A stretch of 64,000 nt of DNA, taken from Eledone cirrhosa (Eukaryota). This document shows, piece by piece, positions 1-64,000 of the stretch. The stretch is from positions 61,380,001-61,444,000 of the forward strand of contig OZ024745.1 of the NCBI GenBank assembly GCA_964016885.1. Direction: 5' to 3'. The notes under the pieces were generated by a model, which worked only from the letters and a program-made list of their open reading frames with translations, had not been told where the DNA came from and ran no database searches. Numbering within the stretch: position 1 is the first letter of the stretch; every line of letters starts with the position of its first letter. Both the position numbers and the translations under genes were made by a program.

Positions 1-324
1 TATTGATAAACCTGATGTGCATAAACCTTCATGCCAGCTTATATAGTCAGCATTTCATTTTCGTTTGCCTAAAACAATCAAAGAATTCTAATAAGTAACT
101 GGTTCTTAGTGTTAAAGCCACATTGTAATTCCTGAACTTTCTTCACAATTCTTGTAAATGCTTCGACATTTGAAACGAACATAAGCGTTCTTGGGATTTA
201 TTCATGAAATGTGTGGATATAGAGTAAAAAGAGAGTGATTTAATACGACTAATAAAGGGTGATGTGATGGATAGGCAGAGCGTAGGATAAGCTGCAATTG
301 TGGTATTTGTGTTGGTTCTTTACG

Positions 325-470
325 TTCTGACTTCAAATCCAGCCGAGATCAACTTTACCCTTCATCCATCAGAGGGTCGATAAAATAAACGTAATATTCA
401 GGTACTGGAGTTAATTTAAACAATGTTGCCCACTAACCAACTTTGCTGGCTTTGTGTCTAAATTAGAAAT
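325..470 (+). mobile_element. Degenerate tRNA-derived SINE (family recurring through window)
   Basis: B-box-like ttcaaatcc followed by aactttacccttcatcc...gggtcgataaaataaa and tail ttgctggctttgtgtctaaattagaaa; matches the 18565 copy. Confidence 0.7.
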
Positions 471-2089
471 CAAAATAAATGTAATACAACTAATATATTT
501 TCTTTTGAACATAATATGTTATATATTGTATTGAAATGAAAAAAGTGATACATTTTTAATAAAACAATGTTGACGTTTATCATATAATATTAACTACACT
601 GTTTTTTCAACATTTACAACAAATCACTATATTTTCCATGATATATATTTCATCTAAATAACTATTGCAGAAGATAGAACGAGGACATTTTATGTGAGCC
701 ATATGTATCTCAGTAATCTCAAGTCAGCCAAGGTCTAAGAAGCAGTGTTAATACGAATGACATTACATTTAACACACAAGAAGTCAGAACAAATATCATC
801 CAGGCATCTCACCTGACATTCTACCAATTCCATCATTTAACTATCCAGGACTGGTGATATATTTCGACCCCTGAGATCAACAGACTGAGCCGAGGTATTT
901 GAACCAATTAACAGCGTGATAAATCTTATCGGTCAAAAACGTTTCCTATCAGCGGTATTTGGTGCCAATAGATAAGTTATTATATAAATCCCAGGCCCCT
1001 TTATCTAAATGCAATTATTTTATTAAGCCTAGTAGTATATATCAAAATTAACGCTTGTTTTTCACTACTTATCTGTAAATAGCTGAGCAGGTACAGTTTA
1101 GCCCTGTAAAATACTGTAAATTGATAACTGTAAATTGATACAATGCAGAGTAACGATTAAGATTAACGATAAGTTTAGCTCGATAACTTAAATACTTTTC
1201 TGTAGTTAATAAAGTAAATTGTTCTTGCTGGAGGAATCTTCGTAAATAAAATCGAGCAATATGTTCTATATACCACATTTATACGAGATAAATAAACGTC
1301 AGTCGATTGAGAGAGGCGAGCATGGGAAAATTCAAACCCACCGAACTCAACTTTGCTTTCAACATTTCGGGGTCGATAAATTAAAGTACCAGTCCAGAGC
1401 AGTGTATTGGAACAGTTGTTATAGTCTGGGAGACAGTATTATTTAACGGCACTTTGAGATGTATGTTTCGAGTAGTAGAATTAATCCGTCGCTCAGTTAA
1501 CCACCACCTTATGGATTCCTTTAGTATAGTTCAACTAATCATGTCTCCTATGTGAGTATAACTTAATCCTTTCCTTTCACCAGTTACGGAAACTCTGAAA
1601 AAGTAAAGGCCCGTGGACACTGGCCTCCCCTACCTGATCAAGATGAAAAGAAACACGATGAGATTTGAATGCGAATTAAACTGCTAGCATACAATATTTA
1701 CGAAAGCTCTTTTCACAAACTTCATTTTTAGATACTTTGTTATTGACATTAATTTCGAAACTTCAGAGAGAAATGTTGAAACTAGAAACCACGAATAAAT
1801 ATATTTTGTTTTTCTCAGAAGTCTTTCATAGATGTTCTCCCCTTTTCATTTAAGAAATTGGTATGGGAATGATGTCTTTATCTGAATAACCACTATATTT
1901 GCAAGGGCATGATTTTAGTTCTCAGTTCCAGATAATGATGTTAGGTGTTTGTTATCTTAACATTTCATTTTGATGCCTTATCAAAATATTTCATTTACTA
2001 TGTTTGTTCGTATTAATACGTAATCATTTTGTGTCACTGGTGCGCCTTATAGGATATTTTTCTGTCTAGTTACTAATCCGACATAGAAT

Positions 2090-2398
<309 letters not shown>

Positions 2399-3345
2399 AG
2401 AGAGAAGACGCATATATACAAACATGCACACACATATTCGCATATGTGAGCACGCGGGCATTTAAGCACATATGGTCACGTATCTCTGAGTAGGAACCTA
2501 ATTAATTATGATGCAGTTGTATATACAAATACCTTATGCAAAGGATACAAACTGCCATGCATATATGGACAGTAAGCAAATCCTGGCTTGACATTTTCAG
2601 CAACTTAAGGTCGCATTAAATGTGCTAATGGAAATCAATTTGGAAAATGAGAAAGATTTCTGACAAAAATAGCTTCTGCTGATCTGACGCCTCTGCATTT
2701 GCCAGTGTTTCTGCTGGTGTGAGGCAGTTTTACTATGAGGTCGAACCAGATAAATTATTGGCTGTTATTATCATTATCTAGCCTAAATCAACCCCTATGA
2801 TCAAAGATGTTACAGCTGTGGCCATCTCATCTTTTTTGTGAACTAAGGGGTATGTGGTTGCTATTACTAGCAACTGTGTAATGGTCATCTCTAGGTTTCA
2901 TATTTAGGCATAAAGCCAAAACATTGATCTCAAAAGAAAAATGTGATTAAATCAACACAATTAGCTAATAGCTATTTCATTGAAGGACAGTTGTGGTTGC
3001 AGTTTGGTTTTGCATCGGCCCCGATTAAGCAATCCTTCCAGCCATGACCATTCCGGATTACTTTGTCCAGTGTGTACATTTTTAGGGAGGTAAGGCGTGT
3101 AGGAGGGAAATTTGGCTGTTATTTCTAGTTAGTCAACCGTCCACACATCATCTCCGCATCAACTTATAAAACAAAGGTTAAGTTAATATTGGCAGAATCT
3201 GAAATCAGAACTTAGACGTACGTGACAAACAGGTGTATATGAAATACATTAAGATTGGAACGACCAATAGTAAAGACGACCATGGAGCAATTTGAACACC
3301 CAATGTATAATTTTTAATATTGTATATATTAATATCGTAGTTGTT

Positions 3346-3381
<36 letters not shown>

Positions 3382-3493
3382 AATATATATAAAGAGTGGT
3401 GCGCTCATGCGCAGGAATATTATACAATAGTTTATAAGAGTGAATACCTTTAAAGACGATAAAAGAAGTAATGTACGTACACACACACACACA

Positions 3494-3563
<70 letters not shown>

Positions 3564-3699
3564 TATATATATATATATATATATGGTATATTTTGATTGT
3601 TCTTTCTCGTCCCGAAAGCCCGCTCAAACATGTGATTTTTGAACTGAGTTGTGTCTTTGTGTATTTTCCTGTCTGCAAATTAAGCTCCTCACAGCACAA

Positions 3700-4350
3700 A
3701 TGTACCATGGAGGGTGTGGCAGTAGAACGATTTTGCAAGCAGTCTGGTTTATTCCTGGCTCATGTGACGCTTTAAATGGTTGACTAATGCAACTCTTGAG
3801 AGAAGAAATCGTAAACATATATTGCAATTCAATTCCTGTTGGATTTCTGCAGGTTCTGCACTCGAGTCTTGCTAACGAAGTAAGCGCTTCAAAGCAGCGC
3901 GCTCCATTTGCTTTTACTCAAAGACACCACAACTATTTCGATAATCTTTCTCCATGATACACGGTTTTCGATCAATGCCTCCTACTTACTCACAAAGCTT
4001 TAAGATTGTTTTTTTTTATGACATCCTTAAACCACCTCCTTGGTTTACACTGTGGCCTTCTTCTTCTGGTCAGCTCCCCATAAAATATCTCTTTAGGGAG
4101 CCGCTCATATTCCATTCTGACCATATGACTAGTCCGACCCATCTGGCTCAAAATTATCCCTTTCTCAATACGGGTGCTGCCTGCCTTCTCAAGTTCACCA
4201 GTATCAGGTGTATAAGAGGAACACTTGCTGTTCAGGATGCGTCGGATACAATACTGATGAAACCTTTCCAACTATTTGACATGATGTCTGAAAATTGTCT
4301 TAGTTTCGCACCCATAAAACAGGGCATAGAATGCAGCCAAAACACCTGAA
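3700..4350 (-). pseudogene. Old RTE-clade LINE fragment (post-RT C-terminal region)
   Basis: ORF 3990-4271 ERFHQYCIRRIL...HMVRMEYERLPKEIFYGEL...KPRRWFKD parallels the C-terminus of ORF 43570-46152; boundaries approximate. Confidence 0.8.
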
Positions 4351-4551
4351 TGTGACAACAAATGCAGACACTTCAGAATTAACATCAAAGATGTACCCAT
4401 GTCATAAGCAGCTGCCCAAAGATGTCATCACCGTACTATATACCTATGAGGCATGATGTAGTCGCTGAAACTCTACACAATGCAATCCGTAGAAAAGATT
4501 GCCCAGACAATAAACATATTAAAACTTACAGCAACGTGTAATATATATATG

Positions 4552-4609
<58 letters not shown>

Positions 4610-4612
<3 letters not shown>

Positions 4613-4658
4613 CACAGAGGAGACTGAGGTTGGCTGGACATGCTCACCGACATCCAGA

Positions 4659-4698
<40 letters not shown>

Positions 4699-5292
4699 TC
4701 TGGATGTCGGTGAGCATGTCCAGCCAACCTCAGTCTCCTCTGTGTCACTTTTGAGCTGACTTTTGGGATGCTCCCATACAGCTCTGAGTTTTTCATCCTC
4801 AGTGTATACTGATTAATGTTCAGAGCCATCCTCAGCATTCTCGTGTAGCACCCATCCACCATCTGAGTGAGTCTCTTGGTCAGTGTCCAAGTCTCAGACC
4901 CACACAGCAGCACAGACTCCACTACAGCAATGAAGAGGCGGATTTTCAGGTCTCTACGAAGGTCCGACTTCCACACCGATCTCAAGCTGTGACACGCCGC
5001 CCAGGCCTTGCTCTTCCTCTCAACCACATCTTCCACACCGATCTCAAGCTGTGACACGCCGCCCAGGCCTTGCTCTTCCTCTCAACCACATCATCTTCCG
5101 TATTCCCAATCTTTGCTCCCTTTGGGAGCCCCTACATGGACACACTAGAAGAGGAAGACCAAGGTTAACATATGTTGATGCCCTAAGGACAGACACTGGT
5201 CTGTTGGAGATGCAGGATATGGCAGCGATAATGAGGGACAGAGACCGCTGGAGAGAACTCGTCCATGGATCTCGGGAATTTTACCCGCCTTA
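4610..5292. mobile_element. Rearranged 5'-inverted copy of the RTE/RTEX-like LINE at 28478-29587, in (TA)n
   Basis: 4697-~5118 is the reverse complement of ~29032-29393 with an internal ~60 bp duplication; 5122-5292 matches 29417-29587 forward; 4610-4660 is an extra forward fragment. Confidence 0.9.
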
Positions 5293-5311
5293 GATAGATA
5301 GATATATATAT

Positions 5312-5626
5312 ACATAATATGAAAGAGTACTAGTGGAGTCTTCTAGTCAAAACCCCAATAAAATGCAGGCAAAACAGACCAGATATAATGATATAGGACA
5401 CGGAAAAGAAGGCATGTACAGTAGTGGAACTAAGCTGCCCAGTAGTTGCCAATATAGTATTGAAGATTGGCGAAAAGGAGAATATCTGTGTAGAACAAAT
5501 GAGGAATCTTCAAATACTCTATCACCTCTATCCTGACTTTAACTTCAGATTTATACCTGTGATTATCGGGATATGTTAGTAACTGCCTCAGTACAAATCT
5601 TGAGAACCAGAAAGAACACGACTAGT
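5312..5626 (+). pseudogene. Decayed Dong/R4 REL-endonuclease fragment
   Basis: Similar to reverse complement of ~8460-8790 (aaaaccccaataaaatgcagg...agaccagatat...agctgcccag). Confidence 0.8.
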
Positions 5627-5637
5627 TAGCAATACAT

Positions 5638-5683
<46 letters not shown>

Positions 5684-5685
5684 AC

Positions 5686-5745
<60 letters not shown>

Positions 5746-8019
5746 ACATACACACACATATGCATTTTTTTTGCCTACCAACGATTGCTCGACCTTTTTG
5801 AAATAGGATTCAAATCGACCACAAAATCGCCCCCCCCCCGCACTCATTGTGAAAATGTAAAGTCCCATTGGACAATCTAATCATAGTTATGCATGATTAT
5901 GGTTGACCTGGGACTAAACGGCAACGACGACAACAGTGACAATATAATTTGCTACATTGAAAGACTGGGAAAATAAGATTTTAAGAATGAATTCAGTTAT
6001 AATAAATCTCTAAGCCTAATGCGAAATAAAAGTATGTGTAAAAATAGAACGTAGCATTAAGTATAGATTCAGAGAAATGTTGTGTTAGAAGCAAAAGCGG
6101 AAGCAGAAGCACAAGAAGTGAAATGTTTCTGGAATTAAATACCGTTGTAATTGTCTGCATGTTTACAAGTGGTGGCTTGTACAACTTCATTTTATCAAAA
6201 CGAAGGTCATTCAATAGTTTATCAAGGTGAGTTAAAATGTGTCTGCTAGTAAAGCCATTCCAATGACTATTATATTACAAATAGTGGTATAAGCTAAAAG
6301 AAATATTTTCTTAAACAAATAATTTATATAAAATAACTATTGCGGAATAGAAATGACAATGACAATAAAACAATTTTGTGGGAAAGTAAAATATACTTAT
6401 TTGCAAATGGTAAACTTACTTTGTGTTACATAGTGATTAGCAATGGAGGAGCCTAAAATATAGCAAAGATAATTATTGTTGGAATTGATAATTGATTTTG
6501 TTATTCTTTCTAAGAATGTGGGCGTTGTGTGCGCATGCGTGCGTCTATTACTGTCTTCCTCGGGCTAATTAATATCTAAAATAAATATAATCGCATGTAT
6601 TTACTATATCTTGAACAAATTTATTTAAAAAGATTGCTATTAATCTTCAGTCATTGCAAGAATATTGATACACATTGAATTGTGGCATCTGAGCCCCCGG
6701 GAAGATGGTTCAGTTTGAGTTTCATAAAAAATTGTCAAAGATAAACAAATATAGAAGCTAAGACAAGTGAAGTTAGGTTATCGATTGTATCTGTCCAGAA
6801 AACTATTTTAACTATTTTAACAGAAATACTAAAACGTTTTAATATCAATATTTAGCAGAAACAAAAATAAAAGAATTTAAATGTTGGTGGATTTACAAAG
6901 GTCGTAAATATATATATATGCTTGCACACACACACACACACACACACGCATATATATATATATAGAGAGAGAGAAAGAGCCATGCACACAGATACATGCA
7001 TATATAATTGTTTCTACTTTTGGCACAAAGCCAGCAATTTGAAGAGGAGGGGAATGTCAATTAAATCGAAACCAGTGCATTACTGGTGCTTTATTTATCG
7101 ACCTCGACAGGATTTGAACCCAGAATGTTATAATGCGTATATAATATGTGTGTATGAGTACGTGAGCGCATTTGTGTTCTTCCCTACGTGTATGTTGTGT
7201 CCTGTTATGTCCCATAACTTAGTGGTTCGAGAAATATGATCGATAAAATAAGTACCAGAATCAAAGAAAACGCACGACAAATGTGGAATTGCTTGCAGTG
7301 ATATATCTTACATTCGTATATAATTTGAGCATCCAATTGGACAACCTAGTACAGGATAGGATAGGATATATCTTATACCACATATATACATAGATATGAA
7401 TGTAAACGTATAATTATATAACCAATCCTTGTTTTATTGCTAGAAATGCTTTTATTAAACAAATTTCATTTGGATTATATAATGTTTGCAATAAAAAAAG
7501 AAAATGAATGAGAAAAATAGTGAAAGTAAGGAAAAGCAGGAAGATTCGTTAGGCCTTATATTTCAGCTGCTCCTTGTGGAAGAAAAATGGCGGAATCATT
7601 GCCGGGCGGAACAGCCTTGATTTATATCATAGAATATAATGTTGATATAGTTTCTGTATAAGCAATATAAATAATATAATTAATTACATTAATGACACCG
7701 GTGCTAATAAAATACTAATGAGCATCAATTATCTGAATACCAGCACCTGCTAGGGTTCCTAACCATACCAATACCACACACCATTGAAATGAGAATAGGA
7801 ACATAGAATTAATGAAATGGCATTAAAAAAAAACAAAACGCTCTGGACTATTAATGTTCTCAATTGCCCTCTCTACTCATTACCATAAAAGTATTGAAGA
7901 TCATAATAAATTAACGAATAATAAATTGCCTTTAGTACCTGTTTGGTGCTTATGTTTTGACCCAGGATACATAAAATGTAAAATTCACTTCATCAAAATT
8001 TGGAGTATAAATATAAGGC

Positions 8020-8051
<32 letters not shown>

Positions 8052-8060
8052 TGTATGTAT

Positions 8061-8104
8061 GTTTTCTCTTTCTCTTAATTTCGAGTATATTTTTTTGACC
8101 GGCC

Positions 8105-8105
<1 letters not shown>
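8061..8105 (-). mobile_element. ~45 bp 3'-terminal fragment of Dong/R4 family B within (TATG)n
   Basis: Near-identical to 12204-12248. Confidence 0.85.
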
Positions 8106-8135
<30 letters not shown>

Positions 8136-8163
8136 TGTATGTATGTATGTATGTATGTATGTA

Positions 8164-11100
8164 TGTTCTGGTTTTATAATTTCACAAAGTTTTACCAATA
8201 GAGAGAGAGTCGGTTTCTAACAGACACAAGACTCTCTCATTGGAATTTACACAACATCAACTAGGTAGATATGTATGTATGCATGCATGTATAGATATGG
8301 ATGTTATTGTATGTGTAGATGTGTATGTTTTGAGTTGTATGTGTGCATGTGTATATGCTTTGTATCTGTACATGTGTATATGCAGTTATTAGATGCAAAA
8401 TGTTTGGAATGTTTTACATATTTTTACTGTTCCATTAATGGATTGTACTTCTAATTTCCTAACTAGTTGTGTTCTTTCTGTTCCTGTGAAGCCTAGCTTC
8501 TCAAGATTTGTATTGAGGTAGTTACTAACATATCCCAGTGCCCCAATAATCACAGGCATAAATCTGAAGGTGTAATCAGGGTGGAGTATCTGCAGATTTC
8601 TCATCAGTTCTGCATAAATATTCTCCTTTTCACTAATCTTTGATATTATATTGGCATCTGCTGGGCAGCTAATTTCCACTACTGTGCATGTTTTCTTCTC
8701 CCTGTCCCATATCATAATATCTGGTCTGTTATGCCTGCATTTTATTGGGGTTTTTACTGGAACATTCCACCAATACTCTTTCACATTATGTACATGGATG
8801 TCTTCCACATTGTTGTAGCTTTTAATGTGTTTATTATTGGGGCTATCTTTTTTACGAACTGCATTGTACAGTGTTTTGGCCACTACATCATGCCTCATAG
8901 GTAGATAGTACCGCGATGACATCTTTGGACAGCTGCTGATGACATGGGTGATATCCTCGATGTTAGTTCGGCAGAGTCTGCACGTGTTTTCACATCTAGG
9001 TGTTTTGCCTGCATCCCTATCTCTTTTGTGAATCAGGTATTTCGTGCTAATCTCCTGTTCCTGGATTGCAAAAGCGTATCCTTCAAAGTGGGAGCCAATA
9101 TAGCGGTTGTTGGTCCAAGATAGACTACTTTCCTTATCTATATTACTCTCACTCTGGAGCTTCCTGGCAACATATCCATGCATGATTTTTTTTGCTGATA
9201 GGCATGCAGTTTTTCATCCATGGATTCACTGCGATACTGCTGAGCGACATCCCTGGGTGTGAGTTTTTGATTATCACACAGGGAATATCTCTCGAGGAGT
9301 TCCTTCCCATTCTGTTTCATGCAGATAGACTTGTTCGAGAGTTGGGCTCCTATGCTTCGATGTTGTCTGGACTGATGTTAGGCCTCTGCCTCCCTGCTTA
9401 CGTTTCAAGTAACGGTGATCTATATCACTGTTGATGTGGAAGTTTCCGGTGTTGTTCAGTATTTTTCGAGTTCCAACATCAACTGCTCGGATTTCGTCTA
9501 TCGTCCAATCGAGTATTCCAAACGTTGGTGTTAGGACAGGCACAGAAAACACATTGTGAGCCACTGTTTTGTTTTGCGCAGAGAGTTCCGATGACCAGAT
9601 CTTTCTTAATCGGGTGTAGTATTCCCTGGTTACGCGTTCTTTATTACAGATACCATTATAGGATATGTTCTCATCTATCCTCAGGTATCTGTAGCAGTCC
9701 TCATAAGATATCGGTGAAACAGTTAGACCATTGATGACAATGTTGCTAAATTGGGTTGTTGTTTTTCCCCGCTTTACAGTCATGTATGAGCATTTATCTT
9801 GGCCAAACTCCATTCCTATATCCTTTGAGAGCGTTGTAATCAGGTCAAGATTTTTCTTCATCCCATCCATGTTCTTGGCATAGAGTTTCAGATCGTCCAC
9901 AAAGAAATTATGGGTTAGGTTCGTATTTCTGTCCTCCTGTGAGCCAATGATGTATGCCTCACATTTCTTGAGCAGAAAGTACAAGGGGTTTAATGACAAG
10001 ATGAACAATATTACAGAGAGACTGTCTCCCTGAAATATACCCCTGCAATATTTTATTTTATCAGTGAAAATAGAGTCCTCCCTCTCTGTCTTTAACCTTA
10101 GGATAATAGCCCAAGAAGAAGACAGCCTCTCTATGGCTCTGACAATAATGTCTGGGACTTTAGCAAGTTGGAGGGCCTCTATCATCCAAGAGTGGGGAAC
10201 AGAATCGAAAGCTTTCCTGTAGTCCAGCCAGACTGTAGTCATATTCCTCTTAAGTTATCGCACCTCCGACATCGCAGTTTTGTTGATTAGGAGTTGTTCA
10301 GCACATCCCCAAACCCCTTTCTTTCCAGCTGCTTGTTCATCTGTGATGATGTTATTATTTTCACAGTGATCTTGGAGGAATAGATTCAGGCAGGCTGTAT
10401 ACATCTTATACATCAGGTTCTGGCATGCAATGGGTCGGTAGTTTTTTGCCAAGTGGGTGTCTTTGTTCTTGGGGACCAGTAACGTTTGTGCTAATGTCAA
10501 CCATTCTGGTATAAGTGTATCTCCCTTAAGAACTTGTTGGTAGAGGTCAGTAAGATACCTCCGATAGAATATTAGTTTTTTGTACCAGTAGCCGACAATC
10601 ATGTCTCTTCATGGTGTTTTCTTATCTTGGAGTTTTCCTATCACAGTCTCGAGGGTACCCTCACTTATTTCGTATGTTTTTGTTGTAGTGTAGGAGCAAT
10701 AGTTCTTTCGGATTTCTTTTAGCCACACTGCATCTTGGTTGAAATTCTTCTTTTCACCCCATATTTTTCTCCAAAAGGAATCTATGTCTTCATATCTCTA
10801 TAGACTGATGTTTGGTTTCGTCCGAATCTTTTATTAAGCACTTTTCTCTCATCTACCTTCTTCAGGTATCGGCGTTTTTCGCTAACAGCTCTCAATTCTT
10901 GTTTGAGGGTGATCAGCTTACATTGGAGAGTTCTGGTTCTACTGTTACCAAACATCGTCTCTATTTTATTTTTCACTCTTTGTTGGTGAGGAGTGAGGTT
11001 TTTTTGTGTTTGTTTGCATGTAAGGAGCATTGTCACATGTACTATGTTTTTTTCGTAGGTCAGCACTCTTTTTTTCTATTTTAGTTATATATGATGGTAT

Positions 11101-12195
11101 TTTTGGTGGTGTTTTGTTCTTGTTAATATCTCTGCTATCCCCAAGATAATGCTTCACTGTCATTACTAAGGCATATAAACAGGCGTTGATTTGCCAAAAT
11201 GTTGCGGTTTTTATCCGTCGTAAATATTCATCCCCTATTTCGTCAATAACACGTAGTATTTCATTATTTGGTTTTTTATTCACCATTGTCATTTTAACAC
11301 GTTGAGCAAGAGAGATATTTATACATGAGTTAATTTCTCTCTGGAAGATTTCGTTGAGGGAAATTTTCAATTGTTTATACTTTTGATTATCAATATCGAT
11401 AGTATTTTCCACAACAGTCGAGGTAGACGCGGATGGTATACGTGGTGTCACATTTATTCGATTATTATTATTATTTCTTCGATTATTATTATTATCGATA
11501 GTGTTTTCCCCAGCATTAGAGGTAGACTTAGATGGTACAGGTGGTGTCAAGTTTCTTACAGGCATAGTTGTTTCAAGGCGCTGTTCGACCTGGCGGCTAG
11601 GAAGTCTAGTAGCATGGCGACCTGTAGCACGTGTTGTTGATTCCATGTTTGTTGTGGGGGACTTACAATTAATAATATTTATCTTATTTTTACGTTCAAC
11701 AAACGTCGCTTGTTGGCGTAATTGTTTCGCTGTGAAATAATTTAGCTCTGGGTGCATTTCGTCCCAGTGTAGCTTCATTCTATTCATATAGCCAATGGAG
11801 GGATTGTTTTTTGCCATTTTATAACAATTAAATAAATCATTATTAAGTTCGCAACTCCAAGAGAAATGCGATTTATAATTTCGGTTTCTTCTGTAGTTAC
11901 AACTGAATAAAGTTTGATTACCTTCCTTGTTATTTTTCTTCGATACTTCCTTAATTTTTTTGTTGATGTTGTGTTCAGCCATGCTGTTTGTAGCAAATCC
12001 TTGTAAAATGAATTATGTATTTAGTCGGATATCTCTACGAATTCGAATAAAAGGTGTCTTCAGAAGGGATAGTTAGAAGAATAACTAGTTATTCAACCTG
12101 GCTGTAGTTGTGGCATTACTGTCGGAGATAGTATTCATCTTAAATTTAATAAATAGTCTCCCACGCCAAAATATACGCCTGATCGCGTTGACTGT
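8164..12195 (-). mobile_element. Dong/R4-clade non-LTR retrotransposon family A, near full length, frameshifted
   Basis: Collinear ORF pieces 10966-11982, 10782-11066, 10255-10602 (NYRPIAC), 9274-10242 (WLDYRKAFDSVPH, GIFQGDSLS, FVDDLKL), 8389-9183 (CRLC..HVISSC, RHD, RPD..VEISCP REL); 3' end abuts (CATA)n. Confidence 0.93.
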
Positions 12196-12203
12196 CTATG
12201 TAT

Positions 12204-13465
12204 GTTATCTCTTTCTCTTAATTTCGAGTATATGTTTTTGACCGGCCACCTTCCTGGTGGCAAGGTTGTAAAAGAAAAGAAATTGTCATCCCTTGAATCG
12301 CAAGAATGTTTTGCAAACTTTGAAGGTGCCAGCTATCGCAGCCATTTGTAGACTATGAATTAGGGAGCTGCGCTCTTTGTCCGCAAATCCAAGTTCAGAC
12401 ATACTTTGGTCCAAACGGGTTGGTATATAACCCGTAGCTCCAATAATGATGGGTATGAAGCTAAAGGTGTATCTTGGATACTGGATTTGTAAACTCCTCA
12501 TTAATGGTTCGTAGATGTCCTCCTCCTGTATTTTTCTGACAACGTTTACATCAAGTGGGCAGCTGATCTCCACAACAGAACACGTCTTCAATGTGTGGTC
12601 CCAAGCAACAATATCAGGCCGGTTGTGCATTAATTTGGTGGCAGTTTTTATTTTCAGGTTCCACCAGTATTCCTTAGTGCCATCTGTCTCAATATATTCT
12701 TCCTCGTTTGTTGTTAATTTTGTTTTCCGAAGTGCGTTCCAGCTGGTTCTAGCTATCCCATCGTGTCTCATGGGAGGTAGTAGCGAGATGACATTCTTTC
12801 GCAGCTGGCAACAATGTGGCTTACATCCTCGATCTTTGTTTTACATAGCCTACATTTATTGTCAGCTGATGGCCCTCCCCTTTTGTGCAGCAGATATTTG
12901 GTAGGGAGTTCTTGTTCCTGTATTGCATAGAGATATCCCTCAAGGTGTGATGTCATAAACTTGTCGGAACTCCATGCCAGGCTTTTTGAGTGGTTTATCC
13001 CCAATATGTTCTGTGTTTTACGTCTCAAGTATCCATGCACAACTTTTTCTGTAAATTGGTCAATTTTTTCATCTTGTTTGAACATTGAATAGGATCTTCC
13101 GATTTCTCTGGGTGAGAGATTTATATCAGGCTTTATTCCATATCTCTCCTCCAGATCAGTGGCTATTCTAATGATATATTTTTTTTCATGGTGATAAACC
13201 TGGGCAAGATGGTTGCCAACCTTTTTCCTCTGTTGAAGGTGTTGCTTCAGTGTTACTATCCGGGTCTCATATGATGTTAATATGGATTTTAGACCCCGGC
13301 CACCTTCCTTGCGTGAGAAGTATAGTCTATCCACATCACCATTGATGTTAAAGTTCCCAGTAACACTGAGAAGTTTGCCAGTTCTAACATCCATCTCACT
13401 TAGTTCTTGCAATGACCAGTTCAGCAGGCGAAATGTTGGCGTTAGAATTGGCACAGCATAAGTAT
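12204..13465 (-). mobile_element. Dong/R4-clade family B, 5'-truncated
   Basis: ORFs 12768-13454 (RKEGGRGL, CRLC..HIVASC) and 12286-12771 (RHD, RPD, VEISCP); TATG repeats on both sides. Confidence 0.92.
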
Positions 13466-13580
13466 TGTGTATGTATGTATGTATGTATGTATGTATGTAT
13501 GTATGTATGTATGTATGTATGTATGTATGTATGTATGTATGTATGTATGTATGTATGTATGTATGTATGTATGTATGTAT

Positions 13581-14357
13581 GTCACCAGTTGGGATACATG
13601 TTACCAGTTGGTGCTACTGGTAACATGTATCCCAGTACAACCTGTCTCATGGTCGGGTCGTTGGCGACTAAACTGGCAACTCCACCAAGGTTTCTCGGTG
13701 AGGAGGGTGACTTTGGACATCCTGCAGGACTAAAAACAAAACCTGTCAAAGGGCAATGGAGCTCTTAAGAGTCATGTTACCAGCTGGGATACATGTTACC
13801 AGTTGGTGCTACTGGTAACATGTATCCCAGTACAACCTGTCTCATGGTCGGGTCGTTGGCGACTAAACTGGCAACCCCACCAAGGTTTCTCGGTGAGGAG
13901 GGTGACTTTGGACATCCTGCAGGACTAAAAACAAAACCTGTCAAAGGGCAAAGGAGATCTTAAGAGTCAATGGCCATCCAAAATCACCGGGAGAGATGAC
14001 CCCTTAGCCTTTGTCAAGGCAGAATTCTGATATAACACCTGCAACTCTGATGGTATCCAATGATGTTGTCATGTTCTTCTTTTTGGTAAATATCATCTTG
14101 GTTAAGAGAGTGGGATTGGCTTTGTGCAGTGCCTTTGCTCACTATAAAAGCTTCACGGCACAGGCATTGCTTTATATCTGGAGATCTCTCTGCACTTGTC
14201 GTCACATGGTACCATGGGCCCAGCACTATGTGTCAATAGTTGTCACAAGTGTAGTGTTTGTACCAGAGTTTTCAACTGGCTGGACTAAAAAGTCACACTC
14301 GTTCAGCGCATCGATATAAAGTAGTGGCCGTACTCGAAAACGAGTTGGCAGCCACCA
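13581..14357 (+). mobile_element. Non-autonomous RTE-related SINE with duplicated, fold-back 5' head and (ATGT)n tail
   Basis: Highly similar to 36975-37575; middle resembles RTE 5'UTR 42612-42830; 3' stem-loop ggccgtactcgaaaacgagttggcagccacc resembles the RTE 3' end. Confidence 0.85.
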
Positions 14358-14473
14358 TGTATGTATGTATGTATGTATGTATGTATGTATGTATGTATGT
14401 ATGTATGTATGTATGTATGTATGTATGTATGTATGTATGTATGTATGTATGTATGTATGTATGTATGTATGTA

Positions 14474-14640
14474 TGTGCAAGACATTTTAGATCATTGGCT
14501 GGGCTAAAAAGCCACATTCGATCGCAGCGCTGTTAGTTGCTATCGTGTGTGTGTATAGATATGTTTATGTGTGTGCGTGTGTGTGTATATATATATGTAT
14601 ATGTATATTATTATTGTTGTTGTTGTCGTTATTATTATTG

Positions 14641-14675
<35 letters not shown>

Positions 14676-14812
14676 TTTATTAATATATGTGTATGTATAT
14701 AAATATGTATGTATATATATATATATGTATGTATGTGTGTGTATATATATGTATATATATATTTTTTTTTTCTCGAGCAATGGCCATACTCGATAACGTG
14801 GGGGCAGCTATC
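14474..14812 (+). mobile_element. RTE 3'-terminal fragment with microsatellite-rich 3'UTR
   Basis: Matches ~46390-46700 and ends in caatggccatactcgataacgtgggggcagctatc. Confidence 0.85.
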
Positions 14813-14894
14813 ATGTATGTATGGGCGGAAGAACTCATAAGAGTCAACGGCCATCCGAAATTGTGTAAGTATGTATATATACATGTACCGCCCG

Positions 14895-15201
14895 GTTAAA
14901 CCACTGGGAGTGAAGGACCTGTAGCCTTTGTCAGGACATTCTTCTAGGAGAAGGCAACTCAGGAAACTGGGATAACTCCGATATAAAACATGCGGCTCAG
15001 TAGTTACCGATGATGTTGATCTTTTCTTCTTTTCGGGTTATAGCTACTGTCGCTCAGAGAATGGGATTGGCTCAGTGCACAGTCTTTCCTCACTTTAAAA
15101 AATATCTTCATGCACAGGCATTGCACGATAGAATTAATTAATAATTATTAATAATGGTATATCGTGCAATGGCCAAACTCGATAACGAGGGGGCAGCCAT
15201 C
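14895..15201 (+). mobile_element. Bipartite non-autonomous RTE derivative (5'UTR fused to 3' terminus)
   Basis: 14895-15128 matches 42596-42829; 15162-15201 matches 57412-57451. Confidence 0.88.
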
Positions 15202-15295
<94 letters not shown>

Positions 15296-15389
15296 GTGTA
15301 TGTATGTATGTATGTATGTATGTATGTATGTATGTATGTATGTATGTATGTATGTATGTATGTATGTGTGTGTATGTCTTTTTGTATGT

Positions 15390-15960
15390 ATTGAGCAGGA
15401 TTCTGGAGAGGATGTTTTCTGCGATGGAGAGCAGGGTGATATCTCCGTAATTGGAACAATCTGATTTCCTCCCTTGTTCTTATCAAGGGTGAAGATGATC
15501 GCATTGCTGTGTTCTAGGGGGAGTGTGACATTCCCCCAGCAACTGATGGAAAATTCGAGGAGTCTGAAGTGAAGGGATAGACTGCTGTTGATCTAAACCT
15601 CTGAGGGATACAGTCAACACCTGGAGCTTTGCTGGTCTTCAGCAACTTAATGGATTTTATGGTTTCACGGTGTGTTGGAGGCTCATCAAGCTCATATTCT
15701 ACAGGTAGCTGTGAAATGAAGTCAGTTGCAGCATCACGGACTATGTGGCTGGTACTGAAAACACTTTGAAAATGTTCAGATCTGCGGACCAGGATGGAGT
15801 CCCTGTTAGCAACACTTTTCTATCTGAGCTTCGAAGTGAGTACAATGGTAAGTAGGATGGTTCGGAGGCTGCATAGAACAAGCCATAGTTCAAGTGTCCG
15901 CATGTGTTTAGATTTTCTCTGTAAGACAGGTCCACTTTTTGTTTTGCATTTCCTGGAGTC
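15390..15960 (-). pseudogene. Old RTE LINE fragment (linker/RT N-terminus)
   Basis: Minus-strand reading gives PPTHRETIKSIKLLKTSKAPGVDCIP and [17 protein letters not shown]-like motifs. Confidence 0.7.
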
Positions 15961-16508
15961 CTCATCGGAGCTTGCTACAGATGAGGCAGAAAGCTACCTT
16001 CTGAGAAAATTATGAGTGAGCCAAGTAAGCCTGGCGTCTACACCTCTTCTCTTCACAACTGAAAAGGTGTGTCAAAGCAAAACCTAACGAAATCCAGACA
16101 CTTTCCTGCGGCCACTGTGGATGGATCTTCCGATGGATCATATCAGTGACCAGCATGCCTGCATCGAAGTGGACAAAATTGATTCGACCGTCGATAGCAT
16201 CTTTCTTATCGAAGTTCTCACCAACAACAATGTATGTATTACTATCAAAGATAACCAAACGATGCAGCTGATAGCATAGAACACCACATATCTCTAATAA
16301 CACTTAGATCAGATTAGAAATACCGTATCACTTCTGAAGATGTCTGCTAATCTACGTTAAGTACATAGATATCACAAAACAACATTTATAAACGAATAGG
16401 GAACGACATCACACTAGAAGTGAAGAGTTTCAAAATATAATGTAGCAACGAGAAAACACACACACGTATACACACGCACACACGCACGCGCACACACGCA
16501 CGCACGCA

Positions 16509-16670
<162 letters not shown>

Positions 16671-17864
16671 CACACACACGATACATAATATAACGATCAT
16701 GCGCTCTATGATCGCTCAATGAGAGAGTTGAATATAAAAATCAGAACTCTTGCACACTGCCAATAACATAAGAAACCACATATCTAATATTTTACAGAGA
16801 ACAATATAATCAGAAGACAAAATAAGTGTTATACTTACATACCCACTAAGTTTTTATATGGCCTATAATGTGATTAACATCGATAAATGATGAAGCCAAG
16901 AAGCAGCAATCATCAGTAGGCATCTTGTAATTCCAGAAAAATATTAGACCCCCACGAGGGAGGGGTTTTTCCAAAATAAGTGTGAAAGGCCCTGGATTGG
17001 ACTTACAAAATGCTACAACTAAACTCCACTTACATACTTACATGAAATAACTTACACCGACATATATACACACATATACACACATATCTAACCAAGCTAG
17101 CTAGAACAATTCTTCTCTAGATATCACCTTCTGCTCCATTGACCTAATAACCACAAACGCTTAGCAAATATTCTCTAAGTAATCTCCAGATACCTACCAA
17201 TTATAATCGTAACACAGGCACACATCAATAAAGAAAACAGCAGCAATTTTATAAGCATCAAAAAAGACCCTAGTTGAGTGAGTTCTACCAAGAGATAGAA
17301 TTAAGGTATTCATAATTCAACAACATCGCAATAACCAATATGGAAGTGCATACATTAAAAAATAATTATAGACGCATAAAAAAATGCATTCCATAAAGCA
17401 GCATGAAAATACAGCCCAATTATACAAGTCAATAAAATCTAACACTGCAACACCAATCAAAGTCAAAATAAAACTCAACATCAAATAACTAAACAATGCG
17501 ATAAACAAATACACAAATCAGAAATCAACAAAAAAAAGGCAAAACATTTGTATCGAAATATGCCACAAAAATAAACAATAAAACACTGTCTACTGTAACA
17601 CCCACTCTCACTATCATCACCTCCAATACCACCACTATCACCCCAACGCCATCACCACCACCATCATCGCCCCCAAACCACCACCAACATCATCCCCCCA
17701 TACCACCCACCACCATCATCAACACCACCACCACCATCATCGCCCCCAACACCATCACTACCATTATCACCCCCAACACCACCGCCAACATCATTGCCCC
17801 CAACACCACCCCATCATCCCCCAGCACCACCATCGCTCCCAACACCACCACCACCATCATCCTC

Positions 17865-17932
<68 letters not shown>

Positions 17933-18564
17933 CCAAACCGCACAATGGTTACACCACAGTTCGTATCACCATTACACAGTAACACCAAGTAAATGCTGTT
18001 ATCAGGCATTTTTTCGAAAACCAACTATTAAAACCAAGTCACACAAATAATAGAGAATCAGAAAACAACAAATACACAGTTTTATACACTTTCATAGCAT
18101 TAACAACTCACATAGAAGACAGTAAAGATAACAAAACGACACAGGATCATATTTAATGCAACAACAATTACCACACTTAAACGTCAGAAACAATCAATAA
18201 AAATAGAACTATCATGGACTATGTCAGTCCTACCAGATCCCTCAATATTACCTTAACAAACCCCAATTTATTTGTTTTAGTTCTTTTTGCTCGCCATATA
18301 TAGCATTAGGCGACGAGAGATCTCCACTCTGCATGGTTGCAAACCCTGTCACATGTCTGTTTCCTGACCAGGTATTTGATCGTTGTTTCTTTAGCAATTC
18401 TGATTAATGGAAGTAAGGTTGCTAGCCTCGTGCTCCATTCCTTCTCCCTTCTCAACATTCCACTTCACATCATTGCATGTTGAACACAGATAACATTCGT
18501 AGCCGACTTTCCCTTCCCCTAAAACTGTTGGCCTTGTGCCTAAATCAGAAACCATTATTACCAA

Positions 18565-18765
18565 CCCAAGGGCGGTGAATTGGCAGTATCGGTAGAGGGT
18601 CGGACGCCATACTTTGACGTATAGAGTTACGGCCCTTGCCATTCTGAGTTCAAATCCCGCCCAGGTTAACTTTGCCTTTCATCCTTACGGGGTCGATAAA
18701 ATAAAGTACCAGTAATGCACTGGGTAATTGCTGGCCTTGTGCTTAACGTAGAAACAATTATTACC
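18565..18765 (+). mobile_element. Full-length tRNA-derived SINE with Meta/MESC-like central domain
   Basis: A-box-like tggcagtatcggtag, B-box gagttcaaatccc, core aactttgcctttcatccttacggggtcgataaaataaagtaccag; domain name from memory, unverified. Confidence 0.85.
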
Positions 18766-18768
18766 AAC

Positions 18769-18819
<51 letters not shown>

Positions 18820-18953
18820 CGTACATATATACAAACAAACATACATACATATATGCATGCATACATGAATACATACATGAATACATACATGAATACATAC
18901 ACATATACATACATACATACATACATACATACATACATACATACATACATACA

Positions 18954-18985
<32 letters not shown>

Positions 18986-19075
18986 AAAACCTCACAGGTT
19001 TGAGACACTGCTCGGATGAACACCACCAAGGAGCTGCAATATCACGCTCTGTTAGAGATTCATCATCTTCACGTA

Positions 19076-20151
19076 CAAGGTTTGTTTCAAAAGTGTGGGT
19101 TCTAATTTTCTTATGTACGGCATGGTAATGCAGCACCTCGTTGCTGTATATAGGTGCGCTGGTTCTGACGTTGGCTGCACGCACATACTTGGTTCAACAT
19201 GATCGTTTGAGTTAGTTGTGGGTTATTGCTGTTTATATACAGACGTATTTATAACCTCTGTTACGTTTGCGATGCAGGTAAATATTGAACAAAACGATAC
19301 GCAATCAAATTGTGTGAAACACAATAAATCAGCCACCAAAACATTTAATTATTTAACATAAGCTTATGGAGATGCCACTCCATCGACAAGTAAGGTTTTT
19401 AAGTGGCAAAAAGCTTTCAAAGTGGGCCGCGAAAATATTGAAGACGAACCTTGTTCTGGAAGGCCAGCCTCGTCAACAAATTATAAAATGTAGAAGTGGC
19501 GTGAGCAGTGATAGCGAAAGATCACCGATTAAGTATTATGATGATTGCAAAAGAAACTGGCTTTGATAAAAATGCAGTTCACATCACATACTTTTAACTG
19601 TCCATTTGCACATGTGCAAGTAGAACACTTTCAATTAGAAAATTTCTGGCGAAGAAAAACATTCCCACTCTTCCACATCCTTCCTACAGCCCAGATCTTT
19701 ACCTCTACCTCTTCCTAAAGTTGAAATCGAAGTTGAAGAGTCATCATTGTGGGAATGTGGAAAACACAAAATATTGTCACCGACGAGCTAAGGACGACAG
19801 AAAATGACTTCCGGCACTGCTACAATCAATAGAAAAACGTTGGAACCACTGTGTGACTTCCCAAAGGTCGTATTTTGAAGAAGATAACTTATAATTTAAT
19901 TGTTTCTACTTTTGGCACAAGGCCAGCAATTACCCAGTACATTACTGATACTTTATTTTATCGACCCCGTAAGGATGAAAGGCAAAGTTGACCTCGGCGG
20001 GATTTGAACTCAGAATGGAAAGGGCCGTAACTCTATGCGCCAAAGCATGGCGTCCGACCCTCTACCGATACTGCCAATCCACATAATTTAATGTACGTCT
20101 AATATACATCTAAATAAAACATAAGTACTCTTACTTTTGAGACAAACCTCG
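19076..20151 (+). mobile_element. Mariner-family DNA transposon relic, internally deleted
   Basis: TIRs caaggtttgtttcaaaagt / acttttgagacaaacctcg with TA on both sides; remnants GRENIEDEPCSGRP, PHPSYSPDL, RWNHCV..YFE. Confidence 0.88.
19900..20082 (-). mobile_element. SINE (18565 family) nested in the mariner
   Basis: Reverse complement of 18565-18765. Confidence 0.88.
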
Positions 20152-20380
20152 TATGTAGTAGGGCACTCAGTTACGAAACGTTATAGTGAAATTGGGAAGA
20201 TTGCACCTTGTCAGTCGACTGACTAGCTACATACCAAGTAACTGATTGATCAGAACTAGCAGGGAGTAACAACAAATACAACACCAAAACCAACAGTCTT
20301 AATATCATCATCAACAACATCAACAACAATATCATCACCATCATCAACAACAACAATATCATCTTCACCATCACCATCAC

Positions 20381-20421
<41 letters not shown>

Positions 20422-20479
20422 GCAGCAGCAACAACAACAGCAACAACAACAATACGTCAAGATTAAATTTGTTTTTATA

Positions 20480-20632
20480 ACTGGGTGCTATGGTTATGAA
20501 GTTCCATCGCTACTAGGTGGCTCCGTGTGTGATCTCAGAGTAGAGAACCTTGGCAAGAGTCTTATACTGTAGCCTCGGCTTTCTGAGGGAAATTTGGCTG
20601 ACAGAAACTGTGCGGAAGCCCGTCGGATATGT
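20480..20632 (+). mobile_element. Degenerate second SINE family (CORE-like); relatives at ~22860-23040(-) and ~61225-61380(+)
   Basis: accttggcaagagtcttatactgtagcctcgg...gacagaaactg..gaagcccgtcg. Confidence 0.55.
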
Positions 20633-20636
20633 GTGT

Positions 20637-20686
<50 letters not shown>

Positions 20687-20796
20687 TTAATATGCAAATG
20701 AGATTAATCACCTCATTTACACAGACGAGAAATGTATATATTCTCGCCTGTCTTCTAGTCCAGCAGTCGCAAGCGGGGGGTGAGGTGGGGGGTGGG

Positions 20797-20840
20797 ACCG
20801 TCCTGACGAAGGCCAGTTAAGCCTGAAATGCATAGACGGT
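20797..20840 (+). ncRNA. Type I hammerhead ribozyme, complete core
   Basis: ACCGTC-CTGACGA-AGGC cagttaa GCCT-GAAA-TGCA-TA-GACGGT: 6 bp stem I, 4 bp stem II, palindromic ATGCAT stem III. Confidence 0.9.
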
Positions 20841-20955
20841 TGTCCCCCTTGCTTCTGCTGGACATCACCAGAGGGCGCTAGCCCCCCCCCCCCCCCCAGG
20901 TGTTTGCATAGCTACGTCTTCCTAAAACCGTATTTCCTTGGCGATACGAAATATT

Positions 20956-21004
<49 letters not shown>

Positions 21005-21407
21005 TCACACACTCACATACACACGCACGCACACACACACACACACACATACATATATATGTGTGCACGTGTATACATATGCATCTTTGAATGTCTGTAT
21101 AGCCTAATGCAAGATTAATTCTTTCGTTATTATTCGTACTTCCTCTCATTCCATTTTCTTTCCTTCTTGTTCTCTTCTCATCCACCCGCCTTCAGCTTCC
21201 CCTTCTTCGCCCCCCCCCCCCCCTCCTCCTCTTCTCCCTCGCCCTTCACCCCCTTCACCCTCCGCCCACTCCTCATTATAATAAATACTGTCATGATCCT
21301 CATTAATAATTATTCTTGTCACTGATTTTACTGTTGTTATCGTTGGGGGGTTGCCGTGCCTAACTGTCGTGCTGTTGTTTTAATGACTACGACCACGACG
21401 ACCATAA

Positions 21408-21886
21408 CGATGATGATGATGATGATGATGGTGATGATGGTAATGATGATGGTGATGATGGTAATGGTGGTGATGATAATGATGGTGATGGTGATGGCGA
21501 TGATGATGATGATGGCGATGATGATGATGATGATGGTGATGGTGATGATGATAATGGTGATGATGATGATGGTGATGATGATGATGATGATGATGGTGAG
21601 GATGATAATGGTGGTGATGATGATGATGGCGATGATGATAATGGTGGTGATGATGATGATGGTGATGGTAATGATGATGATGATAATGATGGTGATGATG
21701 ATAATGGTGGTGATGGTGGTGATGGTAATGATAATGGTGATGCTGATGATGATAATGATGGTGATGGTGATGATGATGGCGATGATGATGATGATGATGG
21801 TGGTGATGGTGATGATAATGGTGGTGATGGTGATGATGATGATGGTGGTGATGATGATGGTGATGGTGATGATGATGATGATCATA

Positions 21887-21918
<32 letters not shown>

Positions 21919-22048
21919 GATGGTGATGATGATAATGGTGGTGATGATGATGAGGATGATGATGATGATGATGATGGTGATGAGGATGATGATGGTGATG
22001 ATGATAATGGTGGTGATGATGATGAGGATGATGATGATGATGATGATG
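21408..22048. repeat. Long imperfect (GAT/GGT)n repeat
   Basis: Directly visible; source of the spurious poly-Met/His ORFs. Confidence 0.95.
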
Positions 22049-22142
22049 ACGCGAAAAAGTCGACTGCCGCACGGCTATATGACTCCGTTTTAATGCGCAC
22101 GTTTGCTAGGGCCATCAATCTTCTGTTGGATGCAGTGTACAT

Positions 22143-22255
<113 letters not shown>

Positions 22256-23120
22256 ACTTTCACATATACGTGCATAGCTGCATACATACATGCTTACATA
22301 CAAACACATGCACGCATAAAAACACGTACACACATAGAAAAACATGCACACACTCACATTTACAAACACATACATATGTACAACACACATACTTCTCAAA
22401 ACATACACTTTACATAAACGCATGCACACATTCATACACACATACACAAATATACACATGCAAATATACATATATAAACACATACACACACACACACACA
22501 TGTAAGCACGTATAGCCATATAATTACATAGGCACATATAAACACATATACACATATATAAACATATACAGACATAGAAGCACATGCAAGTATACAATCA
22601 GATACACACATACAATCAGATACACACATGAAAACACATAATACACCCATACAAAAACACACGCACATCCAAACATATACATACACATACACATATATAC
22701 ATACAAACTTACACACATAAACACATGCATATGCACACACACACATGCATGTTTATGTGATGGACCTACATCAGTCTCGACGATGAGTGTTGCATTTGTT
22801 TGAACAACGGAAGAGCCTTGAACTGAAATTAACCTACAAGTGACTGAGCATTCTGTAAATACATGCAACCTTAACGACTGACTCTTTTCATTAAAGGTAC
22901 AAATCCTTTTTACCTGCGGAGTGAACTAGAGCTAGTGAAATATATAGCTCCCTCAAGGACCCAAAGTGCCGCCTGGAATCGAAAGCACTACCTCACGATT
23001 GTGAAAAGAACATACCAACCTCTAAGCTATGCGCCTTCACACATACACACAAACATATACATACATACATCAATACATAAATATATGCATACATAGTAAC
23101 ATATGTACAAACATACATAC

Positions 23121-23164
<44 letters not shown>

Positions 23165-23166
<2 letters not shown>

Positions 23167-23363
23167 CGAAGGAGTTGTGGTAAGGAACCAGATGGACCAT
23201 AACGCACTAGAGTACTCAATACTTAGGGTAGTAGAGTGGGTAATAGGAGAAAGTATGACCCCGACGGCAGAGCTCAACCCGTTTCAACGGCTATTTCTAG
23301 ACTATTTAGTCCAGAAATAGCCGTGGAAACGACTTGAGCTCTGCCGTCGGGGTCATACTTTCT

Positions 23364-23368
<5 letters not shown>
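23165..23368 (-). mobile_element. (TA)n-flanked fold-back insert carrying the 3' half of an HHR (same family as 63107-63314)
   Basis: IR arms 23243-23304 / 23307-23368; GAAA-stem III-GTC-GGGGTC. Confidence 0.82.
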
Positions 23369-23431
<63 letters not shown>

Positions 23432-23490
23432 GAAGTTATATTTAATTTGTTGGGTATGTTAATATTTATTTATAAAACAAATCTGTATTG

Positions 23491-23556
23491 TATTTTATCT
23501 GATGAAAGCGCACCATAATTTGCCTTGGTGGCCCTTGAAATATGTATAATAAAATA
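23491..23556 (+). ncRNA. Type I hammerhead ribozyme in ~160 bp TA-flanked insert
   Basis: TATTTTAT-CTGATGA-AAG..CACCA..TGGTG..CTT-GAAA-TATGTA-TA-ATAAAATA; 8 bp stem I. Confidence 0.85.
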
Positions 23557-24175
23557 AATATGGTTTTATAAATATAGTTTCCATTTGCTAATATATATAT
23601 ATATATATACGTACATACATATATACATTCTTAATACAAAGAAACATACATTCACACAAACAAGCATACATCACATACATACACAAACAAACAGAAACAC
23701 ACATATAAACAAGCATACACCACATATATATGAACAACTACACACATATATAGGCACACACACATTTAAATACATAGAAGCACATACAAGAGCATACGAA
23801 CAGATACAAAGCACACTAAAGGAAAAAAAAAAAATAAGTTGAAGGAAAAGCTTCTGTCTCAGCTTCCGCACCTCAAGTCGTTCAGATATCCCCATTTTTT
23901 CATATTTCACGGTTATATGTCATGAAAACCATATGATTTACATCGCAACTCGGGATCAGTTACACACACACACACACACACGCACACACACACACACACA
24001 CATACACACACACATAGACACGCACATACACCCCCTCCCCCACATACATACAGACACACACATATACAGACACACACACACTCACACAGACACACACAGC
24101 CACACACACATACACTCGTACACATATGTGTGTTTGTGTGTGTATATATATAGATTATATATATATATATGTATA

Positions 24176-24225
<50 letters not shown>

Positions 24226-24619
24226 TATACTGATACATACGCACAAACATACACACACAAATATACATACACACATACTACACAGACACACTGAAACATA
24301 CACACACCACACACATACAAACATACACACTCACGACCCACACATACACACACTCTCACTCACTAACACACTTACACGTTCATGTTCATTTATATTATAC
24401 GTCTTTAGGCACACGCAAATACTTATACGAACAAATACATAAACATGCGTAGAAGGAAATACACACACATACACCCATTCACTCATGCACTTACACGTTC
24501 ATGTGCCTATACACGCACGAACCCATGTATACACACATACATGTATAGTAAGAAATATACGTACATACAAACACATACGTATATATCTCAGTAGAATTTT
24601 AGAATTTTCGATACATCTT

Positions 24620-25358
24620 TATACAGTTGTCCGGGACATTGTACAGGACAATGTAAAGATAAGAACATAGTCTACATAGGTGAGACAGCTCGTACTATAG
24701 GAAAACGATTAAATATAGAAAATAATCATCAGTACTCCACCCACATGCTAAAATATAACATAAGGGCAAATTAGAGAACATAGAAATAGAAATAAAATCT
24801 ACACACAGAAAAGACGCAATGTTTAGACAAATCACAGAGGCAATAAACATAAATGAACTCCAACCAAAATTAAATAGAAAACATGAATAGAATAGCAATT
24901 TCACAACTTACAATTAAGGACAAAATGAAAACACACACACATAGAACAAGCAACCAACCAGTAACATGTAAATAAACACATAAAAACACACAGACACCCG
25001 GATGTAACACATGCGCAAACTAAGCACACAACACACACAAAAACAAGATGGCGTAGGACAGAACAAAGGAGAGACACAAAACAAAGAAAATAATCCCCAG
25101 TCACTGAAGAGGTCACATAATGTGTGACGAAAGAACTTTGACAATATATGAACAACCGTCCGGTTGTGGAATCAACCAACCAACCGGAAATTTATAAATT
25201 TTTTTTTTTAAAATTTATAATTTAATTTATAATAAATTGGAGTGAAAGCAACTGGTGCGTGTGTTTCTTATTGGCAACATGACCCTCCCAAAGTATAACA
25301 ATATCGGTTTAAACATACGTTTTCAGATAAAGAATCTTGCTAAACAAATTCATAAACG

Positions 25359-25360
<2 letters not shown>
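24620..25360 (+). mobile_element. Penelope-like element 3' fragment: decayed GIY-YIG endonuclease plus 3'UTR with HHR
   Basis: CKDKNIVYIGETARTIGKR...RQITEAININELQPKLNRKHE; homologous to ORF 35408-35707; ends at (TA)n. Confidence 0.85.
25100..25142 (+). ncRNA. Minimal type I hammerhead ribozyme of the PLE
   Basis: GTCA-CTGAAGA-G-GTCACA taatg TGTGAC-GAAA-GAAC-TT-TGAC. Confidence 0.85.
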
Positions 25361-25402
<42 letters not shown>

Positions 25403-25557
25403 ATAGTAATAATAAAAAGTTTGAAGACTAAAATCCAAAGAAGGCTCGAATAAATATACATATATACACATATATATATGTATATATATATACATATATA
25501 TACATATATTTATAAATATATATATACATATATATACATATATATACATATATTTAT

Positions 25558-26160
25558 AAACAAACCGAACATTATAATAAATGTTCGGTAAACCCATACG
25601 TACATATATAAATGTGTGCATGTATGTATGTATATACATGCTACTGTACGTCTGAATACATATATGTATCTACGTATACATACTTATATTTAAGTATCAG
25701 CCGTACGAAGAGTGAGAAATGAAATTTCATTTTTTCCATTTATCGTTTTCGCTACGCCCGGCCGACTAACTCACTCGATATGCAAATTAGGCTGCTCAGC
25801 CGTTAATATGCATAAGGAAAGTATATACTTTCAAACGTTAAATCGATTGACAGGAAGGTATACGGTGCTGATGACAGCTAAGAACCTAGAAACTAGTTCA
25901 TCGTTCCTTTGTCAGTGTTGAACAAAAGAGCAACGATGGTTGCCGAACACTGTACGGCTTAATTCGGGCTGTTTGTTTACAAACAAACCGAACATTATGA
26001 TACATGTTCGGTAAACCCATACGTACATATATATATGTGTGCATGTATGTATGTATATACATACTACTGTACGTCTGTATACATATATGTATGTACGTAT
26101 ACATACTTGTATTTAAGTATCAGCCGTACTAAGAGTGAGAAATGAAATTTCATTTTTTCC

Positions 26161-26164
<4 letters not shown>
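25558..26164 (+). mobile_element. Tandem ~1.4-mer of a 423 bp retrozyme-like monomer
   Basis: 25558-25743 repeats at 25981-26164; HHR at 25862-25904; TA-rich repeats on both flanks. Confidence 0.78.
25862..25904 (+). ncRNA. Type I hammerhead ribozyme, weak stem II
   Basis: ACGGTG-CTGATGA-CAG..CTA-GAAA-CTAG-TT-CATCGT; stem I extends via AAGG/CCTT and TGACA/TGTCA; C-A mismatch at base of stem II. Confidence 0.7.
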
Positions 26165-26194
<30 letters not shown>

Positions 26195-26359
26195 TGTTTA
26201 TTTATTTTATATAGACATGTGTGCAGTCCTATCATTTCTAAACGAAATAAAGATGCTTATACACTACCAACGTATTGAGTACTTTCTTAAACTGTGGTCA
26301 CCTCCCGATCACATAATATTACACACGCACGCACCCAAATATCTATCTATATATCTATC

Positions 26360-26700
26360 TCGGATAGAGAGAGAGGCACTGCACCCCAGTAAATTTACTG
26401 AAAGGTGGGTGAATGAAGCGAAAATGGCCCGAGTGATTGGGCCTTCTCTGTTTATAAGCCTGTAGGTTGAGGAAGAGAGCAAAAGGAAGAAAGGAGCACT
26501 TGCACAACACGCTCCTCGAGTTGAGGGTTGTTCTATCGACGGGGTATTAAACAACCCATTTGTGGCGCCTCCCCCCTATTGGGGATTTCGATTGTTGAAA
26601 TTGTTTGTTTTTATATTTTTTACACGACTGTATGTAAAATCCCCGGCATGTCTTTGTATTGTCCCCTTTCTTGTTGCGCCCTTGTGGCTAATAAAGAAAT
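26360..26700 (+). mobile_element. Tx1-clade LINE 3' fragment in (TATC)n
   Basis: RIEREALHPSKFTERWVNEAKMARVIGPSL matches the ORF2 C-terminus at 57000-57089; ends ataaagaaatc. Confidence 0.88.
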
Positions 26701-26939
26701 CTATCTATCTATCTCGGAGAAGATAGACGTGTTTTTGTTTCGCTCCTGCATTTTGTCGGAATTTATTACGAGAAGCGGTAGGTTTGTTTAAATAACTTGT
26801 TATTTGTTGTGTTTAAACCCTCGCCCGGGCCTGCAGACGTTGGCTAAAATAAATTTCGCCCCTTTTGGGGCGAAATTTGATAGTTATAAGTTAACGATAA
26901 AAAGTCGTTTAGTGACAATGGACGTCATTAACACGACGC

Positions 26940-28004
26940 ATGCCCCCCCCCAAGGAAAGTGATAAAGAGAAGGTAGCAGCACAACGCTGTAAGCCTTCCC
27001 TCCTCACCCCCGCAAAAGACACCACGGAATCAAAAGAAAAAATTGTGGAAATGGGTGAAAACCCCAAAAGTAATAATTACACAAACAAGAACAACAATGA
27101 CAATAACAACACAACCAACAACAGCAACAATGACAATAACAACACAACCAACAACACCAACAAAGGAAAAAAGCAAGCCAACACGAATAACAACAACAAT
27201 GATAACAACACGAAAGAAAACGGACCCACAGCAGCAGTCGCCTTCGCACAGGCGGTTCGAGAAACGCAGACATACAAGGCACTGGACATCTCGAATGTCA
27301 AGAAATTGCTGAAAGAAGCAAGGAATTGTGTAAGTTTCGGGGAAGGTGGGGAATTCACAATTACCTCCCACGAAGAAATTAGAAAGGACACAGTCCTCAG
27401 AACCGTAATTTTTAGGACAGTTTCGGACACGACTAGGAAACCGGCTCAATTGTCCCAAAGCGAAATTGAGCTGGTCCTAAGTAGTGCCTGGAAGGATATC
27501 GCAGTCATACAGAAAGGGAAACTGTATGGAAGCATATCTGTTTTAATGCAAGATGAATTGGCGGCACGGAATTATTCTGTGTCGCCAATTGTATCCAAAG
27601 CATACACCTTTTCCCCCACATATTTGGGGAAAAGAACTCAAAAGATAAGAATCTCAGGCATCAGGCCAAATGTGAGCATTTGGTGGGTGCTAACGGGATA
27701 CGGGGGCGTATTCGGCGGCAATAACCTTGAAGTTCTGGTCCAAATGAGACCAGAACAGAGAGCAACAATACCGCAGCGTGTGCCCCTGGGTGGAGTCGCC
27801 TTCATAAACATTTCTGTTGAGGGCAGGCGGCCTTCATGCTACCACTATTCAAGAAGTGGTCACCTGAGGGCTTTCTGTCCCCTTTTAAATGCCCCCCCCC
27901 TCCCCCCAAAAAGACGCTTCTGCCCATCCCACACACAACACCACAACCACCACCACCACCACCACCACCACCACCACAACAACCACAACAACACGAACAA
28001 ATAA
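26940..28004 (+). pseudogene. Tx1-clade ORF1 (gag-like) of a 3'-truncated element starting ~26712
   Basis: ISVEGRRPSCYHYSRSGHLRAFC, a degenerate CCHC; homologous to 51511-53073. Confidence 0.8.
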
Positions 28005-28477
28005 CAAAACAAGACACTGTCCCACACAACCCCCCCCCCCCCCCCACCTAAAACAAATACAAAAGCAACCACAATAAAACCCCAAAATATACCCCTCCCC
28101 TACAACACGGACGAGGACCCCTTATCAACGTCACCCAGTGACGACGAGGGAGAACCCTTTCAACCGGTTAAAAGAAAGAAAAGAAGGCACCACATCAACA
28201 AAAATACAACAAACAACAGCCACCAGCACAAACAGAACAAACATCACAAACAAAAAAACTAAATTAGCAGTCAGGGGATGAGGTATCGAATGACCTTTAA
28301 GAAAAGAAAAGAAAGTTGCAAGTGTAAAGGAATTTAGACAGATTGTATAGAAAAGTGTGGACGGTCAAGGAAGATTAAAGTTGGAGGAAAAGGGGTGCAG
28401 ATATCTGTGTTATATCTAGTAGAATAGTGGAATAGAAAAGACGGTGGATTGGCAGTACCGGTAGAGAGTCGGACACC

Positions 28478-29587
28478 ATGCTTCCGGCGGTCATGGTTTT
28501 CATTGACTTTAGGAAGGCCTTTGATTCTGTGGACCGTCACTGCCTGATGAAGATCTTACAGGCTTATAGAATCCCCAAGAAGATAGTGGACCTGATATCA
28601 CTGCTCTACACCAACACCAAAGCCCAAGTCATTACACCTGATGGGATGACAGAGTTCTTTGCGATACTGGCTGGAGTGCTCCAGGGAGATACATTGGCTC
28701 CCTGCCTTTTTATCATCGTAGTGGAATATTGTATGCGCTTTGCACTGGAGAAACACCAGGACTCTGGCTTTACTGTAGCACCGGCTCAGAGCAGGAGAGT
28801 TAAGGCGAAAAAGATATCGGATGCTGAATTTGCCGACGACATAGTTTTGGTGACAAATACAGTGACGGAGGCGGAGGTTTTGATGCAGGAGGTTAAGACT
28901 GTGTCGATGAGTGTGGGGCTGAGAATGAATGAGACTAAAACAAAATATCTGGTAGAGAATGTTGAGAAGCCAGAGGGGATCACTAATGTAGGCGGCAAGC
29001 CGCTAGAATTGGTTGAGGACTTCCTGTATTTGGGAGCAAAGATTGGGAATACGGAAGATGATGTGGTTGAGAGGAAGGGCAAAGCCTTGGCGGCGTGCCA
29101 CAGCTTGAGATCGGTGTGGAAGTCGGACCTTCGTATAGACCCGAAAGTCCGCCTCTTCATTGCTGTAGTGGAGTCTGTGCTGCTGTACGGGTCTGAGACT
29201 TGGACACTGACCAATAAACTCACTCAGATGGTGGATGGGTACTACACGAGAATGCTGAGGATGGCTCTGAACATTAATCAGTATACACTGAGGATGAAAA
29301 ACTCAGAGCTGTATGGGAGCCTCCCAAAAGTCAGCTCAAAAGTGACACAGAGGAGACTGAGGTTAGCTGGACATGCTCACCGACATCCAGAGTTGACATT
29401 GCACTCAGTACTCCTGTGGGAGCCCCTACATGGACACACTAGAAGAGGAAGACCAAGGTTAACGTATGTTGATGCCCTAAGGACAGACACTGGTCTGTTG
29501 GAGACGCAGGACATGGCAGCGATAATGAGGGACAGAGTCCGCTGGAGAGAACTCGTCCATGGATCTCGGGAATTTTACCCGCCCTAG
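28478..29587 (+). mobile_element. RTE/RTEX-like LINE, 5'-truncated, open RT domain
   Basis: [48 protein letters not shown]. Confidence 0.92.
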
Positions 29588-29622
29588 AAAAAAAAAATAT
29601 ATATATATATATTTTTTTTTTT

Positions 29623-30071
29623 TGTGGAACCAACCAACCGGAAATTTATAAAAACATTTTTTTAATTTTTTTTTTATTTTTAAATTTATAATAAATTGGA
29701 GTGAAAGCAACTGGTGCGTGTGTTTCTTATTGGCAACATGACCCTCCCAAAGCATAACAATATCGGTTTCAACACACGTTTTCAGATAAAGAATCTTGCT
29801 AAACAAATTCAGAAACGATATATATATATATATATATATTGTTATACTTTGGGAGGGTCATGTTGCCAATAAGAAACACGCATCAGTTGCTTTCACTCCA
29901 ATTTATTATAAATTTAAAAATTAAAAAAAAATTAAAATTTTTTTTTATAAATTTCCGGTTGGTTGGTTCCACAACCAGACGGTTGTTTATATATATTCCC
30001 AAAGAATAACAATATCGGTTTCAAAACACGTTTTCAGATAAATAATCTTGCTAAACAAATTAAGAAACGAA
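29623..30071. mobile_element. Forward/inverted/forward 3'-end copies of the 24620-25360 PLE around (TA)n
   Basis: 29623-29818(+), 29838-29997(-) and 29998-30071(+) match parts of 25143-25360. Confidence 0.9.
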
Positions 30072-30096
30072 ATATATATATATATATATATATATA

Positions 30097-31480
30097 CACA
30101 GTTCAAGAGTAACCAATCTTAAAGAGAGAGATGGAGATAGGAGAGGAGAGATTGGTGAATTAGTTAGAAGCCAAAGCGTAAAGGCATGTGCTCAATGTGC
30201 AATAGAAAGCAGCTAGGTGGGTTGGTTCATGCAGAAGTTAGGCGCGCAGAGCTGGAAATATTCATTAGTTAAGCAAAACAAGACCACAAATTTCACAAGG
30301 AAGACATTATTAAAAGATTGTCAACATATTTTAGTTTGATGTAAGGAATGTAGAGAATAATAATAATATTAATAATAATAATTGTTTCTACTTTAGGCAC
30401 AAGGCCAGCAATTACCCAGTACATTACTGGTACTTTATTTTATCGACCCCGCAAGGATGAAAGGCAAAGTTAACCTCGGCGGGATTTGAACTCAGACTGT
30501 AAAGGGACGTAACTATCCTAGAAAGCATGGCGTCCAACCCTCTACCGATACTGCCAATATTACTAATATGCCAATATTACTAATAATAATGTCCGTTTAC
30601 AATTGTTTCGCTACTCCATATAATATTTCTGGATCAGATGACTATATATCATTATTGATCTGGTTGAGTTGAAAATAATTAACATATTTAAAAACAGAGC
30701 GGCTCATCGGAACTTCAAAGGAATATAAATTAAAATAAGGAGAGAATGTTACATAATGTAATGTTCCATATATTGGTATTTCACTATGGTGTCCTGGTTG
30801 TGTCAATTGTCAGCCATAATCAAGCAGTATTCATCTGTCGAGGCTGCATTGTGTGAGATCTGCCTATGGGTAACAAGATGGCCGCCAAAGGACATATTTA
30901 GCTTACTAATTAGAGGGTGGTTTCAGGGGAAGTAACTCCCCGAGAGATTAGAAATTGTGGGTAGTTTATAGTTAAGTGCTAATTAAAAAATGTTTTAATT
31001 GAGAGACAATGTAGGGGAGGTAACTTATAATTATCTAAGTTAGTTATAGCTATTTAACTTATTAGCTACAAGTAAAAATGGGGCTAGACGACTATGTTGG
31101 GTCAAATATTCTATTGGCGAAGGAATTAGCCCTTCAATATTGACAGCTAATAGTTACCTCCGTTCTATCGTTAATCGGTAGAGGTCGTGATAGAGTTATG
31201 TAATATGCTTCGGTAATACAGAGATCACAAGATTTTCTTCGTCCATTGAACGGTTGGGCCCTAGCTACGATATCCCATTTTAGTGAGTGTTCAATGTTGC
31301 TTAATTTAAGGTTTTTAATGAGCCTATCTAGAGATGTCGACAATTGTAAACGGAAATTATTATTATTAATATTATTATTATTATTCTCTACATTCCTTAC
31401 ATCAAACTAAAATATGTTGACAATCTTTTAATAATGTCTTCCTTGTGAAATTGGTGGTTTTGTTTTGCTTAACTAATGAG
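30097..31480 (-). mobile_element. Penelope-like element fragment with inverted terminal copy and long-stem-II HHR
   Basis: ORF 31134-31343 LKWDIVARAQPF..CDLCITE..INDRTEVTISC resembles a PLE endonuclease C-terminus; 31340-31480 is an inverted copy of ~30262-30606 lacking the SINE; HHR-like 30596-30713(-) with CCGATGA core. Confidence 0.75.
30380..30560 (-). mobile_element. SINE (18565 family) nested in the PLE
   Basis: Reverse complement of 18565-18765; absent from the inverted arm. Confidence 0.88.
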
Positions 31481-31494
31481 TATATATATATATA

Positions 31495-31743
31495 TCAGAA
31501 TGGATGCAGTAAAAACCAATTAAACTATTACTCACCAGAGTACTCGATACTTGGGTTAGTAGATTGGGTAATATGAAGGATTCGGGACCCCGACGACTGA
31601 GCTTCTGCCGTTTCAACAGCTAGACCCGAACTGAATCGCCGGTGTTCTGGCGGCGAAAATAGCAGGCGTCAATGGGGATTCGGGGACAAAGACCAAGCTG
31701 TTGAAACGGCAGGAGCTAAGCCGTCGGGGTCCAGAATCCTTCA
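31495..31743 (-). mobile_element. Fold-back insert with HHR 3' half and branched stem II
   Basis: IR arms 31574-31621 / 31696-31743; related to 23165-23368 and 62567-62690. Confidence 0.8.
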
Positions 31744-31751
31744 CACACACC

Positions 31752-31799
<48 letters not shown>

Positions 31800-31839
31800 C
31801 GCACGCACGCACGCACACACGCACGCGCACGCACACACG

Positions 31840-31994
<155 letters not shown>

Positions 31995-32785
31995 TTTTAA
32001 ATATAGATTTAGCGAGAATCGCATTTCGGCGGGTAGAAAAGGCGAAACGAAACGCAAAAATCAGAAATAATGCAGGCAAGCGCTCCATAGTTAAAACACC
32101 AGAGCTAATCAATATGTTAAAACGCCATACAAAACTGAAATAGTGGTCAAGAAAGCATCAACCACCTAAGCCAAAAACCAAATCAAGCTAAGCAGGTCAA
32201 AACAAAATAAATGATAAAAAACACAGACCTGGACCCATTGGAATTGATGTTAAAATCCAAATGCAGGGTTTCTATGACACCTAAATCAAAATACTGTCTG
32301 CTTAAAATTATAAGCTTTAGGTATAATGATCGAACAAGGAATATCACGTTATCAACAGGTATTTTGCTCTGTACCAAATTTTTGTGAATGACACAGAGCC
32401 GCGTAAAAGCACATGTGGAATTCACAAGGGGAAAACCTCCAGATTTTGGCAAATGAATATATATGAATATATATATATATATTATTTTTAAAATTTGGAG
32501 GTGAATAACAGTTATTATCGAGTGGCTGCTATTTGCAGTATAGCGATATGGTTGCACTTACCAATGAAACGGTCGTAAATACCTGGATAAAATCCCTTTT
32601 TTTAATGCTTACCTGTGCTTTTTCTTTTATTCTTTATATTACAAATTGAACGTGATTTACTAACCACATTCTTACAAACTTGTGGAGTTAGCCTAACCGT
32701 AGGTTAAAAACCGTGCAAGAAACTGGATTTAACCACGATGGATCTTAACCACGAACTGGATTACGGTAAGCAATTTTCTGCTTCC

Positions 32786-32819
<34 letters not shown>

Positions 32820-32829
<10 letters not shown>

Positions 32830-33120
32830 AGATCAAAAGATGGTTAAAAGAGTTCCATTAAATATCATCATGCAATAACATTTGCGTTTTCGTCAGATAA
32901 AATAGGGAGACATGATATGAAGTTAAAACACACAGACGAAAACGCAAATGTTATTGCATGATGATATTTGTTTTTGAAATGCGCATAATAAAATACATGG
33001 AACTCTTTTAACCATCTTTTGATCTTATATATTATTTATACTCCAGTCCTACAAATTGTAGAGTGCTTCTTCTCCGATATCTGCATTGCTTTATTGTACT
33101 ACAATAAAACTAAATAAAAA
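32820..33120 (+). mobile_element. TA-flanked fold-back insert with HHR split between the arms
   Basis: Left arm (-) carries TATTTTAT-CTGACGA; right arm carries stem II-GAAA-TGCGCA-TA-ATAAAATA. Confidence 0.8.
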
Positions 33121-33159
33121 ATATATATACATATATTCGCAGTTCTTCTGCTTTATATA

Positions 33160-33235
<76 letters not shown>

Positions 33236-33240
<5 letters not shown>

Positions 33241-33410
33241 AGAAAAAGAGATGAAATCGAAAATGCAACTGGAGTCTTATTTTTTTAAAAATATATATAT
33301 TTAAAAAAAAATAAGACTCCAGTTGCATTTTCGATTTCATCTCTTTTTCTTTATACTTTCACTCGTGTAGGACACCTCGGTTATTTTTCATTTTGTAAAA
33401 AAAACCTCAC

Positions 33411-33420
<10 letters not shown>
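33236..33420 (+). repeat. TA-flanked fold-back insert (~55 bp arms plus unique 3' tail)
   Basis: 33236-33290 is the reverse complement of 33300-33354. Confidence 0.85.
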
Positions 33421-33448
<28 letters not shown>

Positions 33449-33453
<5 letters not shown>

Positions 33454-34570
33454 ATATTTAGAAACACACAGATACATGCGGACACACACATATACATGAA
33501 TACATCCGCACCCAACCGTGAGTTAAGGGTGCCAACTTCACCGATGCTGCTCAATGAATGACTGGGACAGACCAATCCGGTTGAACCAGACTGAACCAGT
33601 ATCAGAGTTAAAAATACATTATGAAGAGAGAAGAAACATTTAGATATAATTAGTAATAAAATGTATCATACCTAAACTGCTCCTAGATTCCTCGACTACG
33701 TAGTTTCGTGGCATAAACAAAAACAATACATCATAAAAATATAGAGTCCTTGCGAGGTCTGCCAACTTATCAAGAGGATACCTCATTTTACTAGTCTCAA
33801 GAACGCGTCTACACGACGTGAGAAAGAATCCCAAAAGGCGGAGGGGGAGATAGTCACGCGATATAACGGTCGAGAAACAGAGCTAAGCCTCTTATAACCC
33901 CGAAGAAAATACCACGGAGGCGGAGGGGGTATTTATATCGAAGCCGTAGAAGAGGTGGTGAAGGAGGCGAGAAGTATGGGTAATGGAAGCTTTCCAGCAG
34001 TCCCCACACCTCAAAGATTGCTCAACCAGAGGGAGTTATTAACAATATATTTAGAAACACACAGATACATGCGGACACACACATATACATGAATGCATCC
34101 GCACCCAACCGTGAGTTAAGGGTGCCAACTTCACCGATGTTGCTCAATGAATGACTGGGACAGACCAATCCGGTTGAACCAGACTGAACCAGTATCAAAG
34201 TTAAAAATACATTATGTATCTGTGTGTTAAAAATACATTATGTATCTGTGTGTTTCTAAATACCGCCTCCGTGGTATTTTCTTCGGGGTTATAAGAGGCT
34301 TAGCTCTGTTTCTCGACCGTTATATCGCGTGACTATCTCCCCCTCCGCTTTTTGGGATTCTTTCTCACGTCGTGTAGACGCGTTCTTGAGACTAGTAAAA
34401 TGAGGTATCCTCTTGATAAGTCGGCAGACCTCGCAAGGACTCTATATCTTTATGATGTATTGTTTTTGTTTATGCCACGAAACTACGTAGTCGAGGAATC
34501 TAGGAGCAGTTTAGGTATGATACATTTTATTACTAATTATATCTAAATGTTTCTTCTCTCTTCATAATGT
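33449..34570 (-). mobile_element. 593 bp monomer in ~1.3 tandem copies plus ~310 bp inverted copy; non-coding, HHR-bearing
   Basis: 33449-33622 repeats at 34042-34215; 34263-34570 is the reverse complement of 33616-33923; TA flanks. Confidence 0.88.
34403..34501 (+). ncRNA. Hammerhead ribozyme with U3-A8 core variant (second copy 33685-33783, minus)
   Basis: TCCTC-TTGATAA-GTCGGCA...TGCCAC-GAAA-CTACGTAG-TC-GAGGA. Confidence 0.78.
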
Positions 34571-34600
34571 ATATATATATATATATATATATTTCATTTT

Positions 34601-34672
34601 CACCTGACGAGATCAGTGATAATCGATCATGGCTACACGATCGATCTATCTCTTATCGAAACATGTGTCGAT
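34601..34672 (+). ncRNA. Hammerhead ribozyme, long stem II, degenerate stem I; in insert 34592-34820
   Basis: CTGACGA-GAT..GATA ATCGATC..GATCGAT cTATC..ATC-GAAA-CATGTG-TC. Confidence 0.65.
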
Positions 34673-34816
34673 CTTTATTTTGTTACAAATACTCCGTTTC
34701 GTTTTACATCATCTAGCTGTTCCCATAAATGGAATTGGAGTTATACAAAAGCGTGGAGAACTTAATACTGCTAACAAAAATTTATTGGACCGTTTGCCAC
34801 AACCAATAATACACCT

Positions 34817-34904
<88 letters not shown>

Positions 34905-34910
<6 letters not shown>

Positions 34911-35715
34911 ATACTTGGGGAGGGTCATATTTGTGTAATATTGCCAGAATTAATAACAGAACACATTCACTGTTTGGTTGGTTTTCGCTTTTCGCTTCTA
35001 TGTCTTTTATATCGGTAATCTAATATACTCGGTCCTCAATGTTGCCATTGACTGACCGACGGTCAAAAATAATACGGATACAATATAGACACAAACACAT
35101 ATATATAGTTTGTCATAAATCTTTCGTTGCACATCTGCAACATCGTCAGTGGTGCTATTGTTTCTTCCTGTTGAATTGTATGGCTACGCCACTTTTATTC
35201 AGTCTGTCTATATATTTATTTATTTATTTGCTTGTTTGTTTATTTTATTTTGTCTTCTTTGCGCATGCGTTTGCGTGTGTGTATAGTGTTTTGTTTGATG
35301 TGTGATGTGTGTTCGTGATTGGGTGACTAATGTGTGTTTATGTGTTTGTTGTTATTGTGCTTGTGTATGTATTTATTTATTTATTTTATTTTATTTTATT
35401 TACTTATTTATACTTCTCTTAGGTCATTGTTGTTTGTTTGGGTGTTGTTGTTATTCCATTCATTCTTTCTGTTTAGTCTTGGTCTTCTAAATTCTATTTC
35501 ACTGGCCTCTCTGATTTGCCCAGCTGCTGGGTCATTTCTATGTTTAGATATTATTCTAATTTCTATGTTGTCTATGTTACCGTCATGTTGTTGTCTGGCA
35601 TGTTCGTATAGTACTGACCCGTTTTTTCGTCCTTTTAGTTCCCCCCAGTGTTGGTCTATCCTTTCACCTATGCTACGAGCTGTCTCACCTATGTATGTTG
35701 TTGTCATGTTTCTGC
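34905..35715 (-). mobile_element. Penelope-like element 3' fragment (GIY-YIG ORF 35408-35707, 3'UTR, HHR 35112-35153)
   Basis: YIGETARSIGERIDQH..SVLYEH..IREASEI..LNRKNEW; CTGACGA-T-GTTGCA gatg TGCAAC-GAAA-GATT-TA-TGAC; shares gaccctcccaa(a)gtataacaata with ~25281-25303. Confidence 0.88.
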
Positions 35716-35724
35716 TATATATAT

Positions 35725-36170
35725 AATTGAAAAAGTGGAGAATAACATGGTCAACAATACAAAAAAAGGAGATTTATTTACAGTCTAACAATTGTTTCAC
35801 TGATAGAGTTGTCTAAAAATCCCTAAACACTGAAAGTAGTGCCACTCAATTTAAAATACATGTTATCTCCATCATATTCTCAGTCTCTGAGGATATGAAG
35901 GAGATAACTTGTATGAGTGGCACTACTTTCAGTGTTTAGCGATATTTAGACAACTCTATCAGTGAAACAATTTTTAGACTGTAAATAAATCTCCTTTTTT
36001 GTACTGTTGACCATGTTATTGTCCACTTTTTCAATTTTATTACTCCAAGATAAACTTACATAGGAATACAGTGAAATCATAAACTCGTCATCCACGTAAA
36101 CCTCTTGTTGAGTCATACAACACCGTACGCTAAAACTATTCACAACCTCTAACGATATTTTGTTATCCTC
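35725..36170 (+). mobile_element. Fold-back insert (arms ~35725-35883 / 35887-36037) with HHR at 35881-35981
   Basis: CAGTCT-CTGAGGA-...CTCTATCAGT-GAAA-CAATT(G/T)-TT-AGACTG. Confidence 0.8.
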
Positions 36171-39748
<3,578 letters not shown>

Positions 39749-39760
39749 TATAACTTTCCA

Positions 39761-39843
<83 letters not shown>

Positions 39844-39862
39844 GTATATATATATGTATATA

Positions 39863-39924
<62 letters not shown>

Positions 39925-40422
39925 TATATATATACATATATATACGCCCAATATGCATACACATTCAAAAACACACAGGTAGGTGTGTGTGAAGACTAAA
40001 ACCAGTTAGAGATAAAAATATAAAGGAAAGTATGAGACGATACCCGCATCCATATGCATATATGTAGTTATTTATTCATATGTATGTTTATTCTTGCATA
40101 TCTCACGTTATCACGCATGCGCAGAACCCTTTCAAACTAAAATACATATATAAACACACACACACATATATATATATAGACAGATATATATACATATATA
40201 TATTATACGCAATTTTAAATAATGCGATTCTGATTCAAACTGTTTATAACAAACAAACGTAATCTCTTTGAATTGTATTGAGTGGTCGTTTTTCTTTTTT
40301 GTGTACCAATCTTTCTATCTTTCTTCCTCTCTATCTCTCTCACCCCCCCTCTCTCTCTGTATATATATATATATACACACATATTTATATGCGTATGTGT
40401 GTGTGTGTGTGTATGTATGTAT

Positions 40423-40481
40423 GTTCTGGTTTTATCATTTTTACCAATAGGCAGTCGGTTTCTAACACCGATACACGACTG
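40423..40481 (-). mobile_element. 3'-terminal fragment of a Dong family A relative in (TATG)n
   Basis: Similar to 8165-8238. Confidence 0.7.
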
Positions 40482-40572
40482 ATGTATGTATGTACGCATG
40501 TATGTATGTATGTATGTATGTTTATTTTTTTTATTTTTTATTTTCCCTTCTTTTTCTTTTTTTTTTAATCTT

Positions 40573-41105
40573 TTGCTGTTGCACTTCCAGACGGCGAGGG
40601 TCCTCCTATGGTGCTGACATGCAGCGTATGTGCGAGACTCTGCCTAAGCAAAGCTGGACTCGAAAGTCATCTTCGCAGTCATAAAGTAAGACCAGTGGTT
40701 GACTACCAGGCTGCTGTTGGAGATGCTACTCATCATGCTTGCCAAACATGTGGTAGAGAATGTAAATCAGCAGGAGGGGTCAAGCGACATGCAAAAGTAC
40801 ACGAACTCCAACCACAGCCGGCTATTCCCAGTGAATGTTTTGGTTGCCGACTCTGTGCAAGACATTTTAGATCATTGGCTGGGCTAAAAAGCCACATTCG
40901 ATCGCAGCGCTGTTAGTTGGTATCGTGTGTGTGTGTGTGTGTATATATGCTTATGTGTGTGCGTGTGTGTGTATATATATATATGTATATGTATATTATT
41001 ATTGTTGTTGTCGTTATTATTATTGTTGTTATTATTATTATTATTGTTATTAATGTATGTGTGTGTGTGTAAATGTGTGTGTGAGTGTGTGTGTGTGTGT
41101 GTATA

Positions 41106-41162
<57 letters not shown>

Positions 41163-41190
41163 TTTATTTTTTTTATTTTTATTTTATTTT

Positions 41191-41224
<34 letters not shown>

Positions 41225-41274
41225 GTTTTTCTTCTCGTGCAATGGCCATACTCGATAACGAGGGGGCAGCCATC
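40573..41274 (+). mobile_element. RTE 3' fragment with C2H2 fingers, microsatellite 3'UTR and (ATGT)n tail
   Basis: ORF 40608-40916 near-identical to 46143-46451. Confidence 0.92.
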
Positions 41275-42114
41275 ATGTATGTATGTATGTATGTATGTAT
41301 GTATGTATGTATGTATGTATGTATGTATGTATGTATGTATGTATGTATGTATGAGGGAGCTTATAGATAGGACAACACATGCTGTCTTTTCGTGGGGGTA
41401 AGTTTTTAATTAATCTTTGCATTCTGAAACATCAAAATGCAACAATTTGTTGGTCACTGGACTCGGGAATGTCACGACAGAAGTTTGTGGAAGTTACACA
41501 AATATTTTAGTATATTTTAGCAGAGCAATCCTTATTTATATTTTACATTTTACATTTACTTACATCTCAATATAACATGGCTAAAATTCAAATTTTGCAA
41601 AGAGAAGAAAACGGTCAAATGAACTAGATACATCGCACTGTCCCCCCGCCGCCACAATAACGTCTACACTCTCTCCCCACCATCACATGTCATTACCCTA
41701 TCTAGACTAAAGTCATCGACCTGTTGTCAAACTCTCTACTCTCTGTTGAATGTGTATATATATATATATGTATGTATATGTGTGTATATACATCACTCAG
41801 TCAAACGACCAGATTTCAACCCCAACATCTACAACAACACCAGCACTAATGTTTACAGCAACAACAGCTTCAGAATGAACTGAAATGAACATTTACAACA
41901 ACAACAACAACAGCGGCATCAAAAGATAAAAAAAAGAAAAAGAAGGGAAAAAAAAAGCAAAAAACAAACAAACAAAAAAACCCCTCAAAATAACAAAACA
42001 CACACACACACGCACACAACACAACAACAACATCAACTGCCACCACCACCACTACCGCCGCCGCCATCACCATCACCAGCGACCGGGCCTTAAGAAAACA
42101 ACTTTACTAATAAT

Positions 42115-42260
42115 TTTTCTGCTTTTGGCACGGATCCAGCGACTGGTCCAGCGCATCACTGGTACTCTCTTTTGTTGACTCCGTGGGGATGAAAGGCAAG
42201 GTTGACCTCGGCGGGATTTGAGCTCAGAGCGTGGAGGGCTGTGACTCTATGCTGTAAAGC
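42115..42260 (-). mobile_element. SINE (18565 family)
   Basis: ggatgaaaggcaaggttgacctcggcgggatttgagctcag. Confidence 0.8.
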
Positions 42261-42362
42261 AATTATAATAATACTGGACTGTAGTACGATCGGTTTCAAC
42301 TATACAAACTCTTGAAAGTCAACAGTTGACATAATCTTGTAATCTTGTATCAGTAATGACGG

Positions 42363-42424
<62 letters not shown>

Positions 42425-42595
42425 AAGTGAGTAGAGTAGCGTGTATGTGTTTGTTTGTATGTATGTGTGTTGCTGTGTGCGCGCATATGTATGCGCGTGT
42501 GTGTATGTCGTACGTATAAGTGTCAATAAGTGATTTTTTTTTTTTTTTTTTGCGCAGGGACATAGAAATAATCGGGCTGGATGCCCGATCGCGCA

Positions 42596-42856
42596 GTTAA
42601 ACCACTGGGAGTGAAGAACCCCTAGCCCTTGTCAGGGCATTCTTCTAGGAGAAGGCATCTCAGGAAACTGGGTTAACTCCGACATAAAACCTGCGGCTCA
42701 GTAGTTACCGATGATGTTGATCTTTTCTTCTTTTCGGGTTATAACTACTGTCGCTCAGAGAGTGGGATTGGCTCAGTGCACAGTCTTTCCTCACTTTAAA
42801 AATATTCGTCACGCACAGGCATTGCACGAGTGCATTAATAATTATTAATAGTGCAC

Positions 42857-42904
<48 letters not shown>

Positions 42905-45900
42905 TTTTTTTTTTTTTTTTCCAAATATAAAAGAGATAATTGGCAATTTAGGTTCTGGAACAAAAAAGATCATTGGCAATAAGGGCAGGGGCCCCAGGTT
43001 ATCACAGCCTGGGCCCGCTCGTCATCGTGCCATTGTAATAGAGCCAAACAAGGCATTTAGTCTTGGCTGCTGGAACGTACGGACGCTGCTTGACAGGGAT
43101 TCCTTGGGGCGTCCTGAACGAAGGACCGCTCTTGTTGCAAAGGAGCTTCGACGTTACGATCTTGACATCGTGGCTTTATCTGAGACGAGGCTAGCTGGAG
43201 ATGGCCATCTTACGGAATTTTGTGGAGAATATACATTCTTCTGGAAAGGAAGAGATGAAGGAACCAGAAGAGAGGCTGGGGTAGGATTTGCTGTTAAGAC
43301 TGTGCTTTTGAACAAATTAGAAGAATTCCCAGTAGGGATTAGTGAGCGTCTTATGTCCATGAGAGTTCCGCTGGACAGGGGAAGATATGCTACCCTGGTG
43401 AGTGTGTATGCTCCAACTATGAGTTCTGTCGATGAGAAAAAGATGTCTTTTGACCATGCCTTGAAAGGTGTTTTAAGAAATATCCCTCAGGCAGACAAAG
43501 TCATCGTGCTTGGTGACTTTAATGCTAGAGTGGGTAGAGATTTTAACACATGGAATGTAATCGGAAGGCATGGGGTGGGAAAGTGTAACAGCAATGGTAT
43601 GCTCCTGCTGCAGATGTGTGAGGAGCTGGATCTGTGTTACCAACACCATGTTCCAACAAAAGAACAAATTCAAGACCACATGGATGCATCCTGCATCTAA
43701 GGAATGGCATCTTTTGGACTACGTCCTAGTCAGGATGCGTGACAGACAGGATGTGCAGTGTGTTCGTGTTCTTCGTGGAGCTGAGTGCTGGACGGACCAC
43801 CGCCTGGTACGCGCAAAAGTGAAACTAATCACTAAACGTAAAATCCGGGCTCCTGGTGTTGCCCTGCCCAAAAGATTGAATGCTGCTCGTCTTAAGGATA
43901 AAAATGTGAAGAGGACATTGGAAGAAGAGATGCAGGCTGCAGATCTTGGTGAGGATTGGCCGACCCTTAAAAAGTCGGTTTATGATGTAGGCAGGCGTGT
44001 TCTGGGATTGGCGCAGAGGAAACATCAGGACTGGTTTGATGAGAATGATGTACATATAGAAGACTTGTTGGCTGATAAGAGGCGTACTCTGTCACGCTAC
44101 TTGACGGCAAAACCACAGGAGAGGAATACGTTGCATGAGGAACTCAGGGATGTAAAATCACGTGTTAGGCGGAGTCTTTCTCAGATGAAGGATCAGTGGT
44201 GGAGTGAGAAGGCTGGTGAGATACAAACTGCGTCTGATTCCAATAACACAAAGCTGTTGCACAGTCTCTTGCGTGAGGTTTATGGACCGTCTTCTTCTCT
44301 GGTGACACCGCTTCGCAGCAAGGATGGCAAAGAACTTCTTCGTGACTCACAAGGAATTCTACGAAGGTGGCGAGAGCACTTTGATGATCTTTTGAATCAG
44401 CCGTCTGTCGTCAGTGAAGATTTCCTCAATCTCATTCCAGAAAGTCCTGTGAAAGTAGCTCTCGCAGAACCTCCGACGCTTGTGGAGGTTGCAGTGGCTA
44501 TTTCGAAGCTGAACAGTGGAAGATCTCCAGGTATGGATGGCATACATGCTGAGCTCCTACAATATGGTGGTGAGAGACTCCTGCAACATCTTCACTCTTT
44601 GTTTGGCAGGATATGGGCTAATGAATCCGTACCTGAGGACTGGAGAGATGCAGTAATGGTGGTCTTGTACAAGGGAAAGGGTAACAGGAACGATTGTGCG
44701 AACTACAGAGGTATATCATTGCTTTCTGTCGTAGGGAAAGTTTTATGTAGGGTGCTTCTGGACCGTCTGCTGACACACATTGCAGATTGTGTTCTTCCTG
44801 AAAGTCAATCTGGTTTTCGTGCTGGACGCGGCACTACTGATATGATCTTCTCAGCTAGACAGCTCCAGGAGAAGTGCATGGAACAAGGCTTGGATCTGTA
44901 TCAGGTTTTTGTCGATCTGACAAAAGCTTTCGATACTGTTAACAGAGATGCATTATGGAAGGTTCTCCAGAAACTTGGTTGCCCTGATAAGTTCCTTGCT
45001 TTAGTTAGGTCTTTCCATGACGACATGAAGGCTTGGGTTAATGTCGGGGGTAACATGTCGGAGCCTATCTCAGTAAAAAATGGAGTGAAGCAGGGGGATA
45101 TTCCAGCACCGACCCTGTTTGCCATATACTTTGCAATGGTTTTCTGTATTGCATTCAGGAATTGCGAGCATGGTGTTTACATCCGATATCGAACCTCAGG
45201 CAGCATATTTAACATCAGGCGCTTTGCTGCGAAGACAAAAGTGTTTACATCAATCATAAGAGACCTCTTGTATGCAGATGATTGCGATCTTGTAACGCAC
45301 ACAGAGAGTGATATGCAGCACATTTTGAATGCATTTTCTGACGCTTGCACTGCCCTAGGTCTGACTGTCAGTCTCAAGAAAACCGTCGTCATGTACCAAC
45401 CTGCCCCAGGTAAGCAGTACACTGAACCAAACATCTATGTGTATGGCAAACGACTTGGAGTGGTTGATCAGTTTGTCTACGTGGGAAGCACTGTCAATCG
45501 ATACAGCAACCTTGACAGTGAAATCTCACTTAGGATTAGGAAAGCAAGTGATGCTTTCGGAAAGCTAGAAAGGCGACTCTGGGATCGGCGAGACATATGC
45601 AGGAGGACAAAGGTAAAGGTGTACAGGGCATGTGTGCTCTCTTGTCTTCTTTATGCCTGCGAGACCTGGGTCACATATCGACACCACCTTAAGCAATTGG
45701 AGCGTTTCCATCAGATGTGTCTCAGACGGATCCATGGCGTTCACTGGAGGAACCACATCAGTGATGTCGAGATTTTGGAAAGCTCTATGTGTGACAGTAT
45801 AGAAGCTCTTGTGCTTAAGCAACGACTCCGTTGGAGTGGTCACCTTGCCAGGATGAAGGATTCTAGAATACCAAAACAACTCTTTTATGGAGAGTTGGTT

Positions 45901-46552
45901 AAAGGAAAACGACCGCCACATAAACCAAAAAAGAGGTATAAGGATTCCTTGAAAGCCTCTCTGAAAGACGCTAACATCTCTGCTGATACATGGGAGAATA
46001 TTGCTGCTGATCGTAATAAATGGAGAAAGACTGTATATGAGGGAAAAGTTGCCTTTGAGGCATCTCGAATCGCATACGAGAAAGTAAAGCGGGATGTGAG
46101 GAAGGCATTGTTGTTGCACTTCCAGACGGCGAGGGTCCTCCTATGGTGCTGACATACGGCGTATGTGCGAGACTCTGCCTAACCAAAGCTGGACTCGAAA
46201 GTCATCTTCGCAGTCATAAAGTAAGACTAGTGGTTGACTACCAGGCTGCTGTTGGAGATGCTACTCATCATGCTTGCCAAACATGTGGTAGAGAATGTAA
46301 ATCAGCAGGAGGGCTCAAGCGACATGCAAAAGTACGCGAACTCCAACCACAGTCGACTATTCCCAGTGAATGTTTTGGTTGCCGACTCTGTGCAAGACAT
46401 TTTAGATCATTGGCTGGGCTAAAAAGCCACATTCGATCGCATCGCTGTTAGTTGCTATCGTGTGTGTGTGTATATATGCTTGTTTGTGCGTGTGTGTGTA
46501 TATATATATATGTATATGTATATTATTATTGTTGTTGTCGTTATTATTATTG

Positions 46553-46613
<61 letters not shown>

Positions 46614-46628
46614 ATGTGTGTGTGCATA

Positions 46629-46659
<31 letters not shown>

Positions 46660-46750
46660 ATGTATATGTATATATATATATATATTTCTTTTTTATTTTT
46701 TTATTTTTATTTCCTTTTTATTTATTTATTATTATTATTATTATTGTTGT
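42596..46750 (+). mobile_element. Near full-length RTE-clade LINE (APE + RT + 3 C2H2 fingers), two frameshifts
   Basis: ORFs 43104-43700 (LSETRL, VYAPT, GDFNARVG), 43570-46152 (DLTKAFD, GVKQG, YADD), 46143-46451 (zinc fingers). Confidence 0.95.
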
Positions 46751-46831
46751 TGTTATTCCTTGAATCTCAGTCATTGATGTTGGTTAACTGGAAAGTCCGT
46801 TGGATTGAATATCAAGCCACTACCTGCAGCC

Positions 46832-49800
46832 TCAGATATTCAGGACGTATCGGAGGGTTCTTGCTGTTCCAAGCAAGCATGCCTTTTGAAGCGTTCCAAA
46901 AAGCGTGAAGGGGCCGATTTTCTTTAACCATCCCTGGAAACTTTTGGAGATAGTCCCCAGTGCGCCTATGACAATCGGGATCACTTTGACTTCATGGCAG
47001 TTCCAAATCCTTTTCACCTCCCACTTTAGGTCCTGGTATCGGTTAATTTTCTCCCTCTCCTTCTCTTGCACTCTCGTGTCGAACGGGCAGGCCACATCCA
47101 CAATCAGGCACGATCTTTTTTCTTTGTCCACAACCACCAGGTCAGGTCTATTGTGTTCCAGTTTTTTGTCCGTCTGTATCCTAAAATCCCACAGCACCTT
47201 CACCTGATTGTTCTCCATCACCGCCTCTGGCCTATGCTCATACCATTTCTCAGAATGTGGTAAATTGTTTACTTTGCACAGGTGCCAGTGGATCACCCTG
47301 CCCATCACATCGTGTCTCCAGCCCTTATAGTGGGTCTGGGCTAGGTGTTTACACTCGGACACAATGTGAGCCACAGTCTCCTCTCTCTCTCCACAGATCC
47401 TGCACAGTGGGCTAGCCTCCTCCTTGTAGATATGGTGCTTCAACCACTTCGTTTTGAGGGCCTGCTCCTGCGCAGCCATTAGCATTCCTTCTGTAGCCTT
47501 TTTGAGGTCTCCTCTTCTCAACCAGTTCCATGTCTGTGGATCTCTAAATTCAGTTTTCTCAAAGAAGGTACTATGAAGGGATTTTCCCTTAAGGCTGCTC
47601 TTCCTCCTTGATGTTATTTCCTCCTTGGACATCCCCTGGCCTACTGTCCCCTCCTTCAGTACAGTTCTGAGCATTGGCTCCTTACTATAGGTCACGTATT
47701 TGTATAGGTTGTTTTTCTCCATCTGAACACAGTCCTCTATGCTGATAAGACCTCTTCCACCCTCAGATCTCCTTAGGTAGAGTCTATCGACATCACTCCT
47801 CTTGTGGAACATGTTGTAGGTAGTCAATAGCTTCCTAGTCTTCCTATCCATTTCTTTTTGTTCAGCAACATTCCATCTCAGAATTCCCGCACTGTACCTA
47901 ATAATAGACACAGCTCGGGAATTTACTGCGCTTATGGCATTTCTGCTGTTCAGATGTGACTTCAATACGCTCCTTACTCTCCGAATGTATTCAGTTCTTA
48001 ACAATTCCTTCATTTTTTTGTTCTTTATGCCATCAGCCTCCAGAACGCCCAAATACTTGTATCCTTCCTCAGAGTCAATTTCCTTTATCATCTCACCTGT
48101 TGGTATCTGGATCCCGTTACTTCTGCTCAACCTACCCCTCTTCATCACAATGACTCCACATTTACCAATACCAAACTGCATACATATATCACTGCTGAAA
48201 ATACGGACAGTGTCAACAAGCACATCCAACTCCTTCTCACTTTTCCCGAAGAGCTTAAGATCGTCCATGAAGAGGAGGTGATTGATGGTAAGCTCTCCCC
48301 TTCCCAACTTGTATCCTGCTCTCACTTTTCGCAGCATAATGGTCAAGGGCATCAGGGCAAGGACAAACAACAGAGGGGACAGGCTATCTCCCTGGAAGAT
48401 ACCTCTCTTGATCTTCACGCTTCCCAAGGATACTCCAGTTGATGTCAACTCTGTCTCCCAGGACCCCATACTCCTGCCTAGCAACTGTCTGATGTTATCT
48501 GCCACCCTGAAGATCTCCAGGCTTTTGGTGATCCAGGAATGAGGCACCATGTCAAATGCCTTTCTGTAGTCTATCCATCCCATGGCAAGATCAGTGTGTC
48601 TCCTCCTGCAATTCCCCATTACCATCTTATCAACAAGTAACTGGTCCTTTGTACCACGTGACTTCTTTCGGCATCCTTTCTGTTCGTCCGGTAACAAGTT
48701 GTTTGTGTGGAGGTGATGGTAGATTTCCTCAGACACAATGCTCGTCAACAGTTTCCACATTACGGACAGACATGTGATAGGTCTATAGTTGGTAACATCA
48801 TTACCCTTGATTCGGTCTTTCATTATCAGAACTGTGGTACCTTTTGTCAACCACTCTGGCACCTCACCCGACACCAAGCAGTCATTGAACATGGCCGTCA
48901 GCTTCGGGTGGAGGGATGTTAAATGTTTAATCCAATACCCCTGCACACCATCTGGGCCTGGTGATTTCCAGTTGGTTAGTTTTTTGGCCTGCCCCTTAAG
49001 AGTTTCAACTGTGATACTCAAATCAGTTTGTTGTTGTGCCTGCTCACCGATCTCCCTCTGTACTGTCTCAATCCACCCTGCCTGGACATTGTGTCTAACA
49101 TCCTGCTCCCATATTCCTCTCCAGAATGTTTTAGTTTGTTCCGCCCCAGGGATCAAGTCGTTGCCTCTTTCTTTCCCCTCAAGCTGTCCAAACAGCATCT
49201 TCTGGTTGTTGTCGAACATGCGGTTCTGTTTATACTGACTGACTCTGTTCTCGTATCGCCTGATTTTTGCACTCTTTGCTACAATGCGTTGCTTCAATTC
49301 CTCTATGATAATATTTAGCTTTTTACTCCTAGTTTTGTATTTTATTTCCAGTCTATTTTTAGTGCCTATGTTTTTTAGTGTCCCATTCAGTAGTGACTCA
49401 AGCTTTCCTATGTCATTTCTCATTTCCCCGATTTGCCCACTCAGTCGCTTCTTCCACCACGGCTCTGCTCTTTCTTGTCTGTTGTTTCCTCTCGCTTTTA
49501 TACCAAGTAGTTTCCTCACCGTATTTGCTGTTGCTTTGAGGATATTGTTGCACTGGTGAAGGCTCCTCGCCTCAAGGTATGGGATGACTTTGTTTACCTT
49601 AGCTGTTGTTTCTTTTAACTTTTTCCTGTCTACAAATCTTAGGTTCATAGGTCTCCCACTATCATTGTTCAATTCATCTACCACTAAATTTAGGATGTCA
49701 ACCGAATCTTGTCCTAGCCCGTCAGCATTCATCTCCTCAGTGGCCGTATCTCTGTTCCAGGTATTATTTATCTCAGTATTCAGATCATTGTCTGCTTCGG

Positions 49801-50092
49801 GTGGTTCCTCCGTTCTCAGGACCTCTTCACCTTCATTTCCCACTGGCTCGCTTGTCTGGCATACTACACCCGCCATCTCCAAGCCATTCTCTCTGCTCAG
49901 TTCCTCCAGTTCCAGCTCGCTTATCCACCCATTAGTTCTTATTACCCGAGCCTGCCCGGCCAATTTTTGTTCATCTAATTTAAATAAACCAATCTCGTTC
50001 CAGATGTTATGCATCCGTCTCCTGTAGCCCCTCTCCTTGGGGTCACTTTTCAGGTAGCATTGCATAACAGTTCTATTCAATTCTTTCGTCAA
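46832..50092 (-). CDS. Dong/R4-clade RT-REL polyprotein (element ~46757-50360), family C
   Basis: 1086 aa open; WIDYRKAFD, GIFQGDSLSP, FMDDLKL, CRIC..HIVSEC, RHD, RPD..DVACP; 3' end runs into (TAA)n; in-frame upstream ATG 50224 is separated by one stop. Confidence 0.95.
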   Translation of the reverse strand: MTKELNRTVMQCYLKSDPKERGYRRRMHNIWNEIGLFKLDEQKLAGQARVIRTNGWISELELEELSRENGLEMAGVVCQTSEPVGNEGEEVLRTEEPPEADNDLNTEINNTWNRDTATEEMNADGLGQDSVDILNLVVDELNNDSGRPMNLRFVDRKKLKETTAKVNKVIPYLEARSLHQCNNILKATANTVRKLLGIKARGNNRQERAEPWWKKRLSGQIGEMRNDIGKLESLLNGTLKNIGTKNRLEIKYKTRSKKLNIIIEELKQRIVAKSAKIRRYENRVSQYKQNRMFDNNQKMLFGQLEGKERGNDLIPGAEQTKTFWRGIWEQDVRHNVQAGWIETVQREIGEQAQQQTDLSITVETLKGQAKKLTNWKSPGPDGVQGYWIKHLTSLHPKLTAMFNDCLVSGEVPEWLTKGTTVLIMKDRIKGNDVTNYRPITCLSVMWKLLTSIVSEEIYHHLHTNNLLPDEQKGCRKKSRGTKDQLLVDKMVMGNCRRRHTDLAMGWIDYRKAFDMVPHSWITKSLEIFRVADNIRQLLGRSMGSWETELTSTGVSLGSVKIKRGIFQGDSLSPLLFVLALMPLTIMLRKVRAGYKLGRGELTINHLLFMDDLKLFGKSEKELDVLVDTVRIFSSDICMQFGIGKCGVIVMKRGRLSRSNGIQIPTGEMIKEIDSEEGYKYLGVLEADGIKNKKMKELLRTEYIRRVRSVLKSHLNSRNAISAVNSRAVSIIRYSAGILRWNVAEQKEMDRKTRKLLTTYNMFHKRSDVDRLYLRRSEGGRGLISIEDCVQMEKNNLYKYVTYSKEPMLRTVLKEGTVGQGMSKEEITSRRKSSLKGKSLHSTFFEKTEFRDPQTWNWLRRGDLKKATEGMLMAAQEQALKTKWLKHHIYKEEASPLCRICGEREETVAHIVSECKHLAQTHYKGWRHDVMGRVIHWHLCKVNNLPHSEKWYEHRPEAVMENNQVKVLWDFRIQTDKKLEHNRPDLVVVDKEKRSCLIVDVACPFDTRVQEKEREKINRYQDLKWEVKRIWNCHEVKVIPIVIGALGTISKSFQGWLKKIGPFTLFGTLQKACLLGTARTLRYVLNI

Positions 50093-50459
50093 GTTGGTTT
50101 AGGCCCCTTTCCTTCTTCTTCTTCCTCCAACATCAGCAGTATTTGGTTGACAGTCAGGTTCCTGCTGCTGAGCCAGGGGGCACCTGTTGGGTGAGAGTCT
50201 GTCACATGACGTTCTAGTCTCCATTTCACCGTTATTCGAACTGTTTATGTTCGATATTTAAACACTCTTATCGAGGATTGGCGAATGTATGGTTACATAG
50301 CCATCTGTGGATCCGCCATCCAACTTGGCCCTTGTGTGGCATTATCACCACGCTGTATACGAACACACATAAACAAACAAACACACAGGCAGAAAGGGCC
50401 CCAAAAATGAATAAGCATAAGTTTCATTGTAATGTAGTGTTCGAATGTCTGACTTAGTT

Positions 50460-51303
50460 TTTGTTTTTTAAGTTTTACTTTTTCCCCCCTCTTCTCTGTC
50501 CGTCCGCCTGCTTCTCTCTTCATTCTTATTTTCTTTACGTTTTTGGGGTTTCTTTTTTTGTTTTTGTTTTTCTCTGTTTGTTTTTCTCGTTTTTGCTGTT
50601 GTTGCTGTGCTGCTTTGGTTTTGTTGTTTGTTTTTTCTTTTTTCTTTTGAGTCTATCTATATATTTTGATGCCTTCCTCTTTGTTAGTAGTAGGAATTCT
50701 ATAATGTGGAAGTAGCAGCCAGCAGGGAGAAGTGGGAGACTGGCGGCGGTAGCGATACTGAGACAGTGGTGGTGGTGATGTCGATACCGGGGCAGTGGTG
50801 GCGGTGATGTGACCGTATTACTGTAGTGATGGTGCTGTAGCGGTGGCAGCAGTGAAGGAGTCAAGGGGTGGTGGCGGCGGTGATGGGATAGTGGTGGTAA
50901 TGATGGCCGTAGTGAGCGGTGGTGGTGAAGGTGAAAATGCCGTTATCTGGCTGTTGTGTTTAGTGTACACAGATGATGGGGTGGGTGGTGTATCTAGTTT
51001 CTGGTGTTGGTGAGTTTGGCTGTCCTATATAGTGTAGACAGAGGAGAGGAGGGGGGGGGGTTCTTCTTCCATTTATAGCCATTTTCTTTTTGGATATACA
51101 GTGTACAATACAAAGTTGAATATTTGAATATTTGAGCCTTATAACAATATATTTTGGGTCCGAATTTTTTGGGGCTCAAGCCGGGTGCTTTACGTAGCAT
51201 TTGTACTAAGAGTTGTTATTTCACAAATGATTTAAATATGTTAAAAATTCAAAACTTACGGGAGCGATTTCATGGCCTCCGTCACCTCGTGCGTCTTCTT
51301 CCC
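50460..51303 (-). mobile_element. Probable 5' fragment of another Tx1-like element
   Basis: Starts at (TAA)n, shares tgacggaggc with the 5' end at ~51343, then an ATG and Thr/Pro-rich low-complexity sequence. Confidence 0.35.
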
Positions 51304-51510
51304 TTTATTATTATTATTATTATTATTATTGAATGCCATGGTTGACGGAGGCTCGGCTCTGTAAGGTATAGTAATTTTTAACCGTTAAAACAATTGTAAA
51401 TTGTTTAAAACTTGAACCAAATTGTTGATAAAGACACCCTCCTCCTCGTGAGAGGGGTCTTTCTGTCCGTTATTTGGCCCTTCGGGGTTAAATAACCAGT
51501 TATTGGGGTT

Positions 51511-53073
51511 TTGTACCCAAAATTTCATTTTAAACAAAAAACAACATGGCTACGAAAAAGAAATTTCATACGTCACTCCCACTCATTCCGTCTTCTTCTT
51601 CCTCAATCATCACTACAGCAGAGAGAAGATTGTCTCTCCCTCCCTTCTTTAAATGTGTCTCTCTCCCTCCCTTCTCTTTCGCAAGTGACGAAAGAAAAGA
51701 AAAGTCTCGTGCAAAGCGTGCAAGGTTTCTTCACGACGACGACGACAGCGACGAAACAGGTGTGCGGGAAATACGAAAACCCAGTTCATTCGTCTGACGT
51801 CAGGAATAATAGCAGTAGCAGCCATAATAACAACAGCAACAGTGACAATGAAAACAACAGTAGCAGCCGCAACAGCATCACCAGCAGCATAAACAACAAC
51901 AGCATTAGCAACAGCAACACCAACAACAACCACAGCAACAGCGGCGGAGGCAGTAGTCGTAGTACCTGCAGCAACAACAAAAGTACCAGCAGCTCTGACG
52001 ACAACAACAACAGCAGAGAAAAACCAATCTCATTTGCAGGTATTGCGAAAAACTTGGAAACAATCCTCATAACAAATGAGGAATTAGAGGAAGCGAAGAA
52101 GATGGTGACAAAGAACGGACACCGAGCAATCTGCAAGGCAGCGGAAAAATTTTTCGAAACCCAAGAGCACTGTACGGTCACGTACCGTACAGTAAGTACA
52201 AAATCCCGTAGGGTGGAAAGAGCCACAGAGGCCCAAATACAAAAAGCCTTGGAGTCTGTGTGGCAGCGGAAAACGCACATCACCCGAGGCAAAAAATATG
52301 CCACCGTAGACGTACTTTTTGCCACACCCCAGGAGGCAAAGGCCCAATCAGTAGTGACCCTAAGGAGCGAGGAAATGGTGTTGGTGCCCTCCTACTGCGG
52401 GCAAAAAATTGTGAGGGTCAAACTGACCCACGTCCCCCCCGGAATGACCCCTTCTTGGCTGGCCGCGTCTGTCCTCGTCGGAATCGAGGACAAAACAACT
52501 GTACTGCAAGTACAGAAAAAAGTAAGAGAAGATTGGGTCGGCTCCTCCATTGAGATGCTAATCCAAACCAACCAGGAGTGCATCGAAGCTATCCCGGATG
52601 TGATAGACTTCGATAACGGCACTCAACTGCCCATAAGTGTTGAGGGAAAACGCCCGAAATGCTTTCGCTGTGGATCGAAGACTCACCTCAGGGCCTTCTG
52701 CAACGAGAAGACCCTGAGAAAGGAGAAAACCCCCCTCCTTCCGAATCCGGCTCCACGGCTACCAGCAACAGGACAAGCGGCAACCAGGAACGATAGGTCC
52801 GTGGCACCCATACCCACTCCACGGAAATCAAAAACAGCAGCAGCAGTGGAAATATTAACAACAACAACAACAGCAATACCAAATGCAGCTGCAACAGAGA
52901 CTCCAGTGCAAACATCACCAACAACAACAAGTGAAAGAGTGGAGCTGGTACCCCTCCCCGACCTCACAGAATCAGACATGGAGTGTGAGGTGGGAGAGGG
53001 ATGGCAAAAGGTCGCAAGAAGACACAAACGCAGAAGCAGCGCATCGTCGCCTTTGAAAGGAGGAAAGAAATGA
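51511..53073 (+). CDS. Tx1-clade ORF1 (CCHC zinc knuckle); true start may be ATG 51547 with a frameshift
   Basis: CFRCGSKTHLRAFC; lies upstream of APE-RT ORF2. Confidence 0.85.
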   Translation: MYPKFHFKQKTTWLRKRNFIRHSHSFRLLLPQSSLQQREDCLSLPSLNVSLSLPSLSQVTKEKKSLVQSVQGFFTTTTTATKQVCGKYENPVHSSDVRNNSSSSHNNNSNSDNENNSSSRNSITSSINNNSISNSNTNNNHSNSGGGSSRSTCSNNKSTSSSDDNNNSREKPISFAGIAKNLETILITNEELEEAKKMVTKNGHRAICKAAEKFFETQEHCTVTYRTVSTKSRRVERATEAQIQKALESVWQRKTHITRGKKYATVDVLFATPQEAKAQSVVTLRSEEMVLVPSYCGQKIVRVKLTHVPPGMTPSWLAASVLVGIEDKTTVLQVQKKVREDWVGSSIEMLIQTNQECIEAIPDVIDFDNGTQLPISVEGKRPKCFRCGSKTHLRAFCNEKTLRKEKTPLLPNPAPRLPATGQAATRNDRSVAPIPTPRKSKTAAAVEILTTTTTAIPNAAATETPVQTSPTTTSERVELVPLPDLTESDMECEVGEGWQKVARRHKRRSSASSPLKGGKK

Positions 53074-53669
53074 GAAAAGGGTAAAGTCTACTGCAAAGAG
53101 ACCCACAGCAGCAACACCACCAACACCATCACCACCCACACCAGCACCACCATCACCACCACCGGCGACAACCCCACCGCCAACAATACCTTCAACACCA
53201 CCACCACAAGCACCAACATCGCAAACACAACAACAAAACACACACACCCAGCAACAACGACAAGAAAATAGCAGAACCACACCCCACCCCCAGAAAAACA
53301 AATGCACGGCAATAAACACACACAACAAGAAACTAATGACTTACATAATTGAACACACAGACATTTCACAACAGGACTACATAATACCAGCACCAATCAA
53401 AACGCCAACTAACATAAGACTGCTAAAAATAGCACAGAAACAATACACAAACATTAAAACGAAATTCCCCAACGCAGTTGGTGATTTCAGGGACCTAGGA
53501 GGAACCATCAATCGAAGAGTATATTCTTAGAAGAGCCGACGACCAGCCGAAGGGACGATTCAATGGTCCCTTCACCAGACGATCAAGTGAAAAGGGATGT
53601 AAAAACCATCCCTCCTCTACCAAAAGTACGGTAAGTGGTCTTTCCCATCTTTTCCACTCTATTTTAAAC

Positions 53670-56600
53670 ATGACCTCACTAAGAATAGGCAGCATAAATG
53701 CGCGTGGCTTGGGGTCGTCATGGAAGCAGGGTCACCTGCTCAACGACCTCAGGTCACTAAACATAGATGTAGTGGCCATCAGCGAGACCAGAATCTCCGA
53801 AGCACGGGCCTTCGCACCGATCTTCGGCGGCTACGATGTATACGCATCTCCCAGCCGTCCTGGATCGGGTGGAGGAGTTGCTGTGCTTTTTCGGAGAGGT
53901 TTGGATCTCGCCATACGGGCCATCTTCCTGGACCCAGAGGGTAAGCTGGTGGTGCTGGACGTGACCAGCGGAGACGGGCAAGCTTTCAGGCTAGTGGCCG
54001 TCTATGCCCCGACAGGAGCAGGGCGGCCTGATTTCTTCCGGCGTCTGGAGACCTTTCTTGGAACGTCCCGCTCTTTAGTGTTAGTGGGCGACTGGAACGG
54101 GATCTTAGATGCACGCTGGGACTGTGTGGGATTAGCGGATAGGGGTGGAGGGTGCAAGAGCCTCCCCAACCTGCTCAGGCGTTTTGAACTGTCTGACAGG
54201 TACCGATTGGATTTCCCGAATGTGCCAATGTGGACTTGGACAAACCGCATAGGGTCATCCAGATCATATCTAGATAGAGTATTTTGTAGGGAAATAGATA
54301 GGTCTAGCATAGGCTGTCCACAATTCAAGATAGTCAGCTACACGGACCACAAATTCGTGACCTGTGTGCTTGACTTAGATAGGCTTCATAGACGAGGACC
54401 CGGCTACTGGAAGCTAAACGCGTCCTTACCAGCGCGCAAGGCCTACAGAGACCGGATTAGCGAACTAGTTAAGCGGGCGTTGACGGGGGCCATCGTCAAC
54501 AACAAGTGGTGGTTTGCTCTGAAAAGAGCGATTAGAATAGAATCGATTAGGTTTAGTAAGGCTTTAGCAATAGAGAAAAATAGAGCAGAGGGAGAACTAG
54601 TTAGAAAATTAGACGAGGCGCTTAGCAAAGGCATTGCGACCGACGTGCTTGCGGCGAAATTGGCCCTTGACCAATTCTTCAATGCAAAGCACGAAGGCTG
54701 CGTTGTCAGAGCTAGGGTGCGTGCTCTCAGACACGAGGGGACGAAAGCCGTTCAATGGGCCCGAGTGGCGGAGGCGCGTCGTGGCAACAAAGCCACGATC
54801 CGGTCTTTGGTGGACCACGACGGGCGCATGCTACTCGACCCCGGGCAAATGTGTGAAGCTTTTCAGCGACACTTCGCTCAGCTGTTCGGGGGCAGCGGGG
54901 GGCCGGGTAGAGGGATGGACTTTAGTGTCTACCTCGACGGACTGCCGCGGCTCTCGGCCACTGAGGCGAAGTGTTGCGAAAAGCCGATAACAGCCGCTGA
55001 AGTACGGGAGGCAATGACTGGCTGCACAAGGGGTAAATCGCCTGGTTTGGATGGTCTGCCCTATGAACTTTACGTACAGATGCCAGACTTGTTCGGAGGC
55101 CTCTTGGCGGACGTCTACTGCAACTGGCAACAGAACGGGAGAATTCCCAGTTCTGTGAGCCGAGGAGCGGTGGCACTGCTGAGAAAGGATCCGAACAAGG
55201 GGGATAACATAGACAATTTCCGGCCCATAACTCTGCTAAACACAGAGTTTAAGATTTTGGCCAAGGTGCTAGCAAAGAGGTTGGCGCTTGTCGTTGGTGG
55301 TCTGGTGGGAGAGGCGCAGACATGCGCCATTCCCGACAGATCCATCCACGACAACCTCCACCTCATGCGATACATCGTAGAGAGGGTAGCTAGGGAACCT
55401 GGCACGGGTGGGTCCTTGATCAATTTAGATCAGTCGAAAGCTTTCGATAGGGTCGACCATCGTTACCTAGCGGCAGTCCTGAGGGCGGCTGGCTTTGGGC
55501 CCGTCTTCAGAGGCTGGATCGCTGCCATGCACAGCGACATCTGCTCTGTAGTGAGAGTGAACGGTCACCTGTCGGAACCGTTCAACATCATGCGCTCGGT
55601 CCGCCAAGGATGTCCCCTCTCGTCCCTCTTGTACGTATTGACTCTCGAGCCATTACTGCACAAACTGGAGACGTTGAGGGGAGTCCCGCGCGAACTAGGA
55701 TGCGGAAGATCCGTGTCAGCATATGCGGACGATGTCACCGTAGTGGTGTCGAACGCCAAACACATCGAGGCGATCGGCACTACACTAAGAGAATACGAAG
55801 CGGTGACAGGAGCAATGATCAACCAGGAAAAGTCAGTGGGCCTGCAGCTCGGCACCTGGAGAGGCAGGTCCATGCCGTCCAACAGCGTCGTCGGGCGCTG
55901 GACGGACGGACCGGTTAAATTGCTAGGGGTCTGGTTCGGTCCGGACCTCCAGACGGACAAAAACTGGGACGAGGTGACGAGCAGGGTGGCTTCTCTCACC
56001 CAGAAATGGGCGGAGAGGAAGCTATCCCTGAAAGGTCGAGCGGAGGTGGCTAACGCGTACATCGCGTCTGTCATCTGCTACCGCCTAACCGTCGTACCTT
56101 GTCCTAAGCCTCGCCTGACTGCGCTGGAGCGTTTGCTCTTTCGCTTTTTGTGGAAGGGACGTGCTCCGATGGTCAGGCGGTCCATCTGTTGTCAACACCC
56201 GCTACGTGGAGGGCTGGGCATGCCGTGGCTGATGATGCGCAGGCACGCGCTCAGGCTACGACATCTCCACCTCTTCCTCGACGGTGATCAGGTGTGGTCG
56301 CCGTTTGCTAGACGCGTTTTTCCCCAGCTCGTTTCCTTGACGGAGCTGCAGTCCTGGGTCAAGCGAAGACCGAGAGGGAGCGCCTGGAGACTGGAATGTC
56401 TTCAGGCGCTCACAGCCCTCGACCAATCGGGCAATGTGATCGGTGGAAACTCCACCTCGGCGTTCTATAGAGGATTAGTGGAGGGGAAGAGCGACGACGT
56501 ACTTGGGGAAACTCTAGGCGTCGACGAAAATCAACTAGCCAATCTCTTCGGAAGAACTTTCGGGCCAGGGCCTATGGACAACTTCCAGAAATCTCTGGCC

Positions 56601-57089
56601 TGGCAGTGCTACCGACGAGCCTTGCCAGTTCGGGATAAACTCTACAGGCATGGAGGTGCCGTCAGCCGGGCATGTCCGAGATGCGCGCAGGGCGACGAAA
56701 CCGTCCTGCACGCACTCGTCCAGTGTCCGAAAATTGCTGACTTGTGGGTTTATGTCGAACACCTGCTGTCGCGTTTAGGACGGATCCGGCTATCATCTGA
56801 GTCCATCGTGAGGATTGCCCCGCCCTCCTCCTTTAGCCGGGAAGGGCAGGCAGTTTTTATCTGCCTGGTGGCCATGGCGAAAGAGATAGTATGGTGGACA
56901 CGTTTGAAAGGGCTGAAGACGAGCACTTACCTCTTCGGTGATGCTCTGATTGACTTTTTCAAATTTCATTTGAAAAGGAAAATCAGAGTAGAGAGGGAAG
57001 TGCTCTCTTCCCAGCATTTTGTTGAAAGATGGGTGAGAGAAGCAAGAATGGCCCGAGTGAATGGGCCTACTCTGAGCATATATCTGTAA
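53670..57089 (+). CDS. Tx1-clade ORF2 (APE endonuclease, RT, C-terminal zinc finger), intact; element 51331-57340
   Basis: SINARGL, VYAP, GDWN, YLDR, TDH, YWKLN, SPGLDGLP, DQSKAFDRVDH, VRQGCPLS, AYADD, CPRC..HALVQC; (ATT)n on both flanks. Confidence 0.96.
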   Translation: MTSLRIGSINARGLGSSWKQGHLLNDLRSLNIDVVAISETRISEARAFAPIFGGYDVYASPSRPGSGGGVAVLFRRGLDLAIRAIFLDPEGKLVVLDVTSGDGQAFRLVAVYAPTGAGRPDFFRRLETFLGTSRSLVLVGDWNGILDARWDCVGLADRGGGCKSLPNLLRRFELSDRYRLDFPNVPMWTWTNRIGSSRSYLDRVFCREIDRSSIGCPQFKIVSYTDHKFVTCVLDLDRLHRRGPGYWKLNASLPARKAYRDRISELVKRALTGAIVNNKWWFALKRAIRIESIRFSKALAIEKNRAEGELVRKLDEALSKGIATDVLAAKLALDQFFNAKHEGCVVRARVRALRHEGTKAVQWARVAEARRGNKATIRSLVDHDGRMLLDPGQMCEAFQRHFAQLFGGSGGPGRGMDFSVYLDGLPRLSATEAKCCEKPITAAEVREAMTGCTRGKSPGLDGLPYELYVQMPDLFGGLLADVYCNWQQNGRIPSSVSRGAVALLRKDPNKGDNIDNFRPITLLNTEFKILAKVLAKRLALVVGGLVGEAQTCAIPDRSIHDNLHLMRYIVERVAREPGTGGSLINLDQSKAFDRVDHRYLAAVLRAAGFGPVFRGWIAAMHSDICSVVRVNGHLSEPFNIMRSVRQGCPLSSLLYVLTLEPLLHKLETLRGVPRELGCGRSVSAYADDVTVVVSNAKHIEAIGTTLREYEAVTGAMINQEKSVGLQLGTWRGRSMPSNSVVGRWTDGPVKLLGVWFGPDLQTDKNWDEVTSRVASLTQKWAERKLSLKGRAEVANAYIASVICYRLTVVPCPKPRLTALERLLFRFLWKGRAPMVRRSICCQHPLRGGLGMPWLMMRRHALRLRHLHLFLDGDQVWSPFARRVFPQLVSLTELQSWVKRRPRGSAWRLECLQALTALDQSGNVIGGNSTSAFYRGLVEGKSDDVLGETLGVDENQLANLFGRTFGPGPMDNFQKSLAWQCYRRALPVRDKLYRHGGAVSRACPRCAQGDETVLHALVQCPKIADLWVYVEHLLSRLGRIRLSSESIVRIAPPSSFSREGQAVFICLVAMAKEIVWWTRLKGLKTSTYLFGDALIDFFKFHLKRKIRVEREVLSSQHFVERWVREARMARVNGPTLSIYL

Positions 57090-57338
57090 ATTAAAGGTGG
57101 AAAACTGGGAGAGGGCACTTGCCTTGGTGGTCAGGGTCATTGTGGCTTTTTACTGGGCTTTCTCCACAAATGTCCCTCCGAAGTCTCCCCCCCTATTGGG
57201 GAATTTTTCATTGTTATTTTTTGTTACATCCTCTGTTTTTGTTTTTTACACGCAGAAATGCCCATTTGTACCGTCCTGCATTGTCCTGCACTGTCCTTAA
57301 TGTCTACTTTATGTAAACCCTTGTGGTTAATAAAGAAA

Positions 57339-57388
<50 letters not shown>

Positions 57389-57410
57389 TTTTAATTTTTT
57401 ATTTTTTTTT

Positions 57411-57451
57411 CTCGTGCAATGGCCATACTCGATAACGAGGGGGCAGCCATC
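57411..57451 (+). mobile_element. RTE 3'-terminal stem-loop
   Basis: Identical to 41234-41274. Confidence 0.88.
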
Positions 57452-58369
57452 ATGTGTGAGCGTACAAATACACACATATGAACATCTCAGAAAGAAGTCG
57501 AGATAGACAGAAATTCAACAGAAAAACTATCGCCTGGTCTTATTTGTTCCTAAAGTGTGAGAAGTTAAAATGGCGTACCAGCCACAGAAGGTGGGTCAGT
57601 CATTTTGTTTTTCAAATCATCGATTGGTGGATTGCATTTAACGGCAGGAAGTGTCAACGGTAGAAATCACAGGTGACCAAGTTAATGTATTGTTATTAAT
57701 GAACTGCGAGTGTGAAAATAGATCAAATGTTCACATTTTAAAACAGGAAACTAAGATCAACACCAGTAGTAAAATGTGTATGTATGTGTGCATACACATC
57801 GTGAAACGTTCGATGTCTGCGTATGGGCGGCTATATTATAGATGAGTATGAGCATATGGAGTTATGGGTGTGTATGTTTGTGTGTTCGCGTTTGCTTGTT
57901 TATCCGTATATGTTGGTATGTGTGTGCTTGTATGTATTCGAAATATATGAGCAGACTGTCAGCTTTCTGAGTAGATTAAGTGTCATACGAAGCGAAAGGT
58001 GGATGGTTCGTTTCCGCTCCCTATTGCTACATTATCGTAGTGATCCAAGTACTTGACACTTACTGGCCAAATGGCTAATATAATTTGTCATGCGTATGTA
58101 TGTGTGTGTATTTGTATGAGTGTGTCTGCTTGTCTATGCGCACATGTATGCGCACGTGTATGCGCACGTGTACGCGCACATCTATTTTGCGTGCGTAACG
58201 GAGTCATATGTTGCGAATTACTAGTAAATCAGCGGATATCTGTGACGGAAACATGTTTTCAATTCCGATTATTAGTCAGACTCTTTTCACTTCACTAACA
58301 CCTATAATGCTTCCCAAAAGAAAAGTATATCGAATGTGAGATTGTATGTTTGTTTAGATATGTATTACT

Positions 58370-59590
58370 TGGGGTTTGGTTTGCTTCAGTTCTCCAAGTG
58401 AGCAAGAAGTGGGACGAAGTGACGAACAAAGTGAAGAAGTTATCCTTGAAAAGTCGGATGAATGTGGCGAACGTTTCTATCGCCTCCGTATTCGCTTAAA
58501 GTCGGGCCGTCGTGTCTTGCCCTTGTTCACGTCTGACTAGAAGATGCTCCATTTGCTGTCAACACCCTCTACGTTGAGGACTCGGTATGCCGTGGCAGAT
58601 AAGGCTCAAACATACATGCACCGATGCTGAGACATTTTCAGCATTCCTATCGCCCCCCCACCCTCCAGCCAGCTCGTGTCTTTGATAGAGCTGTAGCTTT
58701 GGGTCAAGTGAAGACACACACATGGCACTTGGCGTCTGAAATGTCAAACGTCCACAGCCTTCTGTTAGTCGGGCAATGAGCTCGGAGAAGTTGTTCGTTG
58801 ACGTTCTATCGTGGATTTGTTGCAGACAAAACTCTCGGGAAATCTGTGTCTACTAATATCAATAGAGGGCGGGGTCTCTTCTAGAGGTCTTTCGGTTATG
58901 GGCCCATTAATAATTTCTAGAAGTCCTTGGCTTGACAGTGCTACTGGGAAAAAGAACAGCCACGGAAGATTTGTCCGAGATGAGTCATGAAACCATTCTT
59001 CACGCAGTACTTGAACATTGCTGACATGTGGAATTCTGTCGAACAGCTATCTGTAATGACGTGTAGGATGGATCCGTCTCTCAGCTGGGTTCATTATGAA
59101 GATCATCCTGTTTAGTGAGAAGGATATGCAGTTTTTATATGCCTGGTGCCAGACGCGACTGAAAGGGTTGAAATTCGACACTTTCTTTTTTGGTTAAGCC
59201 CTCATTAACTTTTTCAAGTTTCATTTGCTAATGAAATTAAGGGTAGAGAAGGAAGTATTGCCTTCCAGCCAATTTATTGAAAGGTGGATGGGAGTGGCGG
59301 GCGCTTCCCAAATGAATGGGTTTTCTCTGGATATGCACCTGTAGATTGAGAAAGGACAACTGTGAGTGAGAGGGTGTTTGTCTTACTGGTACGTCTGACC
59401 GTATTTTGTGGGTTTTCCAAGAGTATCCCTAGGTGGTGTCTCTTCTTTTGAGAGATTGTCTTCGAATTTTTTGTTATTTCTTTGGGTTTTGTTTTTCTTA
59501 TTCCACCCTTTTCCACACGTTTTAATGTAAACCAACACTGTGTCGTCTAGTACCATCCTCAATAGGATTTGTAACCCCTTGTGGTTAATA
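58370..59590 (+). pseudogene. Old decayed Tx1 ORF2 3' region
   Basis: Collinear with ~55925-57330 (e.g. tgggacgaagtgacga, tgctgtcaacaccctctacgt, ccccttgtggttaata). Confidence 0.85.
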
Positions 59591-59612
59591 TCGAAATTAT
59601 TATTAATATTAT

Positions 59613-60265
59613 TGAGTTCAAATTCCGCCGAGGTTAACTTTGCCTTTCATCCGTACGGGGTAGATAAAATAAAGTACCAGTCACGCACTGGGGTCGATTT
59701 AATCGACTTTCTCCTACCCAAAATTACTGGCCTTGTGCCTGTAGTAGAACTCATTATTATTATTAGGGCAGTGGAATGGCACTATCGGTCGGGCGTCGGA
59801 CAACAAGCTTTGAAGCATATAGTTACGTCCCTTTACATTCTGATTTCAAAATCCACCGAGGTTAGCTTTGCCTTCATCCTTACGAGGTCGATAAAATAAA
59901 GTACCAGGCAGGCGCTGGAGTTGATTTAATCGACTTTCCCCTCCCCCAAAATTGCTGGCCTTGTGCCTATATAAGAAACCATTATTATCATCATTATTAA
60001 TGGTCTGAGTTCATATCCCGACGAGGTTAACTTTGCCTTTCATACTTATGGGGTCGATAGAATAAAGTACCAGTCACGCACTGGGGTCGATTTAATCGAC
60101 TTTCCCTTCCCCCCCAAATTACTGGCCTTGTGCCTATATCAGAAACCATTATTATTGGTCTGAGTTCAAATCCCGACGAGGTTAACTTTGCCTTTTATCC
60201 TTACGGGGGGTCGATAGAATAAAGTACCAGTAATGCACTGGGATAATTGTTGGCCTTGTGCCAAT
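59613..60265 (+). mobile_element. Tandem array of four SINE units
   Basis: Core repeated from ~59613, 59764 (with head), 60003 and 60158, separated by short (ATT)n. Confidence 0.9.
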
Positions 60266-60589
60266 TATTATATATTGGTGTTTTACTAAATAACAAACAG
60301 ATTTATTTCAGTCATAAATTGTTTTTCTATCACTCAGTAGTTCTATCAGCAGATGATTCACTTTGTTGTAAGTGTATATTGTAATGACTGATCTTAAAAT
60401 AAAGAGCGAGAGTGGGAGGGAATAAGAGAGAGAGAGGAAGAGTAGAGAGTGAAGTAGTCTCATATTTCTTCCAGTTCATCACGACCATTATCATGATGAT
60501 TACGTTGATGACCAAAATGGAAATAATACTTATAATAACACCACTAATAATAGTTAGAACCATGATTTCTTTTTATAAACGATTTCTTT

Positions 60590-60622
<33 letters not shown>

Positions 60623-60640
60623 CATAGTAAAATCATAAAT

Positions 60641-60671
<31 letters not shown>

Positions 60672-60772
60672 GGAGGAGGATGTGGAAATAATCATTCATC
60701 ATGATCATGATCATAATTATCGTCATCATTGTTATCCTCCTCCCCCCCTCCTCCTCCTCCTCATCGTCATCG

Positions 60773-60811
<39 letters not shown>

Positions 60812-62437
60812 ATATTATTATTACGTGTTTTGGGATTAAAAACACATTTGTCCAGCTTTATAAAATGAACTGTTTGTGTCGGATAAAAGTGGCATAAACG
60901 AAGACTTGTGATTTATGCACAACAATTTCAAGAACTTGTTGAATTGCAGATTTTGTAATGTCCTGCCAGATCCCCAAAGAATTCCTAGTATTTAGCAACT
61001 AAATTTTTATTTTAAGTTGAATCAAATTATTTTCTAATCCGATATTAGCTTAAATACAACCGAGGGGGAGTATTATCATACTTACAAATAATTCTCTATC
61101 CCCTATTCTAATCCAACTAGGTCCAGAGTGTTAAAACGTTGCTGTGATGGGAAGTTATTGTAGATGTTTATCCTAAGTTTATTCCTGGATCAAAAGCAAC
61201 CCAGCCCTGACCATACCTTCTTTTTGCATATCTACGTCGACCTGGTTGTATGGTTAAAAAGATTGTTCAAAACTGCATGGTTTTGCGTTGGCTTGCCTGG
61301 CACCTTAAACAAGCGTTTTCTATTATATCTTCGGGCCAATTAAATAAAATTTGATAGACGAAAAATATGTGGAAAAACGAGAGAAAGATTATTATATTTA
61401 TTGAGTGGTAGACTTAATCCATTACTTAGTTTAACACACGTTTCATCCCTTGGGTAACTTTAGTGGATAATCATTCGGGCCAGGTCTGCAGTCTGAAGAT
61501 AACTTTTCCACTTTCTTCTACCAGCCATGGTGGTCCACTTCTTTTTATACGATAGTGTGTGATATGAGGAAAATGTTACTGCTATTACTAGCAGGTAGAG
61601 TGATCGCATAGAGAAACACTCCTTACAATGTGAAAGTTTAAGTGACTGTTGATGTGAGAAGCGTTGGGTTGTGAAACATTGATAAGACAGGTTCTTGAAA
61701 CTCCTTGCAATCAAGATTCAGATGCACAGCAATGTCGACAACAAAAGAATTACAGCAACTGCAATAACAATACTAACAACAATAGCAGCCAAAATTAACA
61801 ACAACGATAACTATAAAAGAGTTAGCAGGACAAGACAGAAAAAAGAGGAAAAATAAAATCAGACGTAGAAAGATTATATCTATTATGGACACTGGGGGTT
61901 GGGGTATTATGCAGCTGGAAAACTATTATAAAATATCTATTGCACTACAAGAAACATACCTGATGAAGAATAACGAAGAGTTAATACAAATATTCACGCA
62001 GCAAAAATAAAGTAAAAATTGTTTTCTGTCTTCAAGGAAGCCAACAAGTACAAATCAGAAGCTGAATTGACAGATATTTATGAAAAGAATGAAAAAAAAA
62101 GAAGTAAAACAGCTGCAGAAATGGTGAAAAAGATTAAATCTAAGTTGAAAACAGATCTTCAGAATACCATACTAAAACAATGGCAAGAAAAAAAAGCCCT
62201 ACATGGGTAAAACACGAAGAAGCTGACTAGGTAGGAAGTAGGAGGTAGACAAACAAAATTCATAACACTGGTTAAGAAGTGCTGGACTAATCATCGAGAT
62301 TGAAGGATTCCCGATCACAGCGAAGATCAAAACCTCAGCAGAAACCACCAATAGTACATAATGAAACAGAACACATTAATTTGATGAAATAAGAGGAAGT
62401 GGGAACGGAAATACATCACACTGTTTCTGGCTGTTTC

Positions 62438-62565
62438 TAAGGGGGTGCTGAAAATTCCTGGCTTTGGGTAAAAGAAAATACAGGAAAACCAGTTGATTAT
62501 AATCTTATTCAACATATTCCCATTTAAGATTCTCACACTTATTGCAGCGGTCCTTCAGATCTTCT
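62438..62565. mobile_element. Mariner-like terminal fragment
   Basis: ta-agggggtgctgaaaattcctggctt resembles a mariner TIR. Confidence 0.5.
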
Positions 62566-62704
62566 AAGCTCTTGCTGTTTCAACAGCTAGTTCCAGACTC
62601 TAGTTTTTAATATAGTCATACGCTACTAACCTAAGTATCGAGTACCCTGTTGAATAATAGTCTAACTAGGTTAAAACTGGTTTCAATCCATATATATATA
62701 TATA

Positions 62705-62852
62705 TAATGTATAATAAACAATACAATATAATTACCTCATTACCAGAGGTAATTATATTGTATTGTTTATTATACATTAAATTTAGCTCTGTAACTTACA
62801 TAGAGCACTCTTCACTTCTATGACTTTTTCAATTTTCAACGGACACTTCAAC
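62705..62852 (+). repeat. Small fold-back insert (~33 bp arms) after (TA)n
   Basis: aatgtataataaacaatacaatataattacctc-attacca-reverse complement. Confidence 0.8.
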
Positions 62853-63106
62853 ACACACACACATATATATATATATATATTTGTAAATCGAACTTTAGCT
62901 GCAGTACAGCTATTACTATCCGATTTGTTTGAAGCAATCACGAAGCACTCAATGGATCGAAAGTTAAAAACAAACATTAAGTCCAGAGTTAAACACCGTA
63001 GTTATAAAATGTGACACTTAGAGAACCGACCGAAGGCACAAACTATACATACAACAAAATAACGATAGATATAAAAAATGGTTTTTCATATATATATATA
63101 TATATA

Positions 63107-63312
63107 TAGGAACGAGTAGGACCCCGACGGCTGAGCTCAAGCCGTTTCGACGGCTAATTCTGGACTAAAATTAGCCGTCCAGAATTAGCCGTCGAAACGG
63201 CTTGAGCTCAGCCGTCGGGGTCCTACTCGTTCCTATTACCCACTCTACTACCCTAAGTATTGAGTACTTTGGTGCGTTATGGTCCACCTGGTTCCTTACC
63301 ACATTTCCTCCG

Positions 63313-63314
<2 letters not shown>
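63107..63314 (+). mobile_element. (TA)n-flanked fold-back insert with HHR 3' half
   Basis: Perfect arms 63107-63165 / 63177-63235; TAGCCGTC-GAAA-CGGCT tgagctc AGCCG-TC-GGGGTCC. Confidence 0.85.
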
Positions 63315-63344
<30 letters not shown>

Positions 63345-63703
63345 TAAGACGTGACAGATTTGGAAATTACATCAACTGAAAGATATGCAAACATCATGAA
63401 ATGCCATTAGAAAAGAGATAGTATAGTCAAACATCAGAAAAGGTATCGGGAATTAAAAAGCAACCATAATCTGGGATATGAAACGCTAACAGAGAGGGAG
63501 ATCAAAGCCAATCGACCTGATATTATAGTGAAAGTTCACAAAGTAATGCAACGCGACCTACACGGCACTGTATCTATCAGTGAAATGGAGAAATTCTCTA
63601 AATATAAAGATCTAGAGATAGAAATAAAACGAACGAGAATAATGAAAACAGAAGCAATCCATATAATAACAGATAAGTTGGGAAAGATAAAATACAAACA
63701 CAC

Positions 63704-63798
<95 letters not shown>

Positions 63799-63799
63799 T

Positions 63800-63854
<55 letters not shown>

Positions 63855-63886
63855 TAGATAGATAGAGAGATAGAGAGATAGAGAGA

Positions 63887-63941
<55 letters not shown>

Positions 63942-64000
63942 GGAGAGAGAGAGAGAGACATAAAAACCAAACCCCAGGACTTACAAATAAATATAGCATT

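Follow-up and report, generated by a model that had tools for sequence, protein, structure and literature searches.

The window examined here – a 64-kb stretch (G000:C5:61380001-61444000) of the 3.0-Gb assembly of Eledone cirrhosa – contains many microsatellites and LINE-type ORFs, including long LINE-type reverse transcriptase (RT) frames of 863, 1088, and 1196 aa at 43561-46152, 46832-50098, and 53499-57089. At 20685..20964 on the forward strand it carries a 5′-truncated copy, about 0.8 of a unit, of a retrozyme family that we refer to as family A, with (AT)n runs on both sides. The left part of the insertion target is an (AT)22 microsatellite (20641..20684), and the right part, also an (AT)n microsatellite (20951..20985), overlaps the AT-rich end of the element.

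Several features are ordered along the same strand of this copy. An extended octamer box of 12 bp (20691..20702), at -73 relative to a predicted +1, is identical to the boxes of a host U6 gene (L031, at -76) and the host MRP gene (L077, at -77). It is followed by TCACC (20708..20712) at -57, the position of TCAG in host U1/U2 genes and with a weak matrix score, and by a TATA box with a leading G (20734..20741) inside a hairpin loop, the G being 42 nt after the box start (45-47 in the host). The predicted +1 (20765) is a C|A step 31 nt after the TATA G, placed by that distance and not by mapped 5′ ends. A rod (20758..20863; arm pairs 20758/20855 and 20769/20848), which in the window copy has a private 12-nt G-rich expansion, surrounds the hammerhead and includes a weak match (20841..20851) to the distal motif of host snRNA genes. 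Further to the right are a putative CTCF-like word (20866..20880), a poly-C run of variable length, and a hairpin with an end site, site A (20929..20964). The CTCF-like word is present in every family A unit and is ~93% conserved. Hairpins are formed at 20696/20712, 20726/20741, and 20929/20944. The motifs named in an earlier note on this DNA – the octamer (20692), TCACC (20708), TATATA (20735), the rod arms, and three hairpins – are thus all present where it had read them.

The hammerhead (20798..20839, +) is minimal and of type I, comprising stem I (20798-20802/20835-20839), CUGACGA (20803), stem II (20810-20824), GAAA (20825), and a palindromic helix III (20828-20833), with a predicted cut at 20834|20835. 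It has the CUGANGA, GAAA, and UH core and the three helices, with helix I open, that define the type, and helix III consists of one pair and a palindromic loop. The complete hammerhead described in the earlier note is borne out, since the full core is present and its 42 nt recur as 268 exact copies in the genome as compared with none for a reversed control. Rfam hammerhead models gave no match to family A, or to its sister family C, at gathering score or at E<=10, and the Rfam matches returned for family A sequence were discarded as microsatellite or G/C-run artefacts; the motif is identified instead by its conserved core and by stems that are compensatory between families. Helix III is palindromic in families A, B, and C (see below) despite differing in sequence, and palindromic helices III have been described for dimeric hammerheads (PMC4209133). 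Only one of nine Xenopus hammerhead dimers cleaved in vitro (10.64898/2026.07.22.740005), so the predicted self-cleavage of family A is not a given.

A hammerhead descriptor finds three sites within the window. Besides that of family A, two AT-rich type I hammerhead motifs lie at 23499 (+) and 39527 (-), in (TA)n-flanked insertions in which no box was seen, the second with an inverted partial arm (39300-39750).

Family A and its sister families

Family A is dispersed, and its unit is circularly permuted, because other copies run past both ends of the window copy into a linker of 70 nt. The natural unit measures 322-334 nt, with a minimal type I hammerhead, a GC content of 0.43-0.45, and no ORF, and the window copy lacks a segment of ~70 nt with the tail and T-run. 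The ~280-nt monomer of the earlier note is therefore too short, and its apparent start at the octamer is an effect of truncation, as the natural unit continues upstream.

A search at the DNA level produced 2,173 first-look candidates; the 40 that were scored contained, in addition to the window, 69 matches at 80-98%. The box and TATA alone occur at 19,976 genome sites as compared with 11 in the control, and the first 100 listed comprise 92 of family C, seven of family A, and one C-like site, from which family A would number very roughly 1,400.

Two intact tandem hammerheads, 325-334 nt apart, are present at four of seven loci checked (L005, L006, L146, and L211), and family A can therefore be classed by sequence as a non-LTR retrozyme, of which the window copy on its own is a solo derivative. 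Such retrozymes are recognized by a non-coding unit of 150-400 nt, GC below 50%, and a self-paired circle (PMC7229834, 10.64898/2026.07.22.740005). Because it has a single hammerhead, the window copy is unable to give a unit-length circle. A search for tandem arrays, as the earlier note proposed, recovers short ones of one to three units; long arrays are absent from 100 listed of the 268 exact sites and from the 40 scored, with a maximum of ~3 units. When six natural cut-to-cut units from five loci were folded as circles, the hammerhead stems formed and z-scores ranged from -3.7 to -8.0, with none of 60 shuffles as good. The description 'highly structured' thus suits these circular units and not the window copy (z -1.75; 12 of 200 shuffles as good). 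The retrozyme-like nature proposed in the same note is sustained by the tandem hammerheads at four loci and the structured circular unit, and an insertion footprint typical of Penelope-like elements (PLEs) had been missed.

When the box, the TATA, and the hammerhead core were combined in one search pattern, 84 genome sites and one control site matched. Among 30 sites examined, 23 belong to an old family, B (L149-L177, 23 loci), and seven to family C. Family B has a unit of ~350 nt with a T5-6 run directly behind the hammerhead, and a box-TATA spacing of 46 in 16 of 21 copies, in a sample for which the query itself demanded 44-51. The full hammerhead descriptor passes five of seven C copies and three of 23 B copies, and the majority line of B shows the whole core. 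Family C forms arrays of 3-6 units, nearly every one with an intact hammerhead; units are 430-610 nt including a microsatellite (L209, at G000:C1:5540300-5544200, L212, and L213), and two of three arrays have an inverted end. A family C copy is also present in the window (25678..26165, +), with its box at 25779-25790, TATA G at 25821, hammerhead at ~25862-25905, and 3′ end just past the T-run into (TA)n. Family C is far more abundant than A, and RNA work would be better directed at it. One C-like copy (G000:C1:5415183), diverged and with its hammerhead decayed, was considered as a fourth family and rejected. Family A is otherwise unalignable with B or C; the strongest local matches, none with E below 0.15, cover the box, the TATA, and a word of 11 nt in end site A.

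Promoter motifs and host snRNA genes

Host upstream DNA was compared from 16 U6, four U6atac, one MRP, one RNase P, nine U1, and four U2 loci. Five host genes – three U6, one U6atac, and MRP – share the extended octamer box, located between -76 and -78, and TATA at -30; this set was chosen from 21 U6/U6atac/MRP loci, leaving out 16 that comprise one near-duplicate, SINE-disrupted array copies, and apparent retrocopies. None of the 13 U1/U2 loci has the octamer box, and their eight distinct promoters have TCAG at -56 to -58 (8/8) and AATTA[AG] at -89..-91 (7/8), the latter absent from family A.

These host promoters have other features of note. A distal motif at -251 to -282 is common to the genes (L031-L062, L073, L077, and L148), and U1/U2 promoters also have a TATA-like word at -30. 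The RNase P RNA gene (L148, G000:C24:12936134) is U1/U2-like upstream, with TCAG, two distal motifs, and no U6 box, hinting that it may be transcribed by Pol II and that its Rfam 5′ boundary may be off. Within the U6 array on C19 (L037 and L042) a SINE replaces the proximal box just 5′ of the TATA in some units, and U6/U6atac copies without a promoter (L063-L072 and L074-L076), several beside (TA)n, are apparent retrocopies. The U6-type promoters are usable for U6-driven guide RNA vectors in Eledone cirrhosa.

The family A box, with 12 of 12 positions shared with L031 and L077, scores 17.0 bits, and TATA at -30 with a leading G and a Y|R start are as in host U6-type genes, with +1 positioned from the TATA. 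A matrix of the five genes places the family A copy (20692) first in the window at 25.3 bits and the C copy (25780) second at 25.1, the next site scoring 20.5; the host genes themselves score 20-25 bits in leave-one-out comparison. The Y|R step at the predicted +1 is present in 60 of 79 A segments (58 C|A and two T|A), 19 of 20 in C, and 12 of 21 in B. The earlier note's reading of TCACC as a PSE is not upheld: only TCA at -57 matches the U1/U2 motif, and the matrix score of -3.3 bits, as compared with 5.8-13 in host genes, is no better than in U6-type genes. Across families, TCA[CG] at -56/-57 is found in 62 of 79 A, 14 of 21 B, and 17 of 20 C segments (C largely from three arrays), with scores of -3.3, 0.8, and -0.1, respectively, against the same host range, and the box shifts between families. 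The best distal-motif match in the A unit is weak (10.7 bits) and was noticed post hoc; it lies at -254..-264 of the next unit in tandem copies, where the host range is -250 to -282. The motif is absent from B and C, and was rejected as a feature common to the retrozyme families. When set beside host U1, U2, and U6 genes, the idea of an snRNA-type promoter thus largely survives, in the form of a putative U6-type box and TATA that match U6/U6atac/MRP and recur in two more hammerhead families, with TCACC a weak match to a U1/U2-type PSE.

The foremost alternative is that family A is a PLE-mobilized retrozyme in which box and TATA do not function as a promoter, but are either ancestral relics, intact only in the old family B, or parts of RNA hairpins, with transcription arising by host read-through. 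Box-TATA spacing is central to this question, as it measures 42 in A (71 of 79 segments), 46 in B, and 41 in C, as compared with 45-47 in the host, and is tightly kept in insects (PMC1761439). Because the A spacing is 3-5 bp short, the A motif set cannot be called a canonical U6 promoter; yet the most amplified family is C (92 of the first 100 sites), whose spacing is the shortest. Nor do 5′ ends of A copies peak at the predicted +1 (nine ends within +/-5 nt, p 0.28; 0-30 nt bin, p 0.49). Conservation of the octamer and TATA among copies, proposed in the earlier note as a check, is indeed found (0.97 and 0.96) but is uninformative, because the spacer is equally conserved (0.97) and the whole unit is ~95% conserved; between families that cannot otherwise be aligned, the box and TATA are nonetheless what survives. 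Both motifs lie inside RNA hairpins, the box with a complementary word at 20903, and RNA structure could therefore keep them, although TCA[CG] keeps its distance from the TATA in all three families while the box moves. We therefore regard box and TATA without promoter function as unlikely.

Insertion footprint and proposed mechanism

The insertion footprint was examined in 70 stretches (an initial 30 and 40 more taken in list order) from 100 listed exact-core sites, and thus selected for an intact core, leaving 66 loci after removal of four duplicates. These comprise 43 head-to-head inverted pairs, 18 single arms, and five more complex arrangements. Of 111 outer 3′ ends, 97 fall at two sites ~40 nt apart: 43 belong to site A and 54 to site B, which is the T-run and lies further 3′. 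The other 14 are elsewhere. (TA)n or (CA)n adjoins 88 of the 111, and 27 of the 43 inverted pairs have one A-type and one B-type end. Among 122 arms, 80 are longer than 225 nt and 32 longer than one unit, the longest being 581 nt. Target-site duplications are not readable inside (TA)n. In contigs from sequencing runs X1-X3 of a single sample, possibly the one from which the assembly derives, the (AT)n ends at both sites of locus L029 are loose; these contigs have no bearing on RNA. Described PLE insertions combine partial tandem copies with inverted 5′ copies, have a tail of 30-40 bp on one side, and are biased towards microsatellites (PMC8557442). With their tandems, inverted arm, one-sided tail, and microsatellite target – all of the marks of this footprint – family A insertions look Penelope-like.

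The genome contains a young, abundant PLE family with RT and GIY-YIG domains (10,437 candidates; 150 scored at 88-100%), and all 13 copies that reach its end adjoin (TA)n. Thirty loci of this family have no alignable sequence in common with A, B, or C, apart from a locus with an inserted A copy, and no homology of A to the 3′ ends of two other PLEs is visible. In the 3′ UTR of the abundant PLE (L180-L208), 29 of 30 loci contain the distal motif of host snRNA genes, and there is also a hammerhead variant that has U in place of C3. The CX2-5CxxC before GIY-YIG makes this PLE Neptune/Nematis-like (PMC8557442). A PLE 3′ fragment is present in the window (35000-35773, -), with a GIY-YIG-like frame and then a hammerhead-like motif near 35150; related fragments occur in L082 and L089.

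An identical footprint would be expected if family A copies were solo pseudo-LTRs (pLTRs) of an autonomous PLE, with a promoter native to the PLE and a ribozyme that processes PLE mRNA rather than making circles. It is known that pLTRs carry promoters and hammerheads (PMC6765202), and Xenopus retrozymes are pLTR relatives (10.64898/2026.07.22.740005). However, in the family A loci examined (1.5-kb or 0.7-kb flanks) it is another unit that lies upstream of the unit, no attached RT and GIY-YIG ORF being present in these flanks, and the GIY-YIG/RT fragments near four A insertions proved to be separate neighbours and not part of the element. With the octamer box also absent from 29 of 30 loci of the abundant PLE, we consider pLTRs a decidedly improbable explanation. 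A linear SINE-like Pol III RNA, running from +1 to the T6 run (~220 nt) and serving as transposition template with no circle, would account for the 54 of 111 outer 3′ ends at the T-run, for arms extending from about +1 to the T-run (L081, L085, and L141), and for C copies that also end just past a T-rich run, but can scarcely be credited given the many arms longer than 225 nt or one unit, the lack of a 5′-end peak at +1, the T5-6 run directly behind the B hammerhead, and the lack of T6 in two of three C arrays.

We therefore favour, with a probability of about 0.7, the interpretation that family A is a non-autonomous animal non-LTR retrozyme inserted by PLE proteins, whose ~330-nt unit carries its own candidate snRNA-type promoter. 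The parts of this that are read directly from the genome are the dispersed family, the tandems of 1-3 units, the intact hammerhead, the PLE-type footprint, and the U6-type box and TATA. In a tandem copy, the box and TATA would start transcription ~35 nt upstream of the hammerhead, and the RNA would read through into the next unit. Two hammerheads could then pair via the palindromic helix III for dimeric cleavage (PMC4209133), releasing a unit-length RNA that would include the promoter for the next round and would probably be closed into a circle by ligation. The reverse transcriptase/GIY-YIG endonuclease of a PLE would prime this RNA at (TA)n via the AT-rich sites A or B, and copy 0.3-1.8 units (up to ~3), in many cases adding a second arm in inverted orientation. 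The window copy would be a dead-end product, which may be transcribed and cut once and yields no unit.

Because 80 of 122 arms are longer than 225 nt and 32 exceed a unit, the templates would include the promoter region, and transcription must therefore pass the T6 run in A and the T5-6 run behind the B hammerhead. Given this need for read-through, the precedent in newt (PMC2220036, PMC6765202), and a TCA[CG] located where U1/U2 genes have TCAG, Pol II in snRNA mode is a somewhat better than even choice of polymerase. The box, the TATA, and the 3′ ends at the T-run point to leaky Pol III, which we consider rather below even odds.

Comparison with known systems

Hammerhead repeats with a promoter in the unit are already known, the precedent being newt satellite 2, which reportedly has an octamer and PSE promoter. 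What is new here, as judged from genome sequence, is that the box matches host U6-type genes, that it recurs across three families and ~20,000 sites, and that the insertions directly show a PLE footprint. Neither retrozymes of cephalopods nor PLE-related repeats with U6-type promoters came to light in the literature outside Repbase entries, supplements, and subscription journals, and the main text of a 2026 Octopus vulgaris repeat annotation has no occurrence of "ribozyme" or "snRNA".

Non-LTR retrozymes are reported to accumulate as monomer RNA in both linear and circular form, at high levels in every tissue examined and "atypical for retroelements", with a mobilizing partner only proposed; in the text of that study that is available, no retrozyme promoter is described, the word occurring twice and both times for T7 (PMC7229834). 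The family A promoter candidate may explain how such elements stay switched on. Both the promoter and the mobilizing partner are now testable, with a host-matched promoter candidate in three families and a footprint pointing to PLE proteins. A tentative generalization, which we would put at slightly less than an even chance, is that animal retrozymes are each a "promoter-in-a-circle", in which a host gene-external snRNA promoter – a hybrid of U6 box and U1/U2 core – has been internalized and permuted into the inherited unit by the hammerhead. If true, this would explain constitutive high retrozyme expression, unite newt satellite 2 with the mollusc case, and mean that ~20,000 dispersed snRNA-type promoter cassettes in the genome were spread by Penelope-like proteins. 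Set against a few dozen snRNA loci, ~20,000 box and TATA cassettes might bind SNAPc, TBP, and POU factors or deplete them by titration.

PLEs and their non-autonomous derivatives resemble family A in 5′ truncation, partial tandems, inverted 5′ arms, the one-sided 30-40-bp tail, and (TA)n targeting (PMC8557442, 10.64898/2026.07.22.740005), whereas A has no ORF and no sequence match to the PLE family compared. The vertebrate case for a PLE connection, as set out in the preprint text available, comes from co-occurrence and pLTR homology and not from insertion footprints (10.64898/2026.07.22.740005). The TRIMp3 elements Cassandra, Helenus, and Ajax are likewise non-autonomous retroelements with a small-RNA-gene promoter inside the repeat, and hence inherited, but they are LTR elements with internal tRNA/5S promoters, a PBS, and a PPT, and the available text describes no role for a hammerhead (PMC10886601).

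The schistosome repeats Sm-alpha and Sj-alpha share with family A a promoter that precedes the hammerhead and falls in the 3′ part of the cut monomer, and therefore only tandem copies would propagate; they are reported to be Pol III SINE-like (PMC6765202), whereas the A promoter candidate belongs with the gene-external snRNA promoters. The non-LTR retrozymes of metazoans (coral, mussel, and axolotl; PMC7229834) are similar to A in having a type I hammerhead with a weak palindromic helix III, a unit of 170-400 nt with GC below 50%, tandem copies, no ORF, and a self-paired circular fold that leaves the ribozyme free. Family A, known here from DNA alone, is unlike them in consisting mostly of dispersed insertions of 1-2 units with inverted arms and no long arrays. 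Newt satellite 2 (PMC2220036, PMC6765202) is also a hammerhead repeat of ~330 nt with an internal snRNA-type promoter, which uses Pol II in newt; family A differs in that its box matches host U6/U6atac/MRP and not U1/U2, in having a TATA, and in being one of three families with the same layout.

Follow-up and report, generated by a model that had tools for sequence, protein, structure and literature searches.

Retrozymes are known in animals (PMC7229834) and have been linked to Penelope elements (bioRxiv 10.64898/2026.07.22.740005). According to the available text on them, metazoan non-LTR retrozymes consist of short, AT-rich, non-coding tandem monomers that carry a type I hammerhead and occur in high copy number (PMC7229834), and they accumulate in all tissues, which is atypical for retroelements, with no promoter given (Cervera & de la Pena 2020, PMC7229834). 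In the portions of PMC7229834 available to us, the word promoter occurs twice, both times for T7, and octopus never, whereas the element described here carries a putative internal promoter whose parts can be traced to the host. Those retrozymes are reported to be expressed as linear and circular monomer RNA, and circularisation is predicted for the family studied here (F2). The accessible part of the bioRxiv report makes no mention of promoter, TATA, snRNA or octopus.

Newt satellite 2 is, like F2, a hammerhead repeat, and its internal snRNA-type promoter, comparable to the one predicted for F2, is transcribed by Pol II (PMC2220036, PMC6765202). In the schistosome Sm-alpha hammerhead SINE/satellite, a promoter likewise precedes the hammerhead in each repeat, and single copies likewise cannot propagate it (PMC6765202); Sm-alpha appears to be served by Pol III, whereas the predicted F2 promoter is of the upstream PSE type. 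Captured Pol III promoters are also described in LTR elements (PMC10886601). Penelope-like elements and their non-autonomous derivatives share with F2 the partial tandems and inverted 5'-truncated copies (PMC8557442, PMC11167929, bioRxiv 10.64898/2026.07.22.740005), the AT-rich or (TA)n targets and a fixed 3' end near a stem-loop, but F2 has no ORF, and its hammerhead is not of the minimal kind, having a long stem I.

In the literature searched, an snRNA-type promoter in an invertebrate retrozyme was not described (Repbase/Dfam, subscription journals and supplements lay outside the search and may list families), and newt satellite 2 was the only precedent found among sources available in part. 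Its promoter, associated with the 1994 work of Coats et al., reportedly has an octamer and a PSE and no TATA box. The newt satellite is amphibian, whereas the layout found here includes a TATA-like box, recurs in several lineages and combines motifs of host Pol II and Pol III genes.

A hammerhead retrozyme between (TA)n tracts

The window (the whole stretch of 64,000 nucleotides analysed here) contains at 25558-26166 (+) a type I hammerhead retrozyme of family F2, a non-autonomous 1.4-mer copy that we infer to be mobilised by Penelope machinery. Tandem repeat alignment bore out the 423-bp monomer proposed in the initial annotation: a non-coding F2a monomer at 25558-25980 (+), with no ORF of at least 120 aa, is followed at 25981-26166 (+) by a partial second monomer, 95.7% identical over 186 bp, which forms a pLTR-like partial tandem and stops at the 3' end preferred by the family. 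The sequence on the left is a (TA)n-rich target tract (25450-25557) and that on the right a (TA)n target tract (26164-26194). Short, low-GC (0.32 for 24001-26000 of the window), non-coding tandem monomers, each with a hammerhead, characterise a non-LTR retrozyme, and array periods of the retrozyme monomers range from 325 to 502 bp.

We searched the 3.0-Gb assembly with a 296-bp F2a query and obtained 1366 candidates; 40 of these were scored, and the best full-length matches were 95-100% identical. The 30 F2 loci fetched were the best matches and are thus biased towards similarity, and two of them (L019 and L024) are the two arms of one locus. Within this set the octamer was exact in 29 of 30 loci, TCA(G/C) stood at +16 in 26, a TATA box was present in 28 and the hammerhead core was intact in 24, while an inverted copy adjoined the element in 16 of 30 (L019/L024 being one locus). 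The octamer-to-TATA spacing was 42 nt in 27 of the 28 copies having a TATA box and 45 nt in the other. Genome-wide, the pattern TATGCAAATKAG-N20-32-GTATAWA gave 19,662 matches versus 3 for its reversed control, and among the first 100 matches listed, 93 were F2 (spacing 42) and 7 were F1 (spacing 43), the family of the comparison element at 20686-20950 (+). The 11-mer-to-TATA pattern with a gap of 33-37 gave 245 matches versus 1 in the control, and with a gap of 38-50 it gave 84 versus 4. The 19,662 matches are copies and not separate events; the independent evidence lies in the match to host small-RNA promoters.

Five loci on one contig (L250-L254, G000:C1:51.786-51.793 Mb) carry F2 promoter copies that recur every 1713 bp, so that the F2 monomers form a higher-order array; the locus L252 had no Rfam or tRNA match. 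No tRNA gene was detected in the 64-kb window. Rfam scans of 18 and 8 motif-bearing loci returned no host RNA gene except a deliberately fetched U2 locus, and the miRNA matches in these scans were below cut-off and on simple repeats. Elsewhere in the window, near-intact LINE-like ORFs, judged by eye, lie at 42852-46152 (+; 863 aa), 46832-50098 (-; 1088 aa) and 51496-57089 (+; 525+1196 aa).

Putative promoter motifs and the host small-RNA genes

All motifs placed by the initial annotation are in the sequence, namely ATGCAAAT at 25780, TCAGCCGT at 25796, TATATA at 25822 within a palindrome and the CTGATGA hammerhead core at 25868. Its spacings were reproduced as well, with octamer-to-TATA distances of 42 nt in this element and 43 nt in the element at 20692, and PSE-like-to-TATA distances of 26 and 27 nt. 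The octamer is real, although the motif actually shared is an 11-mer, ATGCAAAT(T/G)AG, which in this copy reads ATGCAAATTAG (25780-25790, +), an extended octamer also found in host U6, U6atac, MRP and tRNA-Sec promoters. The PSE-like site (25795-25807, +; TCAGCCG core at 25796) matches a PSE matrix of host U1/U2/U4/U5/U12 genes. The TATA box (25822-25827) sits in a 16-bp palindrome (25817-25832, +) whose hairpin flanks differ from family to family around a constant TATA core. Host offsets (TATA+30, PSE+56) would place the transcription start at the A of a C/A junction, position 25852 (+). The F1 element, whose monomer in the family is 333 bp, shows the same order, with the 11-mer at 20692-20702, TCACC at 20708, TATA at 20735, a predicted start at A20765 and the hammerhead core at 20803 (+).

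We compared these motifs with host small-RNA promoters. Of 48 matching U6 loci, 20 were fetched; U6atac was represented by the best of 8 loci fetched out of 15 matches, MRP by its only locus and tRNA-Sec by its two best loci. The polymerase that transcribes each class of small-RNA gene is well established. The 11-mer ATGCAAATKAG, or a one-letter variant, stands at -76 to -79 in all seven promoter-bearing U6, U6atac, MRP and tRNA-Sec loci tabulated, and its distance to TATA in these Pol III loci is 46-48 nt. The top-scoring U6 genes (L031, L032) and two array copies (L033, L034) have it, exactly or with one letter changed, at -76 to -78, with TATA at -30. Two U6 array copies were without the 11-mer at the expected place. 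Fourteen further U6 loci, in which both motifs were absent from their expected places and which look retroposed, were dropped.

7SK and RNase P genes have a TCAGT core (at -63/-66) 32-33 nt before TATA, carry no 11-mer and end in T-runs. The 18 distinct host Pol II loci (U1, U2, U4, U5 and U12) have AATTAA near -90; their PSE core, (T/C)CAG, falls at -55 to -58 and is mostly followed 25-29 nt later by a TATA-like box. Within 400 nt upstream, the 11-mer was absent from the 20 U1/U2/U4/U5/U12 rows (18 distinct), which held one reverse octamer at -399; it was also absent from five U3 and two U11 loci, where the core is weaker. Both polymerase classes share a distal TTACCTCCCTT-like motif, located at about -240 to -290, although by pattern it was not found at U4, U5, tRNA-Sec or 7SK. 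The start nucleotide is A at U1, U2, U4 and U12, and U6 and MRP begin at a T/G junction. We did not find this host promoter code described in the literature searched; it rests on the upstream regions of L031-L034, L086, L094, L125, L162-L198, L267 and L311-L317.

One of the two U6 array copies lacking the 11-mer at the expected place (L035, C19) has its promoter naturally disrupted by a repeat that separates the 11-mer from TATA, and the same inserted sequence lies just upstream of TATA in L050. Six retroposed U6 copies (L038, L040, L041, L044, L047, L049) are chimeras in which U6 runs directly into the beginning of either of two SINE-like repeats. The contig of the window also carries the promoter-bearing U6 gene L031 (G000:C5:61247801), at a distance of about 132 kb.

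The retrozyme families could then be placed against the host classes. A PSE matrix was built from the 18 Pol II loci; in leave-one-gene-out tests it placed the true site at the top of the ranking 17 times out of 18, and it scored the +16 site at a per-position p of 0.0009 in F2a and F2b, 0.0004 in F6, 0.0002 in F9, 0.028 in F1 and 0.11 in F4, with no match in F3. Thus the PSE, which the initial annotation had named as its weakest call, stands for F2 and is weak for the family at 20692 and for F4. Among about 440 positions scanned, the +16 site was the best PSE+TATA site in F2a, F2b and F6. PSE-to-TATA spacings of 26 nt in F2, 27 nt in F1 and F6 and 25-27 nt in F4 reproduce the Pol II geometry of the host (25-29 nt), and TATA+30 falls on a C/A junction in F1, F2a, F2b and F6. 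F2 has three features of a host Pol II snRNA gene (PSE core at p 0.0009, a TATA-like box at a spacing of 26 and a predicted A start) together with the U6-class 11-mer upstream of TATA. It departs from the U6-class geometry, with 42, 26 and a C/A junction against 46-48 or 32-33 and a T/G start in the host, whereas F3 conforms to it. A host gene combining the 11-mer with a TCAG core was not seen among the host genes examined (100 of 651 pattern matches viewed).

The layout of 11-mer, +16 site and TATA at 41-44 nt was found in F1, F2a, F2b, F4, F6 and F9. In the families set against the host classes, the 11-mer-to-TATA distance is 41-43 nt, smaller by 3-7 nt than in host Pol III genes. A pattern that included the host core gave 651 matches and no control match, and the first 100 matches listed included 18 diverged loci, all of which were fetched. 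Sequence downstream of TATA joined 13 of these 18 to each other or to F1/F6 by BLAST, and at least 12 of 18 kept a hammerhead remnant with no more than two core mismatches (a loose test; L296 looks like chance). A Y/A junction, for which the pattern did not select, lay at exactly +30 in 10 of 18 and within 1 nt of it in 14 of 18; the 18 loci belong to few lineages and are not independent samples. The compact promoter layout supposed by the initial annotation to be shared across families thus extends to six families and older relatives, but it does not hold for hammerhead families in general: the family F8, found by RF00163, had the 11-mer in 0 of 17 rows, minimal Penelope-type hammerheads had no forward 11-mer, and in F3 the 11-mer-to-TATA spacing is 47.

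F3 is older, with 1897 candidates and about 80-86% identity among copies. When it was sought by its downstream part, 6 of 25 loci kept the 11-mer in place within one mismatch and one more within two, the remainder being mostly truncated or damaged. A Pol II PSE at +21 in F3 was considered and rejected (p 0.16), as was the idea that F4 lacks TATA, since the copy concerned (L145) had a 29-bp deletion and the family has a CATATAA box. F8 (L229-L246) is an abundant, canonical-looking hammerhead with inverted copies and (TA)n ends and with no tandem period in the loci fetched. A reverse 11-mer was present in 7 of 19 rows of minimal hammerheads (L037, L143, L144, L147, L148, L152, L153), about 126-136 nt upstream of the core and perhaps within the terminal part of a Penelope ORF; it was discounted as support, the rows having mostly been fetched for the motif. 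The F1 +16 site TCACCTCATT (20708-20717) shares an identical stretch of 10 nt with the distal element of host MRP (L094, -239), and older relatives of F1 have TCAGTC at this site.

Could short AT-rich words simply have coincided in two repeats? TATATA is common in this microsatellite-rich genome and the window contains three octamers, but in host U6, U6atac, MRP and tRNA-Sec genes the same 11-mer keeps a constant distance to TATA, the layout is present in at least six hammerhead families, and reversed-pattern controls give 0-4 matches. We regard coincidence as highly improbable and as largely refuted by the host match. The resemblance between F1 and F2 is itself confined to the promoter stretch, the only similarity recovered by local alignment of both elements, in line with the initial annotation. 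Its description of them as unrelated holds at the BLAST level, where sequence downstream of TATA gave no link among F1, the F2 clade and F3, and it goes too far in that F1 and F2 may still have a common ancestor; the shared layout may have arisen by convergence or by remote common ancestry.

Ribozyme, RNA fold and conservation of the 11-mer

The type I hammerhead spans 25847-25916 (+), with a core at 25868-25874 and 25889-25892, a stem I containing an internal loop and a palindromic stem III of 2 bp. The window copy has the CUGANGA, GAAA and NUH elements of the type I core, and cleavage is predicted after U25898, where GUU (25896-25898) fits NUH. Covariation argues for this structure: across the window copy, F2a, F2b, F4, F6 and F1 (six of nine aligned sequences, from which the structure was drawn by hand), pairing holds in 90.3% of cells and two-sided change occurs at 9 of the 12 pairs, a result reached by 0 of 500 shuffles. 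This set excluded F9 and two F3 rows, whose stem III is longer. At its base, stem II is non-canonical, being C-A in F2a and unpaired in four of the six rows, and a non-canonical pair at this position is also described for axolotl HHR_Amex2 in the available text of PMC7229834. Stem II is intact in 20 of the 24 F2 copies with a core; it is not fully Watson-Crick in the window copy, which has an additional C-C mismatch at 25885 where most of the family has G, and contigs from public runs have G at 25885 in nearly all depth. An Rfam scan of the window gave 0 matches at the gathering score, RF00163 picking up the different family F8, and an unconstrained fold of 25840-25925 did not yield the hammerhead (z -1.3).

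The fold of the monomer bears on whether its motifs work as a promoter. Folded as a circle, the F2 monomer reaches -120 kcal/mol (z -7.1 vs 40 shuffles), and in the predicted structure the 11-mer, the +16 site and TATA each lie within a hairpin. TCAGCC doubles as the 3' arm of an RNA hairpin, so RNA structure could account for this site. The motifs could accordingly be inherited relics or constraints on circular-RNA structure, with transcription by read-through from the host and no working promoter, and the multiplication here of several motif-less hammerhead families (F8, 0 of 17 rows) is compatible with such a history. Only one of the 11 columns of the 11-mer varies among F2a, F2b, F6 and F4, which are 53-80% identical pairwise, although the conserved window of the motif (11 of 12 invariant) is not significant by itself (shuffle P 0.086), a footprint result that suits a relic. 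Against this, the 11-mer stays fixed while the partner strand of its hairpin varies, which points to a sequence-specific role, and the spacings and start dinucleotide match those of host genes across lineages with differing spacers. We consider relics or structural constraint an improbable account, and it is likely that the F2 monomer contains some working promoter.

Polymerase, element ends and mobilisation

The best explanation, to which we give qualified preference on the strength of sequence comparison, is a hybrid SNAPc-type promoter of Pol II geometry that would start at A25852, with read-through, hammerhead release and Penelope reinsertion; the polymerase is probably Pol II. Its parts are explained by the small-RNA genes of the host, which carry them. 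Each monomer would have an internal snRNA-type (SNAPc) promoter merging two host designs: a PSE and TATA-like box arranged as in host Pol II snRNA genes, with a separation of 26 nt and a C/A start, and a U6-class 11-mer, 5 nt upstream of the PSE, that would replace the host distal element at about -260. The hybrid faces several objections. In the host, the 11-mer was seen at Pol III genes only; both other host Pol II motifs are missing from F2, where the best match to distal TTACCTCCCTT has three mismatches and no AATTAA lies 33 nt before the PSE (~-90); and the PSE is weak in F1 (0.028) and F4 (0.11) and absent in F3. The vertebrate TATA box, moreover, dominantly selects Pol III, according to the available text of PMC1761439.

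A compact type-3 Pol III promoter, possibly dual Pol II/III, is the main competitor. SNAPc/BRF2 would be recruited by the 11-mer and TATA, most transcripts would end at T6, and rare read-through would yield monomers. The model for it is the human H1 (RNase P RNA) promoter, which, like F2, packs octamer, PSE and TATA into about 100 bp and serves both polymerases, the choice being tied to spacer length (PMC7949045, as available in part). H1 differs in belonging to a host gene, in having a Staf site and in lying upstream of its transcript, whereas the predicted F2 promoter lies within it. The 11-mer is the mark of host U6-class genes, F1 and the F2 clade have a T5-T7 run about 35-50 nt before the next 11-mer, F3 has the host spacing of 47 with a T/G junction at +30 like U6, and schistosome hammerhead SINEs appear to be Pol III-transcribed (PMC6765202). 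The geometry of F2 argues the other way: compared with host Pol III genes, 11-mer-to-TATA is 42 vs 46-48 nt and PSE-to-TATA 26 vs 32-33 nt, transcription is predicted to start at a C/A and not a T/G junction, and a 5-bp spacer change inactivates U6 in the accessible account of PMC7949045.

The T-run itself argues in the same direction. The initial annotation had put T6 near the monomer end, which is true of the partial copy (26153-26158), but in the full monomer it lies mid-unit (25730-25735), where it forms the 3' arm of a hairpin (25714-25736, +) supported by fold and family comparison. Full monomers in arrays contain T5-T7 runs, and T6 is internal to every full F2 monomer, with copies running past it; the implied U6-like Pol III reading with T6 as terminator is thus not supported. 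We identified 42 hairpin anchors in 29 loci, of which 24 were internal and 18 flagged terminal, two of them wrongly. At the true F2 ends, 14 of 16 leave the element 3-8 nt past the T-run into AT-rich DNA, so the copied RNA extended past T6, and T6 was rejected as the cause of the 3' ends. In F3 (L097-L121, L268-L292), a T5-T8 run would stop Pol III only about 15 nt past the cut site, a further difficulty for the Pol III reading. Taking these observations together, we consider Pol III transcription unlikely, and we retain the Pol II hybrid.

Under the Pol II hybrid, arrays of at least two monomers would be transcribed from the A equivalent to 25852, inside outer stem I, and Pol II would pass the T-runs as well as the promoter that follows. 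One hammerhead after another would then excise a promoter-containing monomer RNA, which could circularise. A Penelope RT/endonuclease would start cDNA just 3' of the U-rich hairpin and insert it into (TA)n. The hairpin of the partial copy (26137-26159, +) is the candidate reverse-transcription start signal, and the element ends about 8 nt past its T6. F2 has the partial tandem, inverted 5' copy, (TA)n target and fixed 3' end of a non-autonomous Penelope-like element, and the 3' end of F4 is at the homologous site, while F1 ends at two sites, one of which is the T-run. For Penelope-like elements, partial tandems have been described along with inverted 5' copies and (TA)n targets (PMC8557442), and for Penelope, internal initiation in a stem-loop and AT-rich targets (PMC11167929), both from sources available in part. 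Microhomology priming was rejected for Penelope, the initiation site not being homologous to the cut DNA in the accessible text of PMC11167929. With a single hammerhead of damaged stem II, the window copy cannot release a full monomer, and it is most likely a dead end. The motifs, host matches, spacings, hammerhead covariation, end clustering and inverted copies were observed directly; transcription, polymerase, cleavage, circularisation and mobilising element of the F2 retrozymes we infer from them.

The window also holds two 3' remnants of Penelope elements, each with GIY-YIG-like coding sequence and a core resembling that of a hammerhead, at 35773-34900 (-; core 35149) and about 24660-25310 (+; core 25104). 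Both end in nearly the same 25-nt tail, which is different from the F2 element end; the first runs directly into (AT)n and the second lies 250 bp left of the F2 element.

The U6 geometry of F3 would mean a polymerase switch within the retrozymes. The combined proposition that a hybrid without counterpart among the host genes examined is kept across deeply diverged retrozymes, that the polymerase has switched and that SNAPc-type promoters are generally captured in animals is tentative, and we doubt that all of it holds. The host comparison yields single-base predictions, namely the starts at A25852 and A20765, the polymerase and which motif matters, and the host promoter code would be useful for native U6 expression cassettes. 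A compact promoter assembled from host small-RNA motifs could explain the transcription of such repeats, and an internal snRNA-type promoter would account for retrozyme accumulation in all tissues. If the hybrid is real, SNAPc/octamer-factor binding and transcription initiation could potentially occur at about 20,000 dispersed copies, and, together with newt satellite 2, the capture of a housekeeping SNAPc promoter would provide a general reason for the all-tissue expression of animal retrozymes.

Follow-up and report, generated by a model that had tools for sequence, protein, structure and literature searches.

The DNA analysed here, referred to as the window, is a stretch of 64,000 nt from Eledone cirrhosa, taken from a 3.0-Gb assembly rich in (TA)n. 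Three palindromic insertions that match one another were found in it (31495-31743, 23243-23368 and 63107-63235). The first, termed the focal copy, is a member of an older subfamily, A, and the other two are members of subfamily B. The order stem II 3′ strand-GAAA-stem III-GTC-GGGGTC was present in both arms of all three copies, and an earlier sequence-only reading of this DNA was right about these palindromes, their coordinates and the motif order on both arms. The features are collected in the table; unit coordinates are used throughout, with the G of GAAA as position 151. Exact matches to the tails numbered 223 for subfamily A and 21,988 for subfamily B, with none for the reversed controls, and were thus far above chance. 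A further, decayed piece of subfamily A, the fourth in the window, lies beside (TA)n at 62564-62665 (−) and comprises the stem II 3′ strand, GAAA and parts of the tail. C-terminal pieces of other Penelope-like endonuclease ORFs were also present at 31137-31340 (−) and 35408-35773 (−), the former lying 150 bp from the focal copy and being 31% identical to the subfamily B protein. The window further contains long open frames at 51496-57089 (+, 1196 aa), 46832-50098 (−, 1088 aa) and 43561-46152 (+, 863 aa), which we take to be non-LTR retroelements with L1/Tx1-, R4/Dong- and RTE-like motifs. Compact CUGANGA...GAAA motifs at 23499-23548 (+), 39489-39527 (−), 25868-25902 (+) and 20803-20841 (+) are probably hammerheads of unrelated Penelope-like families.

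Table. Palindromic insertions of the window and their parts (positions of the window).
Feature	Positions	Strand	Remark
Focal copy, sense arm: upstream sequence, decayed type I hammerhead and tail	31496..31697	-	5′ limit judged by eye against locus L008
Focal copy, inverted arm, 48 nt: stem II 3′ strand to the fixed site bordering the tail	31696..31743	+	
Focal copy, position of the decayed hammerhead core (C3 to A9), three changes relative to CTGANGA	31669..31675	-	
Focal copy, stem II 5′ strand, one mismatch relative to the family	31660..31665	-	
Focal copy, side hairpin TCGCCG/CGGCGA within loop II; part shared by related copies	31636..31656	-	
Focal copy, Initiator-like hexamer; A at 31632, at which the majority of family arms end, is the predicted transcription start	31629..31634	-	role as start putative
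Focal copy, stem II 3′ strand, GAAA (31614-31611), stem III, predicted cleavage after 31592, stem I 3′ strand	31587..31622	-	
Focal copy, tail, bounded by both fixed arm ends (predicted RT start sites), then (TA)n	31496..31571	-	
First subfamily B copy (23164-23368), sense arm; begins one base before the Initiator-like A (23303)	23164..23304	-	
First subfamily B copy, inverted arm; inner end at unit 129	23304..23368	+	
Second subfamily B copy (63106-63316), inverted arm; inner end at unit 130	63106..63169	-	
Second subfamily B copy, 7-nt junction insert repeating nearby element sequence	63170..63176	+	read directly
Second subfamily B copy, sense arm and tail; begins at unit 134	63177..63316	+	

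The centre of the focal copy (31696-31697), known from this assembly alone as public contigs do not cover it, lies ~20 nt upstream of the core, and the sense arm traverses the entire ribozyme. The core position reads a decayed CCATTGA (31675-31669) that aligns to the CTGATGA/TTGATAA of uninverted copies. The claim that a mirror-image arm takes the place of the core half held for the two subfamily B copies and failed for the focal one, whose sense arm retains the decayed core; the focal copy departs from the very pattern that it was picked to illustrate. A natural branched helix had also been described at its centre. The TCGCCG/CGGCGA part corresponds to a loop II side hairpin that is partly present in relatives, and the CCCGAAT/GTTCGGG part is not conserved, its 3′ half needing a G that is present in only one of 21 aligned rows.

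From their sequence, the palindromes are best read as the ends of a Penelope-like lineage from the Hydra clade. In subfamily B, 3,528-bp tandems occur with intact 717-aa ORFs, in which YRDD and AYIGLT motifs of an RT and, at the C-terminus, of a GIY-YIG-type endonuclease were recognised. The ORF contains all five motifs (RWK-like, DKT, a CxCX5C linker, CxxC and CxH) given as defining traits of the Hydra clade in PMC8557442, and a Neptune-like reading of the ORF was dropped, the motifs pointing to Hydra. The best homolog of the ORF carries PF01541, and a Pfam search with three fragments and with the full 717-aa ORF returned no families. The target is (TA)n, with ATAT immediately before 51 of 51 arms ending at unit 193, and the layout is that of EN+ PLEs, with tandem pLTRs and with inverted arms ending at 193 or 276. 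ORF motifs, tandems and inverted arms together bear out the assignment to Penelope-like elements already made in the sequence-only reading. The tie of the focal subfamily to an ORF is one of DNA homology only (76-81% over ~100 nt). Among 20 loci examined, no ORF linked to the oldest subfamily was found, and in one of the 20 (L317) an A-type ribozyme lies 1.3 kb downstream of an ORF piece 69-74% identical. Tandem units were identical within a locus in 33 of 56 pairs (7 of the 56 cross a junction and are not comparable) and between loci in 21 of 210, and this greater likeness within loci fits a circle and a homogeneous donor equally. Adjacent palindromic inserts were seen in one (TA)n run at L277, L081/L082, L065 and L088, which suggests repeated insertion at one target.

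The uninverted copies carry what appears, from the conserved elements, to be a real type I hammerhead. Their core, of the C3-G8 or U3-A8 form, lies ~60 nt ahead of GAAA and closes a stem II that is long and branched, and U3-A8 cores are known to occur naturally (PMC3088659; PMC4209133). The expectation that uninverted members would carry ACCCC and a hammerhead core before stem II was confirmed, two core patterns matching 4 and 50 of 307 loci, respectively; of the four, three are near-identical to one another and have the core in their inverted arm. In an alignment of 21 read-through copies, hand-picked across subfamilies, stem I (ACCCC/GGGGT), the core, the long stem II with a ~37-nt loop, GAAA and the full stem III were all kept, and 89% of the cells were paired. 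Positions 3 and 8 pair as UA in 10 of these rows and as CG in 6, and position 7 varies. The support from covariation was thin (3 pairs with double changes, compared with 3.6 in shuffles) because the rows reflect few lineages. Single-strand folding was no better than in shuffles (z-scores of −0.43 to 0.59 in four folds), and no hammerhead was present among the 150 Rfam matches listed (out of 174) for the window, which is without an intact copy. Arms ending at unit 173-177, the predicted cleavage site, accounted for 10 of 37 in subfamily A (p = 0.002) and 3 of 34 in subfamily B; the pile-up in subfamily A is a weak hint of self-cleavage and may be a G-run artefact. Short inserts are without the core, as had been claimed. 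At L223:4011-4071, the 3′ strand of stem II is able, once the 5′ half is gone, to form pairs with the 5′ strand of stem III around GAAA, a hairpin in the cDNA fold, and this pairing would possibly represent an inactive fold at the predicted mRNA start.

The arm ends were mapped in first-listed places, which lie on few contigs and which, in old copies, may have undergone later deletions. For subfamily B, 87 of the first 100 listed places (out of 21,988) were used, and the 64 inverted calls given by BLAST were reduced to 61 after 3 spurious ones were removed; for subfamily A, 89 of 223 places (one duplicate removed) gave 74 inverted calls, reduced to 56 by removal of 18 (TA)n matches. The outer ends were found to be fixed at two sites 83 nt apart, namely unit 193 in 51/61 inverted arms and 276 in 76/87 copies of subfamily B, with 48/56 inverted arms of subfamily A ending at 186-196. 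The inner ends of subfamily B fell at 127-140 in 50/61 inverted and 43/61 sense arms, none lying below 127, and those of the inverted arms of subfamily A at 130-140 in 42/56 and at 132-134 in 29/56. The centres are therefore strongly non-uniform and within the stem II domain, as had been expected. Rather than on stem II, they cluster a few bases beside it, inside loop II. Public contigs of another study have loose ends at matching places (273, 193 and an inner edge at 129-130), and the pattern is therefore no assembly artefact.

The two arms of a copy were compared in 30 copies (32 found, 2 dropped). They shared a haplotype in 28, the random mean being 9.6, and therefore probably derive from one RNA; among these 30 young copies, 16 had identical arm pairs. 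The inverted arm reached further 5′ than the sense arm in 21/61 copies of subfamily B and 32/56 of subfamily A, one insertion having an inverted arm of ~10 kb and a sense arm of 129 nt, and multi-kb arms from site 193 have partners of 129-183 nt. Thirty long insertions were found to reach the upstream ribozyme, and none of these ended at 127-140 (hand count), so that sequence or structure itself is no block at this place. The sequence-only reading had proposed a snap-back of nascent cDNA on the stem II hairpin and had expected a peak of centres at stem II. The position of the centres within the stem II domain agrees with such a pivot, as do a few copies that turn at stem II strands (e.g., L139 and L068). 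Nevertheless, inner ends on the stem II 3′ strand (143-150) amounted to only 5/61 inverted arms (and 5/61 sense arms) in subfamily B and 3/56 inverted arms in subfamily A, the native ~37-nt loop is not retained at palindrome centres, and the 5′ strand that the hairpin needs was never reached by most cDNAs. The excess length of many inverted arms, which could not outgrow their template in a snap-back, and the passage of long arms through the hairpin in 30/30 insertions also speak against a pivot on stem II, which is hardly credible.

The inner-end cluster has a sharp edge at an A, unit 133, within a hexamer that we take to resemble the Pol II Initiator consensus. The A-G-T at this edge was conserved in 20, 20 and 21 of the 21 aligned rows, respectively, the rest of the loop being variable. 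The base before this A was counted by hand in the first 100 rows of the matches. In subfamily B (5,482 matches) it was G in 47 rows, A in 9 and C in the other 44, the C being mostly a natural variant, and in subfamily A (240 matches) 39 G and 7 A were found, compared with 33 G and 28 A at a control A at 138, five bases downstream (1,500 matches). Relative to the control, the Fisher p values were 0.0007 (47:9) and 0.0009 (39:7), the rows taking in, for some loci, both strands. Of the 47 G counted in subfamily B, just 21-23 cannot derive from the partner arm, and the control site also shows some unexplained G. No clear G bias was seen by eye at position 129, and in unselected loci the base preceding arms at the inner site was G in 2, A in 2 and C in 10, too few to show a bias. 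Genome-wide, junctions with both arms at 133 were flanked by G at 163 loci and by A at 2, with spacers mostly of 0-2 nt; for many of the 163 G-G junctions, one untemplated base and a templated insert suffice, and ~10 of 50 listed need two such bases. An untemplated 5′ G has been taken as a cap signature in L1 (PMC9341517). The A at unit 133 is likely to be the transcription start of the element, with the status of a putative start site.

Two other origins of this edge were considered. An RNA end at 129-134 could arise, with priming from both target ends as described below, from a nuclease cut, an AG splice acceptor or a bound protein. The site does read as a pyrimidine-rich stretch followed by AG, the ends spread over 127-140, and no long copy begins there, but no constant exon or leader was found before the ends, the single extra G is position-biased, and a protein or structure block should have stopped the long arms too, so that such an end is improbable. 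The clustering might also have been produced after insertion, by centre deletion and arm conversion in longer palindromes. Palindromes are unstable, and ragged junctions are present in some old subfamily A copies; nonetheless, the young copies, with their identical arm pairs, show the same sharp edge, and deletion would neither add a G at one site nor spare multi-kb inverted repeats. Shrinkage of this kind is considered very improbable.

The account that we regard as rather probable is that two cDNAs are primed from both target ends, run off a probably capped RNA 5′ end in loop II and are then joined. A (TA)n target would be cut and both of its ends would each prime a cDNA on the same RNA, one at 276 and the other at 193, both at a TAT able to pair with (TA)n. 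Both cDNAs would run off the probably capped 5′ end at ~133 within the hammerhead loop II and, being of the same polarity, would be joined head to head by microhomology of 0-4 nt or by short templated inserts, giving a palindrome with a tail. Since none of the 30 long insertions ends at the predicted start, a second class of template must be assumed, and we infer an RNA without that 5′ end, read-through or circular, that would give longer arms and scattered ends. The focal sense arm and the multi-kb tandems would be products of such RNA. A more specific version, put forward tentatively and at somewhat less than even odds, follows from a start inside the element's own loop II. The capped mRNA would have only the 3′ half of the ribozyme and therefore could not cut its own 5′ end, and the whole ribozyme would form upon read-through into the next unit; capped mRNA primed twice would yield the 210-nt palindromes, and cleaved and circularised or read-through RNA the long tandem arms. 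If these proposals are right, thousands of 210-nt palindromes have come from capped mRNA primed twice near its start, and palindrome centres document, in the genome, Penelope start sites as well as twin priming.

The same run-off could be followed by self-priming at the end of the RNA rather than on stem II, when one cDNA folds back via a micro-hairpin of 4-6 nt, in many cases with the extra base as primer, and extends along its own sequence as far as the TA that borders the tail. This fold-back also suits the commonest junctions, in which a native loop of 4-6 nt is kept with 1-4 nt of pairing. The arm haplotypes shared in 28/30 copies agree with it, and self-priming has been proposed before (PMC3846280). 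Fold-back of a single run-off cDNA cannot, however, produce inverted arms that exceed their sense arms in length, nor multi-kb arms from 193 with their short partners, nor bring both arms to the same end with 0-1 nt between them. It is therefore unlikely as the general route, although it may yield part of the short copies beside those made by two cDNAs.

Several of these features are shared with known Penelope-like elements. Hydra-1_Obim (Craig et al. 2021, PMC8557442) likewise has a single ORF with RT and C-terminal endonuclease and with RW[RK], DKT, CxCX5C, CxxC and CxH, and its octopus protein, as listed in the supplement, resembles the subfamily B ORF by eye. The (TA)n target and a sense-strand hammerhead near the 3′ end are likewise described for Hydra-clade PLEs in that paper. 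In contrast to elements of the Hydra-1_Obim type, the Eledone family has a 3.5-kb unit with tandem pLTRs, a loop II of ~37 nt rather than 8 nt, and U3-A8 cores in young copies. Two of its ribozyme motifs had no occurrences in the PMC8557442 supplement, which indicates a distinct family. A short motif of the tail (window 63236-63270) was found by eye in common with the 3′ end of the element, probably a coral Hydra one, whose entry directly precedes Hydra-1_Obim in that supplement; the motif is possibly a conserved protein-binding site.

Regarding the insertions, EN+ PLEs also present a head-to-head, tail-less inverted copy with junction overlaps (PMC3846280, PMC8557442), so that the overall shape is already published; the Eledone inserts differ in a tail of ~80 nt instead of 30-40 nt and in being mostly ~210 nt long with a fixed inner edge. 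The Eledone data speak for two sense-templated cDNAs rather than for self-priming on an antisense template, as put forward in 2013 (PMC3846280). In vitro, the Poseidon PAc Penelope protein acts on both strands of the target by cutting and extending them, and its RT has two internal starts that bound the tail and an AT-rich target (Frangieh et al. 2024, PMC11167929). These traits resemble those proposed for Eledone, whose two RT starts are predicted ones, although Poseidon is of a different clade, and the sections of that work drawn on here offer no explanation for inverted copies and inner ends. Hammerheads of PLEs were likewise described as type I, situated in the pLTR, with an extra base near 10.1 and a U3-A8 variant, and a circular template was proposed for these elements (Cervera and de la Peña 2014, PMC4209133). 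The Eledone ribozyme differs from them in its full stem III, its long branched loop II and the predicted start inside the ribozyme. The start of the D. virilis Penelope lies upstream of an intron that precedes the ribozyme (PMC2377424 with PMC4209133).

The inverted copy with tail, self-priming, two RT starts, an internal Penelope promoter and U3-A8 cores are already in print. A literature search, with subscription journals and supplementary figure images outside its reach, found no report of a start site within a Penelope hammerhead loop or of a cap-G at palindrome centres. The origin of the inverted and tandem insertions of PLEs and the purpose of their ribozymes are stated as open questions in PMC8557442 and PMC11167929, and the Eledone family, a young one with ~22,000 matches to its tail, ORFs that are intact and arm ends exact to the base, makes both questions directly testable.

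Follow-up and report, generated by a model that had tools for sequence, protein, structure and literature searches.

A non-coding 593-nucleotide tandem element with a U3-A8 hammerhead and a Penelope-like insertion footprint

Natural hammerhead ribozymes with a U3-A8 core pair were reported in 2011 (Perreault et al., PMC3088659), in an account that also cites an activity result for U3-A8 (Przybilski and Hammann 2007) and describes pseudoknots between stem I and stem II in ~40% of representatives. Cercyon, a Penelope-like element (PLE) of Schistosoma mansoni, is described as carrying ~1,300 U3-A8 hammerheads, heterogeneous and mostly single motifs with a short helix I, an enlarged helix II of 7 to 8 bp and a palindromic helix III region, with opposite-strand pairs lying 100 to 700 bp apart; the same source gives a dimer model of cleavage via the palindromic stem III (Cervera and de la Pena 2014, PMC4209133). 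The U3-A8 core by itself is therefore already known and is not new.

Three further bodies of work describe elements of related design. Metazoan non-LTR retrozymes are non-coding tandem units of ~170 to 400 nt with one canonical type I hammerhead each (Cervera and de la Pena 2020, PMC7229834), a G+C content under 45% and a proposed dependence on PLEs (PMC7229834; Li et al. 2026, bioRxiv 10.64898/2026.07.22.740005). The EN+ PLEs (Penelope/Poseidon, Neptune and Nematis) form partial tandems and head-to-head inverted arms with a tail at one end (PMC8557442, PMC3846280), target microsatellites, including (TA)n, and end ~80 to 90 nt past the hammerhead cut (PMC8557442, PMC3846280, PMC11167929); their tail, of 30 to 40 nt, is the distance between two internal reverse-transcription start sites (PMC11167929). 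The non-autonomous Chlamys elements, such as MRC1, are PLE derivatives with multicopy head-to-tail insertions, in which canonical hammerheads are generally missing and the 3' end is like that of the autonomous partner (PMC8557442).

The element described here was found in a 64,000-nucleotide stretch of Eledone cirrhosa DNA (the window). It shares the U3-A8 pair, PLE context and stem design of Cercyon; unlike Cercyon, it has a defined non-coding unit, of which at least 6,796 nearly identical cores were counted, with a helix II of 59 nt, an 8-nt palindrome and a possible pseudoknot. In that candidate pseudoknot, the sequence flanking stem I on its 5' side would pair with an internal loop of a long stem II, which also sets it apart from those of Perreault et al. 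It resembles the retrozymes in organization and G+C content (42.8%) but differs from them in its length of 591 to 595 nt, its U3-A8 core, its 59-nt stem II and its clear PLE tail and inverted-arm signature. Unlike the EN+ PLEs, whose insertion features it shares, it has no open reading frame (none of 90 codons or more) and a tail of ~163 nt; unlike the Chlamys elements, it showed no 3'-end homology to an autonomous PLE in the fetched loci or by targeted patterns. The literature searched, mainly open-access papers, gave no account of this family, of an equally long tail or of a counted one-arm-per-site rule, and supplementary motif lists of published surveys could include similar long-stem or U3-A8 families. 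What is new is the combination of a long unit, a long tail, a long pseudoknot-capable stem II and a very high copy number.

From the non-coding 591- to 595-nt unit, the thousands of copies, the tandem and head-to-head arms in (TA)n, the two fixed 3' ends and the structurally conserved U3-A8 type I hammerhead, we conclude that the element is very probably a non-autonomous PLE, equivalent to a large non-LTR retrozyme.

Layout of the insertion

The insertion occupies positions 33449-34572 of the window (1,124 bp) between two (TA)n tracts, and its arms lie head-to-head, joined at their truncated 5' ends. Unit positions (q) follow the 593-nt unit found at this locus, q1-593 being the reverse complement of 33449-34041. 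The features are as follows.

33236..33416, no strand: separate neighbouring insertion made of two short family X arms, which correspond to the 3' end of an autonomous PLE; longer copies of family X bear a compact U3-A8 hammerhead, and the family is a candidate helper
33417..33448, no strand: left (TA)n target tract
33449..34216, minus: long arm of 1.3 units (q419-593 and then q1-593), with its 3' end at end site 2
33449..33613, minus: tail (q429-593), the ~163-nt stretch that separates the two end sites; a long hairpin precedes site 2
33689..33778, minus: hammerhead copy 1, with core UUGAUAA at 33767-33773 and a predicted cut after the C at 33694
33753..33785, minus: putative pseudoknot of copy 1, UGAGGU (33780-33785) with ACCUCG (33753-33758), conserved and with no two-sided change
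33930..33937, minus: TATAAATA minority variant, followed by GC-rich boxes (CCCCCTCCGCC) of conjectural promoter role
34217..34262, no strand: junction filler of 46 nt, assembled from short segments that derive from the vicinity of both end sites and including a 26-nt duplication
34263..34572, plus: short inverted arm (q119-428) whose 3' end is end site 1, which lies 80 nt beyond the predicted cut
34401..34433, plus: putative pseudoknot of copy 2, UGAGGU (34401-34406) with ACCUCG (34428-34433)
34408..34497, plus: hammerhead copy 2, with stem I at 34408-34412/34493-34497, core at 34413-34419, GAAA at 34479-34482, palindrome CTACGTAG at 34483-34490 and a predicted cut after 34492
34573..34592, no strand: right (TA)n target tract

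A preliminary description of this locus gave the unit length correctly as 593 nt but took the two hammerheads for a tandem, whereas they lie on opposite strands. The ~1.3-mer that it noted exists as the minus-strand arm and contains only one hammerhead, the second being in the inverted arm; the inverted Penelope-type architecture had been missed. The arms differ from each other at only 3/310 nt (the tandem part, at 3/175), so both hammerhead copies come from one insertion and, as that description held, are not independent. Its reading of the unit as copied from a multimeric or circular template is supported.

It had also placed a TATA box, TATAAATA, upstream of the hammerhead. The position is right, but the argument fails, since only 13 of 57 family copies have this sequence; TATGAATA stands in 36 of the 57, and TATAAATA is absent from the majority sequence of all three sister subfamilies. 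Two CCCCCTCCGCC boxes are nearly invariant across subfamilies, and for these we can only infer a promoter role. A possible splice donor, AG/GTATGA, lies at q371, inside a conserved hairpin.

Core, stems and folds of the hammerhead

Both copies read TCCTC-TTGATAA-(59 nt)-GAAA-CTACGTAG-TC-GAGGA, with stems I and III and the GUC site as first described. They have an N3 U G A N N8 A core with a Watson-Crick 3-8 pair, GAA, A15.1-U16.1 and H17, in agreement with the earlier assignment to type I hammerheads with an intact 3-8 pair. Positions 30000-38000 of the window gave 95 Rfam matches at E<=5, none of them to a hammerhead family, in keeping with the preliminary view that searches miss U3-A8; the novelty that it attached to a rare pair was overrated, natural cases having been published (PMC3088659, PMC4209133).

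Genome counts were made as exact pattern matches in the 3.0-Gb genome, with reversed patterns as the control. The core pattern of the family (family A) gave 6,796 matches and the stem III pattern, which includes a sister subfamily, gave 7,458; both reversed controls gave 0. Other copies had been proposed as the place to look for fixation of U3/A8 or for contrary CUGAUGA cores, and U3-A8 was present in 6,796 of 6,821 family A cores and C3-G8 in none. Twelve variants at position 3, all retaining A8, and 13 at position 8 compare with 9 at the unconstrained position 7. Because this free position is equally fixed, the fixation of U3-A8 in family A reflects descent and says little else. The pair was also found in 74 of 75 distinct intact copies, subfamilies included, taken from loci picked without regard to core variants.

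A pattern combining the family's stem III with a short stem II and C3-G8 had 0 matches in the genome. Two matches to the 5' flank with C3-G8 were both decayed copies of another family. As no C3-G8 member of the clade was found, the 3-8 compensation stands relative to the general consensus and is not covariation within the clade. Compact-stem II relatives were likewise rejected: all 5 matches were internal deletions, and a looser pattern gave 5 matches versus 3 in the control, 2 of them being one duplicated old insert of another family.

Folding gave stem II as a single unbranched 59-nt hairpin with internal loops, not the branched stem first proposed. On 34 hammerheads, a subset of the 75 copies chosen to represent clusters, 97% of cells pair, versus 34 to 48% when the partners are shifted. 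Both sides of a pair have changed in stem I (C-G/U-A), in stem II (U-A/C-G) and at two pairs of the stem III palindrome. The number of two-sided-change cells and the covariation score exceeded those of all 500 shuffles, while the counts of pairs and of pair types (two of the five measures) did not rise above them; the shuffle control ignores relatedness, so related sequences can beat it. Seen across four subfamilies, these compensating changes in stems I and II, together with the three palindromes of stem III, are better support for function than the fixation of U3-A8.

Stem III takes the form of three recurring palindromes, CTACGTAG, CTGCGCAG and CTGTACAG, and most of the 100 listed of 131 matches to a pattern for other stems III read CTGCGCAG or CTGTACAG. 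Two such palindromes can make a 10-bp duplex with a computed energy of -14.3 kcal/mol, in line with the dimer model of PMC4209133. UGAGGU, which immediately precedes stem I, can pair over 6 bp with ACCUC(G/A) of the stem II internal loop; this helix is 98% paired with one-sided changes only, and may form a conserved pseudoknot.

For the motif alone, the hammerhead fold lies ~1 kcal/mol above the free minimum. With downstream sequence included, the lowest-energy fold is inactive and ties up both strands of stem I, a GAGG/CCUC hairpin capturing the 5' strand and the 3' half being drawn into a long hairpin whose end is site 1 (z -3.5). In every subfamily, hairpins are predicted ahead of each of the two end sites; only 3 of their 58 pairs have changed on both sides. 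From these models we infer a possible switch between an active and an inactive fold.

Family size and insertion footprint

The first 100 core matches fell into ~52 insertions when grouped by eye, which suggests that family A comprises ~3,500 insertions genome-wide. Tandem spacing is mostly 591 to 595 nt, and the largest tandem has up to 8 unit-sized segments in a single insertion (locus L111). Across 21 insertions, the divergence of units was 0.38% inside one arm, 0.49% from arm to arm and 2.5% from one insertion to another, implying a young family in which one type of template serves both arms and donors are many. Three sister subfamilies are 77, 76 and 75% identical to family A.

Near-identical copies of window positions 33455-34041 were present at low depth in four sequencing runs labelled as other organisms (X5, X6, X14 and X19), and the data of 16 other organisms contained 10 to 34% of the words. 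Contigs on the unit in the four runs had a depth of 2 to 8, several of their differences were family majority letters and none lay in the core, and some ended in unrelated loose ends. We do not take these copies as evidence for horizontal transfer; they are probably trace contamination.

The arms combine fixed 3' ends with scattered 5' truncations, and partial tandems occur with head-to-head 5'-truncated arms, as in PLEs. The 3' ends lie at q428 (site 1) or q590-593 (site 2), 163 nt apart. Among 30 distinct two-armed insertions of family A, 27 had one arm per site, 1 had both arms at site 2 and none had both at site 1, the remaining 2 having another end; one arm per site was thus seen in 27 of 28 (P ~1e-7). 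Single arms ended at site 1 in 16 cases and at site 2 in 7. In the older sister subfamilies, 21 of 35 insertions obeyed the rule, 4 had like ends and 10 were decayed or had another end. TA stood on both sides of 28 of the 30 two-armed insertions. An in vitro PLE study reports no strand difference in start-site use (PMC11167929).

No pile-up of 5' ends was found at the predicted cut, neither by script between q336 and q366 (2/30 loci) nor by eye, which placed ~5 of 98 ends at the cut among 100 listed of 216. At one locus (L135:1977-2100), a family A arm is joined straight to a family X insert with no TA spacer, through either nested insertion or co-insertion.

The enzyme that moves animal retrozymes has so far been backed by co-occurrence and phylogeny. 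In family A, the footprint of PLE insertion is itself visible in young copies that number thousands, and the family's value is as a test system; the one-arm-per-site rule, easily scored with a 163-nt tail, is a sharp prediction for the two start sites of the PLE protein.

Role of cleavage, candidate helpers and neighbouring elements

If the element is a non-autonomous PLE, its tandem copies would be transcribed into multimeric RNA and cut by the hammerhead at the predicted GUC site, a reaction probably aided when two units pair through their palindromic stems III and by the pseudoknot between the stem I 5' flank and the stem II internal loop. The product would be RNA of unit length, linear or circular. 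A reverse transcriptase/GIY-YIG protein borrowed from a PLE would nick both strands of the (TA)n tract and begin one cDNA at end site 1, 80 nt beyond the cut, and the second at end site 2, a further 163 nt on. If the template is a circle or a multimer, continued copying would give the arms of more than unit length, joined at their truncated 5' ends. U3-A8 would be an old working substitute for C3-G8 that the whole clade inherited.

Several observations count against this explanation: the absence of a pile-up at the cut site, the inactive lowest-energy fold, the core mutants shared in two tandems, the failure to find a sequence-matched autonomous element and the pseudoknot's lack of two-sided change. 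In the two tandems, each a separate insertion, adjacent copies carry an identical broken 3-8 pair, so a single hop may not require a functional core; the shared pairs reflect either no strict need for cleavage or later local duplication. The first three observations speak for a non-autonomous PLE that keeps the hammerhead fold mainly for protein binding or folding, cleavage being weak, protein-assisted or dispensable and the uncut multimer being the template, an alternative that differs from the preferred explanation only in the role of cleavage. Also in its favour are the anole PLE, in which hammerhead mutants had no effect on in vitro insertion and cleavage needed protein (PMC11167929), and the figure of 1/9 cleaved for Xenopus dimers (bioRxiv 10.64898/2026.07.22.740005). 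We nevertheless regard it as doubtful: the catalytic positions are retained, and the stem III palindrome has been rebuilt in three versions across subfamilies ~25% apart, which is what dimer cleavage would select.

Family X is a candidate for the specific helper that mobilizes the 593-nt element. At two loci (L238, where it occupies 1917-5400, and L206), its RT/GIY-YIG frame continues into 1 kb of 3' sequence, at the end of which stands CCTT-TTGAAAA-GCAGAAGAACTGC-GAAA-CCGG-TA-AAGG, a compact U3-A8 hammerhead. This pattern had at least 11,288 matches, with U3-A8 in 99 of the first 100; C3 variants numbered 43, all with A8. The Neptune/Nematis label that we give to family X follows from a linker motif, as described in PMC8557442, and not from a tree. 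The family is autonomous, young and abundant, and it shares with the 593-nt element the rare core, the (TA)n target, a pyrimidine-rich site 1, TTTCTA near site 2, a cut-to-site 1 spacing of 79 versus 80 nt and the one-arm-per-site rule (15 of 16 insertions). Its identification as the helper is nonetheless tentative and, in our judgement, unlikely to be correct, given that local alignment with the unit scored no better than shuffles in five of six comparisons (8/100 in the sixth), that its tail is 61 nt as against 163 nt, and that it is not the sole young autonomous family with a TA target, at least one more being present. The 3' region of family X also has repeats of TGGCGCGAAA and CACGTG. Family X and the 593-nt element's family hold ~18,000 U3-A8 cores, so counts based on CUGANGA can overlook many of the hammerheads in a genome, up to a large share.

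A second young autonomous family lies next door, a Neptune-type family with a C-x4-C-x2-C linker, a C-terminal GIY-YIG and a minimal C3-G8 hammerhead (fragment 35411-35773, minus, to 34907). It has open frames of up to 1,047 aa, an asparagine-rich ORF insert, a tandem unit of ~4.1 kb and 27,294 first-look candidates; we rejected it as a homologue, the sequence that it has in common with the unit being only microsatellite-like. No autonomous element matching the unit's sequence was found among the fetched loci or by targeted patterns. A junction pattern gave 2,369 matches, nearly all of those listed belonging to the 591-nt subfamily, a profile search of 206 fetched sequences gave nothing new among the matches listed, and Pfam gave no match for PLE proteins.

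Spread at the DNA level as a satellite or foldback element with a fossil hammerhead is very improbable, for the tandem arrays and inverted arms are only superficially like satellites and MITEs, and the idea is contradicted by 3' ends that are fixed and asymmetric (with scattered 5' truncations, and unlike terminal inverted repeats), by the dispersal of the copies and by the covarying RNA structure.

Returning to the preferred explanation, a non-autonomous PLE equivalent to a retrozyme, a more elaborate joint reading, improbable as a whole, would have a retrozyme clade caught using PLE machinery. One protein dimer would prime each DNA strand at its own fixed RNA site, without exception, the two sites being different and separated by 163 nt; the RNA would toggle between two states, a U3-A8 hammerhead activated by the pseudoknot and an inactive fold presenting site 1 to the enzyme; the helper would be an autonomous U3-A8 lineage; and the ~18,000 such ribozymes in this one genome would escape CUGANGA searches.

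Other hammerhead-like motifs were seen in the window and in the fetched loci. A canonical type I hammerhead at 20803-20834, within 20680-20950 (plus), has a 7-bp stem I, CUGACGA and a palindromic TGCA loop; it lies downstream of ATGCAAAT, which we take to be an octamer-like motif, and has decayed relatives in L204 and L205. To the right of the element, 34604-34672 (plus) is a decayed motif with CUGACGA, a long stem II and GAAACATGTGTC, similar to a long-stem C3-G8 motif at L135:563-652. A third U3-A8 hammerhead (L242:1495-1540 and L243), with UUGAUAA, a GGAG/CUCC stem II and a CAAUUG palindrome, sits inside one old, segmentally duplicated inverted insert. A C-terminal fragment of another PLE-like endonuclease at 31137-31406 (minus) is followed downstream by a long-stem hammerhead-like motif that ends near an (ATT)n tract (30595-30720, minus). 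The TA-rich cluster that holds the element also contains a small two-armed insert at 32822-33040, and at least 8 of the fetched loci contain relatives of it. Repeats make up most of the window, and long non-LTR retrotransposon-like reading frames lie at 8392-12012 (minus), 42852-46149 (plus), 46835-50098 (minus) and 53499-57086 (plus).
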